A DNA stretch of 64,000 nucleotides from Lingula anatina. Its lineage: Eukaryota > Animalia > Brachiopoda. The stretch spans positions 27,224,401 to 27,288,400 of the forward strand of contig CM120641.1 of NCBI GenBank assembly GCA_051362555.1, given 5' to 3'. Under the pieces are notes generated by a model. It was not told the origin of the DNA and did no database searches. It worked only from the letters and a program-made list of their open reading frames with translations. Positions 1 through 64,000 of the stretch are shown piece after piece; the stretch's first letter is position 1, and every line of letters starts with the position of its first letter. The position numbers were made by a program, and so were the translations under genes.

Positions 1-1016
1 CACGTGAGGCAAGTAAAATATATAGGACACAGGCTTGAAAGAATTCTTATTTCTTAATTTTGCCTCGTATTGCTCGTTATGTTCTCATTTGGTGGCTGTG
101 GCGGTGAGGGGGGGGGGGGGGGGTAAGTGAGTCAGTAGCTACGAGAGAGGAACGTGCCTGCTGTAACTTTCCGATTTCCCCAGGTGATCACTATTCTTCT
201 TTAAAATGGAGGACTAATTACAAGACATATTATATATTAAAAATTTTAGGAAAAAATGTTGCGATATTTAGATAATATCCAACAAAAACCTTTTATTTCT
301 ACTTACCAGTATAACTTGCATGGGGAGTTAGGAACAACTACTGGCATTAATGCACTGACGAATCTGTTGTGATAGCACAAGAACTTGATTATAACTATAC
401 ATTAATAATACTGGCTGGGAACATAATAATATATGCTGATACAAATACGCGTGAAAATGTTGATTGTATTTACGGTTAAAGTCCACCATTATATTCCCAA
501 ACCAGAATGGATTTTTACAAATAAGCAAGGGATTTTGCCTTATAACTGTTGAAAAACTAATCCAATTTTCTATTATGCATACCGTGCAGTAATTGATAAC
601 ATACCTTCAGCATCTACATGTACTTAATTTTTTATGATTTTGCAAATAGATGTTCTCTTTTACATTTGTGTATATAAATAAAGCACCGGCACTTTGTGTA
701 CTGATTTAAATTTGCAGCACTTTTTCGTCATAATAATACTATGTTATTCTTTTCATTAGCTACTGCTCTCACTGTTCTTCTAAAATATATCTTAGCGTTT
801 CGTCGGTGACAACCTCATATAACAAGAAGACTAAAATTGGCTGTATAAATATTCTGCTGTTGTAAAGTGTGACAAAATATTATATTCCTAAGGATGTTGT
901 GGTGCATTTTCGTGTCTGATAAGATCTCTGTATGTACATTACCTTATATTTATGTTATATATGTTTATTTGACACTCTGAAAAAGTTACCCAGTTAATTT
1001 ATTTGACTTTTTCCAG

Positions 1017-4000
1017 GAACCCAAACCTGCCTGCCCCTGTTCTAACACAGTGGCCCAAGTACGACCATGTTCAGCGCGAATACCTCGACCTCAATGAGAA
1101 CATCACTGCCAAATCCAATCTCAAAGCACGTCGAGTTGCCTTCATGACCGACGTGCTTCAAAAGCTGGTGGAACTTCCATCGGAGGGAGTTTGTACAGAA
1201 ACGGGCGATGCCATGGATGACTTGGTTGTGAATACTTTTTACGGCAAAATCAGAGGGAAGCGTGAGGTCGTAAAAGAATGGTACTGGGAAATGTTTCTTG
1301 GCGTTCCCTATGCAGCTCCCCCCATAGGAGAACACCGATTTCTCCCACCAATACCTCCAAAAATGTGGAGCGGCATCCGAAATGCAACGGAATTAGGATA
1401 TTCCTGTCATGGAGGAGCGGTTTTTCCCTCACCCTCTCCTTTAACGTTCCACGAAGATTGTCTCACACTTAATATATATGTGCCTGCAGGAGTGCGAATG
1501 TGGAAAGACGAAAAACTTGCTGTAATGTTATTTATACACGGAGGTGCCTATGTGGTTGGATCAAGTTCAGAGTACGACGGAAGAGCACTTAGCTGGTACG
1601 GACGCGTCATTGTTGTCACCATAAATTATCGCCTCGGAATCTTCGGTTTCGCAAGCACTGGGGACCAGAATGCTCCCGGAAACGTTGGTCTGATGGATCA
1701 GAGTCTTGCAATGCGGTGGGTAAAACAAAACATAGCCTCCTTTGGTGGTGACCCCGAAAGAATAACTATATTTGGAGAATCGGCAGGTGCTGGAAGTGTC
1801 ATATACCAAATGCTTTCACCTATGAGTAAAGGGTTGTTCAAGCGAGCCATAGCAGAAAGCACATGGCTGGGAGCTTGGGACTTACATTTCATCGACCCAG
1901 CAAAAAAGAATAACATAGATTTGATACGCGAGTATGGCATTCATTTCAACTGCAGTTCTTCACCAGTAGACATGATAAGGTGCCTTCGTGATATCAATGC
2001 TTCAGATATAGCTCAATATGCCTCTGCAAACATGTTTTCTCTGCCATTAAAACTATTCACTCCAACTGTTGATCGTGAATTCATGCCCTATTCGCCATCC
2101 GAAACGTTCGATTTGCTTTTAAAATACAAAGACATGATTAAAGAAGATGACATGGTTGACCTACTTATTGGCACAAACAGTGGAGAAGGTTTGTCAGAGT
2201 CTTTTGGCGCAATATTAACGACGTTTCCCAATGGCTCTCAGACGACCAATGGATTAACAGAGAAAGAGTTCGACCAAATCATGAAAGCATATGTTACGCC
2301 AAGCGTAGGCAATAATCTTGAAATAATTCTACCCATGATCCAGAACGCTTATACCAACTGGGAGTCGCCAGACAATCCAATGAGACGACTTCGTGCTTTT
2401 CAAGACGTTATAAGAGATATCACATATGTGGCCGGGTCAGATTTGGCAGCACAGGTGCATTCTACCTTAGGAGGCAACACGTACGTGTATAGGTTTGCAC
2501 ACGAACCCAGTTTTGGCCATTTATTCCTCGGGACATATGGGCTGCCTACTGAACCAATCTATGGTTTAGCTGACCATGGGGAAGAACTTACCTACGTGTT
2601 TGGTCAGCCTTTATTCACTGATGTTGTCCCTATGAATGTTTCCTCAAGAGACGTTGAAGTGTCAAGACAAATGATAGCTTACTGGTCAAACTTTGCCAGA
2701 TATGGGTAAGGCCTTACAATACCGGAAGAATAGATGATACCGAAATCGTAGTGGTATTTTAATTAATTAAAATAAAATTTCTATTAATATTTAACTGTGA
2801 AGATCCTAAATAAACCTTTGAGACAAATAGGCAGAAATAATAATTTCAAGTCGAGATATAGAAAAATATTTCAGAAGTTTTTGATGTGACAATGATTTGC
2901 TGCCATAGGCCTACTGCCATTAGTAAAACAGATTTCTTTAAATTTCTGTAGTCCATTGAAATTATTACCTTGTGTATTTTCAGTTCTCCCAATGGTCCTA
3001 CAGTTCCAGTCCATTGGCCTCAGTACGAAACATCCATGACGTCATACATGTACATCGGAAACGAGACCGAAGTAAAACAAAATCTGGGTGGTTCCCGAGT
3101 CCAGCTATTGAAAAACGTAGTGAGACGCCTCGCTGACTCTGGCAATTGTCCTGCAACGTCAAAAACTATGTACACACCAGCTCCCTCTAACGGTTCGTGG
3201 ATAATGCAGTATATCATGCCGGATCAGCCTGAGGTCAATACCCGTGTTGGGCGTGTGAGAGGACTTGCTCTGCGGGCCAGCGCTTTTACTGGTGGAAAAG
3301 ATTTAGACCTTTTCCTAGGTATTCCCTACGCTAAGCCACCAACAGGTGATCGCAGATTCAAAAAGCCAGAACCATCAACTGCTTGGACTGAAACCCTCAA
3401 TGCAACAATGAGCGCACCACCTTGCCTTCAACTCCCGTCAGATTTTATGATGGTGCTTGGTTTGAATCACACCAGTGAAGATTGTTTATATGTGTCGGTC
3501 GTCGTGCCTCGAGGAACCGTAGTAAATGATAAGAAGCCTGTTGTTGCCTTAATTCATGGTGGCTTCTTTATAAACGGCAGTCCAGATGAACATTCACTGG
3601 GAATTTTCTCTTCTTTGGGCGATGTCATTACTGTAAGCATTAATTATAGACTCGGTATGCTTGGATTTATGTCGACTGGAGATGACACTTTGAAAGGGAA
3701 CCTCGGACTCTATGACATGGTGGCTGCAACAAAATGGATAAAAGAGAACATTGCTTCTTTCGGTGGCAATCCAGACAAAATAACCCTTTTTGGTACTGGA
3801 TCTGCAGGACTGGCAGTACTTAATATGATGGTCTCCCCTATGGCAAAAGATTATTTCCATCAGGCTGTCATCACGGGCCCTACCACGCCTTACGCTGCAC
3901 AAACGCCGGCTGCATTAGCGGAAATAAGCAGGAATTTTTCTGCTGGTATTGGATGCCGACAGGAATCGAGCTCAGAGCTTATAGAATGTCTGAGAAGTAA

Positions 4001-5314
4001 ACCAGCCGATGCATTCATTTACAAGGGAAATCCTTACCTGGCAAACCACGTATTCCTTGTCACTGATGGAGAACTAATAAAAAGTGATCTTGTAACAGCG
4101 TATACTACCAGTACTCAACTGAAGCCTCTTGTGATTGGAAGTACGTCAGACTATGCTGGTATCTTCCTTCAACAATATCTTGGTTACAGAGATTCTATGA
4201 CCCAGCAAGAAGTCGACGCTTCTATTGATATGACAATTGAAGCAGTTTTTCCCAAATCAGGAATGAAGGACCTTTTGAAAGCCATGATTAAACAGCAGTT
4301 TTTTTCATCAGAAATCAAAAATGATAAAGATAGACTGATGGCTCTCTTACACTTCTATAACAGCATGCACAAGTACGGCTGGTTGTATATGCTTGGTGTA
4401 GGGCACGCATCCCATGGTGGAGACGTGTATATGTACGAATTTAATCATCGTCCACAGTGGTCATGGTACCCCGAATGGATTGGCGCCACCTTCCGAGACG
4501 ACATCGGGTTTTTAGAAGGCTTACCGTTCGACAAACCACTTCTGGCTGAATTATCATTGTCAGTCACAGACCGAGAAGAAATGATCAGTGGGGCTCTCAT
4601 GTCGTATATCGGAAACTTTGTTGGAACAAGGTAGGCTGGCTAGGCATCATCAATAGTTTCTTGACTGATACATCTAGATTCGAGTTAAGATGTTAGCAGC
4701 AGATAAAAACCTGTATACTGAGCTAAAGAATTTTGGTCGTGTTTTGCGTATTTCAAATTTCCCATTATTGCAAACAAACATCGAATTTAACTTGATTATT
4801 ATACTTATTTACCGAAAGTATTTTATCAAAAATCCCTTCTTCTTTTTGTAGTAATCCAAACCAAGGCAATTTCCCAGTGTCCGTGGAATGGCCAAAGTTT
4901 GGTGAAGATGATCCAAACTACCTCTTGGCAGGTCTACGATTCATGGCAGCAGACATGAGGGACATGATGGGCCAAGAACAAATACGTTTCTGGCATGGTG
5001 AAGGAAAAAATAATTCCATACTGGACCAAGTTGCTACTATGAAGATGGACGCCCAAACAATGAGTACTTCAGCACCTACTATGCCCCCTGCTGCAACATG
5101 CCCACCCGCGTTGGGGAGCTCTGATTTCCTGAATTCAATGAATCTTGGTGTCAAAGGAGTAGAGGATCTTGTCTTGGCGCTCATTGTTATAGCTTCTGCG
5201 TTGGGTCTTTTCCTCATAATTGCAGTAGGGTATGTGTGCGTACTGAACGGCAGGGTTGGGAAACTTAAACAAGCTGCTTTCTCTACATCAAAGACTGAGC
5301 TATCCAAGATGTGA
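1017..5314 (+). CDS. Multi-domain carboxylesterase (type B/cholinesterase fold) membrane protein, copy 1; 5'-partial (first exon lies upstream of the window)
   Basis: Exons B1 1017-2705, C1 2984-4630 and D1 4852-5314. All introns are GT-AG phase 2 and restore G|NPN or S|NPN-type junctions. B1 has EDCLTLN, HGGAY, GESAG, GTNSGEG and ADHGEE. C1 has EDCLY, but FGTGSAG and ATFRDD in place of the catalytic motifs. D1 has a Thr/Pro stalk, a TM helix (LVLALIVIASALGLFLIIAVGYVCVL) and a short tail. Confidence 0.9.
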
Positions 5315-6175
5315 AGTGGAAATTTGCAAAATTTATATTTAATCAATCATTCAATGAGGAAATGAAAATAGTATTTGAGAAATGAAACAAAGAAAGACAT
5401 GTTTCGGTGTACAAACAAATTTTTAAGAAAACGCTTAAAGAAACAAAAAAAGAGTAGGAGTATTTTGTTAATACTGAAATACATTCTACCTCGTTATTCT
5501 TTTGTTTTATATATTCATCAACTATGTTTAGATATAAGATGGGAAATTTATTGTTCAATGAAAGTTTTTGATTCCATTATAAGGTTATTTGAAGTTAGAT
5601 ATGATTTCCATACTTTGTTAAGAAAGTACTTATTCGAATTACCCTATTATACAATATGTATTAACGGTTTTGTTATTTAAAAGGACGACGGATCTATAAT
5701 ATAGAATGATTACATTGTGGATTAAGGAAATGCTTTAGTTGAGAATTTAAAATAAGAGAAAATATGCATATTACTCTGGAATTCCGTCGTGTATCCATAC
5801 TTTATTTGGAACACTAAACGACGATCGACTTTCTTCTCAGTAGGTCGTTTCATTGCGTTAAGGTCCTAACAGGGTGATAGCTACAGTACAGGACATACTT
5901 TACCCATTTACAACAACTGGGCAATAAGTAAAAGGTGCGGCCCTTTTCGTAATTAGGTTATACCATTTTCACCCATTTGTGTCAAAGCTTGACTAAAGTT
6001 TTATAATTATTTCTGTGATTAATTCTATAGTAAATAAACGGATTGAACAGATCATTAATCTGCATGGTTATTTTTAGTCAATAGGTTTCCAATTTTAATC
6101 AACATCATAGAGATACTATGTAAAAGACAAATTTTGGGCACACGTTGAGCAATGCCTGCAGCTGCCTTTCAGAAT

Positions 6176-6209
<34 letters not shown>

Positions 6210-6310
6210 CAAATCGGTTTATTAAACTTATTGATCAGTAAGACTATAGATATAATATAATATAATATAATATAATATAATATAATATAATATAATATAA
6301 TATAATATAT
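6176..6310. repeat. Poly-T tract (6176-6207) and (TAATA)n microsatellite (~6250-6308)
   Basis: Directly visible in the sequence. Confidence 0.9.
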
Positions 6311-7096
6311 ATGGCTCAGACTTGAGTGTTATTGTCCAAGGGGTCCATTTCACGCATTTGCCTCTCACCTTCTGCCACCTGTTCACATTACATCATATAT
6401 CATATATCATAAACTAAATATTGTGAGGGAGAAGAATGATAGATCTGAAAACTGTTTGAAAGATATTTGTTATTTTATGAGATGTATTTTTAATTCAATT
6501 CTCTTGAGTGTCGTTAAGGTAATGCACAAAAGCTCAGTTTAAGGTCCTCTTCACGGATATGTTTTTTTTTTCTGAGAAAAAGGGCAATTATTGCCTAACC
6601 ACGAATCATTGCCTGATCCGTCCATGCACTTGGATTCGAAATCTTACTCCATTTTTAATTTGACAATTGAGTTCTAGATGACTGACCAGTTATTAAGAGC
6701 GACATCTGTCTCAACGTGCATTACCTCGTTTTCACACAAGAAAATGGCGCGGTGTTTTGTATCTCATACAGCCGTTGCGAGTTGTCAATGACTGCCCGAG
6801 AATTCCAAGTAAATAATGCCGACACTAGGTTCCCTTCAGAAAAGAATTTAAAGGGTAATATCGCCCTCAAGGTCCAAATGGGGATATCTTGACATGACAC
6901 AAATATGCCCGTGGCGGATTACTTAACTGCGTAGACATCCTTTAAAGCAAATATTTACCACTAATATGTTACTGTTTGACAATAAGATTAAGAGATAGTT
7001 GTATTGAGGGTCAATTGTATAAGAAGACACAAAGTAGTTCTTCCGACATTTTGGTAAAGCTATCCCTAACGTTACCCAAACGGGTGTACCAGAAAT

Positions 7097-8505
7097 ATGT
7101 TCAATACTATAATCCCTGTGGTCTTCCTCTTTCAAGTTGCCTATTCACAGAGTGTTGTTCAAGTTCAGCAGGGCGATGTAATCGGCACAACAAAAACGAT
7201 TGGTAACACGACGGTGCATGCATACCTTGGGATACCCTATGCCGAGCCACCCCTAGGTGACCTACGGTTCAAGAAACCAGTACCTAAGGCTGCTTGGAGT
7301 TCCCCACTGAATGCCACCGAGTATGGACCGATATGCTTTCAAATGAACGCCATGTTTCCTAGCTCTGAGGACTGTCTGACACTTAATGTTCACGTACCAC
7401 AGGATAATAACACCGCCCCTAAAGCGGTCATGGTTTGGGTTCATGGCGGAGGGTTTGTCGTGGGCAGTGCCAGAGCAATGGATCCTGTAGGTCTAGCCCT
7501 GGCAGACGTTATCACAGTTAGTGTCAACTACCGTTTGGGCATGTTTGGCTTTCTTACTATCGTGGACGAGGTAAAAGGTAATTTCGGACTTTGGGACCAA
7601 CACCTCGCTTTCAGATGGATAAATAATAACATTGCTGCCTTCGGAGGGGACCCCAACAGAATCACGATATTCGGAGAATCTGCAGGCGGTATGAGCGTGT
7701 CTTTCCATGCTATGTCTCCAATGAGTAACGGACTGTTCCATCGTGTCATAAGCCAAAGCGGGGTTGGCAGTCAATATTTTGTCCTTCGACCGAGTCCCAC
7801 AATTATCACTTCTCTGAGCAAAACTTCGAATTGTAACACCACCGATTCGGCGGCTTTGCTATCTTGTCTTAAAGGTAAAAGTGCCCAAGATCTTCTTGCT
7901 GTCTCTAATACCTTTGAACAGTATTGGAGGCCAAACATGGATAACGAGTTTATAACTGGAAACGTTGAAAGCTCATCAAACCTTCTGCCAGAACAATATG
8001 GAAACCTTGATTTTTTGATGGGAAGTAATAGTCGTGATGGTACTGTCGGAATCGCGGTGCCTTCCGAAGCTGAAAATGGTTATACAGAGTCAACTTTCCG
8101 CAGATATGTCGACCGTATGTTAACTGGGAGATTGGACAAAGATATCATTGAAAGGGCGTTGATACAAGAGTACACTGCAGATGTCTGTAATCCAGATAAC
8201 AGAACGCGCGTACAGCAAAAAATAGAAATCTCTACGGACCTCTTTTTTACAGTCCCTACCGAGTTGAACGCTCTCAAACATGACAGAACCAACGGTACTG
8301 GTTCCACGTTCGTATATTTTCTCTCCATAAACACGTGCCACAAACTACCGCCCACGGTGTCTTGGCTTGATGGAGCTGGACATGCCGACGACCTAATCTA
8401 CATTAATGGTCTGGTTAGTGTTTTGTGCAACGGTAGCGCAACACCTGCTGATTTTGCCCTACAGACTGCTATGATAACTTATTGGACCAACTTTGCTAAA
8501 TCTGG
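7097..8505 (+). CDS. Carboxylesterase first exon A1 (signal peptide plus most of domain 1)
   Basis: ATG at 7097, signal peptide MFNTIIPVVFLFQVAYSQ, motifs HGGG, GESAG, GSNSRDG and GAGHADD. Ends ...NFAKSG with phase-2 donor GG|GTAAG at 8505/8506, compatible with the exon B2 acceptor at 18138. Confidence 0.85.
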
Positions 8506-9386
8506 GTAAGTTATTCAGTTAAGAATACGAGATTTTTACTGTGGTTTGAAGCAGGCTATTGACATCTGACATGGCAAAGGTAACACAGATATGTTAACAG
8601 GGGAATTTCATGCTTTGAGAGATAAATCATAGTTCCCTTTATAGCAAGTTAAGTTTCCATAAATGAATAAAGTTTTTCTAATCAATAGCGTTGAACACCC
8701 AAACCCAATATAGAGGTGCATTTCACAAGTTCAAGCCTCAAAAAATGAAATTGAATGAATTCGATGTATTATCCAATTTTTTAAAACTTGCATGTGTATA
8801 GAACAAAAATCTACAAATGTCCCAATTTTACGACCACGCGTTTCTGTTTTGTAAGCAAATAAATTGATAACCGTTTGAAGTAAAAAAGCATAAGAAAGAA
8901 CATACGTTAACACTAAATCGCCTGATACAAACACGATCATTAGTTGAGCGCTGTGGAAATTTGTGCAAGCTAAACACTATCAGAACCCTAAGAGTCATTA
9001 ATAATGGAAAAGTGATAGGAAAATACATTTAAATTGACCAGATCTAGGAAAATTACTTTCAAACTAAAGATCATTTTTCTTTACAATGTCCACGTTGATG
9101 ACTCTTTCAATAGCAGTAATTGTCAATTGTATAGAGAAATGAAAACTTTGTTACCTAAAAGTTATCTACCACTGGTCATATTCGTCGTGAATTTAAAACT
9201 CATTGACAGTTTCAAATTTTGGGTTTATTAGTTACAATACCAACTACGCCTCGCATCCTTCGCATTCCGTAATGTAACGTACGTTCCACAGCCATAGAAA
9301 AGATACGGGACACGAGTTCAATAAATATTGATAAGATATTTTTTTCGCTTTTTTTCGTAAAAAGACATCAAAAGTGATAACCTTGG

Positions 9387-9534
9387 GGGCTTCGTATCTC
9401 GAAAGGTTCGCTATGTTGCGCACGTGCGCAAGTGTCTCGATTCCATGGTCCCGTATGTCGAAATAGAATCGGTTATGGAATTGAGACGCTTTCGCACGTG
9501 CGCAACACAGCGAACCTTTCGAGATACGGAGCCC
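9387..9534. mobile_element. Foldback MITE with ~60-bp arms
   Basis: GGGCTTCGTATCTCGAAAGGTTCGCT...TTCCAT is the near-perfect inverse of ATGGAA...AGCGAACCTTTCGAGATACGGAGCCC. Confidence 0.8.
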
Positions 9535-9893
9535 AGGATTTTGTTAGGAAGGATGAGAAGCAAAATGATTTTAACGACGGAGGGCATTTTACTAAAACAC
9601 AATGGACACAGGCATAAAAGAATTCTTAGTTTTGCCTTGTTTTGCTCGTCATGTTTTCATTTGGAACATTATTTTAAAAAATATTTACCGAACAAGCTGA
9701 AGTGTAGCCTCAATTACTAAAAATATTTATTTGATATGGAAAATTTGCTTGAACCAGTCTTATTTTATTAACACTGTGAATGACACATTCTCCATCGTCA
9801 TCGTTGAATTACCATTATTATTACATCCCTAATCTTATTTAACAATCTTATTGTTTAGGCCTGGTTTAAGTTTGTTTAAGTAATGATAGCCAT

Positions 9894-10050
9894 CCCCGGC
9901 AGGCAAAGTCGCGTTGGATCAACGTTGCAAACAGGTTGATACGTTGAATTGCCGTTGTTCTACCTAAATTCAACCTAAAATCAACGTTGATCCAGCCACG
10001 TCGAAACACCGTCATAATGTGACGTTGACGCAACGTTGTAGTTTGGTCAT
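9894..10050. repeat. Repeat fragment with multiple (A)ACGTTG motifs, resembling DNA-transposon subterminal repeats
   Basis: CAACGTTG/CGTTG recurs many times within ~150 bp. The family is not assigned. Confidence 0.45.
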
Positions 10051-11223
10051 GGACACAACCTTGCAGACATGAATTGTAATTTAAAATATTAATTGTTGAA
10101 AACGTGATACTTTGTTTATCAATACTGTAACTAACTTTATCATAATTCTGACCATTGCTGATCTCCTCCGGTACCCTTTATTGACCGTACTTTATATAGT
10201 GTGATCACACTGTCAGTCTTCCTCATGTTGCACGCTGCAGTTAAATTGTCCTTGCGCCACTGCTAAATATTTTCTTCTATTCTGTTGTTTATATAAACCT
10301 TCTCATTTATTTTTGAATATTATAATCTCATTACCCATTGTGCGCTCTTAGAAACGGGGGATTTAGCAATATGCCTCATAACTATTACAGGACGCCCTTT
10401 TTTCTTATTGTTGTTAAAAAATGGACGTTAGTTTGTCGAGGTTTATTGCTTAGCTCTTAACGCGTTATATTTATGTGCATCTAAACGATATGTCAGTTTT
10501 TACTTGACTGATATTTCCCCTTGTCGCAAGTATGCTTTCTTACTACATGCGATCTAAAACAGGTCGTTTGTGTATCTAAAATCTGGCCGACAGGACGTAT
10601 CTCCACAGCAGCCGGACACACAGTAACTGTGAAGTCATGGTTTTAAAGCTTGTTTGAGAATGATAACAACCGCGTTTAACAATACATTGCGAGCTATAGT
10701 ACCCCCTCCTCTTTAAGCGTCGTACTATAATGTAAAGGCGACAAGTTATCAGATTGTCAGGCTTTTTCCCTGTCGCACATTGGTCTTCAATTATCATGTC
10801 CCCATTCTACCACATTAGTCTTACATGTAGTGTGTTATGAGAAGCGGAGGATTTCTAACACAGCAAAAGAAATGGGGGTGCGGGGGGGGGGGGGTACAAC
10901 ATCAAAAGGATTTTTAAAGGAATTGCCTAATAGGTTGATGTGTTATTTGAACCAAAACGATTTCCTGAAGATCAAATTAAAAATTAATATCTATTCCAAA
11001 AAAGGTGTATATTAAAATATCAATGAGTTTGCATTTAATGTTATCCCTCCTTAAGGGGCCATGTGCTGATTATAATGGCACACCTTGATGCTAAACAGTC
11101 TATCGTTTCTTCCACCTTGGGTCCCTTATATTCAAGTACCATATTGTATTACTCATATTCAGGCCTACCCACATACCAGACTCGGCACATAAGGATCCTG
11201 ACTTACCCGGTATATCGGACCAC

Positions 11224-11370
11224 ACTACCCGTTTTCAAGGTGTGTGTCAGATCGCATTTCGGAATATCATATCCCGAACAAAGTTTGTAGGACGACCGCA
11301 AGCTCATCCTGTCGGTGTTCTGACTGATACTCCGAAATGCGATCTGACATAAACCTTAAAAACGGGTAGT
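11224..11370. mobile_element. Foldback MITE
   Basis: ACTACCCGTTTTCAAGG...TGTCAGATCGCATTTCGGA is inverse to TCCGAAATGCGATCTGACA...CCTTAAAAACGGGTAGT. Confidence 0.8.
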
Positions 11371-11498
11371 CCTAAATTGCTATCAGCCGAGCTCGCACAG
11401 AAGTTAATTATCCCTTTACAGCTTTTAGTAGGCGGGACAGACATTTAAACAGCTAAGCTGACAGCAATCTAGTGAGACTCCCAACAGGGATAGATCGA
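11371..11498 (+). mobile_element. Partial (right-half) copy of the MITE family found at 52924-53360
   Basis: CCTAAATTGC...CAGCCGAGC...AGTTAATTA...TTACAGCTTTTAGTAGGCGGG...GCTAAGCTGACAG..ATCTAGTGAGACTCC matches 53208-53336. Confidence 0.8.
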
Positions 11499-11996
11499 AT
11501 CATTACCTGACCCGTCCGTGCACTTGGATTCGACGTCTTACTCCATTTTTAATTTAACATTTATTGATGACTGACCAGCCATAAAGAGCGGCGTGTGAGA
11601 AAATGGTGCGGTGTTTTGTATCGCAACTCTGCACCGTGTATCATGCAGCCGTTGCAAGTTGTCAATGACTGGCCGAGAATTACCCCAAGATAATGCCGAC
11701 ACAAAGTTCGCTTCAGAAAAGAATTTTAAGGGTATTATCGCCTTAAAGGTCCAAATGGGGATATCTTAACATGATACAAATATGCCCGTGGCGGATTATT
11801 TAACAGCGTAGACATCCTTTAAAACAAATATTTACTACTGATATGTTAATGTTTGACAATAAGATTAAGAAATAGTTGTATTGAGGGTCAATTGTATAAG
11901 AAGACACAAAGTAGTTCTCCCGACATTTTGGTAAAGTTATCCCTACCGTTACCCAAACGGGTATACCAGAAATATGTTCAATACTATTATAATCTC
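11497..11996 (+). promoter_or_regulatory. Duplicated upstream/putative promoter region of the A-type exon (copy of 6603-7115)
   Basis: Alignable from GAATCATT(G/A)CCTGA through ...CCAGAAATATGTTCAATACTAT in both places. Promoter function is inferred from position only. Confidence 0.7.
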
Positions 11997-14024
11997 CAGG
12001 GGCGGATTTAGGCCGTCTTCTGGGTCTTCCGGAAGACGGTCAAATTTTAAAGTTTACACTGACGGGTATCTAATATTTTCTGTCGGAAGACGGTCAAAAA
12101 TGGAGGATGGATGAACAAAAATAATTTGGAAGACTGTCAGAAAATATATTATCGGACCCGCAGGGTCAAGTACAATACCGGGTATTTTGCTTTATTTATT
12201 AACGTGATCAAACAATGGCCAGCTTTACCCGCGAAGAAGCTGGATTGTGCAATACTGACTTGTCATTCACTACGGTTCTCTCGTACCTTCATGTAAACAG
12301 AGGTGTGTTGACACTGCACTCTACCAGGCACGACGGGTTTTCTATACATTTAGATAAAGAACAGCAGTGGAGTGCAGTCGCACAACCCTGGCTTTTGTAC
12401 AAAATGATACCGTTCAGTGCATGTGTGTTGTTCTGTGTAATCCTCCATGCTGACACCTCCTTTGCTCAGAGAAGAGTCACTGTACAGCAAGGAGATATCA
12501 ATGGGAAAACATCAATTCTTGGATCGGACGTGATCTCCTATCTTGGGATACCCTACGCTGAACCTCCTTTGGGTGATCTACGATTCAAGAGACCAGTACC
12601 TAAGGCTGCTTGGAGTTCTCCACTGAATGCCACTGAGTATGGACCGATATGCCTGCAAATGAATGCCCGATTTCCCAGTTCCGAGGATTGTCTCACACTT
12701 AATGTTCATGTACCGCAGAATAATAACACCACCCCTAAAGCAGTCATGGTTTGGGTTCCTGGCGGAGGGTTTGTCTCGGGCAGCGCCAGAGCAATGGATC
12801 CTGTAGGTCTAGCCATGGCAGACGTCATCACAGTTAGTATCAACTACCGTTTGGGCATGTTTGGCTTTCTTACTATTGCGGACGATGTAAAAGGTAATTT
12901 CGGACTTTGGGACCAACACCTCGCTTTCAGATGGATAAAAGACAACATTGCTGCCTTTGGAGGGGACCCCAATAGAATCACGATATTCGGAGGATCTGCA
13001 GGCAGTATGAGCGTGTCGTTCCACGCTATGTCTCCAATGAGTAACGGACTGTTCCATCGTGTCATAAGCCAAAGTGGGATTGGCACTCAATATTCTGTCC
13101 TTCGACCTAATCCCACAATTGTCACTTCTGTGAGCAAAACTTCAAATTGTAACACCACCGATTCGGCGGCTTTGCTATCTTGTCTTAAAGGTAAAAGTGC
13201 ACAAGATCTTCTTGCTGCCTCTAATACCCTTGGACAGTTGCTTATTTGGAGGCCGTATGTGGATAACGAATTTATAACTGGAAACGTTGAAAGCTCATCA
13301 AATCTTCTACCAGAACAATATGGAAACCTTGATTATTTGATGGGAAGTAATAGTCGTGATGGTACTGTCGGAATCTTTGTGCCTTCCGAAGCCGAAAATG
13401 GTTATACAGAGTCAACTTTCCGCAAACATGTCGACCGTATGTTAACTGGGAGATTGGACAAAGATATCATTGAAACGGCGTTGATACAAGAGTACACTGC
13501 AGATGTCTTTAATCCAGATAACAGAACGCGCGTACAGCAAAAAATAGAAATCTCTACGGACCTCTTTTTCACAGTCCCTACCGAGTTGAACGCCATCAAA
13601 CATGACAGAACCAATGGTACTGGTTCTACGTTCGTATATTTTCTCTCCATAAACACGTGCAACAAAATTCTGCCCACGGTGTCTTGGCTGGATGGAGCTG
13701 GACATGTCGACGAACTAATTTACATCAATGGTCTGGTCAGTGTTTTGTGCAACGGTAGCGCCACACCTGCTGACCTAGCCCTACAGACTGCCATGATTAC
13801 CTATTGGACCAACTTTGCTAAATCTGGGTAAGTGATAAATACTTGTTCTAAATACATGGCATACGACAGGGGCGGATTTTGGCCGTGTTCTGGGAGACGA
13901 CCAGATTTTCAAGTTTACATTGACGGGTATGTAATTTTTTCTGACGAAATACGGTGAAAATGGTGGATGGATCAACAAAATTAATTTGGAAGACTGTCAG
14001 AAAATATCTCTGGATCCAGCCCTG
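11997..14024 (+). mobile_element. Composite, gene-carrying non-autonomous element: two direct MITE copies (11997-12147, 13867-14024) enclosing exon A2
   Basis: Starts CAGGGGCGGAT and ends ATCCAGCCCTG (imperfect TIR). Flanked by ATCTC at 11992-11996 and 14025-14029. Confidence 0.8.
12404..13827 (+). CDS. Carboxylesterase first exon A2 (different signal peptide), carried inside an insertion
   Basis: ATG at 12404, MIPFSACVLFCVILHADTSFAQ. Motifs PGGG, GGSAG, GSNSRDG and GAGHVDE. Phase-2 donor GG|GTAAG at 13827/13828. Confidence 0.8.
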
Positions 14025-17000
14025 ATCTCTGTGGTCTTCCTCTTTCAAGTTGCCTATTCACAGAGTGTTGTTCGAGTTCAGCAGGGCGATGTGATCGGCA
14101 CAACAAAAACGATTGGTAACACGACGGTGCATGCATACCTTGGGATACCCTTTGCCGAGCCACCCCTAGGTGACCTACGGTTCAAGAAACCAGTACCTAA
14201 GGCTGCTTGGAGTTCCCCACTGAATGCAACCGAGTATGGACCGATATGCCTGCAAATGAACGCCATGTTTCCTAGCTCTGAGGACTGTCTGACACTTAAT
14301 GTTCATGTACCGCAGAATAATATCACCGCCCTTAAAGCAGTCATGGTTTGGGTTCATGGCGGAGGGTTTGTCGTGAGCAGTAGTAGAGAAGAGGACCCTA
14401 TAGGTCTAGTCCTGGAAGACGTCATCAAAGTTAGTGTCAACTACCGTTTGGGCATGTTTGGCTTTCTTACTATTGGGGACGATGTAAAAGGTAATTTCGG
14501 ACTTTGGGACCAACACCTCGCTTTCAGATGGATAAAAGATAACATTGCTGCCTTCGGAGGGGACCCCAACAGAATCACGATATTCGGAGAATCTGCAGGC
14601 GGTATGAGCGTGTCTTTCCATGCTATGTCTCCAATGAGTGACGGACTGTTCCATCGTGTCATAAGCCAAAGCGGGGTTGGCAGTCAATATTTTGTCCTTC
14701 GACTAAGTCCCACAATTATCACTTCTCTGAGCAAAACTTCAAATTGTAACACCACCGATTCGGCGGCTTTGCTATCTTGTCTTAAAGGTAAAAGGGCCCA
14801 AGATCTTCTTGCTGCCTCTAATACCTTTGAACGGTTTTGGAGACCAAACATGGATAACGAGTTTATAACTGGAAACGTTGAAAGCTCATCAAACCTTCTG
14901 CCAGAACAATATGGAAACCTTGATTTTTTGATGGGAAGTAATAGTCGTGATGGTACTGTCGGAATCGCGGTGCCTTCCGAAGCTGAAAATGGTTATACAG
15001 AGTCAACTTTCCGGAAATATGTCGACCGTATGTTAACTGGGAGATTGGACAAAGATATCATTGAAAAGGCGTTGATACAAGAGTACACTGCAGATGTCTT
15101 TAATCCAGATAACAGAACGCGCGTACAGCAAAAAATAGAAATCTCTACGGACCTCTTTTTTACAGTCCCTACCGAGTTGAACGCTCTCAAACATGACAGA
15201 ACCAATGGTACTGGTTCTACGTTCGTATATTTTCTCTCCATAAACACTTGTCACAAACTACCGCCCACGGTGTCTTGGCTTGATGGAGCTGGACATGCCG
15301 ACGACCTAATCTACATTAATGGTCTGGTTAGTGTTTTGTGCAACGGTAGCGCCACACCTGCTGATTTTGCCCTACAGAATGCTATGATAACTTATTGGAC
15401 GAACTTTGCTAAATCTGGGTAAGTTATTCAGTTAAGAAAACGAGATTTTTACTGGGGTTTGCAGCAGGCTATGGGCATCTGACATGGAAAAAGTAACACT
15501 GATATGTTAACAGGTAAATTTCATGCTTTGAGAGATAAATCATAGTTCCCTTTATAGCAAGTTACGTTTCTTTAAATGAATAAAGTTATTCTAATCAATA
15601 GCGTTAAATCGTATAAAAGTACGGCTGGCTATCACATAAATGTATTTTTATACTTACTGTTATATTTACTCAGGTGATCTGTACATGATCACATTTTATT
15701 ACCTTATATTCTCTGCTTTTCACGAGAAACAGAATAAGCAATAAGTAATAGTGCTTTGTGTTTTATAATAATCATTACGACCTTAAATGTATTAAATACC
15801 TGTAATTTTAGTTTCTCAAACCTCACCCATCGATATTTTCATTATAATACTTACATATTTAAGGCCCGTAGTCATTTGCGATATTGTGATAATGTGTATA
15901 GAGCACTACCAGGTTTTAAAATTACAACTGTTTTGTACGGGGAAATAATCATTAAACACGATACCCACTTTCGCAATAAAAATTCGCCAATACTGTAGCG
16001 TCTGATTTTTCAAATTTTTTCGCTCACCATACGTTCATCCATGTATTTCTCCGTGTACATGTATCACCCATTCACTTCAAAGTAAACAGTGTATCATAGC
16101 GCAAATAAGGAAACGTATATGTATTTTCATGGGTATGGGCATCGTTAACTACAATGTAACCGTAAAAGAGAATGTAATATAGAATAAAAGATTCAAAACA
16201 GTTTTCATATGTCAGAAAGTAACGGGTCAAAGACTGGGGTTAAAAGCCAGTTTTAATCACTTATTATACACTTGGTTATAACCAAGGGAGCAATTCAATA
16301 GGTTTATATAAAAGCGCTATACTAGAGAATCAAAAACAAACTGACGGACAAAAGTAGGTGCCTGTACAATTAAGCAAATGATGGTTTCTGCATTGTTAGA
16401 AGTTTACACCCCCAACATGTACGCCCAGCTCTTGACCCCATCTGATCTTTTTGTTATATAATAATTATTAGCAGTCATTTTATCAGGTTCAAAAATATTG
16501 AGTAGACTTACAGTGTCGAGTTCCGATTATTAATCTGCACAGGTAACCTCCGTCCTAGATTTTCACCCTCTTTCGTCCCGCTACCTGTAACCCTAATCTA
16601 TGTGAATATTATGGTTGGCATAGTCTAAGTGACATTGGCCTTTGCTTTCTTAACACCGAGCATAATTTTAAAAATAAATTGTAGAGCTAGGTTCGACGAC
16701 GGCATGAACGAGGGCATTAACCGCGCAAACATAAAACAAATTCTAAAATAATGTTACATTAGCATTTAACCAATATATCCCTTATCCTATATTTTCCCAA
16801 AATGTATTATAAATGTATTACAAAAAAGAGCCATTTTATCAATGTTCCATGCTGTCAGAGGTTATGATGTACACTAAGTACAAACATACAAGCAAACCAT
16901 GCATACAAACTGGCAGCTCACCTGTAAATTACTTGGGCAATTTACATGCTCATTATGTTATTTACAATGCAAAGACACAAATGGGATGTGGCCTGGACCA

Positions 17001-17216
17001 TGTCCTGATTGGGATGTGGTCTGGACCACTTAGGAAGTGGACTAAATTGGGATCTGGCCTGTGATATACACGTTAGACAAGTGTTGTTTGTAGAGTTGAA
17101 TGATGTACTGAGACAGAATTTCTGAACACTGGCGATCCAGGATTTTGTTCAGAAGGATGAGAAGCAAAATGATTTTAAAAAATTAAACGACGGAGGGCAT
17201 TTTACTAAAACACAAA

Positions 17217-20200
17217 GGACACAGGCATGAAAGAATTCTTAGTTTTGCCTTGTTTTGCTCGTTATGTTTTCATTTGGTGTTGGGGGTGGGGGGTAGGTGC
17301 GTCAGTGGCTTCGATATACATTATAAATAATACGAAATATGTTTTGATAGTCAAATAATATCCAACAAAACATTTTATATGTTCATACCAGTATTTCTCG
17401 TAGGAACAACCACTGACATTAATGCATAAGGAATCTGTTGTGATACTACAAGAACATGATGATAACTATATATGTATAATACTGGTTGAGAACTTCATAA
17501 TATATTCTTATACCAATAAACTTGAAAATGGCGAAAAATTTAAGTTGCTTGTATTAACAATTTAACTCAGTTATTCATTACTTCTTTAACCATTATATCC
17601 CCGAACCAGAATGCGATTTTTGTCAGGGCAATTTGTCTTATAAGTGTTGAAAAAAATCAATTTCCCTACTATGCATACCATGCAATGATTGATAACATAC
17701 CTTTAGCATCTACATGTATTTTATTTCTTATGATTTCGCAAATAGATGTTCTCTTTTACATTCGTTTATCTAAATGAAGCACTGGCACTTTGTGTACTGA
17801 TTAACACTTTCAGCACTTACAGCAAAATAATACTACATCTTTCTTATCGTTTGCTACTGTTTTTTCTGCACTTCTAGAAATATATTGTCGTTTTGTCAAT
17901 GAAAAACTCAATAGATCAAATTTGCAGTGGTAAATACTTTTACTGTGGTGATATTTCCCCACAAAAACGCCCAAAATTTGAGAGAAAATTGCTTATGTTT
18001 CTAAGGATGTTTTAGTGCATTTTTGCGTCTGATAAGATGTCTGTAAGTACCAACATAATAACCATATATTTATTAAATGGATGTTTATTTGACACTTCGA
18101 AAAAGTTACTCAGTGTATGTATTTGACTTTTTTCCAGGAATCCAAACCAGCCTGCCCTCGTGGCAACACAGTGGCCCAAGTACGACCATGTTCAGCGCAA
18201 ATACCTCGACCTCAATGAGAACATCACTGCCAAATCCAATCTCAAAGCACGTCGAGTTGCCTTCATGACCGATGTGCTTCAAAAGCTGGTGGAGCTTCCA
18301 TCTGAGGAAGTGTGTACAGAAACGGGCGATGTCATGGATGACTTGGTTGTGGATACTTTCTACGGCAAAATCAGAGGGAAGCGTGAGGTCGTAAAAGAAT
18401 GGTACTGGGAAATGTTTCTTGGCGTTCCCTATGCAGCTCCCCCCATAGGAGAACACCGTTTTCTCCCACCAATACCTCCAAAAATGTGGAAAGGCATCCG
18501 AAATGTAACGGAGTTAGGATATTCCTGTCATGGAAGAGCGAATTTCACCTCACCCTCTCCTTTTAAGTTCCACGAAGATTGTCTCACACTTAATATTTAT
18601 GTGCCTGCAGGAGTGCGAATGTGGAAAGACGAAAAACTTGCTGTAATGTTATTTATACACGGAGGTGGCTATGTGGCTGGATCAAGTTCAGAGTACGACG
18701 GCAGAGCACTAAGCTGGTATGGACGAGTTATTGTTGTCACCATAAACTATCGCCTCGGAATCTTTGGTTTCGCAAGCACTGGGGACCAGAATGCTCCTGG
18801 TAACGTTGGTCTGATGGATCAGAGTCTTGCAATGCGGTGGGTAAAACAAAACATAGCCTCTTTTGGTGGTGACCCCGAAAGAATAACTATATTTGGAGAA
18901 TCGGCGGGTGCTGGAAGTGTCATATACCAAATGCTTTCACCTATGAGTAAAGGGTTGTTCAAGCGAGCCATAGCGGAAAGTACATGGATGGGAGCTTGGG
19001 ATTTACATTTCATCGACCCAGCAAAAAAGAATAACATAGATATGATACGGAAGTATGGCATTCATTTCAACTGCAGCTCTTCACCAGTAGACATAATAAG
19101 GTGCCTTCGTGACATCGATGCTTCAGATATAGCTCAATATGCCTCTAAAGACTTGTTTTCTTGGCCACTCAGATTATTCACTCCAACTGTTGATCGTGAA
19201 TTCATGCCCTATTCACCATCCCAAATGTTCGATTTGCTTTTAAATAACAAAAACTTGGTTGAAGATGATGACATGGTTGACTTACTCATTGGTACAAACA
19301 GTGGAGAAGGATTGAGTCAGTCTTTTGACTTGATATCAAAGATGTTTCCCAATGGTTCTCAACTGACCAATGGATTAACAGAGAAAGAGTTTGGCCAAAT
19401 CATGGAAGCATATGTTACCGAAAGCGTAGGCGACAATCTTAAAATAATTCTACCCATGATCCAGAACGCTTATACCAACTGGGAATCACCAGACAATCCA
19501 ATGAGTCGTGTTCGCACTCTTCAAGACTTAATAGGAGATATCTCATTTGTCGCCGGGTCAGATTTGGCTGCACATGTGCATTCTACTCTAGGTGGCAACA
19601 CGTACATGTATAGCTTTGCACACGAACCTAGTTTTGGCCATCCCTCCCTCAGGCTGCTTGGGCTGTCTACTGAACCAATTTATGGTTTGGCTGGCCACGG
19701 TGATGAACTTACCTTTGTGTTTGGTAAGCCTTTATTCACTGATGTTGTTCCTAGGAATTTTTCCTCAAGAGACGTTGAAGTGTCAAGACAAATGATAGCT
19801 TACTGGTCAAACTTTGCCAGATATGGGTAAGCGCTTACAATACCGGAAGAGTAGATTATACCTAAATAGTAGTGGTATTAATGAATTTTTTATGTTTAAT
19901 TGTGAAGACCTTAAATATACCTTCGAAACAAGTATGCAGAAATAATAATATAAAAAAATATTTTGTAAAGCTCTCAAATTATATATATGATGTGACTTTG
20001 ATTTGCTGCTATAATGTCATCAGTAAAACGGATTTTAAAAATATTTATGTACTTCATTTTCAGTTCTCCCAATGGCCCTACAGTTCCAGTCTTTTGGCCT
20101 CAGTACGAAACATCCATGACGTCATACATGTACATCGGAAACGAGACTGAAGTAAAACAAAATCTGGGTGGTTCCCGAGTCCAACTATTGAAAAACGTAG

Positions 20201-22425
20201 TGAGACGCCTCGCTGACTCTGGCAATTGTCCTGCAATGTCAAAAACAATGTACACACCAGCTCCCTCTAACGGTTCGTGGATAATGCAGTATATCATGCC
20301 GGATCAGCCTGAGGTCAACACCCGTGTTGGGCGTGTGAGAGGACTTGCTCTACGGGCCAGCGCTTTTACTAGTGGAAAAGATTTAAACCTTTTCCTAGGT
20401 ATTCCCTACGCTAAGCCACCAACAGGTGATCGCAGATTCAAAAAGCCAGAACCAACAACTGCTTGGACTGAAACCCTCAATGCAACAATGAGCGCACCGC
20501 CTTGCCTTCAACTCCCGTCAGATTTCATGATGGTGCTTGGTTTGAATCGCACCAGTGAAGATTGTTTATATGTGTCCGTAGTCGTGCCTCGAGGAACCGT
20601 AGTAAATGATAAGAAGCCTGTTGTTGCCTTAATTCATGGTGGCTTCTTTATAAACGGCAGTCCAGATGAACATTCACTGGGAATTTTCTCTTCTTTGGGC
20701 GATGTCATTACTGTAAGCATTAATTATAGACTCGGTATGCTTGGATTTATGTCGACTGGAGATGACACTTTGAAAGGGAACCTCGGACTCTATGACATGG
20801 TGGCTGCAACAAAATGGATAAAAGAGAACATTGCTTCTTTCGGTGGCAATCCAGACAAAATAACCCTTTTTGGTACTGGATCTGCAGGACTGGCAGTACT
20901 TAATATGATGGTCTCCCCTATGGCAAAAGATTATTTCCATCAGGCTGTCATCACGGGCCCTACCACGCCTTACGCTGCACAAACGCCGGCTGCATTAGCG
21001 GAAATAAGCAGGAATTTTTCTGCTGGTATTGGATGCCGACAGGAATCAAGCTCAGAGCTTATAGAATGTCTGAGAAGTAAACCAGCCGATGCATTCATAT
21101 ACAAGGGAAATCCTTACCTGGCAAACCACGTATTCCTTGTCACTGATGGAGAACTAATAAAAAGTGATCTTGTAACAGCGTATACTACCAGTACTCAACT
21201 GAAGCCTCTTGTGATTGGAAGTACGTCAGACTATGCTGGTATTTTCCTTCAACAATATCTTGGTTACAGAGATTCTATGACCCAGCAAGAAGTCGACGCT
21301 TCTATTGATATGACAATTGAAGCAGTTTTTCCCAAATCAGGAATGAAGGACCTTTTGAAAGCCATGATTAAACAGCAGTTTTTTTCATCAGAAATCAAAA
21401 ATGATAAAGATAGACTGATGGCTCTCTTACACTTCTATAACAGCATGCACAAGTATGGCTGGTTGTATATGCTTGGTGTAGGGCACGCATCCCATGGTGG
21501 AGACGTGTATATGTACGAATTTAATCATCGTCCACAGTGGTCATGGTACCCCGAATGGATTGGCGCCACCTTCCGAGACGACATCGGGTTTTTGGAAGGC
21601 TTACCGTTCGACAAACCACTTCTGGCTGAATTATCGTTGTCAGTCACAGACCGAGACGAAATGATCAGTGGGGCACTCATGTCGTATATCGGAAACTTTG
21701 TTGGAACAAGGTAGGTTGACTGGGCTCCATAGTCACAAAATCAATAGTTTCTTGTATGATACATGTAGTTGGATTCGATTTTAGATGATAGCAGTAGATC
21801 AAAACCTGTATACTGAGTTAAAGAATTTTGGTCGTATTGTGCGTTTTTCAAATTTCCCTTTATTACAAACAAACATCGAATTTAACTTGATCATCATTGT
21901 AATTTACGGATAGTATTTTATCAACAATCCTTACTCCCTTTTGTAGTAATCCAAACCAAGGCAATTTCCCAGTGTCCGTGGAATGGCCAAAGTTTGAGGA
22001 AGATGTTCCTAACTACCTCATGGCAGGTCTACGATTCATGGCAGCAGACATGAGAGACATGATGGGCCAAGAACAAATACGTTTCTGGCATGGTGAAGGA
22101 AAAAATAATTCCATACTGGATCAAGTTGCTACTATGAAGATGGATGCCCAAACAATGAGTACTCCGGCACCCACTACGCCCCCTGCAGCAACATGCCCAC
22201 CCGCGTTGGGGAGCTCTGATTTCCTGAATTCAATGAACCTTGATGTCAAAGGAGTAGACGATCTTGTCTTGGCACTCATTGTTATAGCTTCTGCGTTGGG
22301 TCTTTTCCTCATAATTGCAGTAGGGTATGTGTGCGTACTAAACGGCAGGATTGGGAAGCTTAAACAAGCTGCTTTATCCACTTCAAGGATTGAGCTAACT
22401 AAGATGTGAAATGAAAATTGAAAAA
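17217..22425 (+). repeat. Tandem segmental duplicate of ~26-5345
   Basis: Upstream intron, exons B/C/D and the two short introns are colinear with an offset of ~17.1 kb. Homology ends just after the stop codon. Confidence 0.95.
18138..22409 (+). CDS. Multi-domain carboxylesterase membrane protein, copy 2, downstream exons B2, C2, D2
   Basis: Exons 18138-19826 (1689 nt), 20064-21710 (1647 nt) and 21947-22409 (463 nt), the same lengths and phases as copy 1. With A1 the total is 5208 nt, or 1735 aa. Confidence 0.9.
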
Positions 22426-23069
22426 TTGTGCCTTTTTGGTCAGCTAAACATGTGTCCATTGCACATATTGAAATAACTTCTTGCCAGTATACGTCAAATA
22501 TGATAATGTCATCTTATATATCTTATTCGGATTGAGAAATAATTGCACACTGATGATTAATATCCAGATGAAAAAATGAAATAATTCAGGTTCTAAATCC
22601 TTTTACATGATCTTCTTAAAGTTTACATGTTTTACTTTAGCTTCTTTTTGATTATTAAACCTTAAATAAATCTGTTTCACGAATCTGTAAAACGGAGATG
22701 AGCCTCGTGGAGTTAGGTCGAAAATTGAAAAAAAAGCTTGGTTATTAATTTTAAGGTTTATGGGCCATGGTTTGCAATTTTAACGTTTTAACAAATATTA
22801 TATTGACAGTCTAATTATGGCAACACGGTCTAAGGGTAAAAGGGTTAATTTAAAGGGACAGGGTACTCAGATATATAAAGGTATATCTATTTTTGTACTC
22901 CTGTCTGTAACAGTTCTAAGTTATAGATAAAACAACTTATTTAAGGCAGACTGAAAAAGACACGTGACCGCTTTGAATCCCTAGATACGCTTTGAGCAGA
23001 TCAATATCGATTTCAAATTAAATATGAGCCGATTTCAAAATTAACGTTAAAAAAGTAATGACGACACTG

Positions 23070-23107
<38 letters not shown>

Positions 23108-24839
23108 CTCTCTCGGTAGGCCCGGTTGAGGGTAGTAGAAATTGCCGTTATGAATTACATGTACACTCGACTAACAGATTTAATAAAGGATACTGAGGTA
23201 CTTTACCTCTCTGTGCTGCCTGTGTTAGATAATAGTGCGAAATGTAAATGCTCCCAATTTGTTTAAAACATGATGAAAAAGAACTTAATGTAGTATTTTC
23301 TTAATGTATCATTTTCCTTATCATTATATAAAAGATGATCAACTCATTCTTATAACCAAGAAATAAGAAACAGCACATTTATATTCGTAGTGTAATATTT
23401 ATACGACTTTTTTACCTTGGAGTAATCATATAAGTGGCAATATATCCCTCTTGTGATCACTATTTAGGTAGTGTACAAGGACATCTATACATATAATCAA
23501 CTTTTTGTGTCAGGAGAACGGGGTGAACCATATGAATGTGCATTCAACACAATAATAATATCTGTCCATCTCTGCATTTTGAAATTAAAGGCTCAGAAAT
23601 ATTGATTGATATTAGGAAATAAAGTGATCAAACTTGCATTTTTGCATAGATTTGAATTTAGTGATGCGCCTAAGTGAGTGAGCGTTTGTGTGCGTCTGAG
23701 GGGGGATCGGGAAGTTTATTGTTTGACTTGTCAGTGTGCTTTAAGGATCATATTTCACAAAACCAGATATAAGTGACTATAAAAAGCCGATTGATTTGAT
23801 GTGATCAAAGATCAACGCGCTAGAATCCAATTGAATGCAATTCGCACCTCGGTTCATTGCTCTAATGTCAGCTGGATTGTCGTCATTGTCGTTTATATTT
23901 GAAGCAAACGATTAAACGTAATTGATATAAATTCCCCAGAAAGAAGATTTGTTCTTTTTGACACAGACAATTACAACAATTATGAATTATATAACATGAA
24001 ATCATATGAATAAATATAATATTTTATATATTACCCCTTTAGATTCTACTGATATTGATATTAATATTTAGTACTAAGTAGATTAATACTAAGTAGATTT
24101 GTACATATGTTATTATTCAATTTTTGATCTTGAAAGTATTTTGATCTTTTACCAGCTTGCTTAATCAATTTCCAAACTTTATACATGTATTTATCCCGAA
24201 CTATGTCCCTAAGTAGCTATTTAGGTCTAATGATGATTTACGGAAATTGTTTTGTGTATAAACTACGAAACGAGAACAGAATTTAAAAAAAACATGCCCT
24301 TTCCATCCACTTAAACAAAAAAAGGCGAGCAATAGGCTAAGCTACTAAAAAGTAACCTTTTAAACAAATTAAAAACTGGCTGCAAACACCTGATGATCAC
24401 CCTTTATTGTATTATCCTTCTTTGGTTGCATTAACCATTACACTTGAGAGAGGGTTCTTTTTGCGTCCACCGCTCTCAAATTACCTTCAATGTGATGCCT
24501 TGATGTTGTGCACTACGGCAGCCAGCAGACGGACGTTCAAAACCGAACCGTTGTGAATATCCAGACTGAAGATACGACGCATAATCACGGAACATTACAG
24601 CACCTTTTGTTACATAAACAAGCTCGCTCAGAATCCATCGCGTTTTGCCACATCTATCCAATCTTGATAGATTCGCTTTCAATTCACAGCAGAGGCAGAT
24701 AAATCTATTTTAATATCTCTCTGGGACCTCCGTAAGCTTTTCTATTGATTCAGTCGGGGCGCCGTGCTCACTGAAAGCCGTTGCAGTTCATTTACTCGCA
24801 GTCGTTGACGGATTGCACCAGTATCCCTCCCCGTTAACC

Positions 24840-27800
24840 ATGAAGTGCAACGAGAGAGCTATGACGTTACTGGCACTGGTCTTCGGGACCGTAGCCACCA
24901 CTGGACTTTTCCTGGCTCTTACCACCACATACTGGCTCTACACGACAGAGAGACCGGAACAACTTTCATCGTCGGCGGCCAAGGAGAAGAAGAACACCAC
25001 AAGGGAAGAGGGGAATGTCACGTATGCCCATCTTGGTCTGTGGAGAGTGTGTTTATATTCCAAACAAGGTAATGAAGAGATGTAATTGTTATAAATGCAG
25101 TGGGAAAAGAGTTAGTACTCTCATAGTTGGATTAATAGAGTCTGCGTTAACTTGATCTAGCGGGCACTACATGTTTGATGTTACGGATCAACATGCAATG
25201 TTGACACAATTTATTTCCAAGGTTTTAATCAAAACCTTAACTTCAATAAGGATCCATTAACCCTGTTACAATTTTAGGTGTTGTTATTGCTAATGTTATG
25301 ATATAATACAATAAAAACCTTGCCATGACCCTTTCGCCTCTGTTGCTGCTAATGACTGTGTAGAGATAGACCCTGACATATTAATTACACAAAGTGCATC
25401 AATGGTTGAGTCTTTAAACTTCCCCCGGATGGGATCACACCTACAGTGCAGCTAATGAATTGCCTAGATGATCCTAGTTTCAAAGTATGCGGTTTTGTTT
25501 TTTATGATGTATATTTATCCCAAACCCTACCTTTATGCTAGTTTAATGACTGAAAAAATTAAAGATATGTATACAGCGATAAGACGCAGGCGTCATCATT
25601 TTGCTTCAAGCGTAATGTTATTGGCTAATAGGGGATAAAATACATTTATTACAAAATAGGCACATTTTTTATCAGTGTATTGAAAACTTGACCCCCTCTT
25701 CCATTGCATTTTATCAGTATCTGATAAAATGAAAGCTGTCACTTAATCATACGCATCTTGCTGTATTCAGATGATTTGAGCAAAAAACGTAGCTTAAGGG
25801 GACTTGCTAAGAATTTTCAGATATTTTCGTATGACATTTCATGAACTGCCGGTGGTCAGATTCCTGTTCAAAATATGTAACTCCTTTTGCAAATGGGGAA
25901 AGATGTTATGGTTCAAACAGAAAACTGCTTAATATTCCTAGACTATGCTATTCAAAAACACCCCTTTGGATAAATGCACAACACTTAAACTGCCCTAAAC
26001 GTGACAGAAAATGCTATTTCCGTAGTTACTCGATTAATTATGCATCATCGAAAATATCGCTCTTTTCACCGAATTTCGTCTGGTAAAAAAAAAGAAATGG
26101 GTTTGCTTGTAGTTAAGAATCTCATTAAATTTGTTGGATAATAATTAATTGCAGAAAAATGGAAAAAACAATATTAAGATATCCGTCTTATTTAAATGAG
26201 TCAGTAGCATGCATGTTGACAAATTTTAAGGGTAGGTTACCATTCAGAAAAGAAGCGACGGAGGTTGGAATGTCCATTAACTTCTGCTATCTGCCCTTGT
26301 GAGTAACGTGGTTGAAAAAAAAAAGAATATTTCTCTCAGCTCACCGAACGCCTTTGGTGTGAAATAAAAGCCACATAAATATAAGTTTTAAAAGTACTTC
26401 CAATCAAACAATGCCTTAAGACCCAAAAGATACGGTGTCGCTTCAATGTAATTGTCAATAAAACCCTCCCATTTGGTCAGTAAAATTCAGTAAAATTAAT
26501 TCGTGCTAAACTTAGATTCCCAGAGAATTTGAATCGACCGTGTCTAGGTAAATAACTATTTCAACACAATACGACGTGCACTTTAGACAAGCATTATGAA
26601 GAAATGCCAAAGATGATGTGCTGAAAATACATTTACAACGACGTCTATTTCTGAGTCAAAAAAGTACATGTACTTTAAAGAATTGATAAGATAACAGCAA
26701 CGTAAAATGCAGTCTATATCTAGTAGATGCCAGTAAATCGCATAAGTGCGATAGATCCCCAGGGTCAATCCCGGCAATTTCCATCGATAAATCGCCTTTG
26801 GAGGAAAGGACTTGGCGACGACGATTGAAACTGTTTCTCATGATTGTTTGGAATCGAAAACATTGCCCTTCTAATGTCGCTGTCAATTATGGGTGTAGAC
26901 TGAAGGGATAGAAGAAGCACTACATTGAGCTGTAACCGATTTATTCCCAGCGACTGGAATTCATTCATACCTAATTTACACTGTAAAGTGAACCCTGGCC
27001 GTAAAAATACAGTAGATGAAACCAGAGTGACGATCCTGTACGGGTGTGTTAGTATTCGTCCCTTGGTATATCTACTTACAAGAGCAAATAAATTTAAAAT
27101 TTAAAATTTTAAATTTTTCTATCGATTCCCACGTTTTTAATTTAGCTTTTAGTTGCTGAGTATATTAAAACACAGCCAATGTTATGGCTATCATTGATTG
27201 TGACAGTAATGCACGTGTTATCACCAAGCCCGCTTCGACTACCACAAATATGTACATGGAATGGCCATATTTCTGTGAGGCAATACCATAAAAGTGACAT
27301 TATATTTAAATGGGTCAGATGATGGGCAGTCGTGATCGCCGATGTTCGATAAAATATTTATCTGTTGAACGATTTCACATTATTTTCTAATAAAGAGTGC
27401 ACTGCTGTTTAAATTTTCATTACAGGATTTATAAAGGCGGCCTTTCGAATTTAAGAATGCGTATATACTTCGCAGAGAATCTACCGTTTCGGCTTTCCTA
27501 ACACGTGCTTTCAAGATAAATTTGCGACAACAGGGGCATCTCACAACAGGAACCTTATATTCAGCTATGTGCAGTGTCTTGAGTAGCTATGAAACATACA
27601 TCCCCTAAAGGCCAAGTGAAAGTCAACAAATTCCGTTTATAGACGTCAAATGTTTCGACTTGATTTGACATAAGCCCGTCGAGTGAAACCCGACTGTGCA
27701 TTCTATTGGAATTCAACTGTGGTAAAAAGGGTGACAAAAAATTGACCTACATGTACCAGCTCCCCTTCAGCCGTAGGTTTTAGTGAAAGTAGTACAATTT

Positions 27801-30800
27801 TTTGCATTTTGGTGCTTCTGAAGATATCAGATTGTGCCCCCTCCCCCAATTATCTAGTGGGATTATGATAGAAAGCGGAAAACCATTGTACGTATATCTC
27901 TCTGCTGTGGCATGATATGCTCCATTTACGGTTTACTTACCCAGTGTAACAACGATATAATGTATTTAAATTATACACGATTGAAAACGCGATCTCATGG
28001 TAAAAGTAACGGGAAAATGTGTAGCCTTAGCATTGTACATTGAAAAAGCCTAATATACATGTATCAGTCAGGTTAGAACCACACTGAAAACAAAGAGTTC
28101 GATGTTCAGTTATGGCCTACAGTATATTGCAAAATAATTAAATTTACCGGCGTGGTTAGGACAGCTATTATTTCAATTTTTGCTCGGAACAAATTAAACA
28201 CTTTTAAGTATACTTTTTTTTTTCGTTGTGGTGTTAATTGCTTAATGCAGAGATAAAGAGCAAAGCAATAGCACCTGCCAAACTGTTTTGTTTTTGTTTT
28301 TCAGCGGGTATCTCAAGAGGTCAGAAAAAAGTGCTATGTTCTGTTTGCGACATATGTTACGTATTTGAACGTCCATGGTGCTTTTTTTAACCAAGTTATC
28401 TATCGGCAGAATTGATCTTTCCTGAAACATCTGCCAATATGTGCTCATTAATTCTTACTTAGCAGCAATGTGCGCCGTTTAATGCAATTAGTAGGGCTCT
28501 CCTACGGTGTTCCTATTCAAAACAACGCTAAAATTTTCGACCATTTCTTTACAGACCCGGATAGACCCTCAGAATGTGCCAGCATCGACTACTTAAGTAA
28601 GGATCCGCCACAACTTCTGGGGCCCGAGAGGAAAAAACTGCCGTCAGAAATAACCCTCGCTCTTGCCAGTAAGTGTGAATGTTAATAACCAGATGGACCC
28701 AACAGAGATAGAGCTACAAGTACTGCTAGGGACACGCATATCAGATGCAGTGTAAATCATAAAATAGACGGTTGAAAACCCGTCAAGATACTGCACCGTA
28801 TTTAAGCTATTTATTCATGTTGTATTGATTTAATAATCATTACCGTTCTATAATGAAGAAAAAGAATTATTTCAATGAATATATCATTACTAACTGTACA
28901 ACGATCACATTTCGTGAGCCGTTCCGACAGCCTTTGCAGATTTTCTCACAATAAACAGTTTGAAGAAAAAAAAGACAATTTTCCAGTATTCTTTGTCATT
29001 TCCCCAGGCAAGGGGTAATTCCTAATTTTTTTTAAATTTTGAGTGAAATATCTTGACAAACCCTAAGCTCGAATCACAATTTTACAATTTACAATTCATT
29101 CAACATTCGTCAGGCTACAAAAGCAACAGAATAAAAGGTGCATCCAATGCACTACGAACAATATATGCTCTCTGGGCTTGAAGAACTCTCTGTCTACTCC
29201 AAGGGCAGAATTTCATGTGTCAAAACCCAGGGGAAAAGACAACATGGCCGCAGCTGCTAGTTGCTTGCTGAATATCATACTTTCGTAATAATGGGTACTT
29301 TATGGTGAGTCAGAGTTTCACTTTGTGGTTTTATTTAGCCTTGGTCCCTGCCCTCGTGTACTGTTGGCGACAAATATAGACTTTTTTGTGCGTAAGCCTA
29401 CTTTAGCAGTTAAATCTCCTGAGTCTTCGTAGGCAGACATTGCGCATGCAATGCATAATGCATCCACACATTTACGTTTCACGTGGCAGTGGTTTCTAAG
29501 CTTCGAACTATTTCAAGCGGCCATTTGAATTGCATGGATAATCATTTTTTTTTATCAAAAATGCAAATTTAGGTCAAGGGACTATTAGTGTTTGCCTAGA
29601 CACAGACGTGCACACACATTTCGACGGACACCCATCAACGTGAATCCCATGGGGCATTCAAATACGGATAAAAATTATATAATGACACACAGGGAAGAGA
29701 ACGGAGCAGTGTTTCAGAAAACAAACTAAAAAATTCAGATATAAACCAAACTTTATGCTCTTTAAGGTCGTGTTTCCATGTTTATGTAACCAGTAAAATG
29801 TTTTCAACTTGTTAACTGACTATTTCAAATAAGGAATGCACGCTCTTATATTTCAGTGCGCTATTGATTGACCAGGAAGCTTGCTTGAACGTTTGTTTTG
29901 TCAACTTCTGATGAAAATGCAAATGTTTCAGTCCTCGCTCTGGACTAAAGAGCAAATGCGAATAGGAAGTGCTTTGCACTAAGACGTTTAATACGACATA
30001 TCTGAAAGCCGCATCTCTCTAAATAGCATATATTATATTTGTAGGGATTTTGGGTACGAAAGAAACCACATATCATAAAGATTTACTTAATTTTAGTTAG
30101 AATATACGTTTCCCTTGCCAAAGAATTAATTTTCATTCGATTTAAAATGCAACTTAGTACAGTGCTTCGTTCAGTTGGCTTAAGCTAAACTAGAACATTT
30201 TGTTCTGAAAGCGTATATATATACTGACAGAGCATGTAGGTGTCAAACTTGACAGAATAATGTCTGATAAGCACTACAAAATAATCAAAAAAAGTCAGGA
30301 AAGGTAGTTTTTGTGGTTTGTCCCGCCACAAGCGTGTGCAAATCATTTTTAAAACTTAGTGTCCCTAAACGCTACCTCTCTTTTCATCCAGGCACTGAGC
30401 ATTCCATTGCCCTTTCCATTCCATCTTAATCAACCTGCTTTTAGGCAAATTTGGTCCATTAATAACTTAAAAGTGTGTCGACGTTGCTGCAATTTCTCCG
30501 AAGAGATTCTCTTTGAATATACAACAGATGTTGCCAATGGCTTCAAGACTCCACTATAGGAGGGTTTCTTCGAGGGGGGGGGGGGGGGTGGCCGTTAGGG
30601 TCAGTGTGCTCAATTTTGACGACTTAAAAGACTCAAAGAAATACGTAATTAAGGAGTACAGGCCAAATAATATAGGAATGCTGTCGTTATCCAATGGTTT
30701 TGATATTATTTGATAAAGTGGCATAATCATGATTTGAAAAAAATTAATTTCGAGCAACATGTCTGCCTGACACGCAACCAAATCGAAATTTCCGGCGAAA

Positions 30801-33435
30801 GTATGATGGATTAGAAATAATCACCCACGAGCGTGCACTCATGCTCAGCAGTATTGCTTTCATTCCTTGGTGGACCGTGTAAGCGTACTGATATATCTAT
30901 TTATTAGATATAATACATCCATTTGGAATTGAAGCTTTTTTTTGACAAATGCATTACTTGCCTAATGCAGCTGTAAGCATCGAAGCCCAACATTTCAGGT
31001 TTTAGATTTGACCATTCAAATTTTAACAATGGCCTTCGTTTTCAGATCGCGGAAGTCACTATATGGTATGATAAAGCAAGTACAACAGAGTGCCATTCAT
31101 ATTAACGATTGTTTGATTCAATATTGTTAGATTAAATGTTGATGATGTGGGTATACAGTATAAATTCCCAAGAAAACTATATTTTAATAGCTAAATTACA
31201 CCGACTTTGATCCATTTAGCAATTATGTTATATCATATTAATATTAGAATCATGCACATGAACCACTGTACATATGTAGGTACATGTATAAACGCGTTAA
31301 TTTCCAGATAATGCTCTGGAAATTTTAACATAATAATGGATTGTATCTTAGAGAGCTTCAACCCCGCAGTATGTACACGATGTGCAATTAACGTCAAGGG
31401 CAGATCGATAACTAGGGTTGCGAAAAGGCTTATCAATCTAAATTATCAATGTTTCAAATAACCAGAATTCGCGATTGAAACTGGAAAGTCTGACAGGCGA
31501 GCTAAAAGGGGGGACACGGGAGAAATCCTTCGTTTTTAATTGTACTTTATGCGCTGTATATGTTGTTAGTAATACATTAACAGGCGTTTAACCATAAACA
31601 CTGATACGGTCTGGCTCCATGTTAGCAATAACGCATAGCCCTGTGGGAATTTTAATGGCAGGCATGCCGTCACAAGTAGGACATGCACTAAGGCAGCATC
31701 CAGACGAGTACAATATCTCTGAAACATAATGAGATTACTTACATATACAACACAATAGCGCAGATATGATGGCCATTAACTCGAACCAAAATACTTGTAT
31801 TGTCTTTCAGAGGGCACAGGCATCGCCGCCCCCCTATGCACTAGTGGATTGGTCCTCCTTTTGATTGGGATAGTGATTTCTGCCATAGGCATCGTGAAAC
31901 GTGATTTCAAAATCCTGATCGGCTCAGTGTTTCACATACTAGCTGGTAAGCACTTGAAGTCATACCATTGACATTACTAGCAAAGATACCACAGGGGTTA
32001 TTCAGAATTGAAGACCCGAGTATCAACTGGTCCAAGGCTCAAATATGGCGGACCCTACATGAAAGGAAGACCGCTTAATCCTGTAATTGGCTCTCCGCCT
32101 CTCATGCACGTCTGGTCGAATGGAGCCGAGATTTAATTACTATTCAGAGACGACGCGTGGGGAGGCGTGTGAGAGGCGGAGAGACCATTACAGGATTAAG
32201 CAGTCTTCCTTTCATGTAGGGTCCGCCATATTTGAGCCTTGGACCAGTTGATACTCGGATCTTCTATTCTGAGATTGACATGCAACAGTACGAGGAGACA
32301 TCAGATTGATAGCAAGTCAATAGCATACAATTGATTATTCACTTCAGCGACTTCGTAATCAAGATGTCACCTTGAATAATACTTCATGCAACACTGTTAG
32401 TAGAATTCTATAATTCTTTTGTCAATAGCTTTGGAATAAAGATTCCGTTTGCTTACTTAAAGTAAAGTATATGTTTACTGCACTAGCTATTGAAGAGACT
32501 TGTACAATTCTTTTTAAATCACATAGTAAAACTTTTCAACAATATTGTTTGAACTGTACTTCATTCTACATATTTTAAAATTCCATATATTTTAAATCAT
32601 GATATATCGAATTTTACTTTTCAAGGGGCAAAAGCTTTTTATAAAACAACCTGTATATAACGTATGTGAGTTTTGCCCAAACGATTATTCCTTGTCAATT
32701 AGTAAATTTTCTAGATACTTCAACATCTGCATTTATGAGATGGGTATCAGTACTATTGGGAAATAATGTACCATTGACAAGCAAACTTATTTTATTGTTT
32801 GGTTGATTTTAGATGTCGCATGACCATACTAGGTCACGTCGAATTTGACCATTTTCTTTAAAATTCCTGCTACTGTGCAAGCTGAAGTAAAAAAGATTGA
32901 AGTATATGTTAACTGGTACCGGTTTGAAGTGTATGTAAAGATCCATAGAGGGACGCGAGTATAGCATGTCTGACGTCACATGCCAAAATGACACCCAACT
33001 CACAAACGCAATCAACGACGTTAAAAGATATTGCTATAATGCCACAGAGTTTCTGCAAACTTGCTTTACGTTTCATTCACAGGTTTGTGTCTCGCAAGTG
33101 CCGTTATTATCTATATATCCGCCATCAACGACGAAGTAGCCCACAGACCTCAGCCACAACCTGACGAAAACCCCGAAAACTTCCAATTCATATACACATA
33201 CGGCTGGTCGTTCTACTTTGCCGGGTTTTCCTTCATATTCACGGAGCTGGATGCCATAATATCCATCTTATTATATCTCAAACGGTACAAACATCTCGAC
33301 GACAAGATTCAGATGGTGCCTGGGTTGTACAGAAAGATTGAAAAGCACAATAAGGGGGGTCACACCAACCAAAGCTGTGATACGAGCGTAGAAGCCAACA
33401 CCAGTACGCGGGGTTCACCGACGCTTATTCTGTAG
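24840..33435 (+). CDS. Voltage-dependent calcium channel gamma / TARP (stargazin)-like, PMP22-claudin superfamily, ~276 aa
   Basis: Exons 24840-25068, 28555-28668, 31811-31945 and 33083-33435 (all introns phase 1, 831 nt). Four TM segments, W-LY...GLWRVC...C first loop, YISAINDE and YTYGWSFYFAG motifs. Confidence 0.85.
32002..32272. mobile_element. Long foldback element in intron 3 of the CACNG-like gene
   Basis: ~100-bp inverted arms: TCAGAATTGAAGACCCGAGTATCAACTGGTCCAAGGCTCAAATATGGCGGACCC... and ...GGGTCCGCCATATTTGAGCCTTGGACCAGTTGATACTCGGATCTTCTATTCTGA. Confidence 0.85.
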
Positions 33436-36400
33436 CACGACAGGACGGAATCACACTTCGGATTCTGTAAGAAGAGAAAGATTATTGTGGAATATGCCTA
33501 CTAATAAAGGGAAGTAATGAGGTAAAAAGTGTAGACTTCTTTTCACTACGAATACAAGACATTGCTCGTTAAGTTGCATCGTTTGGGCTCCGAGCCGTCA
33601 TCAAAACTTCTTCCTAGGCAGTCAGCCTTTATTTAGTTAATCGTTCATAATAGACTGCTCTTAGATGATCCCAGCTTCGGAGTTTCCATTTTGATTGTGG
33701 TCCTTACTATATCCAGGTGTGACAGGAATGGTAGTCCGATAGGAACCGCAGTCCGTTTCCCATGACTACGTACAGGTGACAGTCGTCCCATATAGGCCTA
33801 CTAACCCTTACCGGTACATGTACCAATCATATTATATAGGACCTCGGCCTTCCATTCTTGGGACTACCATTCCAGTAAACTCCGGTATGGATCGAAACCA
33901 CGATCACACCCCACTCAATTGATAACAACTGAAAGAAAATTCGGAGACTTTCGAAGCAATTCAATACCTGTATGTTACATATCTGTACATAGGGGGTAGT
34001 TATTCTAAAATGTTAAAATATCATCGAAATAATATCAGAACTATTAAATTGTAACTGTATTATTCGGGTTTTACCAATGATGTCAAAGGTCTTTCTACTT
34101 CAATATACCGGTCGATTTATGAAAAAGACGGGTAAGTCGTTTTGCACTTTATTACCGGTACATGTATATATTTAATCGGTCTGTATATACACTTTTTATA
34201 TTTGATTTCAGATTATTTAATTATAAGTTTTACTGTATTATGAAAAATGTGATAAGATATGTACTTAATTAAGGGCATTTGATTGTGAGAACTTAATTGT
34301 AAATAATGCCTGCAGTATGAAAATGATTTCAGCATTAGTTTAACACGTGCACATTTGTTGTATTACATGTATACCAATGTGCTGCATGCATTGTAACATA
34401 GGCATACATAGACGCACTATACTATGAAAAATATCTAAAATCAAATGTACTTTTTTATGTTTATCTCCAAGAATAGCAGAAGTACAAGAGTCCAAGTATA
34501 GCAGAGATACAGCAGAGATAGTAAAATAGAATAAGTCTTTACTTAGAGAACAAATAACACCTGTCACAAACGAATGATATTTTATCTCTAAATAGTCTAA
34601 ACAATATTTACATGTATATAACATTCGGCTCTTACAATGCAGGCGATTAAGACGCATAATATTACTTACTGTAGAAAGCATGGCATGTAGTGCGCTTACG
34701 CATATCAATAAAACAACTTTTCATTGCGTTTAGGTTTGTATTGGTTGGGTTTGGTCTAAAATGACCTAGCAACTGTATGTAACAATAATAATAATAATAA
34801 TAAAAATAATAAGTCAGACTTGTAAAACAGTCGATTATAAATCAAAGCGTCACAAAATAAAAAAAAAATATTAAATAAAGACAAACCTGTGTTATACGGT
34901 TTACTTGGTATTTATGAAGCCTCCGAGTCACATTTTCAAGGGAAAAGATAAGGCATATAGAAAAATCCCTACCCCTGAGAGTGAAGCAAAGAATTGGAGA
35001 ATATTATACCATTCCATTCTAATCATTTGAGACTCAGTTGGGAGTTCGTGTCATTTACCGCTATGAATAGTGGACCCGCATATTCTGACAGATGTTGGAT
35101 TGACGAACACTCAGATAGTAGGATTACTTTAACGCAATTACAGCATTCAATTGTGTCGAACATAAATTGAATCGATCCAATGCTATAAATGATACGCAAT
35201 CCAATAAACCAGACAACCGTAGCAATTGAAAAGAATGTGCCAGGCGCAACTGATGCAATGCAGCACCAGACGGGCCTGACATCCATCCATTTCGATAGAG
35301 CTCAGGAAGCGATAAATAGGCACCAAGATATAGTCAAGTGGCATGAATATAAGTTCGGGCAAACTATAGTGAGTTCAGTAACTGATTAATATTAGATGGC
35401 CTGAATATGTCATGTTGAGGATATTGCAACAGGATAAGCTGTAAAAAATACCAACTAGACAGAAGATAGCACAAGTGCATATAGGGTTTTAATGGCGAGA
35501 GATAACAGAAAAAAAGTTTGTAGGATATGGATTTGTTGACATTGAATTACTCTCGTGGGAAAACGTATTAATGAGCGATGGAAATCCATCATAGAAGAGA
35601 AATATTCCCTAAATGCTGCCGTTTGTCAGTCTAAAAATTCACGTTTCATTGAGAACTTTGGGTACAAAATATCGAATTCAGGTGCACTGGTCGAGCAGTG
35701 ATCTACATTAGGAGAAAATGGCTATTTTTCTCGAGGAAAATTAGACTTGCCACGAAAAATCAGTGAAGAATAGCTTTAAACGTAGATATAGGCGTCCCAG
35801 GGGAACTTTCTGTCGTTTAAGAGTTTTTATAAGTCCTCTAGTGCGATTTTTTATTCAGTGTATTCTCAACAATCCCATGCACTGCGTTATTTTGTTTGAA
35901 TGTTTTCAACATAGCATATTTGAGCGCTGTGGTATGAATCCATTGCAAATACATGCTTCATTCTAACACTATGGAAACACTTGTTTTAAATTTGGATTGA
36001 AGACGTTTAACGTAGTGACTACAAAATCAATTTAAGTCATAGGATTGGAATACTAGGAAGAATGAAATTTCAATAAGCCCTGTTTATAAAATTTTAATTT
36101 AAAAATGATTGCGTTCGCGTATTTCACCTGGTTATGTGAGAAAAGGGAATCACTGAGTTTCTTAAATAAACTGGATCACAATATTTGAAGATTTGGTCAT
36201 TAAATTTCTGTTCAAGTAAAAAAAATACTCGTGGACAATAGGCATTACTCGGAGCGCTAAAAGATGGTGTAAATTTTGGCGCCTTGAACAAATTGAATGC
36301 GCAAATGAATTTTAATATTAAAATATTATGCTGTGTTTTGCTGCTAATTTTCCAGTTATTTTCAGCTAAGTTATTAGATCTTCATTTTATAATTATTTGC

Positions 36401-38564
36401 TTCCTAAACACGACTTTTCCAAACTCCGTTGTACCTTTTAGCAAAAACATTTATCACGCAGATGAAAAACTTCAACTTTTCAACATTTGTATACTGTTGG
36501 CCAACTATATTGATATTGTGCGGTCCACAAATGCACACTGCCATGTGTTTTTCTGGGTGCTCATACATGTACCACGGGGCCGATGTAAACAAACCAGAAA
36601 AGTCTGTGCAATCTTTAAATCTCATTTGGCCACTATCCTAACATTCTGTTGACCAAGGAGCAAGCTTTTATTGACACGCCTTCAGCTGTTGACTCGGTTA
36701 GATAACGATTCATTCGCATTCGACCAAATATGATTATTGCGTAATTTTTATGACAGTGTGTCTATTTGCATGGAGACTATAAGAGTGAATATGCCCATCA
36801 TATAGCAAACTGAAGATGAAATAATTCATGATGGTTAAAACAGCGTTCGGGGCGTGGCCCAGTGTAGCTGTGTCACACAATCCCATGGGTATAAGGAAGC
36901 AAATGTTTAGCCATACGATTGAGCTGAAATGGTGTCCTTTCTCTATGATTGCGTCAAAGAGAATACCGCCTAAAAGGCACCATGAATTATTCAATTAGTC
37001 AAATAACTAGCAAGCATTCTAGCCCAAAATAAAAGTGAAATCAGAGCTCGTTTTGATACCAGTCTACATACGGCATTTCATTTACCATACGTAACACCGC
37101 ACGACAAGTGTTTCTGCGTTATTTCCGTCTTCGAAAACCCCATAATGCTCTTCATGATATTACATGAATGAAAGAATTTTGCTTTATTCCATCATCAGAC
37201 CGTTGGCCTCCTTTCATAAGCATGGCCACGAACTTGACAGTACATATCGAGGCACAAATGGGCGCTAATGAAAATTCAATTAGAACCTGATAAGCGTAAT
37301 AAAAACTGTCAAGTAGGGCCTATATTTAAGTGATAAAGTTGTACATCAGCGACTATTTATTCTTGGACACAAAAGTTGTCTGATTTTCCCATGTATTTTT
37401 TTTAATTTTTTCACATGATTGGTGAATCACTATAAACATAGATGCATATGGAAAATAAATAACCTTGTTCTTGCTGTTTCTGTACCAGATGCGAAGGAAT
37501 AAGTCTAAATAAGGAATAAAAAAGTATAACTCGTGTGACATTAGGAATATGTTAGACTATGTGATGTATCAAGTATACTGACTGAATAAAAATTAGGAAA
37601 TAGAAAATCAAAATTCACTGAATTTCTTTTCGTATAAGCTTGTCCATGTCGTTCCGCAAGAGCGAAATGCTATCCATTTACAACATTTTACCTCCAAGTG
37701 ACTATACACAAAATCACTTATCAGTATATATTATTATGTAAATAAATTAATGATCACGTGCCATTAAAAAGGGGTAGAGAGATAAACTTATTTCATCTTT
37801 TTTCATCACAAAAATCCATTTTAAATATGAAGCTGTTGTTTAGGGAAAAAAATCGAGAAACATCGCACTGTTAACAGCTTGATCCTACAGAGTTGACGCT
37901 TGTTATCTACATACGCCGTTTCCTTTGAGCCTACATTTAAACCGACCAGAATAATTAGTGCTGAACACCTCCAAGTCATGTAGATACCACGCATTTCTGA
38001 GATTTTCTTTCATCTTTTCCATTTTTTTTCGCCCAGTACGAGTCTGTTTGTTAAGGATTACCAGGCTGACAAGCACCGGTCCCGTGTTTTTACTTGTTTT
38101 ACATTGAGTATTGAAATGCGTCGGCGTTGACGTATACGTAGCATTATGACAATCCCATTGGTTCTTTTACTTCGATTCTCTCAGACCACTTGACCACGAC
38201 CTAAGGGTGACCTATCCCTTCTTGGTGTGGGCTTCGGATGAAAGGTTAGATTGTACAATTATTTACAGTTCAGCTCAACAAGGTTTGTCTTCTTTTCTTT
38301 GTGCTTTTCAAACTCCGTGGCAGGTGGAAATTTAGAACGCTTCCAGGCACGCAGCGCTTAAAGGCCGAGGCGGAGAATCGGGTGTCTGTCGGCATTAGTC
38401 GGTGATCTGTCCCCTTATCTGAGCGTGATTGCAGACAGCCATACCTGGCGGACCCGGCGTAAGGACAACACACGAGGGAAGAGAACGCACGTGAAAAGTG
38501 GGATGTTTTAAAGAAGGCAGACCCAGAAATGTAATACCTTTATTTCAAAATCAACGCCAACAAC

Positions 38565-39905
38565 ATGAGACGTGTGTTGATTTGGATCTGTGTTGCCTTT
38601 GTGATAGCGCTGCTGATAACAGAATTAGGTAAGTATTTTTGTTGAACTAAAAAAAATGATTAATTGGTTTTGTATTTATATCACACCTTTGCTATTGGCA
38701 GTTCGGGGATGTTGGAGGTAAATATCAGAAAGGCGCTGTGTATGTATGTGGCGGCATTATGTCACCGATTTTCTTCATCAAGTGCGGTTACTTCATAACG
38801 TGCATTATTTCCTAACCTTAACGTGGTTGTTATTTGTCCTGTTTAACGCAGAATACCGAGTGTTCCACGCGACTGGCCAATATTCAGCACAATTAGCCCT
38901 CGATAAAAGACTTCACGGGTTCTTGCTAGAGATTTTATGCATTCATCTGCTCGATTTGGCGGTCGTGATCTAACCGTCTGGCGGTCATGTTTTTTTTCTG
39001 TTTGGTGCCACAAGGTGAGCAAAAGCTGTTTATGTGGTGCAATTGCTCGTAGCCGGTTGTGTAATATTCAAAATATTAATTGTGCGTTACCTTTTTAAGA
39101 GTAAGGGCACGCACTGGCCGACAGCACTCTCTGCATTTTAAGAGAGAGAAAATGAACGGTCAGTGTAATTGGGAAACCAGTCTTGACGGTATATACTGAT
39201 ATATTACAAAAAAATACAATGTATTTTAGAAACCCTGTCTACGCGCAGTAGGCATTTGGGCAAATTGATTATTAATTAATGAATTAATGAATTAATTAAT
39301 TGTATTTAAAGTAGAAAAAATGTATATTTCATTTTTTGACAGCCCGGCAAGTATGCATTGCTATCTTGAAATTGAATTACACTTTTCATTCTAAATTACT
39401 TCAGCAGTGTCGAGATAATTTTATATCGGTACATGATGCTTTCCCTCCTTTACCAAACACGAGACAAAAGTTTAGCTTCCCTTACTCTACCCATTTCTAG
39501 TTTTGGACTTGCACATATCAAACCAAAACCCAACAAACGTGCGCCCGAGCGCTCCATTGAGAAAATTATGTATTTCTGTTGCGCGTCAAACAAGAATGTA
39601 CATATACACCCATTAAGTCCTGTTAGCTTTGCCATACAAAGGCGCGAAATGTTGTAGTTTGTCTTAAGACGTTAGGACAAGGTCCGCCTAACTCAAACAC
39701 AATGTGATAAGGCGCTATCTGCTAAGCTCCACATCCACACAGTTATTTCTGCCAAATATTGCAGAGAACCTCGAGGTGCTCCCTAATTTATTGCCACACT
39801 GCTGTTTGGTGTGTGTCAAACAAGATTAGATGTGTACATTCGGTCAGTGAGAGCAGCCCACCATACTAACTGGTCAATCCAACTCTCGGGGGTGGGCGTG
39901 GGGTG

Positions 39906-39938
<33 letters not shown>

Positions 39939-41741
39939 CGGAGGGGATCTGTTTGGGATTAAATCATGCCGACTTTTGTATCTATTGATTTATAGGCATC
40001 TTAATTCTTACTTTTCTTTAGCTGAATCTATTTAAGTGCTCGCAGAGTCGATGGGGTCCGACAATCATATTAAACAAATGATATAAAACATTTTTTAAAA
40101 AGATGAATGTTTCATATGTCAAGGGACAGTGTGGTTATAATTATGCATAGTTTTGTGGGGAAAATATTGCTGCAATTCAGTTTAATGTTTCTCCTTCATA
40201 AAACTTTTTTCAGAAGAAAACATGCATAAACGTGTTGAAGTTAACGAATTGCTGACAGAATACAATTTAAAAAAAGATGTGAACTGTGAATAAGTAATCA
40301 ATGAAGTAAAAAGAATTTGCGATGGTCATACAAATCATCACCCCCCCCCCCCATCCCCATTCCTCGATCTATAGGACACAGTATTTAACCACAAAGGTAG
40401 CTTACAAAAGTCCATTTCCTGTGTGTAAGCTCACTTTTGACCATAATAAGAAGTATGTGAAGAGCCCCACTATGACAACATCAAAGTGTGAGTACAACTA
40501 GTCTGTTGACATTTATATTAAAAATAAGTATAAAGAAAACATTCCGACTGGTTCTGATCCGTCTCCAAACACTCTCATCTATATAGTTAAATTTAGAATA
40601 CACACTGGCCGATTTATAATATTTGTGTCAAGACTCTAAAGCTCGGATATGCAGTCAGGTGGGGGGCCTTGCCGGTAGACATACCGACTTAACGACACAA
40701 TTTGATGTTTGTCTAAATTAAGAATAATGGTCAGTTTTTTTCACATAATTGTTCTACACTATATGGTACACATGATATGTAATATATCTGGCAAAGTAGA
40801 CCAATGATAAAAACTTGCGTAGGCTCAAACAAATATGTATATCTGTAACCTCATTCCCTACAGACACTTAAACAAATTTACTATGTTCGTGATAAGCGAA
40901 AAATGATAAAGCACAACTTGTAAGTACCCCAAGTACTTTCAGAGACGGAATTATTGACGGTTTTAAGCACAACCCAAAACATTGACACTGCGGCATCGTA
41001 AAGCATATGTTTATTTTAAACATCATATTTCGCGTGGCCGGATATGTTTTTCTTGCCTTCTCTTACACCAGCAGTATAAAAATTATTCTGACGTGAATCA
41101 AATTTTAAGATTTACAAAAGGAATCTAACATCACAGGACGGGCTGTTAGTTTTAATATGGTTCAAAAAGAACTTGTTTTACGCTCTTGATTTCACAAAAG
41201 TTTAGTACTACGCTTGGTCGTTGCCTGCTTTCGTGGCCTTTTCGCGTTTAAACCAAAAAACTATTTCCCTGACGTCAAACCTGGTAAAAAAAAAAAAACC
41301 TTTTAAAGATTCTTATAGAATCATTTGTAAAATCCTTTTTTTTTTTGGGATAAGAAGAAAGCACATCTTTTCTTTCCGTTTATGCAAAGTACCCTGGAAT
41401 TCAAAGTACTGACGGCGATTCTCATCAACCTACATGTACAAAATTCTTTTTCGTCCTGGCACGCATGTACCCCCACCGGTTACATGGAAGAGTGTCCTAT
41501 AAACTGTCAAACTTGGATTGGTATTGAGCTACAATATCATAGAAGCAGTCATTAACAAATTACAAAACAGAATTGATATTGGCAATGTGCCGATACAAAC
41601 AAAAATAAACATCAGCATCATCACCATCATCATTCTCAAAATTTAACATGATCACAGTTATGACCTCTTTGACTAATAACTTGATCTTATTCTAGTATTA
41701 CACATATCATCACAATAATTATAATCATCTCTCTTCCTCCA

Positions 41742-41796
<55 letters not shown>

Positions 41797-44700
41797 CAGC
41801 TCAACTCTTATCAGCGTTATCAAAAAGGGCGCTTAACGCCTGTACACAAATTAAGCAGACGACCATGTTAAACCCTACTTCACATTAGGTCAGCAAAGAA
41901 TTAGACTCGGTATTAAGTACAAGAATAATCCAGGTGTTTGAAATCACCTCCGATGTCTGCTTTGGACAAAACACAATATTAAAGATAGTTGCAAACGTTT
42001 TAGTTAGTATGAATAATTCATGAAATGATGTTGCGGTGTGGATGGCGGCCAATTTCCCCAGCAGCTGCGTAGGGCAGCGCTCGCTTGAATTATAGATCAA
42101 ACGACAAAACTGACAGTACTTAACCTTGTTATTGAGTTAGTATTGAAGCATCATAACCTTGAGATGGGACCTTGGTGTATATGGATGATGACAAAGCATC
42201 CAGTTCATCTATAAAATGTGTCCCTTTCTTTGCTCTCCGACCTAACACACGACCTTAGTTTGTTCCAAAGAGAGAAGTCTTTTTAATTTATTACGGCAAC
42301 AATTGCTATAGCTACACCCACTATGACAGCTGGCAATTCGAAATAACTTGAGACTCTTTGGTGTCTTATAAGGTGAAGTCGCAAACATGGTCTTCTGGAT
42401 TTCGCTATCGCTATGCTGACCTAACACAAGAAAAATTCTACAGTGTATGCCACACTTTCTTCCTGGTATCTCCTTTATGACTCAAATTGACATTTAATCA
42501 AGCAGAAAATGTTTCACCTCTTATTCCATCCCCGAAAATAAATAATTAAAGACCAGCTGTGTCATTTTCGTTATATAGTATGATTTTACATTGAAAGAGA
42601 GGTGACTGATTTTCTTACGTGGTTGAAGGACAGAAAAAAACTAAACGCTAAAGTGTATCACCTTTTTGGCAGATTTAACTTTTAAATGAATACATGCTTC
42701 CTTTGTCATAGTTAATTCCAATTTATATTTCAGATGCAAGGAAAAACAAAACCCGGGGCCGTGGTAGAAAGCACAGAAGGAAGAACAGAAAAAGAGCAAA
42801 CAAAACTGATCTGTCTGAATTACATAATTCCGGGGTTGAACTATTTACTCTCCCTCTAAATTCAACAGAAATAAATGAAAGTGAAAAGCCTAAAAGTCGC
42901 AGAAAAAAGAAGAAGAAGAAGAAGAAAGAGGACGAGGATTTGCCACAGGGTGATGACCCAAGAAGGGGAGACATACCAATAGCTCTTGCATACTGGAACA
43001 CCTCAACTTCTCCGGTAGGTGGCGCTGCTAGGATAGCGTCTTAATGTAGTGTTAATCAAGTTGGTGTTTATTTTATTCACATTACTCCAGAACAGTAGCA
43101 CAGTTTTTCAATACTAGACTTAACATTTGTGGTCTGGCTTCTACTAGTTTAGTTGCTATCGAGGTGTGTCTTGCTACCAACCCAAGTAGACTAGCCTGTA
43201 TTTAACATGGCATCGTCGTGTGTTTAGAAACATTTTAGAAGATAATAAATGCTTCCTCAAAGTTCAATGTTAATGTTGACGTGTTTTAAGTGACCCAAAC
43301 ACTATACAAGGCTTACAGACAATGCAAGCGAAATTAGCTTGAAGTCTGACGTCACGCCCTAGTTTTTTTAAATTGTTTTTATGGATATAATGATTGTTTA
43401 CGGAAAATTTACAAAACAAAATAGCAAACAAACAATTAGAATAACAAATTTCATTGAAAACAAAGTAGACTTGGGACGCATTCGGTGGGAATATTGGTTG
43501 TCACTTGGATATCTAAGCAGTTGTGTTAAGGTTAACCAAAAAGGATACCTTAATAAGAAAACTTCCATATCCCTTGGACGTGCTTTTCACAAATATTTTA
43601 AAACCAAATCCAATAAGCAAAAAAATAACGCAATGCCTTATGCATGTCTGTTTCTAGGCTCCTTCAAATGTGGTGGACGGTGCGTTGGTAGGTAAAGATT
43701 TAGAGCTACCTCAAAGCGACGATAGTAATAGAGGTCAAAATGATGGAGGGTGGTGGGACCTTTTTGGAGGGAATGAAGACCCAACTGACGCACCTAAGAA
43801 TGCAACTCGTCCTACTTCTAGTTCACAGAAACCCACCCCGCCATCCACTAAGGTAAACTTACTCAGCAAAAACAGTAATTGTATAAAAAATCTTAAGAAG
43901 TCTCCAAACAGAGACCTGTTAAAGTGTTTGTTCCGAACATACTCGAATCACAAATATGCATAAGATTTATGTTAAACGGTGATTAGCGTGGAGTTCACTT
44001 TAAAGAGCGCAAAGTTAACTTTCTGAAAAACAAAATAAATAAACTGATGTGCAATCACTCGTGACGGAAACGTCCGATAATTGACGGCTTATATTAACCA
44101 ATCACATTGTGTGTGACTTCTGAAAGTAACACAGGATTATTGAATTTCAGCCATTTTACAAAACAACCACCACCACTACTACACCTACCACTACTACTAG
44201 AACTAGTACTACTACTACCACTACTACTACCACTCGCAGAGACGATCGCTTTTCCATAGACCCCGCTTCTGTAGTATTCGGTAGAGGGGACTTAACCCCT
44301 TTCTCAAATGTTGTAGACGTAAGTCATTAGACGATAACATTTTAATGTTAAAAGAGTTTATTATCATTTTTTATTGTTTCATTTATTTATTTATTTATTT
44401 ATTATTATTTTTTTTCTATAGTTGATTGCATATCAGGCTATTAATATAAATGAAATAACTTTGATATATTATAATAAAAATCTTTGTGTGAACACTCAGA
44501 TAATTAACGTCACTAATTAGTAAAAGAGTCACTGACACTGAACATTACTGATCGGATAACATATATATTATTATCTATTAACCATAAATATTCATTTAAT
44601 TTAAATATATGTGGTCATGTGCATCTTTTTCAGTACGAAGGACAGTGTGACCGTCGCACAGCCTGTCAGTGCTACACACAACAAGGAAGGCCGGTAAGGT

Positions 44701-45981
44701 TCACTGGCAGAGAATATTAAAAGAACACACGATCCTAGCACGTTGCGTAAAACGAATATTTTTTATTTTATTTATTTTACTATTTTAATAAGATAATTGA
44801 CTGTCTTAAGTTACAGACCAAAAAATTCGGTCTAACCAGTTAAAGATAAATCCATATTACTCCACATCAGGCCTGTTGTCAGAAAATTCAAATGGAGGGA
44901 GGGGGGTCTCCTGGAAAAGTAGACTTTTTTATTCCTACTTACTAAATACCTCATTTTTTCATTTAGAAACTGTATGTGTACTCTTGTAGCCTGTGATGTC
45001 TATGTTTACAAGATTGTAATATGATGAATTTTTTTACCGCAGGGAATCCAGGGAGAGAAAGGTGATAGAGGGGACAGAGGTTTGCCGGGTATCCAAGGGG
45101 AAGACGGCACAGTCGGCCCCCTTGGACCCAGAGGCCTCGACGGTGAAAAGGGCGACGCTGGTGGGAAGGGAGAAAGGGTAAGAAAATTGACTACTGCAAA
45201 TATTAAAAATCATGGAGAGAAATGTAGAAAAGCTTTTATTGCACGCAGAAGAAATTATTATTCATAAAGGTGTAAGGTGATCTTTTTGTAAAATATCACT
45301 GGTATTTTTTGTTCCAGAACGCAATTAAAGTTCGTATAACAGAGTAGTATTTTGCCTTTTAATCTTTTAGTTTGCATGAACGAATGGTCGTGCTTTTAAC
45401 ATGATATTAAAATAAAATAGAATTAATTTCATTAAACAATTAAGCACAAGGACTAATTGGTTTTCCCTTATACCGCAGGGCTCACAAGGCGTGCCTGGTA
45501 CACCCGGTTTACCCGGACCACCGGTAGGTGTCGTTATCTTTGGAAACAAGCCTCGTCAAAGTGATTATGATCTTAAAAATAAACGAGTAACACACACAAA
45601 CAAAAAACGAAAGCAATTATAAAAATAGATACTTAAGTGAATACGTTTTGCACACGGGGAAGTATAGTGCATGTAACCTCCATGGCTTTGTTACCAAAGC
45701 AAGGTGAAATTATTCAGAAATTTAAAAAAAAGGTTGTCATTTGTTATTTCTGACAGGGCCTGGAAGGACAGCAGGGCCGGCAGGGATTCCCGGGCATCGC
45801 TGGACTGGAGGGACAAGAGGGTCCCAAGGGATCCAAGGGAGACCCAGGGAGAAACGGTTACGATGGCCTACCTGGGCCACCGGTAACAGATTATTGCCTA
45901 TTTTTCATTCGTTCTTTATTTATTTCACGTATTTGTGAAATACAGAATACAGAGACAGTATGAATATACTTGACAAGAATG

Positions 45982-46019
<38 letters not shown>

Positions 46020-47161
46020 GCTTTAGAGTGAATTAGAGTAAATGTGCTCAGATGCGCTACGAATGAGAATTACATGTATAACGAATATCAATTCTGAAAA
46101 AAATCTGACCAAGGTGTTTTTTGCGTCTTGAATATCTTTACATAAAGTATTTCAAGTTAGTTCAATTTCTGTTCTGACTTCTAGGGACCAAAAGGAGACC
46201 GGGGATTTGATGGGCGCGATGGATTTAAAGTAAGGAAATAACATAAACATCATATAATAAGCAACTGTAAAAGCTTGAATCTGTCTGGAGCATTGAATCA
46301 TATGGCACTCAAACTTTATAAAAAATTTATACTTTTTAAACTATAAAATATTTAAGGATTGTTTTATTTCATGTGGTCTGTTAAGGGTTTAGTTTTCCAA
46401 ATCCCTTGCACCAGAGTCTTTGGCTGATGTGGCTCTGTAGGTTATGCAGGGGACAATGGGGTCCGTGTCTTTTCGTGATCTCTGAATTTTTATAGATGTT
46501 TACCGTCACCCTTCAAGTGCTTTGCTCCAGCATTATAAACTTTGCTTACTTAACTCTCAGGATATGCAGGTATTTGCAGACTTCTTCAGTCCGATCCTTT
46601 ATCAAGACAAAAACACACGGCAGACCATTGTAGTGGTACATCTGTAGACTATATGTGCGCTAAATAAATTCTAATCTTTATGTTCGAAAGAACGAATATA
46701 TATTACTGCCCTTGCGGTGCCTTTCGCTCCGCACCTCCCTTTTGACAGTGCGCTTTGCATTACTCATAACTAATTATCAGGTCAAAAGTCACGTATGAAG
46801 AAATAAATATTTTGAAATCCATGTGGAAGCAGATAACTGCGATATCGGTCACTCACTATCAGACCTGCCTTGCCTCTGTCAGTGATACGGCCAGTCCCGT
46901 TTCGTCTCTCCATATAATAAAACTTCATGTTATCTTTTTGTAAAATATATAGTGGCAATATACCAAATAGATGATATTTGATTTCGAACCAAAGTGTTTA
47001 TTCATGTGAAATTTGTCCTTATAGCATCAGTCGATTGGTCGAACTATATCAAGTAAAATAATGGATCGGCTGTTTCTGAATTTCAGGGCTCTAAAGGTGA
47101 ATTAGGAGACCCGGGTTTGCGAGGACTTCCGGGATGTGACGGATTCAATGTAAGTTGTATC

Positions 47162-47199
<38 letters not shown>

Positions 47200-50100
47200 G
47201 TTAGGGTTAGCCTGACCTAAGTGGGTCAAAATCTAGGGCGAGGCTCACCTGTACAAATAAATGTGAAGCGGGCTCTCTATCATGGCGGACTCTCTGTCAC
47301 GTTACATCGGTCAAGTTGTCATCTTTACGATTGCAGGGTACCAAAGGCGACAGAGGCGACATTGGTCCTCCCGGTCCTTATGGTGGTCCACGGGTAAGCC
47401 GAAAATAAATAACCCATCTGCATTACTTCTTGTCTCCAAGTATCTCGTTATTTTTCTCGAATTGTTGATAATTTGCTGTAATAGAAACCAGAAGCCAAAT
47501 GTTGGGGCAATACTCTAAAATAGCGGTTTTTTTATATTCATTATCATTATATTTAACTTTATCATTTAGATAGATGACAATTTTCATATTATCTCCTGTG
47601 TTTGATTTTATCTGTTCGAGTAAAAAAAGAGGATCGGTCTTTGGGCATTTGAGGCACATAAATCTTACTTACGCCATTAATTTTTGTAGTTGTAATTTGC
47701 TCAAATTAAAAAAAATGTATTTGTGGTGAGAAAACGTTAGAATGTTGTTAGAATCGCAAACACTGCTCGATACAATACGTTTCCTTCCTAATTTCCAGGG
47801 GGATCCAGGACAAAAGGGTAAAGTTCTTATTACATTAACTAAAAAACACAGAACGTCAATAGTATGTGTTTCTCTTTTAAAGCTTTTATTAAATTTTCAA
47901 TAAATAAATAAATAAATTACCATTCATTTTGAACGCGTCATCTTTAGTATCATAATTGTGTTTTGATATTTGACATTATATTATCCTGTAGGTTAACCCG
48001 ACAGTAAAATCAAAATGTATTGGTATATATATATATATTGTTTTTTTATTTTAGGAGAGGAAGGGGTGCCTGGTCGTAGTATTGTTGGACCACGAGGACA
48101 AAAGGTACACTGTACTCTAATTTGTTACAAGAAAACTAATGCTGTACTAGCTTCATAACGTAAATCGACGTATAATTTAGAGTATATGATCAACAGTTTT
48201 GTTTCACATATTTGAGTAAATCTCAATTATCGATATGGTCAGTAGAACAGAGTAATTAAGTATAGATTTTCTCATCATAGTTATTCATCATTTACCGTTT
48301 TTATCATCAGGGAGACCGTGGCGTGCCAGGCTTACATGGATTTAACGGAGAGAAAGGCCAAAGAGTAAAAATAACTATTTACTGGCGTGAAGCTCTTTAG
48401 TACAGACAAAAAAATTTATCCGTAAAAATTACCAAACTTGAAAATAAGTGTTTAGTTTTATTATGATATTTCTTCTTTTCACGCCAAAAACTATATAATT
48501 CTATTATAAGGCTGTCCAAGTGCTGTTCTTTAAAACATTTTAATAGTACAAATAGGCCTCTAATGGAGACATTATTTAAAATGGTCTCATGCTTTAATCA
48601 GTATTTTCAGTAATGGACATAACCACTATAATGCTCTTGAATGTAAGAAATAAAGAGTCGTAGTCCAAATCATTACGTTTTTTATCTGTGTTTTAGGGTG
48701 ACACGGGCCTTACAGGAGACATGGGACCTCCTGGATTTGGATATAAAGGAAGTATAGGCGACAAGGTACAGAAATAATTGCCAATTTCATCGCCGCTTAA
48801 CATTTATATTGAACATGTGTATATATCAGTCTCTTATCTATAAGGGCTTTGTAAAAATAAAAAAAGTTAGTTAAGAAACGCGTTAAGATGTTTAAATGGG
48901 CATTTTACTGACAAAGGTTAAGTAAACCATTCAGCTTGGTTGTCTCATATTTAAGTAAGTTTAAAAACCATTGAAAATCATAAAACACTCTACCATATAA
49001 GGAGAGCATTGGATAGTTCATCAATATCATAGTTCGTTTTGCAAAATACAGACTATTATTCTTATCGATATATTGTTATATATTATATGATATATTAAAA
49101 ATATAAATATATGTATCATCAGGGAGACAAAGGGGACAGGGGAGATACAGGTTTCCCAGGTCCGAGTGGCTATACAGGACCCACAGGGGAAAAGGGGGAC
49201 CGAGGGGCTGGGTATCCAGGTAGGGGGCGCAATTTACTTATCCGTCTTTTTAACTGATATTCAGGCTAAGTTTATTTTTCATATGCTGCAGACTGATTAA
49301 AGATACCATTAATATAGGTAAAAATGTTTTTTATTCAGATGTGGGTTAATACACTTTACCTTTGTATATTCCAGTTTAATGCTTTTTAAAACTGAACGTC
49401 AAACGATGAGAGTCCGTAGTTGAAAGCAAACGCATGCGGTTTAATACAATTTTATATTAAATCACATTAAAAGAAACGACGTATTATTAACCTGTATAGG
49501 TGGATTCTTATAATCTCATAAATATATAATCTCATATAATCTAACATGGTCTTGTAGGCGTAAAAGGAGACATAGGTCCACCAGGTCTGATGGGTTTCCC
49601 AGGTCCGGAAGGTCCTGCTGGTCCGCCTGGCCGGGACGGCATCGGGAGACCAGGACAGAAGGGCGAAGAAGGTAGGTAGTGCCTTGAAACGTATCATTAT
49701 TGGAGCTGGTGACACTATTCAAGCTTTCCTTAAGCCCTCTTTACACTGTCTTTTCTGCGTCCCGTAGTACGGCCCCGTTTGAGAATAAAAAAATATACTT
49801 TACGTGCCAACAACTGGCTAGTCATTGAGCATTCATTCTTCAACCAAAGCGATGCTTGTGCCTCCTTTCTACGACCACAGGGATGCCAGTTTCATGGTCG
49901 CACTAAGGATGCAGGAAGGACACCGTCCAGTGTAAAGGGGGTTTAAGTAGAAACATGTATTATTATTGGAGCTGTTGACACTATTTGAGCTTTCCTCACA
50001 GACTGTACGTTTTTCGATAATTCCTCTTTTCATCTGAACATTAGCATTACACTGGTAGCAATAGAAATTCAGTTTCTTTGGTGGATCCTAGAAGTAGAGG

Positions 50101-50884
50101 TATGGTACACGTATAGAGAGAGATCCACCTGTTATATACATGAGATAATGATAATAATTCAAACGAGACCACATTCCTTTAATATAGGTATGCACTTTTG
50201 ATTATGTTATAATACAATATATAATGATCTGTACATCTGCCGTGCATTTGCTTTTTAGGTCGCCAAGGTTACAGTATCACCGGACCCCCGGGACCACAGG
50301 GAGTTAAAGGGGAACAAGGTGACCAGGGTTTCGTTGGACCCCCTGGTTTCGAGGGCAGAAAAGGGGAGAGAGGTTTCGGGGATAAAGGTTAATATATACG
50401 TTTAAGTGTTTTTCTCTGTAGAGTTTACATAGAAAAGTATATTTCCTTTTCTAATATAACTCCCATTTTGGGAAAAAATCATTTGCTATGTTTAATAATT
50501 ATATGTTTTGGTGAGTAATATGTATATCTCTGATACTGGAACTTACATTAGCAACTGGCCGACGTTGCCGCATGTCAACAAATTAAGTGACCAGTCCATC
50601 CAGGGTTGAGATCGCAACATCGACCAGTTGCTAATGTAAGCTCCAGTATCAGAGCTACATACATTTCTTATTCTAATTCTACTGGATGACTAAATACATT
50701 CACTCAGTTTTAAATGTTGTGGCGTAAACAGGAGTCGCCCAGCGAAAGATTTCAGGTTAAGCTTAGGAGGAAAGACTGTGATCACCACTCGTATATTTGA
50801 CGGTGTTGACTTAACATATTAATTAAAGGTGTCGCGAAAATATCTTTGTATTTTTAAAATAAACATGTGCAATATGGCATCCAA

Positions 50885-50928
<44 letters not shown>

Positions 50929-53900
50929 ATGCGTGGATGAGAAAACTGGCGAGAAAGCTCTTGTGTAAAAATACTTGAAGACAACCTATGTAAAATGACA
51001 TAGTATACTCAAGACGAAGCTAGAAACTCTGCCTTAACAGGCAACATTTAAAATCTTAAAGCACAACGTTAGAGTCGTCAAAAAAAGTAATCTACTTCTT
51101 TGTTACACTTATATTAACTTAGGCGAAAAGGGTGAGGTGGGTCCTCGTGGAGACTACGGCCCCCCTGGTCCAATTACACCAGGTCCGAAAGGTGAACGGG
51201 GCGAACCTGGTGAGATTGGATTTCCCGGACCGCCTGGCCCTGAAGGTATAAGAGGATTTGAAGGTGGTCTGGGGTTCCCAGGTCCAGCGGGTCCAGTCGG
51301 TGCCAAGGGAGAAAAAGGTTAGTAAAAATATACATATATTTGACGCAAAGGGTTATAGAAAGTCTGGTTTCAAATAATGAAAATATACTTCTTTTCATTA
51401 ATTTTAATTTAAAAATTTAATTTAAAATTAAATTTAATTTAAAAAATTAAATTTAATTTAAAAAAATTAAATTTAATTTAAAAATCAAAATTGCGCAAAA
51501 TGCAAATGATAAATACTAACATTGTGAATGTAAAATCTTGGCCTTAAGAACAAAGAGGAGATGTCATTTACGACTATGTAAAACGTTAATTCCTGACATT
51601 TTCATCTCCCAGGTGAAGCAGTTCCTCTTTTCGGTCCGAAAGGAAAGAAAGGAGAACCGGGCTACGGCAACCCTGGTCCTATGGGCCCAGGGGGTAACAG
51701 AGGGGTCCCTGGACCCCCGGGCCCTATTGGACCACCAGGGTCCATTGGATTCCCTGGAAATCGAGGATTGGATGGACCACCAGGACGCACGGGTCGCATC
51801 GGAGCTCCAGGTAAACGACAGTACTAGATGAAAGATTTTAGAATGAGTAAGAGGTATTATATATGGCACAAAAATTATTTATAATACACTCTCAAGAAAA
51901 ATCTTACTTTTACAGTGACGCGTAGATAAACGTGAATCTTAAAGTGTATTTTTCAAAATGTCATACAAATCTTTCTCGTATTATGACAGAATTGAAAATA
52001 GTAAAAAAATACAAATAATTCCTTGTAATATATATGTTACCTATACACATGCACCATTCTTTGCTTTGTACACTTATTGCTACACGTACATTTATCAAGT
52101 ACACAATAATTATATATGAGTCTCTCGGTTGTGTAATCCTAGGTTCCCCAGGCAACTCTGCCTTCATCTATGCGCGCCATAGCCAGAAACGCGATCGCAT
52201 CGTCTGCGCTCAAGGACACAGATTACTCTGGGAAGGCTATAGCTTACTACACACTGAAGACGACGGAAGATCCCACGTGCAGGATCTAGGTATTTTGTTA
52301 AGTCGCAGTATTTTCACAACATTTATATATGGTGGCAATTTTGCCAAGCGCAAAAGCTCATATTTTGGAAATCAAAGCTCCCAAAACATGAGACAGATTC
52401 GGTGAAATAGTTTTTTCATTGTCTCTTGTGCAATGATGATAAATGAGTAAAAACGCGTTTTCCCCTTTAAGTTATACATGAACCTAAAAGTGCTACCTTT
52501 CAACAACAACATCTGTCTTGAAGTTTCATCTCAAAGTTAATTTGACTTGTACTTAAGCCAACTTCTCTTTCGGTCAAAAGGGATCCTTTGTACCATTTTT
52601 CTATGAAAATTATTACATGAAATTCTCAAGAGGGGTTAAGACGGAGAATCAAATAAAAACCGTGTTAAAATATTTCAGGGCAAGCTGGGTCATGCATGCG
52701 GAAATTCAGCCCAATGCCTTTCATGTTCTGTAATATCAAGAACCAGTGCAACTACGGCAAGAGGACGGCCACGAGTTATTGGCTGTCCACAGACATGCCC
52801 ATGCCCATGGTGCCAGTGACGATGGGAGATGCCGAGCCGTATATAGGACGGTAAGCACGTGAAACCCATGTGGAGACTGTCAAAAGTTTGATACAGTAGG
52901 CCTATTATGTGAGAGTTGACATAGGGTGCATTCCCAGAGATTTCGATCGATCCAGATATTTAGATCGACCTAACTCCTTGGGGGTTCACTCTAACACCCC
53001 ATTCTCATAGATTAGATCGACCTACATTGGATCGACCTAACTCCCTGGGGGTTCACGCTAAATAGCTGTCAGCCGGGCGGACACGAAAGTTAATTACCCC
53101 TTAAAGCTTGTAGTAGGCGGGGACGGACACTTAAGGGGGATTATCTGACAGTAATCTAGTGAGACTCCCCGCGGTGATAGATCGATCTAAAAGTTGTGAG
53201 AACAGAGCCTAAATTGCAGTCAGCCGAGCGCGCACCATAGTTAATTACCCCCTTACAGCTTTTAGTAGGCGGGGCAGACGCTTAAGCCGGCTAAGCTGAC
53301 AGTAATCTAGTGAGACTCCACACAGGGAAAGATCGATCTAAAATCTATGGGAATGGGGTCATAGTGTCCGATTGATCAAAGTCCAGTACATCATCCCAAG
53401 GAAATTGTATTCTGGAAAGATATGATCTCATTCTATGACATGTATAAATGTCCGTCTGTCAGATTCAAACAGAAGTGGTGACAAAAACCAAACTTCCCCG
53501 CTTAAAACATGTCGTGATAAGAGAAGGTGGCATTTTATCACAATATTTTGGGGAAATATACCTAACTGAACGTTTTTAGGAGGATATTAGAGGTCAGTCT
53601 TGGGAGTTTGGCTAATGTGTACTCAAATCGACCACCTTTTGAATTGAAAGAATGCGAAATGCAGAAAGAAGGAATTACACATTTTTATAGATATGACACC
53701 CCACGTATTATATTTCCAGATGTGGAGTCTGCCAAGCTCCGGGTCCGGTTATAGCTCTTCACAGTCAAGACTCCGTCATTCCCACCTGCCCTGATGGGTG
53801 GAACGAGTTGTGGATGGGATATAGTTTCGTAATGGTATGTCTTGTGCGATTTTTAAACCTACGGTCATAACTTAGGTTTAATGAAATGCACGATGAGAAA

Positions 53901-54482
53901 TTTATTGCGGTTACTTTGCAGAACGCAGTCGTTTCAGAAATCGCGACAATTTCATTGTTAGAATTTGATTTGGTTTGGACCATTTTTCTTAATGCAAATC
54001 AATGTCATATTTGATACAGTTGTTTCAGGAGATTGTCCGAAGTCAGTGTATTTTGTTGTACCCTCTACCAGGGTTACAGATTGATTTTCAATAAATATAT
54101 ATAGATATGTGTCTGGCTAGTTCTTAAAACTTTTCTCTACTGTCCAGTTTTAGCATGGAATTTTAATTTTGAAAATTCATCACTCAGCTGCTCTCTAATA
54201 TATAGAGCACTTTTATTGCTTTAGCACGCCGTGGGTGCCATGGGAGGCGGCCAGCAATTGGCCAGTCCAGGTAGCTGTATGGAGCACTTCCGGATCAACC
54301 CATACATCGAATGTAACAGCCGCGGAGAATGCCACTTCTTCAGTGACAAGTACAGCTTTTGGTTGGTGTCAGTAAACGAAGATGAAGTCAGGCGTACTTT
54401 TGACAATATGAAAGGGAAAATATTAAAAGCTGGCTCATGGATGACAAAAGTCAGCAGGTGCATAGTATGCGCAGTTGGCTAA
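38565..54482 (+). CDS. Short type IV-like collagen chain with C-terminal NC1 (two C4 repeats), ~951 aa
   Basis: 24 phase-compatible GT-AG exons: 38565-38628, 42734-43014, 43658-43852, 44151-44318, 44634-44693, 45043-45177, 45479-45523, 45757-45882, 46185-46229, 47087-47149, 47337-47393, 47799-47817, 48055-48104, 48311-48364, 48697-48765, 49123-49219, 49558-49671, 50259-50387, 51123-51317, 51613-51810, 52143-52289, 52679-52850, 53720-53834 and 54225-54482 (2856 nt). Signal peptide, interrupted Gly-X-Y repeats, and NC1 motifs [34 protein letters not shown] and SRCIVC. Confidence 0.88.
41746..41794. repeat. (CT)n microsatellite; others are (TAA)n ~23069-23107 and ~45984-46019, (GT)n ~39907-39930 and ~50888-50926, (CA)n(GA)n ~61924-61976
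   Basis: Directly visible in the sequence. Confidence 0.9.
47166..47310 (-). mobile_element. Dispersed repeat ending in a (TTA)n tail, possibly a SINE/LINE 3' end; inverted copy at ~55394-55520
   Basis: GGTTAGGGTTAGCCTGACCTAAGT...TCTAGGGCGAGG...ACCTGTACAAAT...GACTCTCTGTCACGTTACA is the reverse complement of the 55394-55510 segment. Both copies abut TAA/ATT-rich runs. Confidence 0.6.
49734..49942. mobile_element. TTAA-flanked MITE
   Basis: TTAA|GCCCTCTTTACACTG...CAGTGTAAAGGGGGT|TTAA. Confidence 0.75.
50520..50664. mobile_element. Foldback MITE
   Basis: CTCTGATACTGGAACTTACATTAGCAACTGG is inverse to CCAGTTGCTAATGTAAGCTCCAGTATCAGAG. Confidence 0.8.
51400..51490. repeat. Pure A/T tandem repeat (~20-bp unit AATTAAATTTAATTTAAAAA)
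   Basis: Directly visible in the sequence. Confidence 0.8.
52924..53360. mobile_element. Nested Tourist/Harbinger-like MITE pair (inner copy 52995-53209)
   Basis: The outer element is flanked by ATA/ATA and the inner by TAA/TAA. Both share CATTC(C/T)CA..GAT termini and the same internal sequence. Confidence 0.75.
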
Positions 54483-57376
54483 TGTCTGAGATTAGTATAT
54501 CCATCACTTAAAAGTAATGAATTGAGGAAAAACACAAGTAGCGTTTGAAATTCAGACTTTAAAAAATTTACCCATAAAACTCTTTATGAAACATTATATA
54601 TAAATATATATGGGAGATGCCGATATAGTATTAATCATGATCTTGAAGGTTACATTTGATTCTTAAATTGTAAGTAACCAACTGATTTTTTTATTGAGTT
54701 ATTGAATGAATTTGCATTGATTTATGAATATCAACTTATGTGTGATATGTGCCGTGCATCATCAATGCTCCAGACACTGCCATTACTTATTATTTAGGCG
54801 TTAAGAGCTGATCCACTTTCATTTGTTGATAGTGAATAATCTGTAGTTATCTGTGAAAGCATATTTGTTTTTCTCATGTTATCCTTAGTATCTACATGTA
54901 TGTTATCTTTTTGTACCAGCGATTCGAACGGTAAATGTATTTTTATGACAGCCTTACTGCAGTTGGCGAATATTTTTTAAAGGTGATTGTCTTGAGGTTG
55001 ATTTAATATTTACTGTGAAATATAACAAAAATAATTGCAATGCAGGAAGGGAAATTATTATTATTATATAAAGTATTATGGCATTTAGAAGTAGCAGTAT
55101 TCTACAAGTGAAAAATCTTGATGTAACAACTGTGAGATCGCGGTGACGAGCGTGGGAGTAACCTTGAAAAAATTGCGCAAAACCCCGTTTGGGCGGAACG
55201 GATGTGATGGATTGTAAATGCAACTGTACATACCAGACTACATGTCATCGAAGGTGGCATGAGGAACACCGCTAACATTGGCCTGTCCATATTCAAGTAT
55301 AGGGAAAGGAGGTGGCGAGTTCAAATTACCAATATTCCTTACCTTGTGCTAGTTTTCTTAGGCTTCTTCCAAACTGGGGTAGACAGGCCTCCCTGGTGTA
55401 ACGTGACAGAGAGTCCCCCATATAGTAAGAGACTCTGCTTCCTATTCATTTGTACAGGTAATCCTCGCCCTAGATTATGGCCTACTTAGGTCAGGTTAGC
55501 TCTAACCATTATAATTATAATTAATGGGCGGACTTTCTATTACACGACCCCTCAGTTACACCGGTTATGAGCACTACCACTGTTTCCACACGAATTAGGC
55601 GAATTCACCTCGTGAGCTTGCTTGGTGGTCACGATAACCTAACAACCTAAGAGTTGACTAAAGAGTTGACGAGGGATTTGAGAAAAGTACTCTTCTTAGC
55701 GTTTCCACACCCACCTTGCCTGGCGACAACCACTGACTATTCACTCTTGAAAGAGAGTCTCCAAATTAGATAAAGAGACGACGAGTATCAGTTGCTTCAG
55801 TTTTACTTATTCATATATGCCCACTTGTCTTTTTTAAGTGAAATAAAATTTCCGTGGAAACTGGACATAAAGTAATTTCATCGTTACTCCCCCCGTATCG
55901 TTACTTCCCTGCATCGTTAACCCTCCACCCCCTATAGTATAATCATGGTATTACCAGCATATATAAGCCCCCACCTCCCCCGAAATGATATGGGTAATGA
56001 TGCTAGGAGAAAAACGTTGTACAACACTCTGTAATACTCTATACTGTCTGTTTCTGTTTTGTGCTCATTATTTTCATCTTTATGCTATTCAGGCTGCAGT
56101 AGTTTGTTGTTCAATTAAAAAATTTCAATCGGCTATCCTTGGTGTAAAATCTGGGCGTTAACCATTATCATTTATCTTGTATTTAGCGTCATGATACAGT
56201 TTTTGTATGGTTCATAGGGCTATGCATATTAAATGCCGGAATTTAAGTGGAACGTCTATTTATTTGAAGCTGTGCAGATACCCTGATACCGGGTATAATG
56301 TTACACGCATCGCTGGGTTTTGAAAAATAATTTGAAATTTGTATAAGGTTAAGTAACGAAGAACACTCTTTAAATTTTGGGGGTCTGTCCCTCTCTCTCG
56401 CACGCGTTCTGAACACACATAATTATTCAGTTGTGGAAAAAGAACACACCTGACAACCACGTACAAAATCGAAATAAAAACTCTCTGAGATTCGGATAAG
56501 ATAGATGTTTAGATGATATTTTACAAATGTATCAAATGTACAAATTCTCATAGCTCACATCTTTTAAGATGCACAGTTAAAACCGTGCATTCACAGCGTA
56601 CCAAATTGTCTTTGTGCAAAAAGCTTGAGTGATATACTAAACTACTCTTTCTTTCGATCCACAATTGTGCTTGCTGTCCCGAAAATACAGTCACAACAAG
56701 TGCAACTAAAGGCACATCTACGTCGCAACAGTACAATTCACTGTAAAATGACCAGGGGGACCAATAAATACATAAACCCACCCTGAATTGAAAATTTAAA
56801 AAATAAACAAACGAAGACAGTAAAGGCGATGTCGTGTCTTCAAGACACGATATGATACACCAAACAATGAGTGAAATACGCTTTGAAAAATAATGAAAAT
56901 ATTAATTAAAAATCTCTTTTGGAATGAAGACAAGTTTCATGGTTACGTTGACAGGTCTATAAATGTTGGATATAAACGAGCATCCGTAACAGATGGAAAA
57001 CACTTTGATATGACCTCCGTACTCAGTCTTACTTAGGTAGCTGATGTGGAACCATGTGAAACTGAATAACCCATCTCATCATCTTCAGTCATACAGCATA
57101 ATACTGATTCTTCTGGGAATTCCTAGTGTGACCCTTATGAAAATGCAAAAATGAGACGTTTCCGTTACCCTTGCGAGAGTGCACTGGGCAGTTACCCTCA
57201 TAAACCGCGCCCTCGGTGAACCACGCTGACCATAAAGATTATACTCCAGATATACCCAAATACATCCGTTAAGACTTTGACAATGGTCTGTTACCATCAG
57301 TTATAACATAGTTTGCGGTGGACTTGACTGGACTTGGGAGTTTTGTATTGAAGTTTGGTCTCTAAAACGGTGTTAT

Positions 57377-60300
57377 TTAAAGCACACCTAGTATCGGAGA
57401 AGACGGCTGGTTCTCACGGTGTTGTGGCGCATGCTGGTTGCCTACTTGTTCGTACGGTGGAGGCCCCTCATCGTTTGGTGCAATTTCTTGGTTCATGCTT
57501 TCAACATTGGGAGGTTGATCCCTTTGTGACCCCCGATCCCCCTGAGGCGCCCTGCCTCTTGGAACCACGCCAGAATGGTCTGGTTCATCATTACGTCCGT
57601 CATGGGTGTCGTCTGGCAGTTCTGTGAGACGTATCGTGTCGTCAGGCTCTTTAGTTTTCTTAATACGTGGTTTATGTTTCTCTTTTTCTACTTCGTTGTG
57701 TTCATTATCAATAGTCTCGCTGTAGGGAGAAACATCCGTGAGTGGAAACAGAGGAACCGTTTCCTGGAAATTTGTGCTGTGATTATAACACTGTTCGGAG
57801 TTAGGGTTGGCCTCTACATCCGGGTGCATTGCAGGGAGTGCATATCTAGGCATCGTCACGTCTGGTCCTGGGGGGCGCTCGTATCGCAGCTCCCTTAACT
57901 TTCTGCGCCTCTTGTGCACCGGAGGAGGACGTTGCATACGTCTCTCTTTGAGTCCTTTTCCTTTAAAGCACAGACAACTTTCGTAAAATGACGCAAAAAG
58001 AAAACAGCCGACTACCATCGCTAGGGCTCCTATTAGACAGGCCACGATGAGTCCAACTGGAAGGCTGGAAAAGAAACGTATGCCAAATTGGTAATATTCC
58101 AAAATAAAATGTATTCTTTTTTATATGATGTAAATTAAATCATGGATGACAAAATATCTTTATGCAAAGTTAACTTAATTAAAAAAATGTACATTTAATA
58201 GTATTATTTCAAAATTTCATTTCTTTAAACACCAACGATCGAAAGTAAATTATGAGAAAGAAACAAAAATGTTTTGAATTACAAATATGAAAATGATTTT
58301 TTTCTTTTTAGGTAACTTAGAATATTCAAACTAAACAAAGTAAATGTCGGTCTCAAAACACTCAACATACAACCTCATGTGCCACTTGTAGCGAAATAAA
58401 CAAACTATACTCACTAATTAGACTTTGGATTAAGGTGGTTTTTGCAGCTATCTTGGTCTACTTGTTTGCTGAATTCTTTACAGCAGTATCTTCTAAAGCA
58501 GCCACCACAACAGACCTCGATGTCAAAACTCTTTTTCGTTTCATTGTAGTACGAAGGGCAGTCAATTCTCGGCACGACGTTCTCGTCATGGTCATAGTAT
58601 TGTAGACATAGGGTGGAGCTTTGAGTGCACAACACACCTGTAAAAATAATAAAATAAACACATGAAAATTTTTGACTTGTAAACAGAAGCCAGTTTCAGT
58701 TTGCACTTGCAAAGGACCTTGCTTAGGGTCTACGCAACCATAAAAGATACAAATATGGCTAGCAAAAGCTACCGGGAGTTTGATACAATAAACCTAACCC
58801 TACAACATAATGAACGCCTTTTCGAGAATATTTCGAAATATAATAAATGGATAACATAATGAAGAGGTGATAATCGCTAATTACAGATACCACTTACACC
58901 CAACGCCTCGTTTTAACAATTTATATTGAAAATATAAAGTTAATTTTTAATCAAGATCAGTTATTAAAGCGGTGCTCTTTATGTGGTTTCGACGTCCATA
59001 ACATAACCCCATAATTAAGAATGGAGGTAGAAAAAGTAAATGCTTAAATTGTGTTCTAAAATACTATTTCACCCGATGTTATGTTTTTGACTTTAAATAT
59101 TAGCACAGCGCCAAAGGCATATATGAATAGGGCCATTATCAAAATGGCGTCATTTATTGCAATTTGTTATCCAACAACAAATAAATGAGAAATTTAACTT
59201 AATTGAAATGAATAGGGGATGACATAAAACTATATGATAGTTCAAATGTAAGGCGCTAGTATACCTGCTGTCATTAATTATCTGATCGCCTAAGTAAACA
59301 CTTACCAAACAAATTATTTGGTGTTTAAAATGTAATCATGAAGCTGTCAAACAGATGGCAAACAAAATTCGGTCCCAGAAGAGGGAGTATATCACATTCA
59401 CCTCATAGCAGAAAAGAAATATGTTTGGTAAATGTGAACAATCCTTTCGGTTCGTAGCTCTATCACCAAAGATTGTTATGACAAGGAAAAAATGGAATGA
59501 TGTTTTAGCAAAATGACTTCCTGATAACATATAGTCCAGCAGGCCTCATGTGGCACTGCGTTGTTTACTGTCATTTGGGCTATATCGCGTTTCAACCGCA
59601 CCGTCTACCGTATGCAGACGGCCTTGTTGGGGTTTCCTTTGTCACCATGAACTCTTTGAACATTGAAGCATTCAATTAAGGGGTGAGTCATTCAGTTCAT
59701 ATTGACTTACACCTTAATTCCGAGCTGGTTTTTGGAAACAAGCGGACAATCCCGTCAGTTTATATCGGGGTATGTTTTATGGGGGATAGATTAGGTATGC
59801 CAGCGATCAATTACAATAATAATTAGCTCAGCTAAGAAGACACCGACGGCAATTAACGTCCTTTTAGGAGTCCGTGGTTAATAATGTCCACGGTGGCTCA
59901 GGTGCAAATTGCCACGAGACGTGGATAATACAGGAATTGTGTTTGCTTCTTTGTGTTTTATATGAAGTCAGTCTTTGGTTCAAAAACTGTTAATCTGCTT
60001 CATACTCGTGGGTCCTTTCATTACTACATTTATTCTTGTTTGATAGCTGGTGACAAAGTTAAATGTTTCCCCTGACCCCATTTAAACAGTTCAACCCATT
60101 TTTGGATAAAAACTTCGTGCATAACTCCAATCTTTTGGGTGAAAGAAGCAACAATTAAGGACACGTTTGTAGAACTCTGGGGCATGTTTTATATTAAAAT
60201 GCGCTAGTATTATGCCAAGTTGTTCCAACTATTTTTACCACTAGTCCGCTTTTCATAATACAAAAATTGGCATGGAAGTACCGATTAAACAAGAAAAATA

Positions 60301-61920
60301 TTAATCTGACCAGACACGCTACGAAGCACCTTCATATGAACATGCAAATAGAATTCTTAGGCACAGGATCGTGTATGCACATACAGCACGGAAATCAGTG
60401 CAATATCTAAATAACTCAAGGTCAATGTCATGACACTCGAAGCACCAACAGTGTGTAAATTTCCATGGAAAAACCCTCGACGCTTAAACTTGAACCCTCA
60501 CTACAATATAAATTGGAGATACTTGCATTGTGTCTCCGGTGAGCGTTATTTTTAGGTAATACAATTGAGCATGCACGTCACATACAGGGCTCCGATTTTT
60601 AAATTCAAGGTCAATAACATAATTTTCGTAAAATTCGGATATTTAAAATGTATGTAATTATATGGCATGAAAATCTTGCACTTTTAAAACGACATATAAT
60701 AATGAAAAACACAGGAGTGATTGCAAAGGTACAGAAAAAAATTGAAACACGTGCCCCAACAGGTTTTCGTTAAATACTGGCTTGATTTCAATTTTTTTTT
60801 TTTGGTTCATCATGACATTGATTTACATCGAGTTCCTATATGCTATAAAGCAGAACCTCAACGTGCCTATATAATAATGATATGGCGCTATGCAAAAATG
60901 CCAGTAAAATCGGTTGACCCTGGAGTTATGATATTCACAATAATTGTAACAATCCAATGTATTATACAATGAAAGAAGAGCCGGGATATAACTGAAAGCA
61001 AACTTCAAGTTTTACGTAATGATCTTGGGTTCATTAGGTTTCCAATTATTAAGGTTAATAAGAGTCATATTGATAAACGTTGCGACTGGAATCGGCGGAC
61101 ATTATTTAGACTGTATAACGATTATGGGAACGGTAAAGGCAACAAAGGCAATAGTCTTCTATGTGAATTACATACATGTAGGCCTATACGGTAAATTAGT
61201 ACAAGGAATTTAGTCGAGACATAAACATCGAATAGACGAGACAATGTACTCATAATGCATCTATTTCAATTACCAACTGATCAAGTTATTTCTATCTATT
61301 ACCAACTGATCGCATTAATGTGCTATGATTAAGATATGCATATGCCATTTGAGCACGATTGCAGTTGTCAGTATAATTGCTACATGTGGAGGTTTAATTT
61401 TCGATATATACAGCACTTTATACTATATGGTGATAATTGGTCTCAGAAAACCATCGTTCTATGATTGAATAACTGAGGGATAATTTTGTATTTAATCAAT
61501 GCGTCAACATTATATACGACTTCGTTATGGTGTTGGGTTCTTGTTCGTACGAGGGTAGGTAGTCTGTACCCCCTACCAGGGCGACAGATCGATTTTTCAC
61601 AAGATATTCACAGATATGTCTTTAGATAAATAGACAGTTACTGCAGTATGTCATTCTCTGTATATTTCAAAATTTCCCTATAATATCTGCCAGCCTGGTA
61701 GAGGGAAGGTAATCCGTGCTAAGTCCAAAATGTATCCAGTCAAAGCCGAGGGGCCCAGTTTTTAATTGTTTGTACACAAATGAAGGTGACCCCCTTTGCT
61801 TCAATATCAGGTAGTCTTGTGATAAGGTATCTAGATGCACCTAAGCAGTTGATATGAGCTTCGCGAATGACCCACTTTGCATCAAGGTGGTGGTGTTCTA
61901 TTTGGTGACTCGGGGGACTC

Positions 61921-61982
<62 letters not shown>

Positions 61983-62426
61983 TGTTATTTTGTCTATCCC
62001 ACATATAAACAAACACACCTCGCTTTCATACGCAAAACACATGCACGCACGAACACACACACACACACACATATAAACAAACGCATGACCATACCTGGTA
62101 GTAAAATCATTGGGCCCTATGCATATTAAAACATACGCACACTTGAGATCAACTCCATTTTCTCTTCCCCATTCGTAGTCTCTTATGTAGGTGACTGGAA
62201 CAATACTGTTTCATTGTCGCGAGTGGAAAAATTCCCATGGCCTACTTTAACACTTGTCCAACAAGAATTTCACACTCTTTTGGGAAGTTTATGGAAAAGG
62301 TAACTGAAAAATCCGGGCCATAACCAGTGATTTCGTGTACCTACCTGAAATATATGATATGAAGACAATCCACGAAAGCAATGTGACTGGAAGACTTCTC
62401 AAGACCTGACCTATTGATACGTCCAT
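57377..62426 (-). CDS. Shisa-family single-pass membrane protein, ~330 aa
   Basis: Exons 62426-62345 (signal peptide MDVSIGQVLRSLPVTLLSWIVFISYIS, donor G|GTAGGT), 58637-58415 (C..DCP..CCGGCFRRYCC..DQDSC) and 58064-57377 (TM helix, juxtamembrane CLC, Pro-rich tail with PPPY). Phases 1 and 2 are compatible, total 993 nt. Confidence 0.8.
61569..61705. mobile_element. Small TIR element; partial copy at ~54060-54117
   Basis: CCCCCTACCAGG...CCTGGTAGAGGG. The left end matches CCCTCTACCAGGGTTACAGATTGATTTT at 54061. Confidence 0.65.
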
Positions 62427-64000
62427 CTTTCTATTGTTGATGAAGTGCACCTCAAATACGTGCTAGTATATATATACTGTACACATATAAAAAGTCAAAC
62501 AAAATTTGTTTAGATCAAGTCCTCATTCCGCTGCGTAGGACCACCTGTAGTAATTTTCAAAATGTTGACGGCAATCTTGATCCTAATATCCAGGCTGAAA
62601 TGGAAACGATTTGGTAGTTATCAGTATAAACCTCCACCAAGTGCACCCTCCGTGGTCGACCGTTGAGTGCTTAATGTTAGAGTTAACTTAATGGTCGAAT
62701 CCAGGTGAGTAGCGCCGTGACGTCATACAGGTGTGATGATTAATACGGCCTGGTATTCCCACAGGTAGTCACAATAAGTGGACTGCAGTCCGGGGAGTGA
62801 CCGGAAACGATATTTGTCACTATAGGAAATGAGAAACAATGCGATCATCTTTTATGCTAGGTTTTTAATTGTTTGCTCTAAGTCACCTTGATGAGCAGGT
62901 GATGAACGTTCTTTCGAATTTTAAAGTGAAACTGGATCAGAATAGTCTATATACAATTACACCAAAACATGGCCACCTCGGTCTTGTTTGAGTAAGCAAT
63001 TTTATTTGCTTGGCTTTGAGCTCTCACTTTAACGATTTGCATAGGTGTACAATGAAATATATTAGGCTTTTCCTGCCACGAGTGAGGTGACTTTCAGGTG
63101 AATTATGTTGTTGTTCTATGCAAATCTTTCGAAAAACAGTTCTGCATATTAATTAAGGTACATCTGCTAAACTACGGTAAAACAGATTATTTTTATTGTT
63201 CATTTATTGCACTATTCAGAATTTTTTTCACAAATCGAAGAAGGAAAAGATTGAATTAAAAGTACTTTGTGGTTAAATGTGGCCACACTTTTTAACTAAG
63301 CTCTCTGGACGTACGGATATCTATCTCCTTCCCATTTACATAAGACTTAGGTAGGTCTAGACTGAACTACGTGACCTGTGAAAAATCGGTCAACAGGGCG
63401 ACACTTGTTTGTCGGGCACGGGTTTGATGCTTTTTCTTGTGCCATTTAGTGATCACATTGTAATTAAAAAATCGAGGATTTTAAACGTGCTTTAGTTACA
63501 TCCAATCAAAATTTAGAAGTTGGTTTGAAAAGTAAAACGCGGCACAATGCTTGTTGAATTGAAAAATAAAAACAAGAAAGAAAGAAATAAGTATATACGT
63601 GTATTAAATTACTACCACATTAAGTCTGTCGAACTTTTTGAACGGCTAGCTAACAGTACGTGTATCATTTCCTTGCTGTTGTCAACGCTGATTGGACCAA
63701 TACCCTTATACAGTGTATATGGTCTGCAACTTTTGACGCCAGCACGCGCGCAAAACCGAGTTGCACAAAACCCAACTCATCGCATTATCCATTTCCATGG
63801 TCGAAACAGATGGGCCACTTATTGGAGAGATGACATAATAGTCTTTGAATGCTTCAGCACCTCTCATGGTTGTTACATAGCTAAAGAACCTTATCTTTCA
63901 CACAAGGTACAAAAAATAGCGCTTTCGAAGGATGACAACACAATGAGTATGAAATTCACTTTTATTAAGACAGCGCAACGTGTGCAACGTACGTGACTTA

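What the first reader, a model, noticed from the sequence alone, without database searches (positions are those of the whole stretch)
6603..18138. Possible variable-first-exon / constant-exon cassette (UGT1A- or protocadherin-like) for esterases
Seen: three paralogous A exons end in the same phase-2 donor (TCTGG|GTAAG), yet only one B-C-D set follows. A1 and A2 have their own ATG and signal peptide, and the upstream region is duplicated (6603-7115 vs 11497-11996). The last ~45 residues of the domain A fold (NPN..WPKY..YLDL) are encoded by exon B, so each A exon needs B to complete the fold. Known: UGT1A and clustered protocadherins diversify by promoter choice of variable first exons spliced to shared exons. 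Inference: a young version of this design, producing isoforms with different distal catalytic domains.
Basis: inference. Interest (0 to 1): 0.75.

Follow-up and report, generated by a model that had tools for sequence, protein, structure and literature searches.

The report
Transposon swaps an esterase front exon
In the lamp shell Lingula, two neighbouring three-domain esterase genes are preceded by several intact copies of their large first exon, which are likely spliced one at a time onto a shared tail; in this genome a small transposon-bounded insert carrying one such exon, probably copied from the first gene, sits inside and breaks a first exon of the second gene, which would give a new enzyme combination.

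Summary
The duplicated upstream region (11497-11996) belongs to A3, not A2. It holds A3's ATG and the start of its signal peptide, cut off by a 2,028-bp insert (11997-14024): MITE, exon A2, MITE, flanked by a 5-bp direct repeat. Database models from Lingula anatina show A3 intact on B2-C2-D2, and show A2 and a fourth exon (A0) as alternative fronts on the identical tail B1-C1-D1 of the upstream gene. So both genes probably use a UGT1A-like variable-first-exon layout, with five A exons 71-94% identical. In this haplotype a MITE-bounded event likely copied A2 across and knocked out A3. A1 and A2 show purifying selection, and exon B supplies the last ~50 residues of the A fold. Not shown: no A-to-B splice was seen in four RNA runs, whose depth was too low, and the database models A1 as a stand-alone unspliced gene. 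The scan's earlier, unreviewed notes list five similar first-exon arrays in this genome, so the layout is not unique here. The cassette transfer is the new part.

The parts
1017..2705 (+). Exon B1 of upstream gene copy 1: tail of domain A plus core of esterase domain B (Ser, Glu, His motifs present)
   Evidence: 98.2% to residues 476-1037 of P0001 and P0111
2984..4630 (+). Exon C1: tail of domain B plus core of domain C, with Gly at the nucleophile Ser position and Phe at the His position (predicted inactive)
4852..5314 (+). Exon D1: tail of domain C, stalk, predicted membrane anchor, stop
6603..7096 (+). Upstream region of A1, putative promoter and 5' UTR; TATAAG at -79 from the ATG
   Evidence: motif match only, not tested
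7097..8505 (+). Exon A1: ATG, hydrophobic leader, esterase core with Ser-Asp-His motifs, phase-2 donor; the donor carries an in-frame TAA if unspliced
   Evidence: 98.1% to RefSeq P0113, modelled as a stand-alone 470-aa protein
11497..11996 (+). Upstream region and first codons (ATG 11974) of exon A3, cut off from the rest of A3
   Evidence: head matches the N-terminus of intact RefSeq P0112
11992..11996 (+). Left copy of the 5-bp direct repeat ATCTC (likely target-site duplication)
11997..12159 (+). Left MITE copy: intact left end, similarity to the right copy ends at 12147, right tip missing or degenerate
   Evidence: many unrelated flanks end at 11997 in reads and contigs
12160..12403 (+). 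Upstream sequence carried in with A2 (about 240 bp, putative own promoter and 5' UTR)
   Evidence: unrelated to the A1/A3 upstream region; function not tested
12404..13827 (+). Exon A2: own ATG and leader, esterase core with Ser-Asp-His kept but Pro before the oxyanion glycines and Gly before the Ser, phase-2 donor
   Evidence: 99.6% to the first 474 residues of P0111, where it is modelled on B1-C1-D1
13867..14024 (+). Right MITE copy, 158 bp, both terminal inverted repeats present; 11% substitutions against the left copy
14025..14029 (+). Right copy of the 5-bp direct repeat ATCTC
14025..15418 (+). Body of exon A3: open frame and donor intact, no start codon or full leader in place
   Evidence: 98.9% to P0112 residues 8-470
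18138..19826 (+). Constant exon B2: last ~50 residues of domain A plus core of domain B; 1,689 bp, phase 2-2
20064..21710 (+). Constant exon C2 (predicted inactive domain); 1,647 bp, phase 2-2
   Evidence: splice to D2 seen in 5 reads (X18) and 4 reads (X20)
21947..22409 (+). Constant exon D2: tail of C, stalk, predicted transmembrane helix (exon residues 107-125), short tail

Best explanation
Two tandem genes for a predicted membrane-anchored three-domain carboxylesterase are preceded by several intact large first (A) exons, which are likely used one at a time from their own promoters and spliced to shared exons B-C-D; in this haplotype a 2,028-bp MITE-A2-MITE insert lies in the signal-peptide codons of A3, and it probably carried A2 over from the first gene. 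Shown: exon structure, frames, the insert, its terminal repeats and 5-bp flanking repeat, the intact A3 and the A2-on-B1 gene models in the database, and purifying selection. Inferred: (1) each A exon has its own promoter; (2) cap-proximal splicing joins it to B, which completes the fold; (3) isoforms differ in the outermost catalytic domain, with differences clustered in loops that align with the oxyanion-adjacent and acyl-pocket loops of cholinesterases (loop roles recalled); (4) this haplotype would make A1-B2C2D2 and the new A2-B2C2D2 but not A3-B2C2D2. Two routes fit the insert. One is gap repair of a MITE already inserted in A3, copying the nearby donor cassette and returning through a MITE in the donor intron (about 0.5; it explains why the left copy is cut at the junction). 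The other is one-step transposition of a composite using the outer ends of two MITEs (about 0.35).
For: Split head and insert. Intact allele in a database assembly: P0112, 1,736 aa, the same length as the window's A3 form with the insert removed, with the extra Ile of the A3 head. A2 is 99.6% identical to the front of P0111, whose tail is 97-99.6% identical to B1/C1/D1 and only 87.5% to B2. X1 and X2 share a 1,278-aa tail. Five A-type exons, 71-94% identical, all end at the same residue. Synonymous excess: A1-private changes 10 of 17 (p=0.0015), A2-private 43 of 75 (p=1e-10), A1 vs A3 20 of 51 (p=0.007). The MITE is a multi-copy element with edges at 11997 and ..CCCCTG: 52-79 contigs per run with unrelated flanks before 11997 in 4 of 4 DNA runs. 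Elements with the same termini in metagenome contigs have an exact 5-bp flanking repeat in 35 of 119 loci, against 0.58 in shuffles. B2 residues 1-54 match BChE 479-533.
Against: No A-to-B joint was listed in 4 RNA runs. The constitutive B-C joint was not listed either, so the test had no power, but splicing of A1 or A2 to B2 is unshown. The database models A1 (P0113) and A4 (P0114) as stand-alone unspliced proteins, and the X1/X2 isoforms are automated models whose read support I could not see. The genomic position of A4 relative to B1 is not known to me beyond the shared scaffold length. Promoters rest on one TATA-like motif. Gene conversion among A exons (A2 is A0-like at the front and A1-like in the middle) could produce part of the synonymous excess. 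Neither the empty nor the filled insertion junction appears among the rows shown for DNA runs (15 of 82 joints and 32 of 27,676 pieces shown), so the insert rests on the window's assembly alone. The metagenome elements share only the termini with this MITE (no interior BLAST hit), 14 of 119 have 8-bp repeats, and some loci are duplicates.
Confidence: 0.6

Rival explanations
1. Duplication debris: only the A exon nearest each B is used; A1 and the moved A2 are silent leftovers kept open by youth and gene conversion, and copy 2 in this haplotype may be a null or near-null allele.
For: RefSeq leaves A1 and A4 unjoined. RNA depth on A1 was above zero in one bin of one of four runs. Conversion-like mosaic pattern. 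The A2 move is very recent (2 of 474 residues differ from P0111), so selection need not have tested it.
Against: Two modelled isoforms share one tail. Five open exons down to 71% identity keep the donor position and catalytic His motif. A1-private changes are 10 synonymous to 7 non-synonymous.
Confidence: 0.15
2. The A exons are mutually exclusive internal exons behind one shared non-coding first exon (vertebrate BCHE has such a non-coding exon 1; recalled, my paper search for it found nothing), so the choice is made by splicing, not by promoters.
For: An AG lies 4 bases before the ATG of A1 and A3, with a CTAAC at -31 in A1.
Against: No pyrimidine tract there. About 300 bp upstream, with a TATAAG at -79, is co-duplicated. 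A2 has an unrelated upstream region without such an AG next to the ATG.
Confidence: 0.1
3. Extra A exons work as stand-alone single-exon genes for secreted one-domain esterases, ending at the TAA inside the unused donor.
For: P0113 (470 aa) and P0114 (477 aa) are modelled this way. A sea-urchin isoform (P0136) also stops two residues after the same boundary motif.
Against: The product lacks Pfam positions 473-515, the equivalent of BChE 479-533, which is part of the solved fold. The GTAAG donor is kept in all three window exons.
Confidence: 0.07
4. The MITE-A2-MITE insert is an assembly error that joined copy-1 sequence into A3 across repeat copies.
For: No independent record spanning the two junctions was visible. 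The locus is rich in repeats and paralogues.
Against: The junctions fall exactly on transposon termini with a 5-bp repeat typical of such ends. The two MITEs are only about 160 bp and differ by 11%. Removing the insert and one repeat copy gives the length and head of the independent intact model.
Confidence: 0.08

Closest known systems
Vertebrate UGT1A, UGT2A and GCNT2 variable-first-exon clusters (PMC1885805, passages read)
   Same: [quoted passage not shown]
   Different: A hydrolase, not a transferase. The variable exon holds the whole catalytic triad of one of three tandem domains, and the constant part holds a second predicted active domain and a predicted inactive one. Few cassettes per gene, two gene copies. 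Promoter choice is not shown here.
Clustered protocadherins and chelicerate sDscam 5' cassettes (PMC4835542, abstract and section list read)
   Same: Tandem 5' cassettes before shared exons; an invertebrate precedent for the layout.
   Different: Those are adhesion molecules with many more isoforms; sDscam cassettes have two or four exons. No stochastic single-cell choice is implied here.
Pack-TIRs in animal genomes (Tan et al. 2021, PMC8277862; abstract, passages and section 8 read)
   Same: Host sequence between terminal inverted repeats with a target-site duplication; donor probably nearby on the same chromosome; gap filling is their main route for single-copy cases.
   Different: There the filler sits in one element whose halves nearly add up to one copy (median gap 4.6% of the element). 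Here it sits between two nearly full copies and is a complete coding cassette with upstream DNA and donor, placed in front of a paralogous constant region.
hAT5-type DNA transposons with 5-bp target duplications (PMC9004415 and PMC12730594, passages read)
   Same: 5-bp flanking repeat; reported from invertebrates.
   Different: No transposase was found here, so the superfamily of this MITE is not established; other groups also make 5-bp repeats.
Type-B carboxylesterase/cholinesterase family (Pfam PF00135); Lingula anatina LOC106179609 and LOC106179598
   Same: Three COesterase domains per protein; the window's exons are 97-99.6% identical to these models.
   Different: Uncharacterised. The window's haplotype differs from the modelled one by the A2 insert in A3. 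Multi-domain esterases also occur in fish, molluscs and echinoderms, but no whole first-domain swap on an identical tail was seen in the 20 non-Lingula pairs compared by shared ends (5 of them aligned).

Membership tests
Variable-first-exon/constant-exon cluster (UGT1A type) | Tandem paralogous large exons with own ATG and signal peptide, same frame and donor | tested here: met
   A1 and A2 in the window; A3 only in the database allele
Variable-first-exon/constant-exon cluster (UGT1A type) | One set of constant exons needed to complete each product | tested here: met
   One B-C-D set after the three exons; B supplies the last ~50 residues of the fold
Variable-first-exon/constant-exon cluster (UGT1A type) | More than one variable exon is spliced to the same constant exon in transcripts | tested here: inconclusive
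   Database models join A0 and A2 to B1; no A-B reads in 4 shallow RNA runs; A1 modelled unjoined
Variable-first-exon/constant-exon cluster (UGT1A type) | Each variable exon has its own promoter | not testable with these tools
   Only a TATA-like motif and co-duplicated upstream DNA; needs CAGE or 5' RACE
Variable-first-exon/constant-exon cluster (UGT1A type) | Variable exons kept by selection | tested here: met
   Synonymous excess for A1 and A2; A3-private changes not different from neutral (8 of 24, p=0.16); gene conversion not excluded
Pack-TIR / composite non-autonomous DNA transposon | Host sequence enclosed by terminal inverted repeats of a multi-copy element | tested here: met
Pack-TIR / composite non-autonomous DNA transposon | Target-site duplication at the outer ends and an empty-site allele | tested here: met
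   ATCTC on both sides; intact allele inferred from protein P0112, not from DNA
Pack-TIR / composite non-autonomous DNA transposon | The whole unit moved by a transposase in one step | tested here: inconclusive
   Gap filling into an earlier MITE insertion gives the same picture; donor DNA lies outside the window and no genome is held
hAT5 | 5-bp target duplication | tested here: met
hAT5 | hAT5 transposase or match to a classified family | not testable with these tools
   Non-coding element; no repeat library or genome available
Type-B carboxylesterase (PF00135) | Profile match above cut-off | tested here: met
   356-432 bits per exon against a cut-off of 27; three stretches in the full-length models
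Type-B carboxylesterase (PF00135) | Ser-acid-His triad | tested here: met
   Present in A1, A2, A3 and B by alignment and motif; not met for domain C (Gly for Ser, Phe for His). No activity measured.

The most novel reading that the evidence does not exclude
Lingula esterases use UGT1A-like first-exon arrays, and a composite of two MITEs can lift a whole cassette (promoter, exon and donor) from one array and drop it into the paralogous array, so that animals in one population differ in which catalytic front domain is joined to which tail. This would be a caught-in-the-act, still polymorphic route for building and reshuffling variable-exon clusters, possibly behind the several such arrays noted in this genome.
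Probability: 0.25. Interest if true: 0.72.

Novelty: new variant of a known kind. Interest (0 to 1): 0.5.

Why it matters
Variable-first-exon clusters are usually explained by tandem duplication in place. This locus shows a recent transfer of an entire cassette between two paralogous genes, bounded by transposon ends, with both the intact and the disrupted state available for comparison. If the splicing is confirmed, it adds a hydrolase to the short list of enzyme families built this way (I found none described in the searches) and gives a simple PCR-testable case of exon shuffling that changes an enzyme's domain combination.

Tried and rejected
No genome is held for this window, so the donor region upstream of B1 could not be read. 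RNA: no indexed RNA holder was listed; 4 of the 9 listed raw-read RNA runs were laid, 6-30% of each read. Depth on esterase exons was 0-4, the only splice listed was C2-D2, and neither A-B nor B-C joints reached the 3-read floor, so this says nothing on splicing. My first impression that these reads came from copy 1 did not hold: 6 of the 17 listed differences on B2/C2/D2 match copy 1 and 11 match neither copy. DNA contigs (4 runs): the tables were dominated by repeats and cut, and neither junction could be judged; summed depth is not used as copy number. Splicing the insert out as an intron: no credible in-frame donor near the left edge (7 GT/GC-AG pairs, none consensus-like). A2 spliced to A3 to give four domains: no good phase-2 acceptor seen at the start of A3 (by eye), and A2 would lack its tail. 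A longer A2 N-terminus from the upstream ATG in ORF 12203: other copies carry a 2-base insertion at 12298, so it is rejected. Paper searches for multi-domain or Lingula carboxylesterases gave nothing relevant (listings only), and the BCHE exon search gave 0 papers. PDB search at E 1e-100 gave 0 hits. Earlier-finding look-ups near the locus, by sequence and by words were empty. No structure was predicted. Supplements were not read.
Full report
What is in the window. Self-comparison shows two copies of a B-C-D block (231-5333 vs 17315-22427, 88.7%) and three A exons between them. All A, B and C exons match Pfam COesterase over profile positions 2-471 of 515. Every junction is phase 2, and B and C have lengths divisible by three. 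The first 54 residues of B2 match butyrylcholinesterase 479-533, and a full-length model aligns across the A/B boundary to a solved carboxylesterase. So each exon carries the tail of the previous domain and the core of the next. Domains A and B keep the Ser, acid and His motifs; domain C has Gly and Phe at the Ser and His positions; D has a 19-residue hydrophobic stretch. The product is predicted to be a membrane-anchored, three-domain ecto-esterase of about 1,735-1,740 residues.

The duplicated upstream region 11497-11996 ends in an ATG (11974) that matches the start of A1 and continues in A3 at 14025-14030. Between them lie 2,028 bp: a MITE-like copy from 11997, about 240 bp of unrelated upstream DNA, exon A2, 39 bp of an intron unlike that of A1 and A3, and a second MITE copy 13867-14024. 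The outer ends are inverted repeats, and ATCTC stands on both sides; a 5-base match has a chance of about 0.001 by composition. The element is multi-copy: in 4 of 4 DNA runs, 52-79 contigs carry unrelated flanks before 11997, and 10-17 carry them after the right end. Among 120 metagenome loci with the same termini (1 dropped for a short flank), 35 of 119 have an exact 5-bp flanking repeat and 14 an 8-bp one, against 0.58 and 0.12 in shuffles. These share only the termini with the window's element, and some are duplicates. In place, the ATG at 11974 reads 46 codons and stops, and the next in-frame ATG of A3 is inside the domain, so A3 is very likely dead in this haplotype.

Database relatives. 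The best hit among 110 long relatives is Lingula anatina LOC106179609, 78% identical; the other listed hits are about 30-50%. Its cluster has 3 members. P0111 (isoform X2) is A2 (99.6%) on B1-C1-D1. P0001 (isoform X1) is another A exon, A0 (82% to A2), on the same tail; the two share the last 1,278 residues exactly. P0112 (LOC106179598) is A3 with an intact head on B2-C2-D2, 1,736 aa, the length obtained when the insert is removed from the window in a script. So in that assembly copy 2 has A1 and an intact A3, copy 1 has A0 and A2, and A4 lies somewhere on the same scaffold. These are automated models, and I could not see their read support. P0112 differs from the window at 5 of 463 residues in A3 and 4 of 562 in B2, so it is another haplotype.

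Age and selection. Non-coding DNA around A1 and A3 differs by about 7%, matching dS 0.066; introns of the two gene copies differ by 13-17%; A1 vs A2 has dS 0.22-0.28. A2 differs from its database counterpart at 2 of 474 residues, so the transfer is recent. Changes private to A1 are 10 synonymous and 7 non-synonymous (p=0.0015 against neutrality), to A2 43 of 75 synonymous (p=1e-10), to A3 8 of 24 (p=0.16). A2 is A0-like in its first 120 residues and A1-like in the middle, which points to gene conversion and weakens these tests somewhat. Variable columns among the five A exons cluster at alignment positions 121-140, 221-280, 321-360 and 381-400, and are rare at 61-100 and 161-220. By alignment to cholinesterase these blocks include the segment after the oxyanion glycines and the loop before the conserved Pro-x-x-Asp; that these line the substrate gorge is recalled, not tested.

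Expression. No indexed RNA holder was listed. Four of nine raw-read RNA runs were laid on 6420-22500. Two showed almost nothing on the esterase exons; two showed depth of about 1-4 on B, C and D and below 1 on the A exons. The only splice listed was C2-D2 (5 and 4 reads). DNA contigs from four runs hold the A3 upstream region in 4 of 4 runs and pieces over the A1 upstream region in all four (only X1 without differences), but the shown rows include neither insertion junction.

How it most likely works. Each A exon likely has its own promoter, and transcription from it is followed by splicing of its donor to the next B acceptor, since the other A exons offer no good acceptor in frame. The products would share domains B and C and the anchor and differ in the outer catalytic domain. 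This is the logic of UGT1A (PMC1885805, passages) and of chelicerate sDscam (PMC4835542, abstract). In this haplotype the insert removes A3 from the menu and offers A2, giving a combination (A2-B2C2D2) absent from the database models. For the origin of the insert I favour gap repair at a MITE already sitting in A3, the main route reported for single-copy Pack-TIRs in animals (PMC8277862, section 8), because the left copy breaks off at the junction. One-step movement of a two-MITE composite fits almost as well. All of this paragraph is inference.

Novelty and score. The layout is a known kind. I found no paper on it for carboxylesterases or on these Lingula genes (open-access library only). The scan's own unreviewed notes list similar first-exon arrays in this genome for androglobin, two opsin loci, an EGF-TIR receptor and an UNC-93 protein; I did not check them. 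The new element is the recent, transposon-bounded transfer of a whole cassette between paralogous genes. With splicing and promoters unshown, I score interest 0.5.

Noticed in passing
window 24840-33435 (+): Exons of a claudin/PMP-22-like four-helix membrane protein; weak Pfam matches below cut-off.
   Followed up: partly
window 51038-52405 (+): Collagen triple-helix exons followed by a type IV collagen C4 (NC1) domain exon.
   Followed up: partly
window 57377-58695 (-): Shisa N-terminal domain exon and, further along the same strand, an ORF with a hydrophobic stretch and a Pro-rich tail; probably one Shisa-like gene.
   Followed up: partly
window 42712-43963 (+): Two basic, low-complexity ORFs without a Pfam match.
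   Followed up: no
window 11253-11498, also 53058-53343: High-copy repeat that ends exactly where the duplicated A3 upstream region begins; another repeat starts near 8693-8720 where the A1/A3 similarity ends.
   Followed up: no
window 12404-13827: A2 has Pro before the oxyanion glycines and Gly before the catalytic Ser, also in database P0111; it may have altered or reduced activity.
   Followed up: no
window 20065-21708 vs 2985-4628: The predicted inactive domain C is far more alike between the two gene copies (dS 0.047, dN 0.006) than B (dS 0.19) or the introns (13-17%), which suggests gene conversion or strong constraint.
   Followed up: no
window 18139-22409: RNA reads carry 11 differences that match neither gene copy, so other alleles or a third copy may exist.
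   Followed up: partly
L001-L120: Elements with the same 11-bp termini show two target-repeat classes, 5 bp (35 of 119) and 8 bp (14 of 119).
   Followed up: partly
P0002, P0161-P0163: Fish ces2b models with four or five tandem esterase domains whose isoforms differ along internal domains, suggesting switching between tandem units; may be model artefacts.
   Followed up: no

Follow-up and report, generated by a model that had tools for sequence, protein, structure and literature searches.

A probable three-domain, membrane-anchored esterase of the brachiopod Lingula anatina and its likely place in an overlooked animal family

The gene described here from the brachiopod Lingula anatina likely encodes one membrane-anchored protein with three tandem esterase domains, two predicted to be active and one devoid of all three catalytic residues. 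Judged by sequence comparison, it is likely a member of an ancient, overlooked group of enzymes that cleave esters at the cell surface, because acorn worms, starfish, sea squirts and sharks have proteins of the same layout. To our knowledge, animal carboxyl/cholinesterases have been treated as proteins of a single domain that serves either as an enzyme or, catalytically dead, in adhesion. A conserved membrane protein that combines active and dead domains in tandem, present in protostomes and in deuterostomes including sharks, would constitute a third design. An abstract-level search of the literature found no description of this layout, although a survey of invertebrate deuterostome carboxyl/cholinesterases might mention such proteins; the accessible portion of PMC7641594 has nothing on tandem domains.

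The gene and its predicted product

The window, i.e., the whole stretch of L. anatina DNA analysed, is 64,000 nucleotides long. Its features are as follows.

1017..2705, forward strand: exon B1 of an upstream tandem copy, 98.2% to RefSeq P0001/P0121; the A exon of that copy would lie beyond the window
2984..4630, forward strand: exon C1, the C exon of the upstream copy; its amino-acid sequence is 98.7% identical to that of C2
4852..5314, forward strand: exon D1, the D exon of the upstream copy
7097..8505, forward strand: exon A1 with ATG, signal-peptide-like start, esterase domain A (Ser-Asp-His) lacking its last ~50 residues, and phase-2 GT donor; candidate first exon
11974..11996, forward strand: 5' stub of A3, ATG plus 7 codons, severed by an insertion; RefSeq P0122 starts with the stub and continues into the A3 body
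11997..14024: insertion of 2028 bp in the signal-peptide coding region of A3, containing the forward-strand exon A2; P0122 is the uninterrupted allele
11997..12147, unstranded: left MITE-like repeat copy without its right end, 82.8% to the right copy
12404..13827, forward strand: exon A2, inside the insertion, which encodes an esterase domain (GGSAG, PGGG, Asp, His) and has an ATG of its own, a signal-peptide-like start and a phase-2 donor; candidate first exon
13867..14024, unstranded: right MITE-like repeat copy, complete, 158 bp
14025..15418, forward strand: main part of exon A3, the A3 body (Ser-Asp-His), which in this haplotype has no start codon in frame; 98.9% to P0122
18138..19826, forward strand: exon B2, encoding the C-terminus of domain A, a linker and esterase domain B (Ser-Glu-His); 99.3% to P0122
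20064..21710, forward strand: exon C2, encoding the last part of domain B, a linker and pseudo-esterase domain C, which has Gly-Tyr-Phe in place of the triad
21947..22409, forward strand: exon D2, which completes domain C and adds a Thr/Pro stalk, a TM helix (predicted at about 22263-22340) and a 22-aa tail ending T-K-M

The original prediction took the separate esterase reading frames for exons of a single type-I membrane protein. This is largely borne out: A1, B2, C2 and D2, spliced in silico, form a single uninterrupted reading frame of 1735 aa, and GT/AG borders in phase 2 are present in the sequence at 2705/2984, 4630/4852, 19826/20064 and 21710/21947. RefSeq models of L. anatina labelled 'uncharacterized' match the window at 97-99.6%. 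They are 1736-1740 aa long and run from a signal peptide through three COesterase domains (Ser-Asp-His, Ser-Glu-His, Gly-Tyr-Phe) and a stalk to a TM helix and a 22-aa tail; two of the models differ in domain A only.

RNA runs were picked by species label (nine runs). Both predicted downstream junctions occur in all four runs searched at 88% likeness, B-C at 19826/20064 with 29 reads and C-D at 21710/21947 with 39, a likeness at which the copy of origin is not assignable. At 97% likeness no splice joints were listed in four runs and exon depth was near nil. In run X6 the B-C-D bins had a sense-strand depth of 7-22, with 5.3 in the last of them, and most of the long intron had a depth of about 0.

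Pfam COesterase (PF00135) scored 356-432 bits on A1, A2, A3, B2 and C2 against a cut-off of 27, and three such stretches were found in P0122; the window exons matched alpha/beta-hydrolase families exclusively. The predicted triads are in place. Domain A carries GESAG at 7673, GSNSRDG at 8021 and GAGHADD at 8372 (Ser-Asp-His), domain B GESAG at 18895 and GTNSGEG at 19291 (Ser-Glu-His). In domain C, FGTGSAG (20869), GSTSDYA (21217) and GATFRDD (21562) leave Gly-Tyr-Phe; the replacements S>G, E>Y and H>F are upheld by HMMER alignments to solved neuroligins and by a separate profile alignment. The oxyanion-hole glycines read HGGG in A1 and B2 and PGGG in A2. The best solved relatives of domain A are Ces2, a cholinesterase and bile-salt-activated lipase. 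For domain C the AlphaFold model predicts a fold at a pLDDT of 92.9.

The same layout in other animals

The architecture is not peculiar to this organism: of the 120 long database matches examined, 16, drawn from 7 species, end in a dead domain followed by a TM helix. A last domain without the catalytic Ser was present in 16 of 21 matches with a TM helix vs 14 of 99 without one, rows which are not independent. Members carry a signal peptide, one or more active domains, the dead last domain, the TM helix and a short tail often ending [ST]-x-hydrophobic; a PDZ-type end was found in 11 of 20 family proteins vs 11 of 100 others. The number of domains varies:

Two domains: Saccoglossus P0037, Glandiceps P0023/P0024, Asterias P0047, Patiria and Acanthaster
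Three domains: catshark P0155, exactly active-active-dead-TM
Four domains: Styela P0006

Many long matches, Lineus P0100 among them, have internal signal-like segments and are probably fused neighbouring genes; they were left out of the evidence for the dead-domain family. Within the family, signal-peptide-like linkers between domains are rare (1 of 30 junctions vs 57 of 120 in the others), thus its models are unlikely to be fused neighbours. The database relatives share about 27-36% identity per domain with the Lingula protein, and their automatic annotations name no function. No bony-vertebrate protein with a dead domain and a TM helix was among the matches listed. The profile-search lists were crowded by fused models and by vertebrate neuroligin-4. 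The label 'neuroligin-like' and similar ones, assigned automatically to several members, find no backing in the trees as far as the dead domains included there are concerned.

Ancestry of the dead domain

In trees built without the catalytic motif columns domain C groups with the dead domains of hemichordates (99/94) and of echinoderms (95/85). The same groupings were recovered under the C20 mixture model (SH-aLRT 94 and 96, quick tree), with the neuroligins as a separate clade. C scored 372 bits against a profile of deuterostome dead domains, 314 against one of active domains and 269 against one of neuroligins; pairwise, C is 34% identical to a hemichordate dead domain and 32% to neuroligin-4. 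AU tests, with modest p-values and with groups named after the trees had been seen, rejected a Lingula-only triplication (p=0.027), a union of B and C (p=0.042) and a union of C with four neuroligin rows (p=0.014). These comparisons suggest that C shares ancestry with the dead membrane-proximal domains of the two-domain hemichordate and echinoderm proteins, with the caveat that C is a long branch (1.5-1.6), as all dead domains are.

Orthology to C is supported in hemichordates and echinoderms only. The shark dead domain joins the C clade at 45/17 (0.967 in FastTree alone) and that of Styela falls outside it, thus a multiple origin of the layout is possible. Taken to its end, this thought would have tandem fusions arise independently in each lineage, the membrane-proximal domain decay each time, and the grouping of C be a product of long-branch attraction. 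Young all-active repeats in models of Mytilus, Pagrus and Branchiostoma are in keeping with it. So is the juxtamembrane motif of the family, which single-domain esterases also carry. A deuterostome profile of the juxtamembrane region finds exon D of the window only at an E of about 2, and another Lingula protein, P0418, at 2e-4. Yet the grouping survives removal of the catalytic columns and the mixture model, an origin within Lingula alone is rejected, and in the reciprocal profile comparison C sides with the dead domains. We consider wholesale convergence unlikely, and still the most serious of the alternatives.

The dead domain had further been called neuroligin-like, with an enzyme/adhesion hybrid as one possible outcome: C would bind ligands in cell contact or signalling, as neuroligins do, and be topped by two esterases. 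Neuroligins are the closest solved relatives of C by sequence and also by predicted fold (TM-score 0.91), both proteins have Gly at the nucleophile position, with FGTGSAG aligning ungapped to neuroligin FGSGAGG, and the Lingula protein is a type-I membrane protein with a PDZ-type end, and of its domains C differs least between copies. However, the active domain B also matches neuroligins best, and CES2 structures score nearly as well in the fold comparison. C has Tyr and Phe where the solved neuroligins keep Glu (GVNQGEG) and His (AAHGDE), and it sits next to the membrane beneath two other domains. The neurexin contact site was placed on the C-neuroligin alignment by residue spacing, allowing for a splice insert which we take to be 9 residues long. 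The four Site I residues H291, Y292, D384 and E394, as given in a legend of PMC5563082, correspond to P, M, S and T in C, i.e., 0/4 are kept. Together with the rejected union of C and neuroligins, this makes the label misleading and deprives the adhesion half of the prediction of specific support; the cell-surface tandem hydrolase layout, with its intact triads in A and B, stands. C may bind a ligand other than neurexin, but a hybrid of enzyme and adhesion molecule appears improbable.

First exons and an insertion

The multi-domain frame proposed for 7097..22409 holds; the single A exon does not. Three A-type exons lie within this stretch (A1 at 7097, A2 at 12404, A3 at 11974/14025), two of which that gene model skips, and in the RefSeq allele it is A3, not A1, that is the partner of B2 (P0122). 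Both the putative choice of first exons and the insertion in A3 had been missed. A1 and A2 each have their own ATG, a signal-peptide-like start and a donor of the same phase, whereas A3 is broken in this haplotype. A search of the window found no private terminal exon for any A exon; the missing piece of about 50 residues is present in B1 and B2 only. Since exon B alone supplies this C-terminus, and since the RefSeq models join A to B, we infer an A-to-B join. No such joint was among the 15 of 74 joints listed at 88% likeness.

A2 is 99.6% identical to the first domain of the RefSeq X2 model P0121; with PGGG and GGSAG its activity may be altered. The region 5' of the A3 stub copies the region upstream of A1 (11496-11990 matches 6602-7113 at 84%). 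The insertion is flanked by a 5-bp direct repeat, a target duplication (11992-11996 and 14025-14029), its outer ends are inverted repeats matching at 9 of 11 positions, and P0122 reads through the site as an empty-site allele. Deep RNA reads with mixed loose ends over the left MITE-like copy indicate a widespread repeat, and the loose-end consensus shows that the end of the right copy occurs elsewhere too. These are marks of a composite (Pack-type) DNA transposon; recombination between repeat copies would give the same sequence. In this haplotype the repeat-flanked copy of A2 would have knocked out A3 and would take its place. Exon shuffling appears to be captured here as it happens: an entire enzyme exon, with a small repeat on either side, has been inserted in its own paralogue.

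Three splicing schemes were rejected: a four-domain protein by splicing A2 to A3 (at 14020) is out of frame, removal of the insertion as an intron lacks a GT where the insertion begins, and the joints at about 12.0-13.9 kb, with non-GT/AG ends and extra letters between, come from reads of other repeat copies.

One might object that the stretch from A1 to A3 is an assembly artefact or the debris of dead duplications, with one real A exon and no choice at all. The depth in X6 is low over A1 (0.3-3.1) and A3, the highest among A-type exons being that of A2 (bins 21.6 and 9.9), which may include reads of a paralogue beyond the window; with the A-B joint absent from those listed, and with RefSeq pairing A2 with B1 although B1 lies upstream of A2 in this assembly, the objection has some substance. 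Against it speak the clean target duplication and inverted ends, the two first-domain isoforms which RefSeq assigns to one gene (X1/X2 models, other copy), and the state of the A exons, which differ by 6-16% in protein, show dN/dS below 0.5 and are free of stops. We regard it as rather doubtful.

Selection and possible gene conversion

Between copies dN/dS is 0.14 for C, 0.39 for B and 0.30-0.47 for A. Domain C is under purifying selection by this measure (C2 vs C1), a contrast to A and B which is weakened by the low dS of C. The latter, 0.045 compared to 13-16% mismatch in introns, suggests conversion between the copies of C.

Proposed function

With moderate confidence, we favour a type-I membrane ecto-esterase with three parts: domain A, predicted to be active and supplied by one of several interchangeable first exons; domain B, likewise predicted to be active, from exon B; and, from exon C, a dead domain that is folded and likely a structural base by the membrane. 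The observations beneath this reading are the exon structure, the triads, B-C-D splicing, the purifying selection on C and its grouping with other dead domains, along with its predicted fold. A and B would differ in the esters or lipids that they hydrolyse, be it extracellularly or within a lumen, and swapping first exons would likely vary the substrate range. C could serve as spacer, folding aid or dimer base, as is thought for the cholinesterase-like domain of thyroglobulin and domain III of carboxypeptidase D. The terminal T-K-M may be a signal of PDZ type for use in an apical epithelium, probably one engaged in digestion or detoxification. Structure prediction gave no answer on contacts between B and C (complex run without alignments, scores 0.18 and 0.19). 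For Glandiceps P0024, modelled with AlphaFold as a two-domain chain, each domain is predicted to fold (pLDDT 84.6, pTM 0.57, linker <50; 2 of 42 rows were insect proteins), and the model is uninformative on packing.

More tentatively, as an attractive possibility that we would not yet rank as probable, one may see here a hitherto undescribed family of ecto-esterases with several domains each, which predates the protostome-deuterostome split, with conserved pseudo-esterase and membrane anchor in brachiopods, hemichordates, echinoderms, tunicates and sharks, an alpha/beta-hydrolase counterpart of carboxypeptidase D. The Lingula protein would be its cassette enzyme, the outermost domain of which is swapped by first exons, reshuffled by conversion and moved between copies by a transposon-flanked exon that varies among individuals.

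Comparison with known systems

Lingula domains A and B share fold and triad motifs with type-B carboxylesterases and cholinesterases (PF00135; CES1/2, bile-salt-activated lipase, AChE). Solved and classical members have a single domain per chain, as do all PDB matches, whereas the Lingula protein has three in tandem, the third dead, and a TM helix. Neuroligins and the cholinesterase-like domain of thyroglobulin resemble C as non-catalytic esterase domains with Gly at the nucleophile position and a single TM helix after the dead domain. According to PMC5943944, the non-catalytic members comprise neuroligins and other cholinesterase-like adhesion molecules and thyroglobulin, in which the domain is an intramolecular chaperone and dimer module. 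Neuroligins differ in that they keep Glu, His and the neurexin site, none of which is left in C, form a separate clade, and have one esterase-like domain per chain, to which the Lingula chain adds two predicted active ones; the tail is 22 aa long in the Lingula protein and about 120 in neuroligin-4.

Variable first exons are known from the clustered protocadherins and UGT1A. As in Lingula, several large first exons with start, signal peptide and same-phase donor precede shared constant exons; the Lingula locus differs in having only 2-3 variable exons, each a whole catalytic domain, which are candidates for such use by sequence and RefSeq models.

A parallel in layout is carboxypeptidase D (M14). 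As described in PMC11266112, it has a signal peptide, three tandem enzyme domains, the first two active and the third with nearly all active-site residues replaced, a TM helix and a cytosolic tail, and its dead domain is required for full viability of Drosophila. The likeness is one of layout only: the zinc peptidase is unrelated in fold and chemistry, and the Lingula protein has no M14 domain. The Lingula protein would offer a second independent case, after carboxypeptidase D, for probing the purpose of a membrane-proximal pseudoenzyme domain.

Gene Structure and Splicing

The window is animal DNA with introns. The separate esterase reading frames had been proposed to be exons of a single gene, and this is largely borne out: all have GT donors and AG acceptors, every one in phase 2, the sequence motifs are present exactly where predicted, and scripted joining of 7097-8505, 18138-19826, 20064-21710 and 21947-22409 yields an open frame of 1735 aa with 20 N-glycosylation sequons. 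The three esterase domains were confirmed as well. Exons B2 and C2 and the A-type exons A1, A2 and A3 each match Pfam COesterase with 356-432 bits. The alignments span profile positions 2-471 of 515, the beginning of the next exon supplying what each domain still lacks. Searching long proteins with exon C retrieved a 1740-aa Lingula anatina RefSeq model with 99% identity. Its cluster comprises three "uncharacterized" database proteins, P0001 and P0121 (isoforms of one gene) and P0122. The window exons are 97-99.6% identical to these, thus the window represents another allele of the same gene pair. The three-domain architecture itself, i.e., two active-type domains, a dead third domain and a membrane anchor, is very probable.

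RNA runs were picked by species label, and seven of nine were aligned to the window, at 97% or 88% likeness. At 97% (four runs) there was nearly no exon depth and not a single splice joint. At 88%, the predicted joints 19826/20064 (29 reads, 2+8+1+18) and 21710/21947 (39 reads, 6+15+4+14) appeared with GT..AG ends in four of four runs. Because 88% likeness admits reads from the upstream copy or other alleles, these joints prove the exon chain of the gene pair, not of this copy alone. Sense-strand depth in one run, X6, was 7-22 over B, C and D (last bin 5.3) and about zero across most of the long intron. No A-to-B joint was among the 15 joints listed of 74 at 88% likeness. We infer this join from the gene sequences: the A exons end about 50 residues before the domain end, B1 and B2 alone begin with the missing piece, exon B has neither its own start nor a signal peptide, and the RefSeq models join A to B.

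Candidate Alternative First Exons

The original prediction contained one A exon; actually, three are located ahead of B2. A1 (7097) and A2 (12404) each have a donor and start with an ATG and a hydrophobic segment. A3 starts at 11974 and is broken seven codons on by a 2028-bp insertion (11997-14024), whose outer ends are inverted and which is flanked by a target duplication of 5 bp. The insertion consists of a truncated MITE-like copy, the entire exon A2 and a complete MITE-like copy; this repeat has deep read coverage with mixed loose ends, as expected of a widespread element. In RefSeq, an unbroken A3 leads into B2-C2-D2 in P0122; P0121 joins B1 to an A2 that is 99.6% identical to that of the window. 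From the insertion structure, the uninterrupted P0122 and the A2-B1 pairing in P0121 it appears that an A2 copy landed inside A3 in this haplotype. The route may have been composite transposition or recombination of one repeat copy with another; the sequence fits both. Splicing of A2 to A3 was ruled out since it is out of frame. In the simplest interpretation, the A exons are alternative first exons that share the constant exons B-C-D.

A2 is a mosaic which resembles the first domain of P0001 at residues 1-120 and A1 at 200-400. In X6 its bins hold the bulk of the A-type depth (21.6 and 9.9 vs. 0.3-4.0 for A1 and A3), to which a paralogue outside the window could contribute. In A2 (12404-13827), the residue ahead of the oxyanion glycines is changed from His to Pro and the one ahead of the catalytic Ser from Glu to Gly; hence, its activity may differ from that of A1 and A3. 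Amino-acid differences between B1 (1017-2705) and B2 (18138-19826) are concentrated in the second half of the domain. There, dN is 0.10-0.13 vs. 0.004 near the nucleophile, with dN/dS <1 throughout, a pattern as would be expected if substrate pockets diverge.

Other features of the window are:
8.7-10.1 kb: further repeats
11302-11498 and 53058-53343: second abundant dispersed repeat; heavy RNA read cover with loose ends
24714-33435, plus strand: claudin-family gene exons, first exon matching Pfam Claudin_2 below cut-off (E 1.6e-5); presumably a calcium-channel gamma subunit
45028-54482, plus strand: collagen IV-like gene, Gly-X-Y exons and C4 domain (Pfam Collagen, C4)
57377-58695, minus strand: Shisa-like gene, Shisa_N match at 58414-58695; exon with TM-like segment and long tail at 57377-58120

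The Dead Domain C

As predicted, C has lost the catalytic triad: when it is aligned to solved neuroligins with HMMER, the residues opposite Ser, Glu and His are Gly, Tyr and Phe. Its AlphaFold model has an intact alpha/beta-hydrolase fold (pLDDT 92.9), closest to neuroligins (TM score 0.91), then CES2 (0.86-0.89). This neuroligin likeness is not peculiar to C: the active B also matches neuroligins first (E 4.5e-83). The top matches of domain A are Ces2, a cholinesterase and bile-salt-activated lipase. PMC5563082 names four residues of neurexin Site I; placed by spacing on the neuroligin alignment, none of them is retained in C. Comparison of C between the two gene copies gives 17 synonymous and 8 non-synonymous differences (dN/dS 0.14); elsewhere dN/dS is 0.39 (B, two gene copies) and 0.30-0.47 (A pairs). 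C is a maintained domain rather than a decaying relic. Its low dS hints at conversion.

Built from 14 dead domains of deuterostomes, a profile gives C 372 bits; profiles of those proteins' active domains and of eight neuroligins give 314 and 269, respectively, and A and B score better on the active profile. In an IQ-TREE tree of 29 rows, drawn from a set of 52 and built with triad and oxyanion motif columns removed, C and the hemichordate dead domains form a group (99/94), which is joined by the echinoderm dead domains (95/85). A 52-row mixture-model quick tree agrees (SH-aLRT 94, 96). With groups picked after the trees were seen and with long branches, AU tests reject C plus neuroligins (p=0.014), as well as the three Lingula domains as one group (0.027) and B with C (0.042). 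Several findings speak against a single origin: the shark dead domain joins at 45/17 only, that of Styela is placed elsewhere, the juxtamembrane profile matches exon D at E ~2 only, and the raw identity of C to a hemichordate dead domain, 34%, is barely above the 32% to neuroligin-4.

Relatives in Other Animals

We cut 120 listed long matches to exon C (of at least 346 passing) into domains by a custom profile. A TM-like segment after the last domain, with at least 15 residues behind, was present in 21 of the 120; the last domain is non-Ser in 16/21 of these and in 14/99 of those without such a segment, the rows being related and not independent. The 16 of the 120 listed matches that have a dead last domain plus TM, 15 of them outside Lingula, are distributed as follows: Lingula 1, Styela 3 (four domains), catshark 1, Glandiceps 2, Saccoglossus 1, Patiria 4, Acanthaster 3 and Asterias 1. 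Catshark P0155 is active-active-dead-TM, identical in layout to the window's protein. The other five with TM are Ptychodera (Ser kept, His lost), Lineus P0100 and three arthropod models. Further relatives were noted in sea urchin and sevengill shark.

Family linkers resemble signal peptides at 1/30 junctions vs. 57/120 in other long matches, many of the latter probably being fused gene models. A C-terminal [ST]-x-hydrophobic end, a putative PDZ-binding, apical-targeting motif, is found in 11/20 family proteins vs. 11/100 others. Most family linkers have a Cys shortly after the last helix of the domain, e.g., at the start of exons B2 and C2, with a putative disulfide role. Single-domain TM relatives also exist (P0412, P0440, P0497 and, from Lingula, P0418 and P0422). 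They are dead in Lingula; in hemichordates and starfish they are active and carry the family's juxtamembrane motif. Possibly, such proteins are building blocks of the tandem proteins. Models from Mytilus (P0017, P0132, P0135) and Pagrus (P0003, P0128-P0130) have 3-5 near-identical, all-active esterase repeats with short linkers; these are either separate young tandem expansions or fused models.

Proposed Function

The observation is real. The domains are from a well-known family, and RefSeq already lists the protein, with no function assigned. A description of membrane carboxylesterases that combine active and dead domains in tandem was not found in the open literature searched, by titles and abstract starts. 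The interest of the protein lies more in a candidate ancient bilaterian family whose first domain can be exchanged than in a neuroligin hybrid.

Around the established sequence anatomy, B-C-D splicing, triad states, predicted fold and conservation of C we propose a mechanism which, as a whole, is moderately probable: two hydrolases displayed on a dead domain plus anchor, with first-exon choice. In a lumen or on the outside of the cell, a type-I membrane protein of the secreted pathway would carry two serine hydrolases, A and B, predicted to differ in specificity, on top of a Thr/Pro stalk and the dead third domain. Choosing among the first exons would alter the outermost active site and leave C and the anchor constant. 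Our best guess at a role is that dietary or xenobiotic esters are hydrolysed at an apical epithelium. By analogy, C most likely would be structural, i.e., a spacer, folding aid or dimer base, comparable to the ChE-like domain of thyroglobulin (PMC5943944) and domain III of carboxypeptidase D (PMC11266112).

Follow-up and report, generated by a model that had tools for sequence, protein, structure and literature searches.

An esterase first exon between two MITE copies, inserted in the signal peptide of a neighboring paralog in Lingula anatina

How does a complete first exon, carrying its own signal peptide and splice donor, come to lie inside the signal peptide of another copy of the same gene? 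The question is raised by a window of 64,000 nucleotides of the Lingula anatina genome (contig CM120641.1, assembly GCA_051362555.1), in which an insert of 2028 bp interrupts the signal peptide of exon A3 in a three-domain carboxylesterase gene that adjoins the other copy of this gene. Transposon-driven exon shuffling in animals has mostly been inferred from old, decayed cases, whereas donor, empty allele and product can be compared here at allele-level identity. The best reading, which we consider probable, is a local composite (macro)transposition operated by the outer ends of two MITEs.

Structure of the insert and of its cargo

The junctions read, in order, ATCTC, CAGGGGCGGATTT ... GGATCCAGCCCTG, ATCTC (Table 1). 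Coordinates and junctions agree with the first-pass annotation, which had described an ATCTC-flanked insertion whose removal restores the A3 frame: deleting the insert and one ATCTC recovers an open exon of 1412 nt starting MFNTIIISVVF. Both breakpoints fall exactly at MITE termini, a 5-bp duplication would arise by chance at about 0.001 per junction pair, and moving the element boundaries by 1-3 bp improved no target-site duplication (TSD) model. An 8-bp TSD, suggested by eight extra bases of A3 relative to A1, was ruled out since the extra Ile codon is already present in the RefSeq protein P0242.

Table 1. Features of the window, all on the + strand
Positions	Strand	Feature	Remarks
1017..5314	+	B1 (1017-2705), C1 (2984-4630), D1 (from 4852)	donor gene (upstream paralog)
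7097..8505	+	exon A1, intact esterase first exon, phase 2	tandem copy of A3
11496..11973	+	A3 upstream region, inferred promoter	TATA-like TATAA at 11895
11974..11996	+	A3 5' stub: ATG, first 23 nt of signal peptide	includes left TSD
11992..11996	+	left TSD ATCTC	single copy in empty allele (P0242; run X1 joint)
11997..12161	+	MITE left copy	left TIR CAGGGGCGGATTT intact; right end degenerate, last 5 bp absent
12162..12403	+	donor upstream DNA as cargo, candidate core promoter	run X1 contig 12120-12236, 0 differences, depth 92.5
12404..13827	+	exon A2: signal peptide and carboxylesterase domain, 474 codons, phase-2 donor	
13828..13866	+	donor intron, first 39 bp	run X1 contig 13804-13931, 0 differences, depth 99.3
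13867..14024	+	MITE right copy, 158 bp	right TIR GGATCCAGCCCTG imperfect
14025..14029	+	right TSD ATCTC	
14030..15418	+	A3 remainder, start codon gone	inside predicted A2 intron
18138..22409	+	B2 (18138-19826), C2 (20064-21710), D2 (from 21947, predicted membrane anchor)	common downstream exons

The insert consists of two MITEs of the same family in direct orientation with host DNA between them, 83% identical over 151 aligned columns. The left copy is family-like to 12147, ends in a degenerate GGACCCGC at 12154-12161 and lacks the final CCCTG. The single TSD lies outside the outermost termini only, the inner (left) flank of the right copy being TACGA; this flank and the missing right end of the left copy had both been noted earlier. 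The initial description of direct, CAGGG-terminated MITE copies of about 155 bp at both ends also stands, with the qualification that the right terminus is imperfect, reading AGCCCTG where the family has GCCCCTG (altered at both positions 6 and 7, counted from the end).

Between the MITEs, A2 runs from its ATG to a GG/GTAAGT donor and is followed by the intron remnant and the right MITE. It is the complete, intact first exon that had been claimed, with its own signal peptide, splice donor and 39 bp of intron, while the claim of about 255 bp of upstream cargo holds when counted from 12149 and becomes about 242 bp when the degenerate MITE end is counted as MITE. A2 encodes a type-B carboxylesterase domain (Pfam PF00135, E=2.7e-117). 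Its S198, D319 and H434 align with GESAG, D320 and GADH of 1jmy, residues which we take to be a Ser-acid-His catalytic triad, and such a triad is predicted to be present in A2. At positions 119 and 197, A2 carries P119 and G197, against His and Glu in A1 and A3.

The donor exon and the empty allele

The donor, recommended as a search target by the first-pass annotation, proved to be the upstream tandem paralog. A2 is identical at 472 of 474 residues to domain 1 of the model P0241, where it is an alternative first exon joined to B1C1D1. The first exons of the donor gene lie to the left of the window; several of them are joined to the common exons in the RefSeq models X1/X2. The exons B1, C1 and D1 of the window show 98%, 99% and 97% identity to P0121/P0241, and the combination A2+B1C1D1 matches P0241 at all but 18 of 1740 residues. 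A2 can be read as an A1/P0121 mosaic; the mosaicism is already present in P0241 and is hence older than the move.

Sequencing data were examined for four of ten DNA runs and two of nine RNA runs. Both inner MITE-cargo junctions are unchanged in DNA run X1, which has the empty site (Table 1). Since these junctions are intact there, we infer from the depth of the contigs, which is not a copy number, that the donor exon was already flanked by both MITEs and that the left copy already lacked its right end. A contig of run X2 extends over the right MITE at 13956 for at least 39 letters to the contig end with one listed difference, which suggests that the right copy is largely donor-derived, to about 13995; run X1 has no cover at 13956. 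The outer MITE parts may come from the donor as well. At 83% identity, the two copies are more diverged from each other than the cargo, identical at allele level, is from the donor; the MITE copies hence predate the move.

The empty site, for which the genotyping of individuals had been advised, was found twice. The RefSeq protein P0242 shares the start MFNTIIISVVF with the rebuilt A3, from which it differs at 5 of 470 residues. In run X1, a joint from 11991 to 14025 skips 2033 positions at a depth of 95.8, compared with about 97-100 for single-copy DNA and about 42-56 for heterozygous sites, so that X1 appears homozygous for the empty site. At sites of full depth, this run and the window carry different letters; X1 therefore represents another individual, whose empty site is compatible with the assembly. 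The 15 joints listed, of 197, were all repeat noise and gave no genotype for runs X2, X6 and X7. No read or contig among the matches listed spans either outer junction, and the assembly is the sole support of the carrier allele. The structure of the insert is confirmed as real and recent.

The route of the move

The MITE family is very abundant, with a summed contig depth of about 1e5 against about 100, and 142-171 contigs per DNA run have loose ends before 11997. Its right end is present in RNA reads, and a MITE-internal 21-mer had no match in metagenome contigs. The degenerate end of the right copy occurs at other loci too, as loose ends behind 14025 and 14024 in runs X1 and X2; one loose end in X2, TACTA, matches TACGA at 4 of 5 positions and the X1 loose end does not match, flank pairs not being recoverable from contigs.

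A check of TSD length on MITE copies had been proposed. Among 101 de-duplicated elements sharing the termini, 38 have an exact 5-bp TSD (shuffle mean 0.43, maximum 3) and 7 an 8-bp TSD; these elements belong to other organisms and share only termini with the Lingula MITE. According to the accessible part of one account, hAT5 transposons have 5-bp TSDs and are defined by their transposase (PMC12730594). The TSD length agrees, both at the ATCTC insertion and in those 38 elements, and the occurrence of 5- and 8-bp TSDs with the same termini is as expected of hAT lineages; for the Lingula MITE, hAT5 is a candidate assignment. Transib was excluded on its termini, since the TIR of the MITE begins CAGGGGC and that of Transib CACAATG (PMC1131882).

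In the favored scenario, the two MITEs would have traveled as one mobile unit with the esterase exon that they enclose, in a single cut-and-paste jump, recent and local, that relied on the two outermost MITE ends and on a transposase acting in trans, probably hAT5-like. The left copy would have contributed its left end, which paired with the nearest usable right end beyond it, at a distance of 2 kb; the unit would then have inserted at least 12 kb downstream, into the signal peptide of the neighboring paralog. The TSD, the breakpoints at the outer termini and the donor MITEs support composite transposition, one of the routes initially put forward, as the leading one. The unspanned outer junctions, the two changes in the right TIR and the 8-bp TSDs of some same-termini elements weigh against it. 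The accompanying term 'Pack-type' is not supported: the donor carries both MITEs, whereas Pack-TIR parents are unlinked to the element in the available portion of the survey (PMC8277862).

Recombination between MITE copies, the other route mentioned at first, is still live in a two-step form that we hold to be unlikely. A solo MITE would have inserted at ATCTC, and a break would then have been repaired from the nearby donor via MITE homology, by gap filling, ectopic conversion, circle integration or serial unequal crossing-over, without any composite jump. The final anatomy would be identical, the donor is near and homologous MITEs lie on both sides. In the portion of Tan et al. available, 160 of 281 Pack-TIRs (56.9%) lie within 15 kb of their parent and single-copy cases near the parent arose mostly by gap filling (PMC8277862), which favors such a repair, as does the absence of the window's G at 12113 from all contigs of runs X1 and X2. 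However, this scenario requires a solo-MITE intermediate, and none was seen in run X1 or in the RefSeq model, both of them empty and the only informative run and model. Moreover, the X2 contig makes the right copy look donor-like to at least 13995, so that a third copy could account for some 30 bp; the degenerate end of the right copy recurs at loci elsewhere in both X1 and X2, and a pair of rare events would be required where the composite jump needs one.

A misassembly, in which the path would leave A3 through MITE copies, enter the donor exon and return to A3, is very improbable. It would account for the carrier reads not seen and for the lack of the insertion in X1, and would be facilitated by the abundance of the MITE family. 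The exact 5-bp duplication, of a length typical of these termini, would nevertheless go unexplained unless a real MITE lay at the site; each copy measures only about 160 bp and the two are 83% alike, the window is free of Ns within a piece continuing for more than 17 Mb further, and the empty site of X1, another individual, is no contradiction. LTR and TRIM elements are recognized by TG..CA ends and near-identical terminal repeats, and a retroduplication of this type, with the direct repeats as LTRs and a 5-bp TSD, has practically no chance of being correct despite its fit to the direct terminal repeats and the 5-bp duplication, since the inverted termini are CAG..CTG, the repeats are 83% alike despite new cargo, the cargo retains upstream DNA and intron, and the donor was already flanked by both repeats.

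The mechanism assumed in composite transposition is already known, from maize. In Ac/Ds macrotransposons, host DNA within outer termini is moved or copied as a unit, with possible local reinsertion and retention of the original (Huang and Dooner 2008, as cited in PMC9910405, available in part). Outer transposon termini likewise bound host DNA in Lingula, but here the ends are supplied by two MITEs of about 160 bp, diverged from each other and non-autonomous, and the TSD measures 5 bp instead of 8. The host, moreover, is an animal sampled in nature, and an entire coding first exon forms the cargo, which lies in phase in the paralog. The hybrid Pack-CACTA model, as far as the accessible text goes, has two direct neighboring elements that lose an inner end and enclose the intervening DNA, and local hopping is known for several TIR transposons (bioRxiv 10.1101/342816). 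The Lingula block shares the direct neighboring elements and the inner-end loss; it differs in having only a single damaged inner end and in keeping both bodies, in its CAG rather than CACTA termini and in its animal host. In the same limited portion of PMC8277862, Pack-TIRs and the P-element end-bypass model also yield a TIR-bounded, potentially chimeric duplication near its parent. In Lingula, by contrast, the parent is linked to elements and a second copy of the element, rather than a cryptic sequence, forms the far end; parents linked to elements form a class excluded by that pipeline and perhaps missed. Among the titles listed in literature searches, none described an animal two-MITE composite with an exon, titles alone being a weak guide.

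Consequences for the set of first exons

The frame of the A3 stub runs on through the MITE and meets a TGA at 12112 after 46 codons, and A3 is predicted to be knocked out. A2+B2C2D2 forms an open frame of 1740 aa (B2, C2 and D2 being 99%, 99% and 98% identical to P0242), B2 starting with GAATCCAAACCAGCC and B1 with GAACCCAAACCTGCC; A2 could splice in phase to B2-C2-D2, a predicted new combination. Whether this hybrid is meaningfully expressed is doubtful, though a real possibility. Expression from a possible promoter carried with the cargo seems more plausible than from the A3 promoter, whose transcript would contain six upstream AUGs (that of A3 and five more) and an early stop before the A2 ATG. 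In RNA runs X12 and X18, of which about 6 and 25 in 100 were read, the 53 and 56 reads retrieved were all partial MITE matches, none falling on A2/A3 at 98%, a result with no bearing on the allele. Candidate cryptic acceptors lie in the A3 remainder at 14049, 14063 and 14065.

The move had been portrayed as a swap of the N-terminal module of the gene. The disruption of A3 and the phase compatibility of A2 were borne out, the replacement of a sole N-terminus was not: since the donor gene has A2 as an alternative first exon and B2 still has A1 upstream of it, in phase, the insertion adds to or reshuffles a variable-first-exon set. Variable-first-exon clusters are known from UGT1A and the protocadherins, where several first exons with their own starts are likewise in phase with common downstream exons. 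Unlike in these clusters, each Lingula variable exon encodes most of an esterase domain of a three-domain, membrane-anchored protein, and a cassette moved between two such genes. A literature search pairing Lingula anatina with carboxylesterase found nothing.

The full proposition, that two MITEs acting as a composite transposon moved a promoter-plus-catalytic-domain cassette and that an expressed A2-B2-C2-D2 segregates in a wild population, is speculative and on balance somewhat unlikely. If true, it would be a case of exon shuffling with donor, empty allele and product all available, by a route excluded from the main animal Pack-TIR survey. As abundant MITE families bracket many exons, this may be a common route of domain exchange in tandem gene clusters; if the hybrid is unexpressed, the insertion simply makes a rare allele in which one esterase isoform is knocked out. 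Exon A1 differs from P0001 at nine positions, and its upstream region is 84% identical to that of A3.

Insertion and empty site

The event by which the 2028-bp insert came to interrupt the signal peptide of carboxylesterase exon A3 is real, recent, polymorphic and of a known kind; it is unusually well documented and its functional weight is putative. A limited literature search found no publication that describes it. The sequence bears out every element described in the first-pass annotation: the insert with its ATCTC duplication, two direct MITE copies, of which the left one has a damaged right end, the inner flank TACGA, exon A2 and 39 bp of intron. The two MITE copies are 83% alike. The empty site that was to be sought in other individuals is present in run X1 and in RefSeq model P0242 (XP_013418766.1, 1736 aa), an intact A3+B2+C2+D2 protein whose N-terminus reads MFNTIIISVVF and which differs from the rebuilt A3 at 5 of 470 residues. 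In X1, a contig skips exactly 2033 bases at a depth of 95.8, that of single-copy contigs (~97-100, heterozygous sites lying at ~42-56), so that X1 appears to be homozygous for the empty site, contig depth being a rough guide. X1 represents a different individual since it carries full-depth differences from the window.

Carboxylesterase exons and insert
Feature	Position
B1-C1-D1	from 1017
A1	7097-8505
A3, split by insert	11974-15418
A2, within insert	12404-13827
B2-C2-D2	from 18138

The MITE family is high-copy and its left end is sharp: in each of the four runs, 142-171 contigs have loose ends before 11997. Its right end in RNA reads is CTCTGGATCCGCCCCTG, compared with which that of the right copy (AGCCCTG) is slightly degenerate. 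At least 120 loci in other organisms share the termini of the element; one had too little flank, and 101 were left after de-duplication. Among these matches listed, 38 carry an exact target-site duplication (TSD) of 5 bp, 7 of 8 bp, 2 of 6 bp and 2 of 4 bp, and 52 have at most two duplicated bases; 1000 shuffles of the flanks gave a mean of 0.43 five-base matches and a maximum of 3, which supports the 5-bp TSD attributed to the element. A true duplication of 8 bp was ruled out at A3, because the empty allele (P0242) already has the additional Ile codon that A1 lacks. The terminal sequence CAGGGGCGGAT accompanies 5-bp TSDs in some of the matches listed (L001-L120) and 8-bp TSDs in others, 3 of the 7 latter continuing CCAGC(C/T)CGTAA. 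Transib elements also have 5-bp TSDs but start with CACAATG, according to PMC1131882. We infer the label hAT5 for the element.

The point at which the final 5 bp of the left MITE are missing coincides with a small inverted repeat, GACCC-GCA-GGGTC (12155-12167), possibly a scar left by template switching or by an excision that was aborted. The A1-A3 spacer (8696-11495) is dense with repeats of other kinds, among them two palindromic elements (9387-9534, 11224-11370); a family at 11371-11498 recurs at 53058-53336.

Donor exon and route of insertion

The donor of A2 was traced to LOC106179609, an upstream paralog whose two RefSeq models share B1-C1-D1 and differ in the first domain. One (P0121) is 82% identical to A2 and the other (P0241) matches it at 472 of 474 residues, making A2 an allele-level copy of an alternative first exon of that gene. 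The donor gene has its first exons outside the window, to its left, and 12 kb or more separate them from the target. P119 and G197, two changes near the active site, were inherited from the donor. A2 is itself mosaic, its N-terminal ~60 residues following P0121/P0002 and residues ~230-400 following A1/A3, a pattern indicative of older gene conversion between first exons. X1 contigs bridge the left MITE to the cargo (12120-12236, depth 92.5) and the exon and intron to the right MITE (13804-13931, depth 99.3), both with 0 differences. With both inner junctions present in an insertion-free run, we infer that the donor exon was previously flanked by both MITEs, the left one already without its right end.

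A one-step composite insertion is the simplest path. The transposase would bind the intact left end of the left MITE, which would offer it no usable right end, and would take that of the right MITE, 2 kb off; the two-MITE unit would then insert nearby. Maize macrotransposons behave similarly (PMC9910405), and the hybrid Pack-CACTA model is close to this path (bioRxiv 342816). The event would work like a macrotransposon, of which it shows 4 of 6 listed features.

Gap filling into a solo MITE is the leading alternative; for single-copy Pack-TIRs near their parent, it is the route that Tan et al. (PMC8277862) favour. A solo-MITE allele was not seen, albeit in a very small sample, and an X2 contig suggests that the right copy was donor-like to ~13995, which argues against gap filling; in its favour, the G at 12113 of the window is absent from X1 and X2, and X1 lacks cover at 13956. 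Two contigs run on past a right-copy-type end, each with a different flank, and that of the X2 contig, TACTA, matches TACGA at 4 of 5 positions, which is only suggestive. Misassembly keeps a small weight because no read among the rows listed covers the outer junctions. Pack-type transposition was among the routes proposed initially, but the event falls outside the Pack-TIR definition; the pipeline of Tan et al. left out parents linked to TIR elements (PMC8277862).

Predicted expression of the hybrid

As anticipated, A2 is phase-compatible with the downstream exons, its junction to B2-C2-D2 giving a predicted open frame of 1740 aa with a hydrophobic N-terminus and triad residues S198, D319 and H434. 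On a transcript from the A3 promoter, AUGs at 11974, 12100, 12107, 12111, 12215 and 12291 would precede the A2 start (12404), the A3 frame would stop at 12112, and the left MITE has a predicted fold of -51 kcal/mol (raw value, no shuffle control); these features make efficient translation of A2 from this promoter unlikely. Decay of such a transcript is plausible, and a putative promoter in the 242-bp cargo is a more plausible route to A2 expression. Two RNA runs contained no reads on these exons and are uninformative about expression. Two TGCACTC motifs, in inverted orientation in the cargo upstream DNA (12315-12321, 12370-12376), resemble the consensus of metal-response elements, which could be chance. 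The A3 remnant contains candidate cryptic acceptors at 14049 (17/20 pyrimidines) and 14063, both shifting the frame, and a weak GAG at 14065 that would be in frame and add a fourth domain.

The carboxylesterase cluster

The carboxylesterase genes in the window are multi-domain and arranged in tandem. A2 has its best protein matches in Lingula anatina (85% and 73%; next below 50%), and slight differences from these database proteins indicate that the window comes from another individual or assembly. Splice donors are GT in 7 of 7 checked, A1, A2 and A3 all end in phase 2, and A1 is still upstream of B2 and in phase with it. The B-C-D unit is duplicated in tandem over 5.1 kb at 89% (231-5333 and 17315-22427); exon C is near-identical and exon B further diverged, which suggests patchy conversion or selection. 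Domain C (20064-21710, 2984-4630) lacks the GxSAG/His pattern in its usual form, having GTGSAG and GATFRDD, and is therefore probably non-catalytic, a likeness to neuroligin.

The A-exon donors GG|GTAAG (8505, 13827, 15418) read through as GGG TAA, so that the product without splicing would be a single secreted domain with FAKSG at its end, the type of ending found in RefSeq P0001 and P0002. AATAAA/ATTAAA motifs lie behind A1 and A3, and none behind A2 within 700 bp. Multi-domain carboxylesterases of 1000-2700 aa (P0122-P0240) occur widely, in fish (ces2b), lancelets, molluscs and insects.
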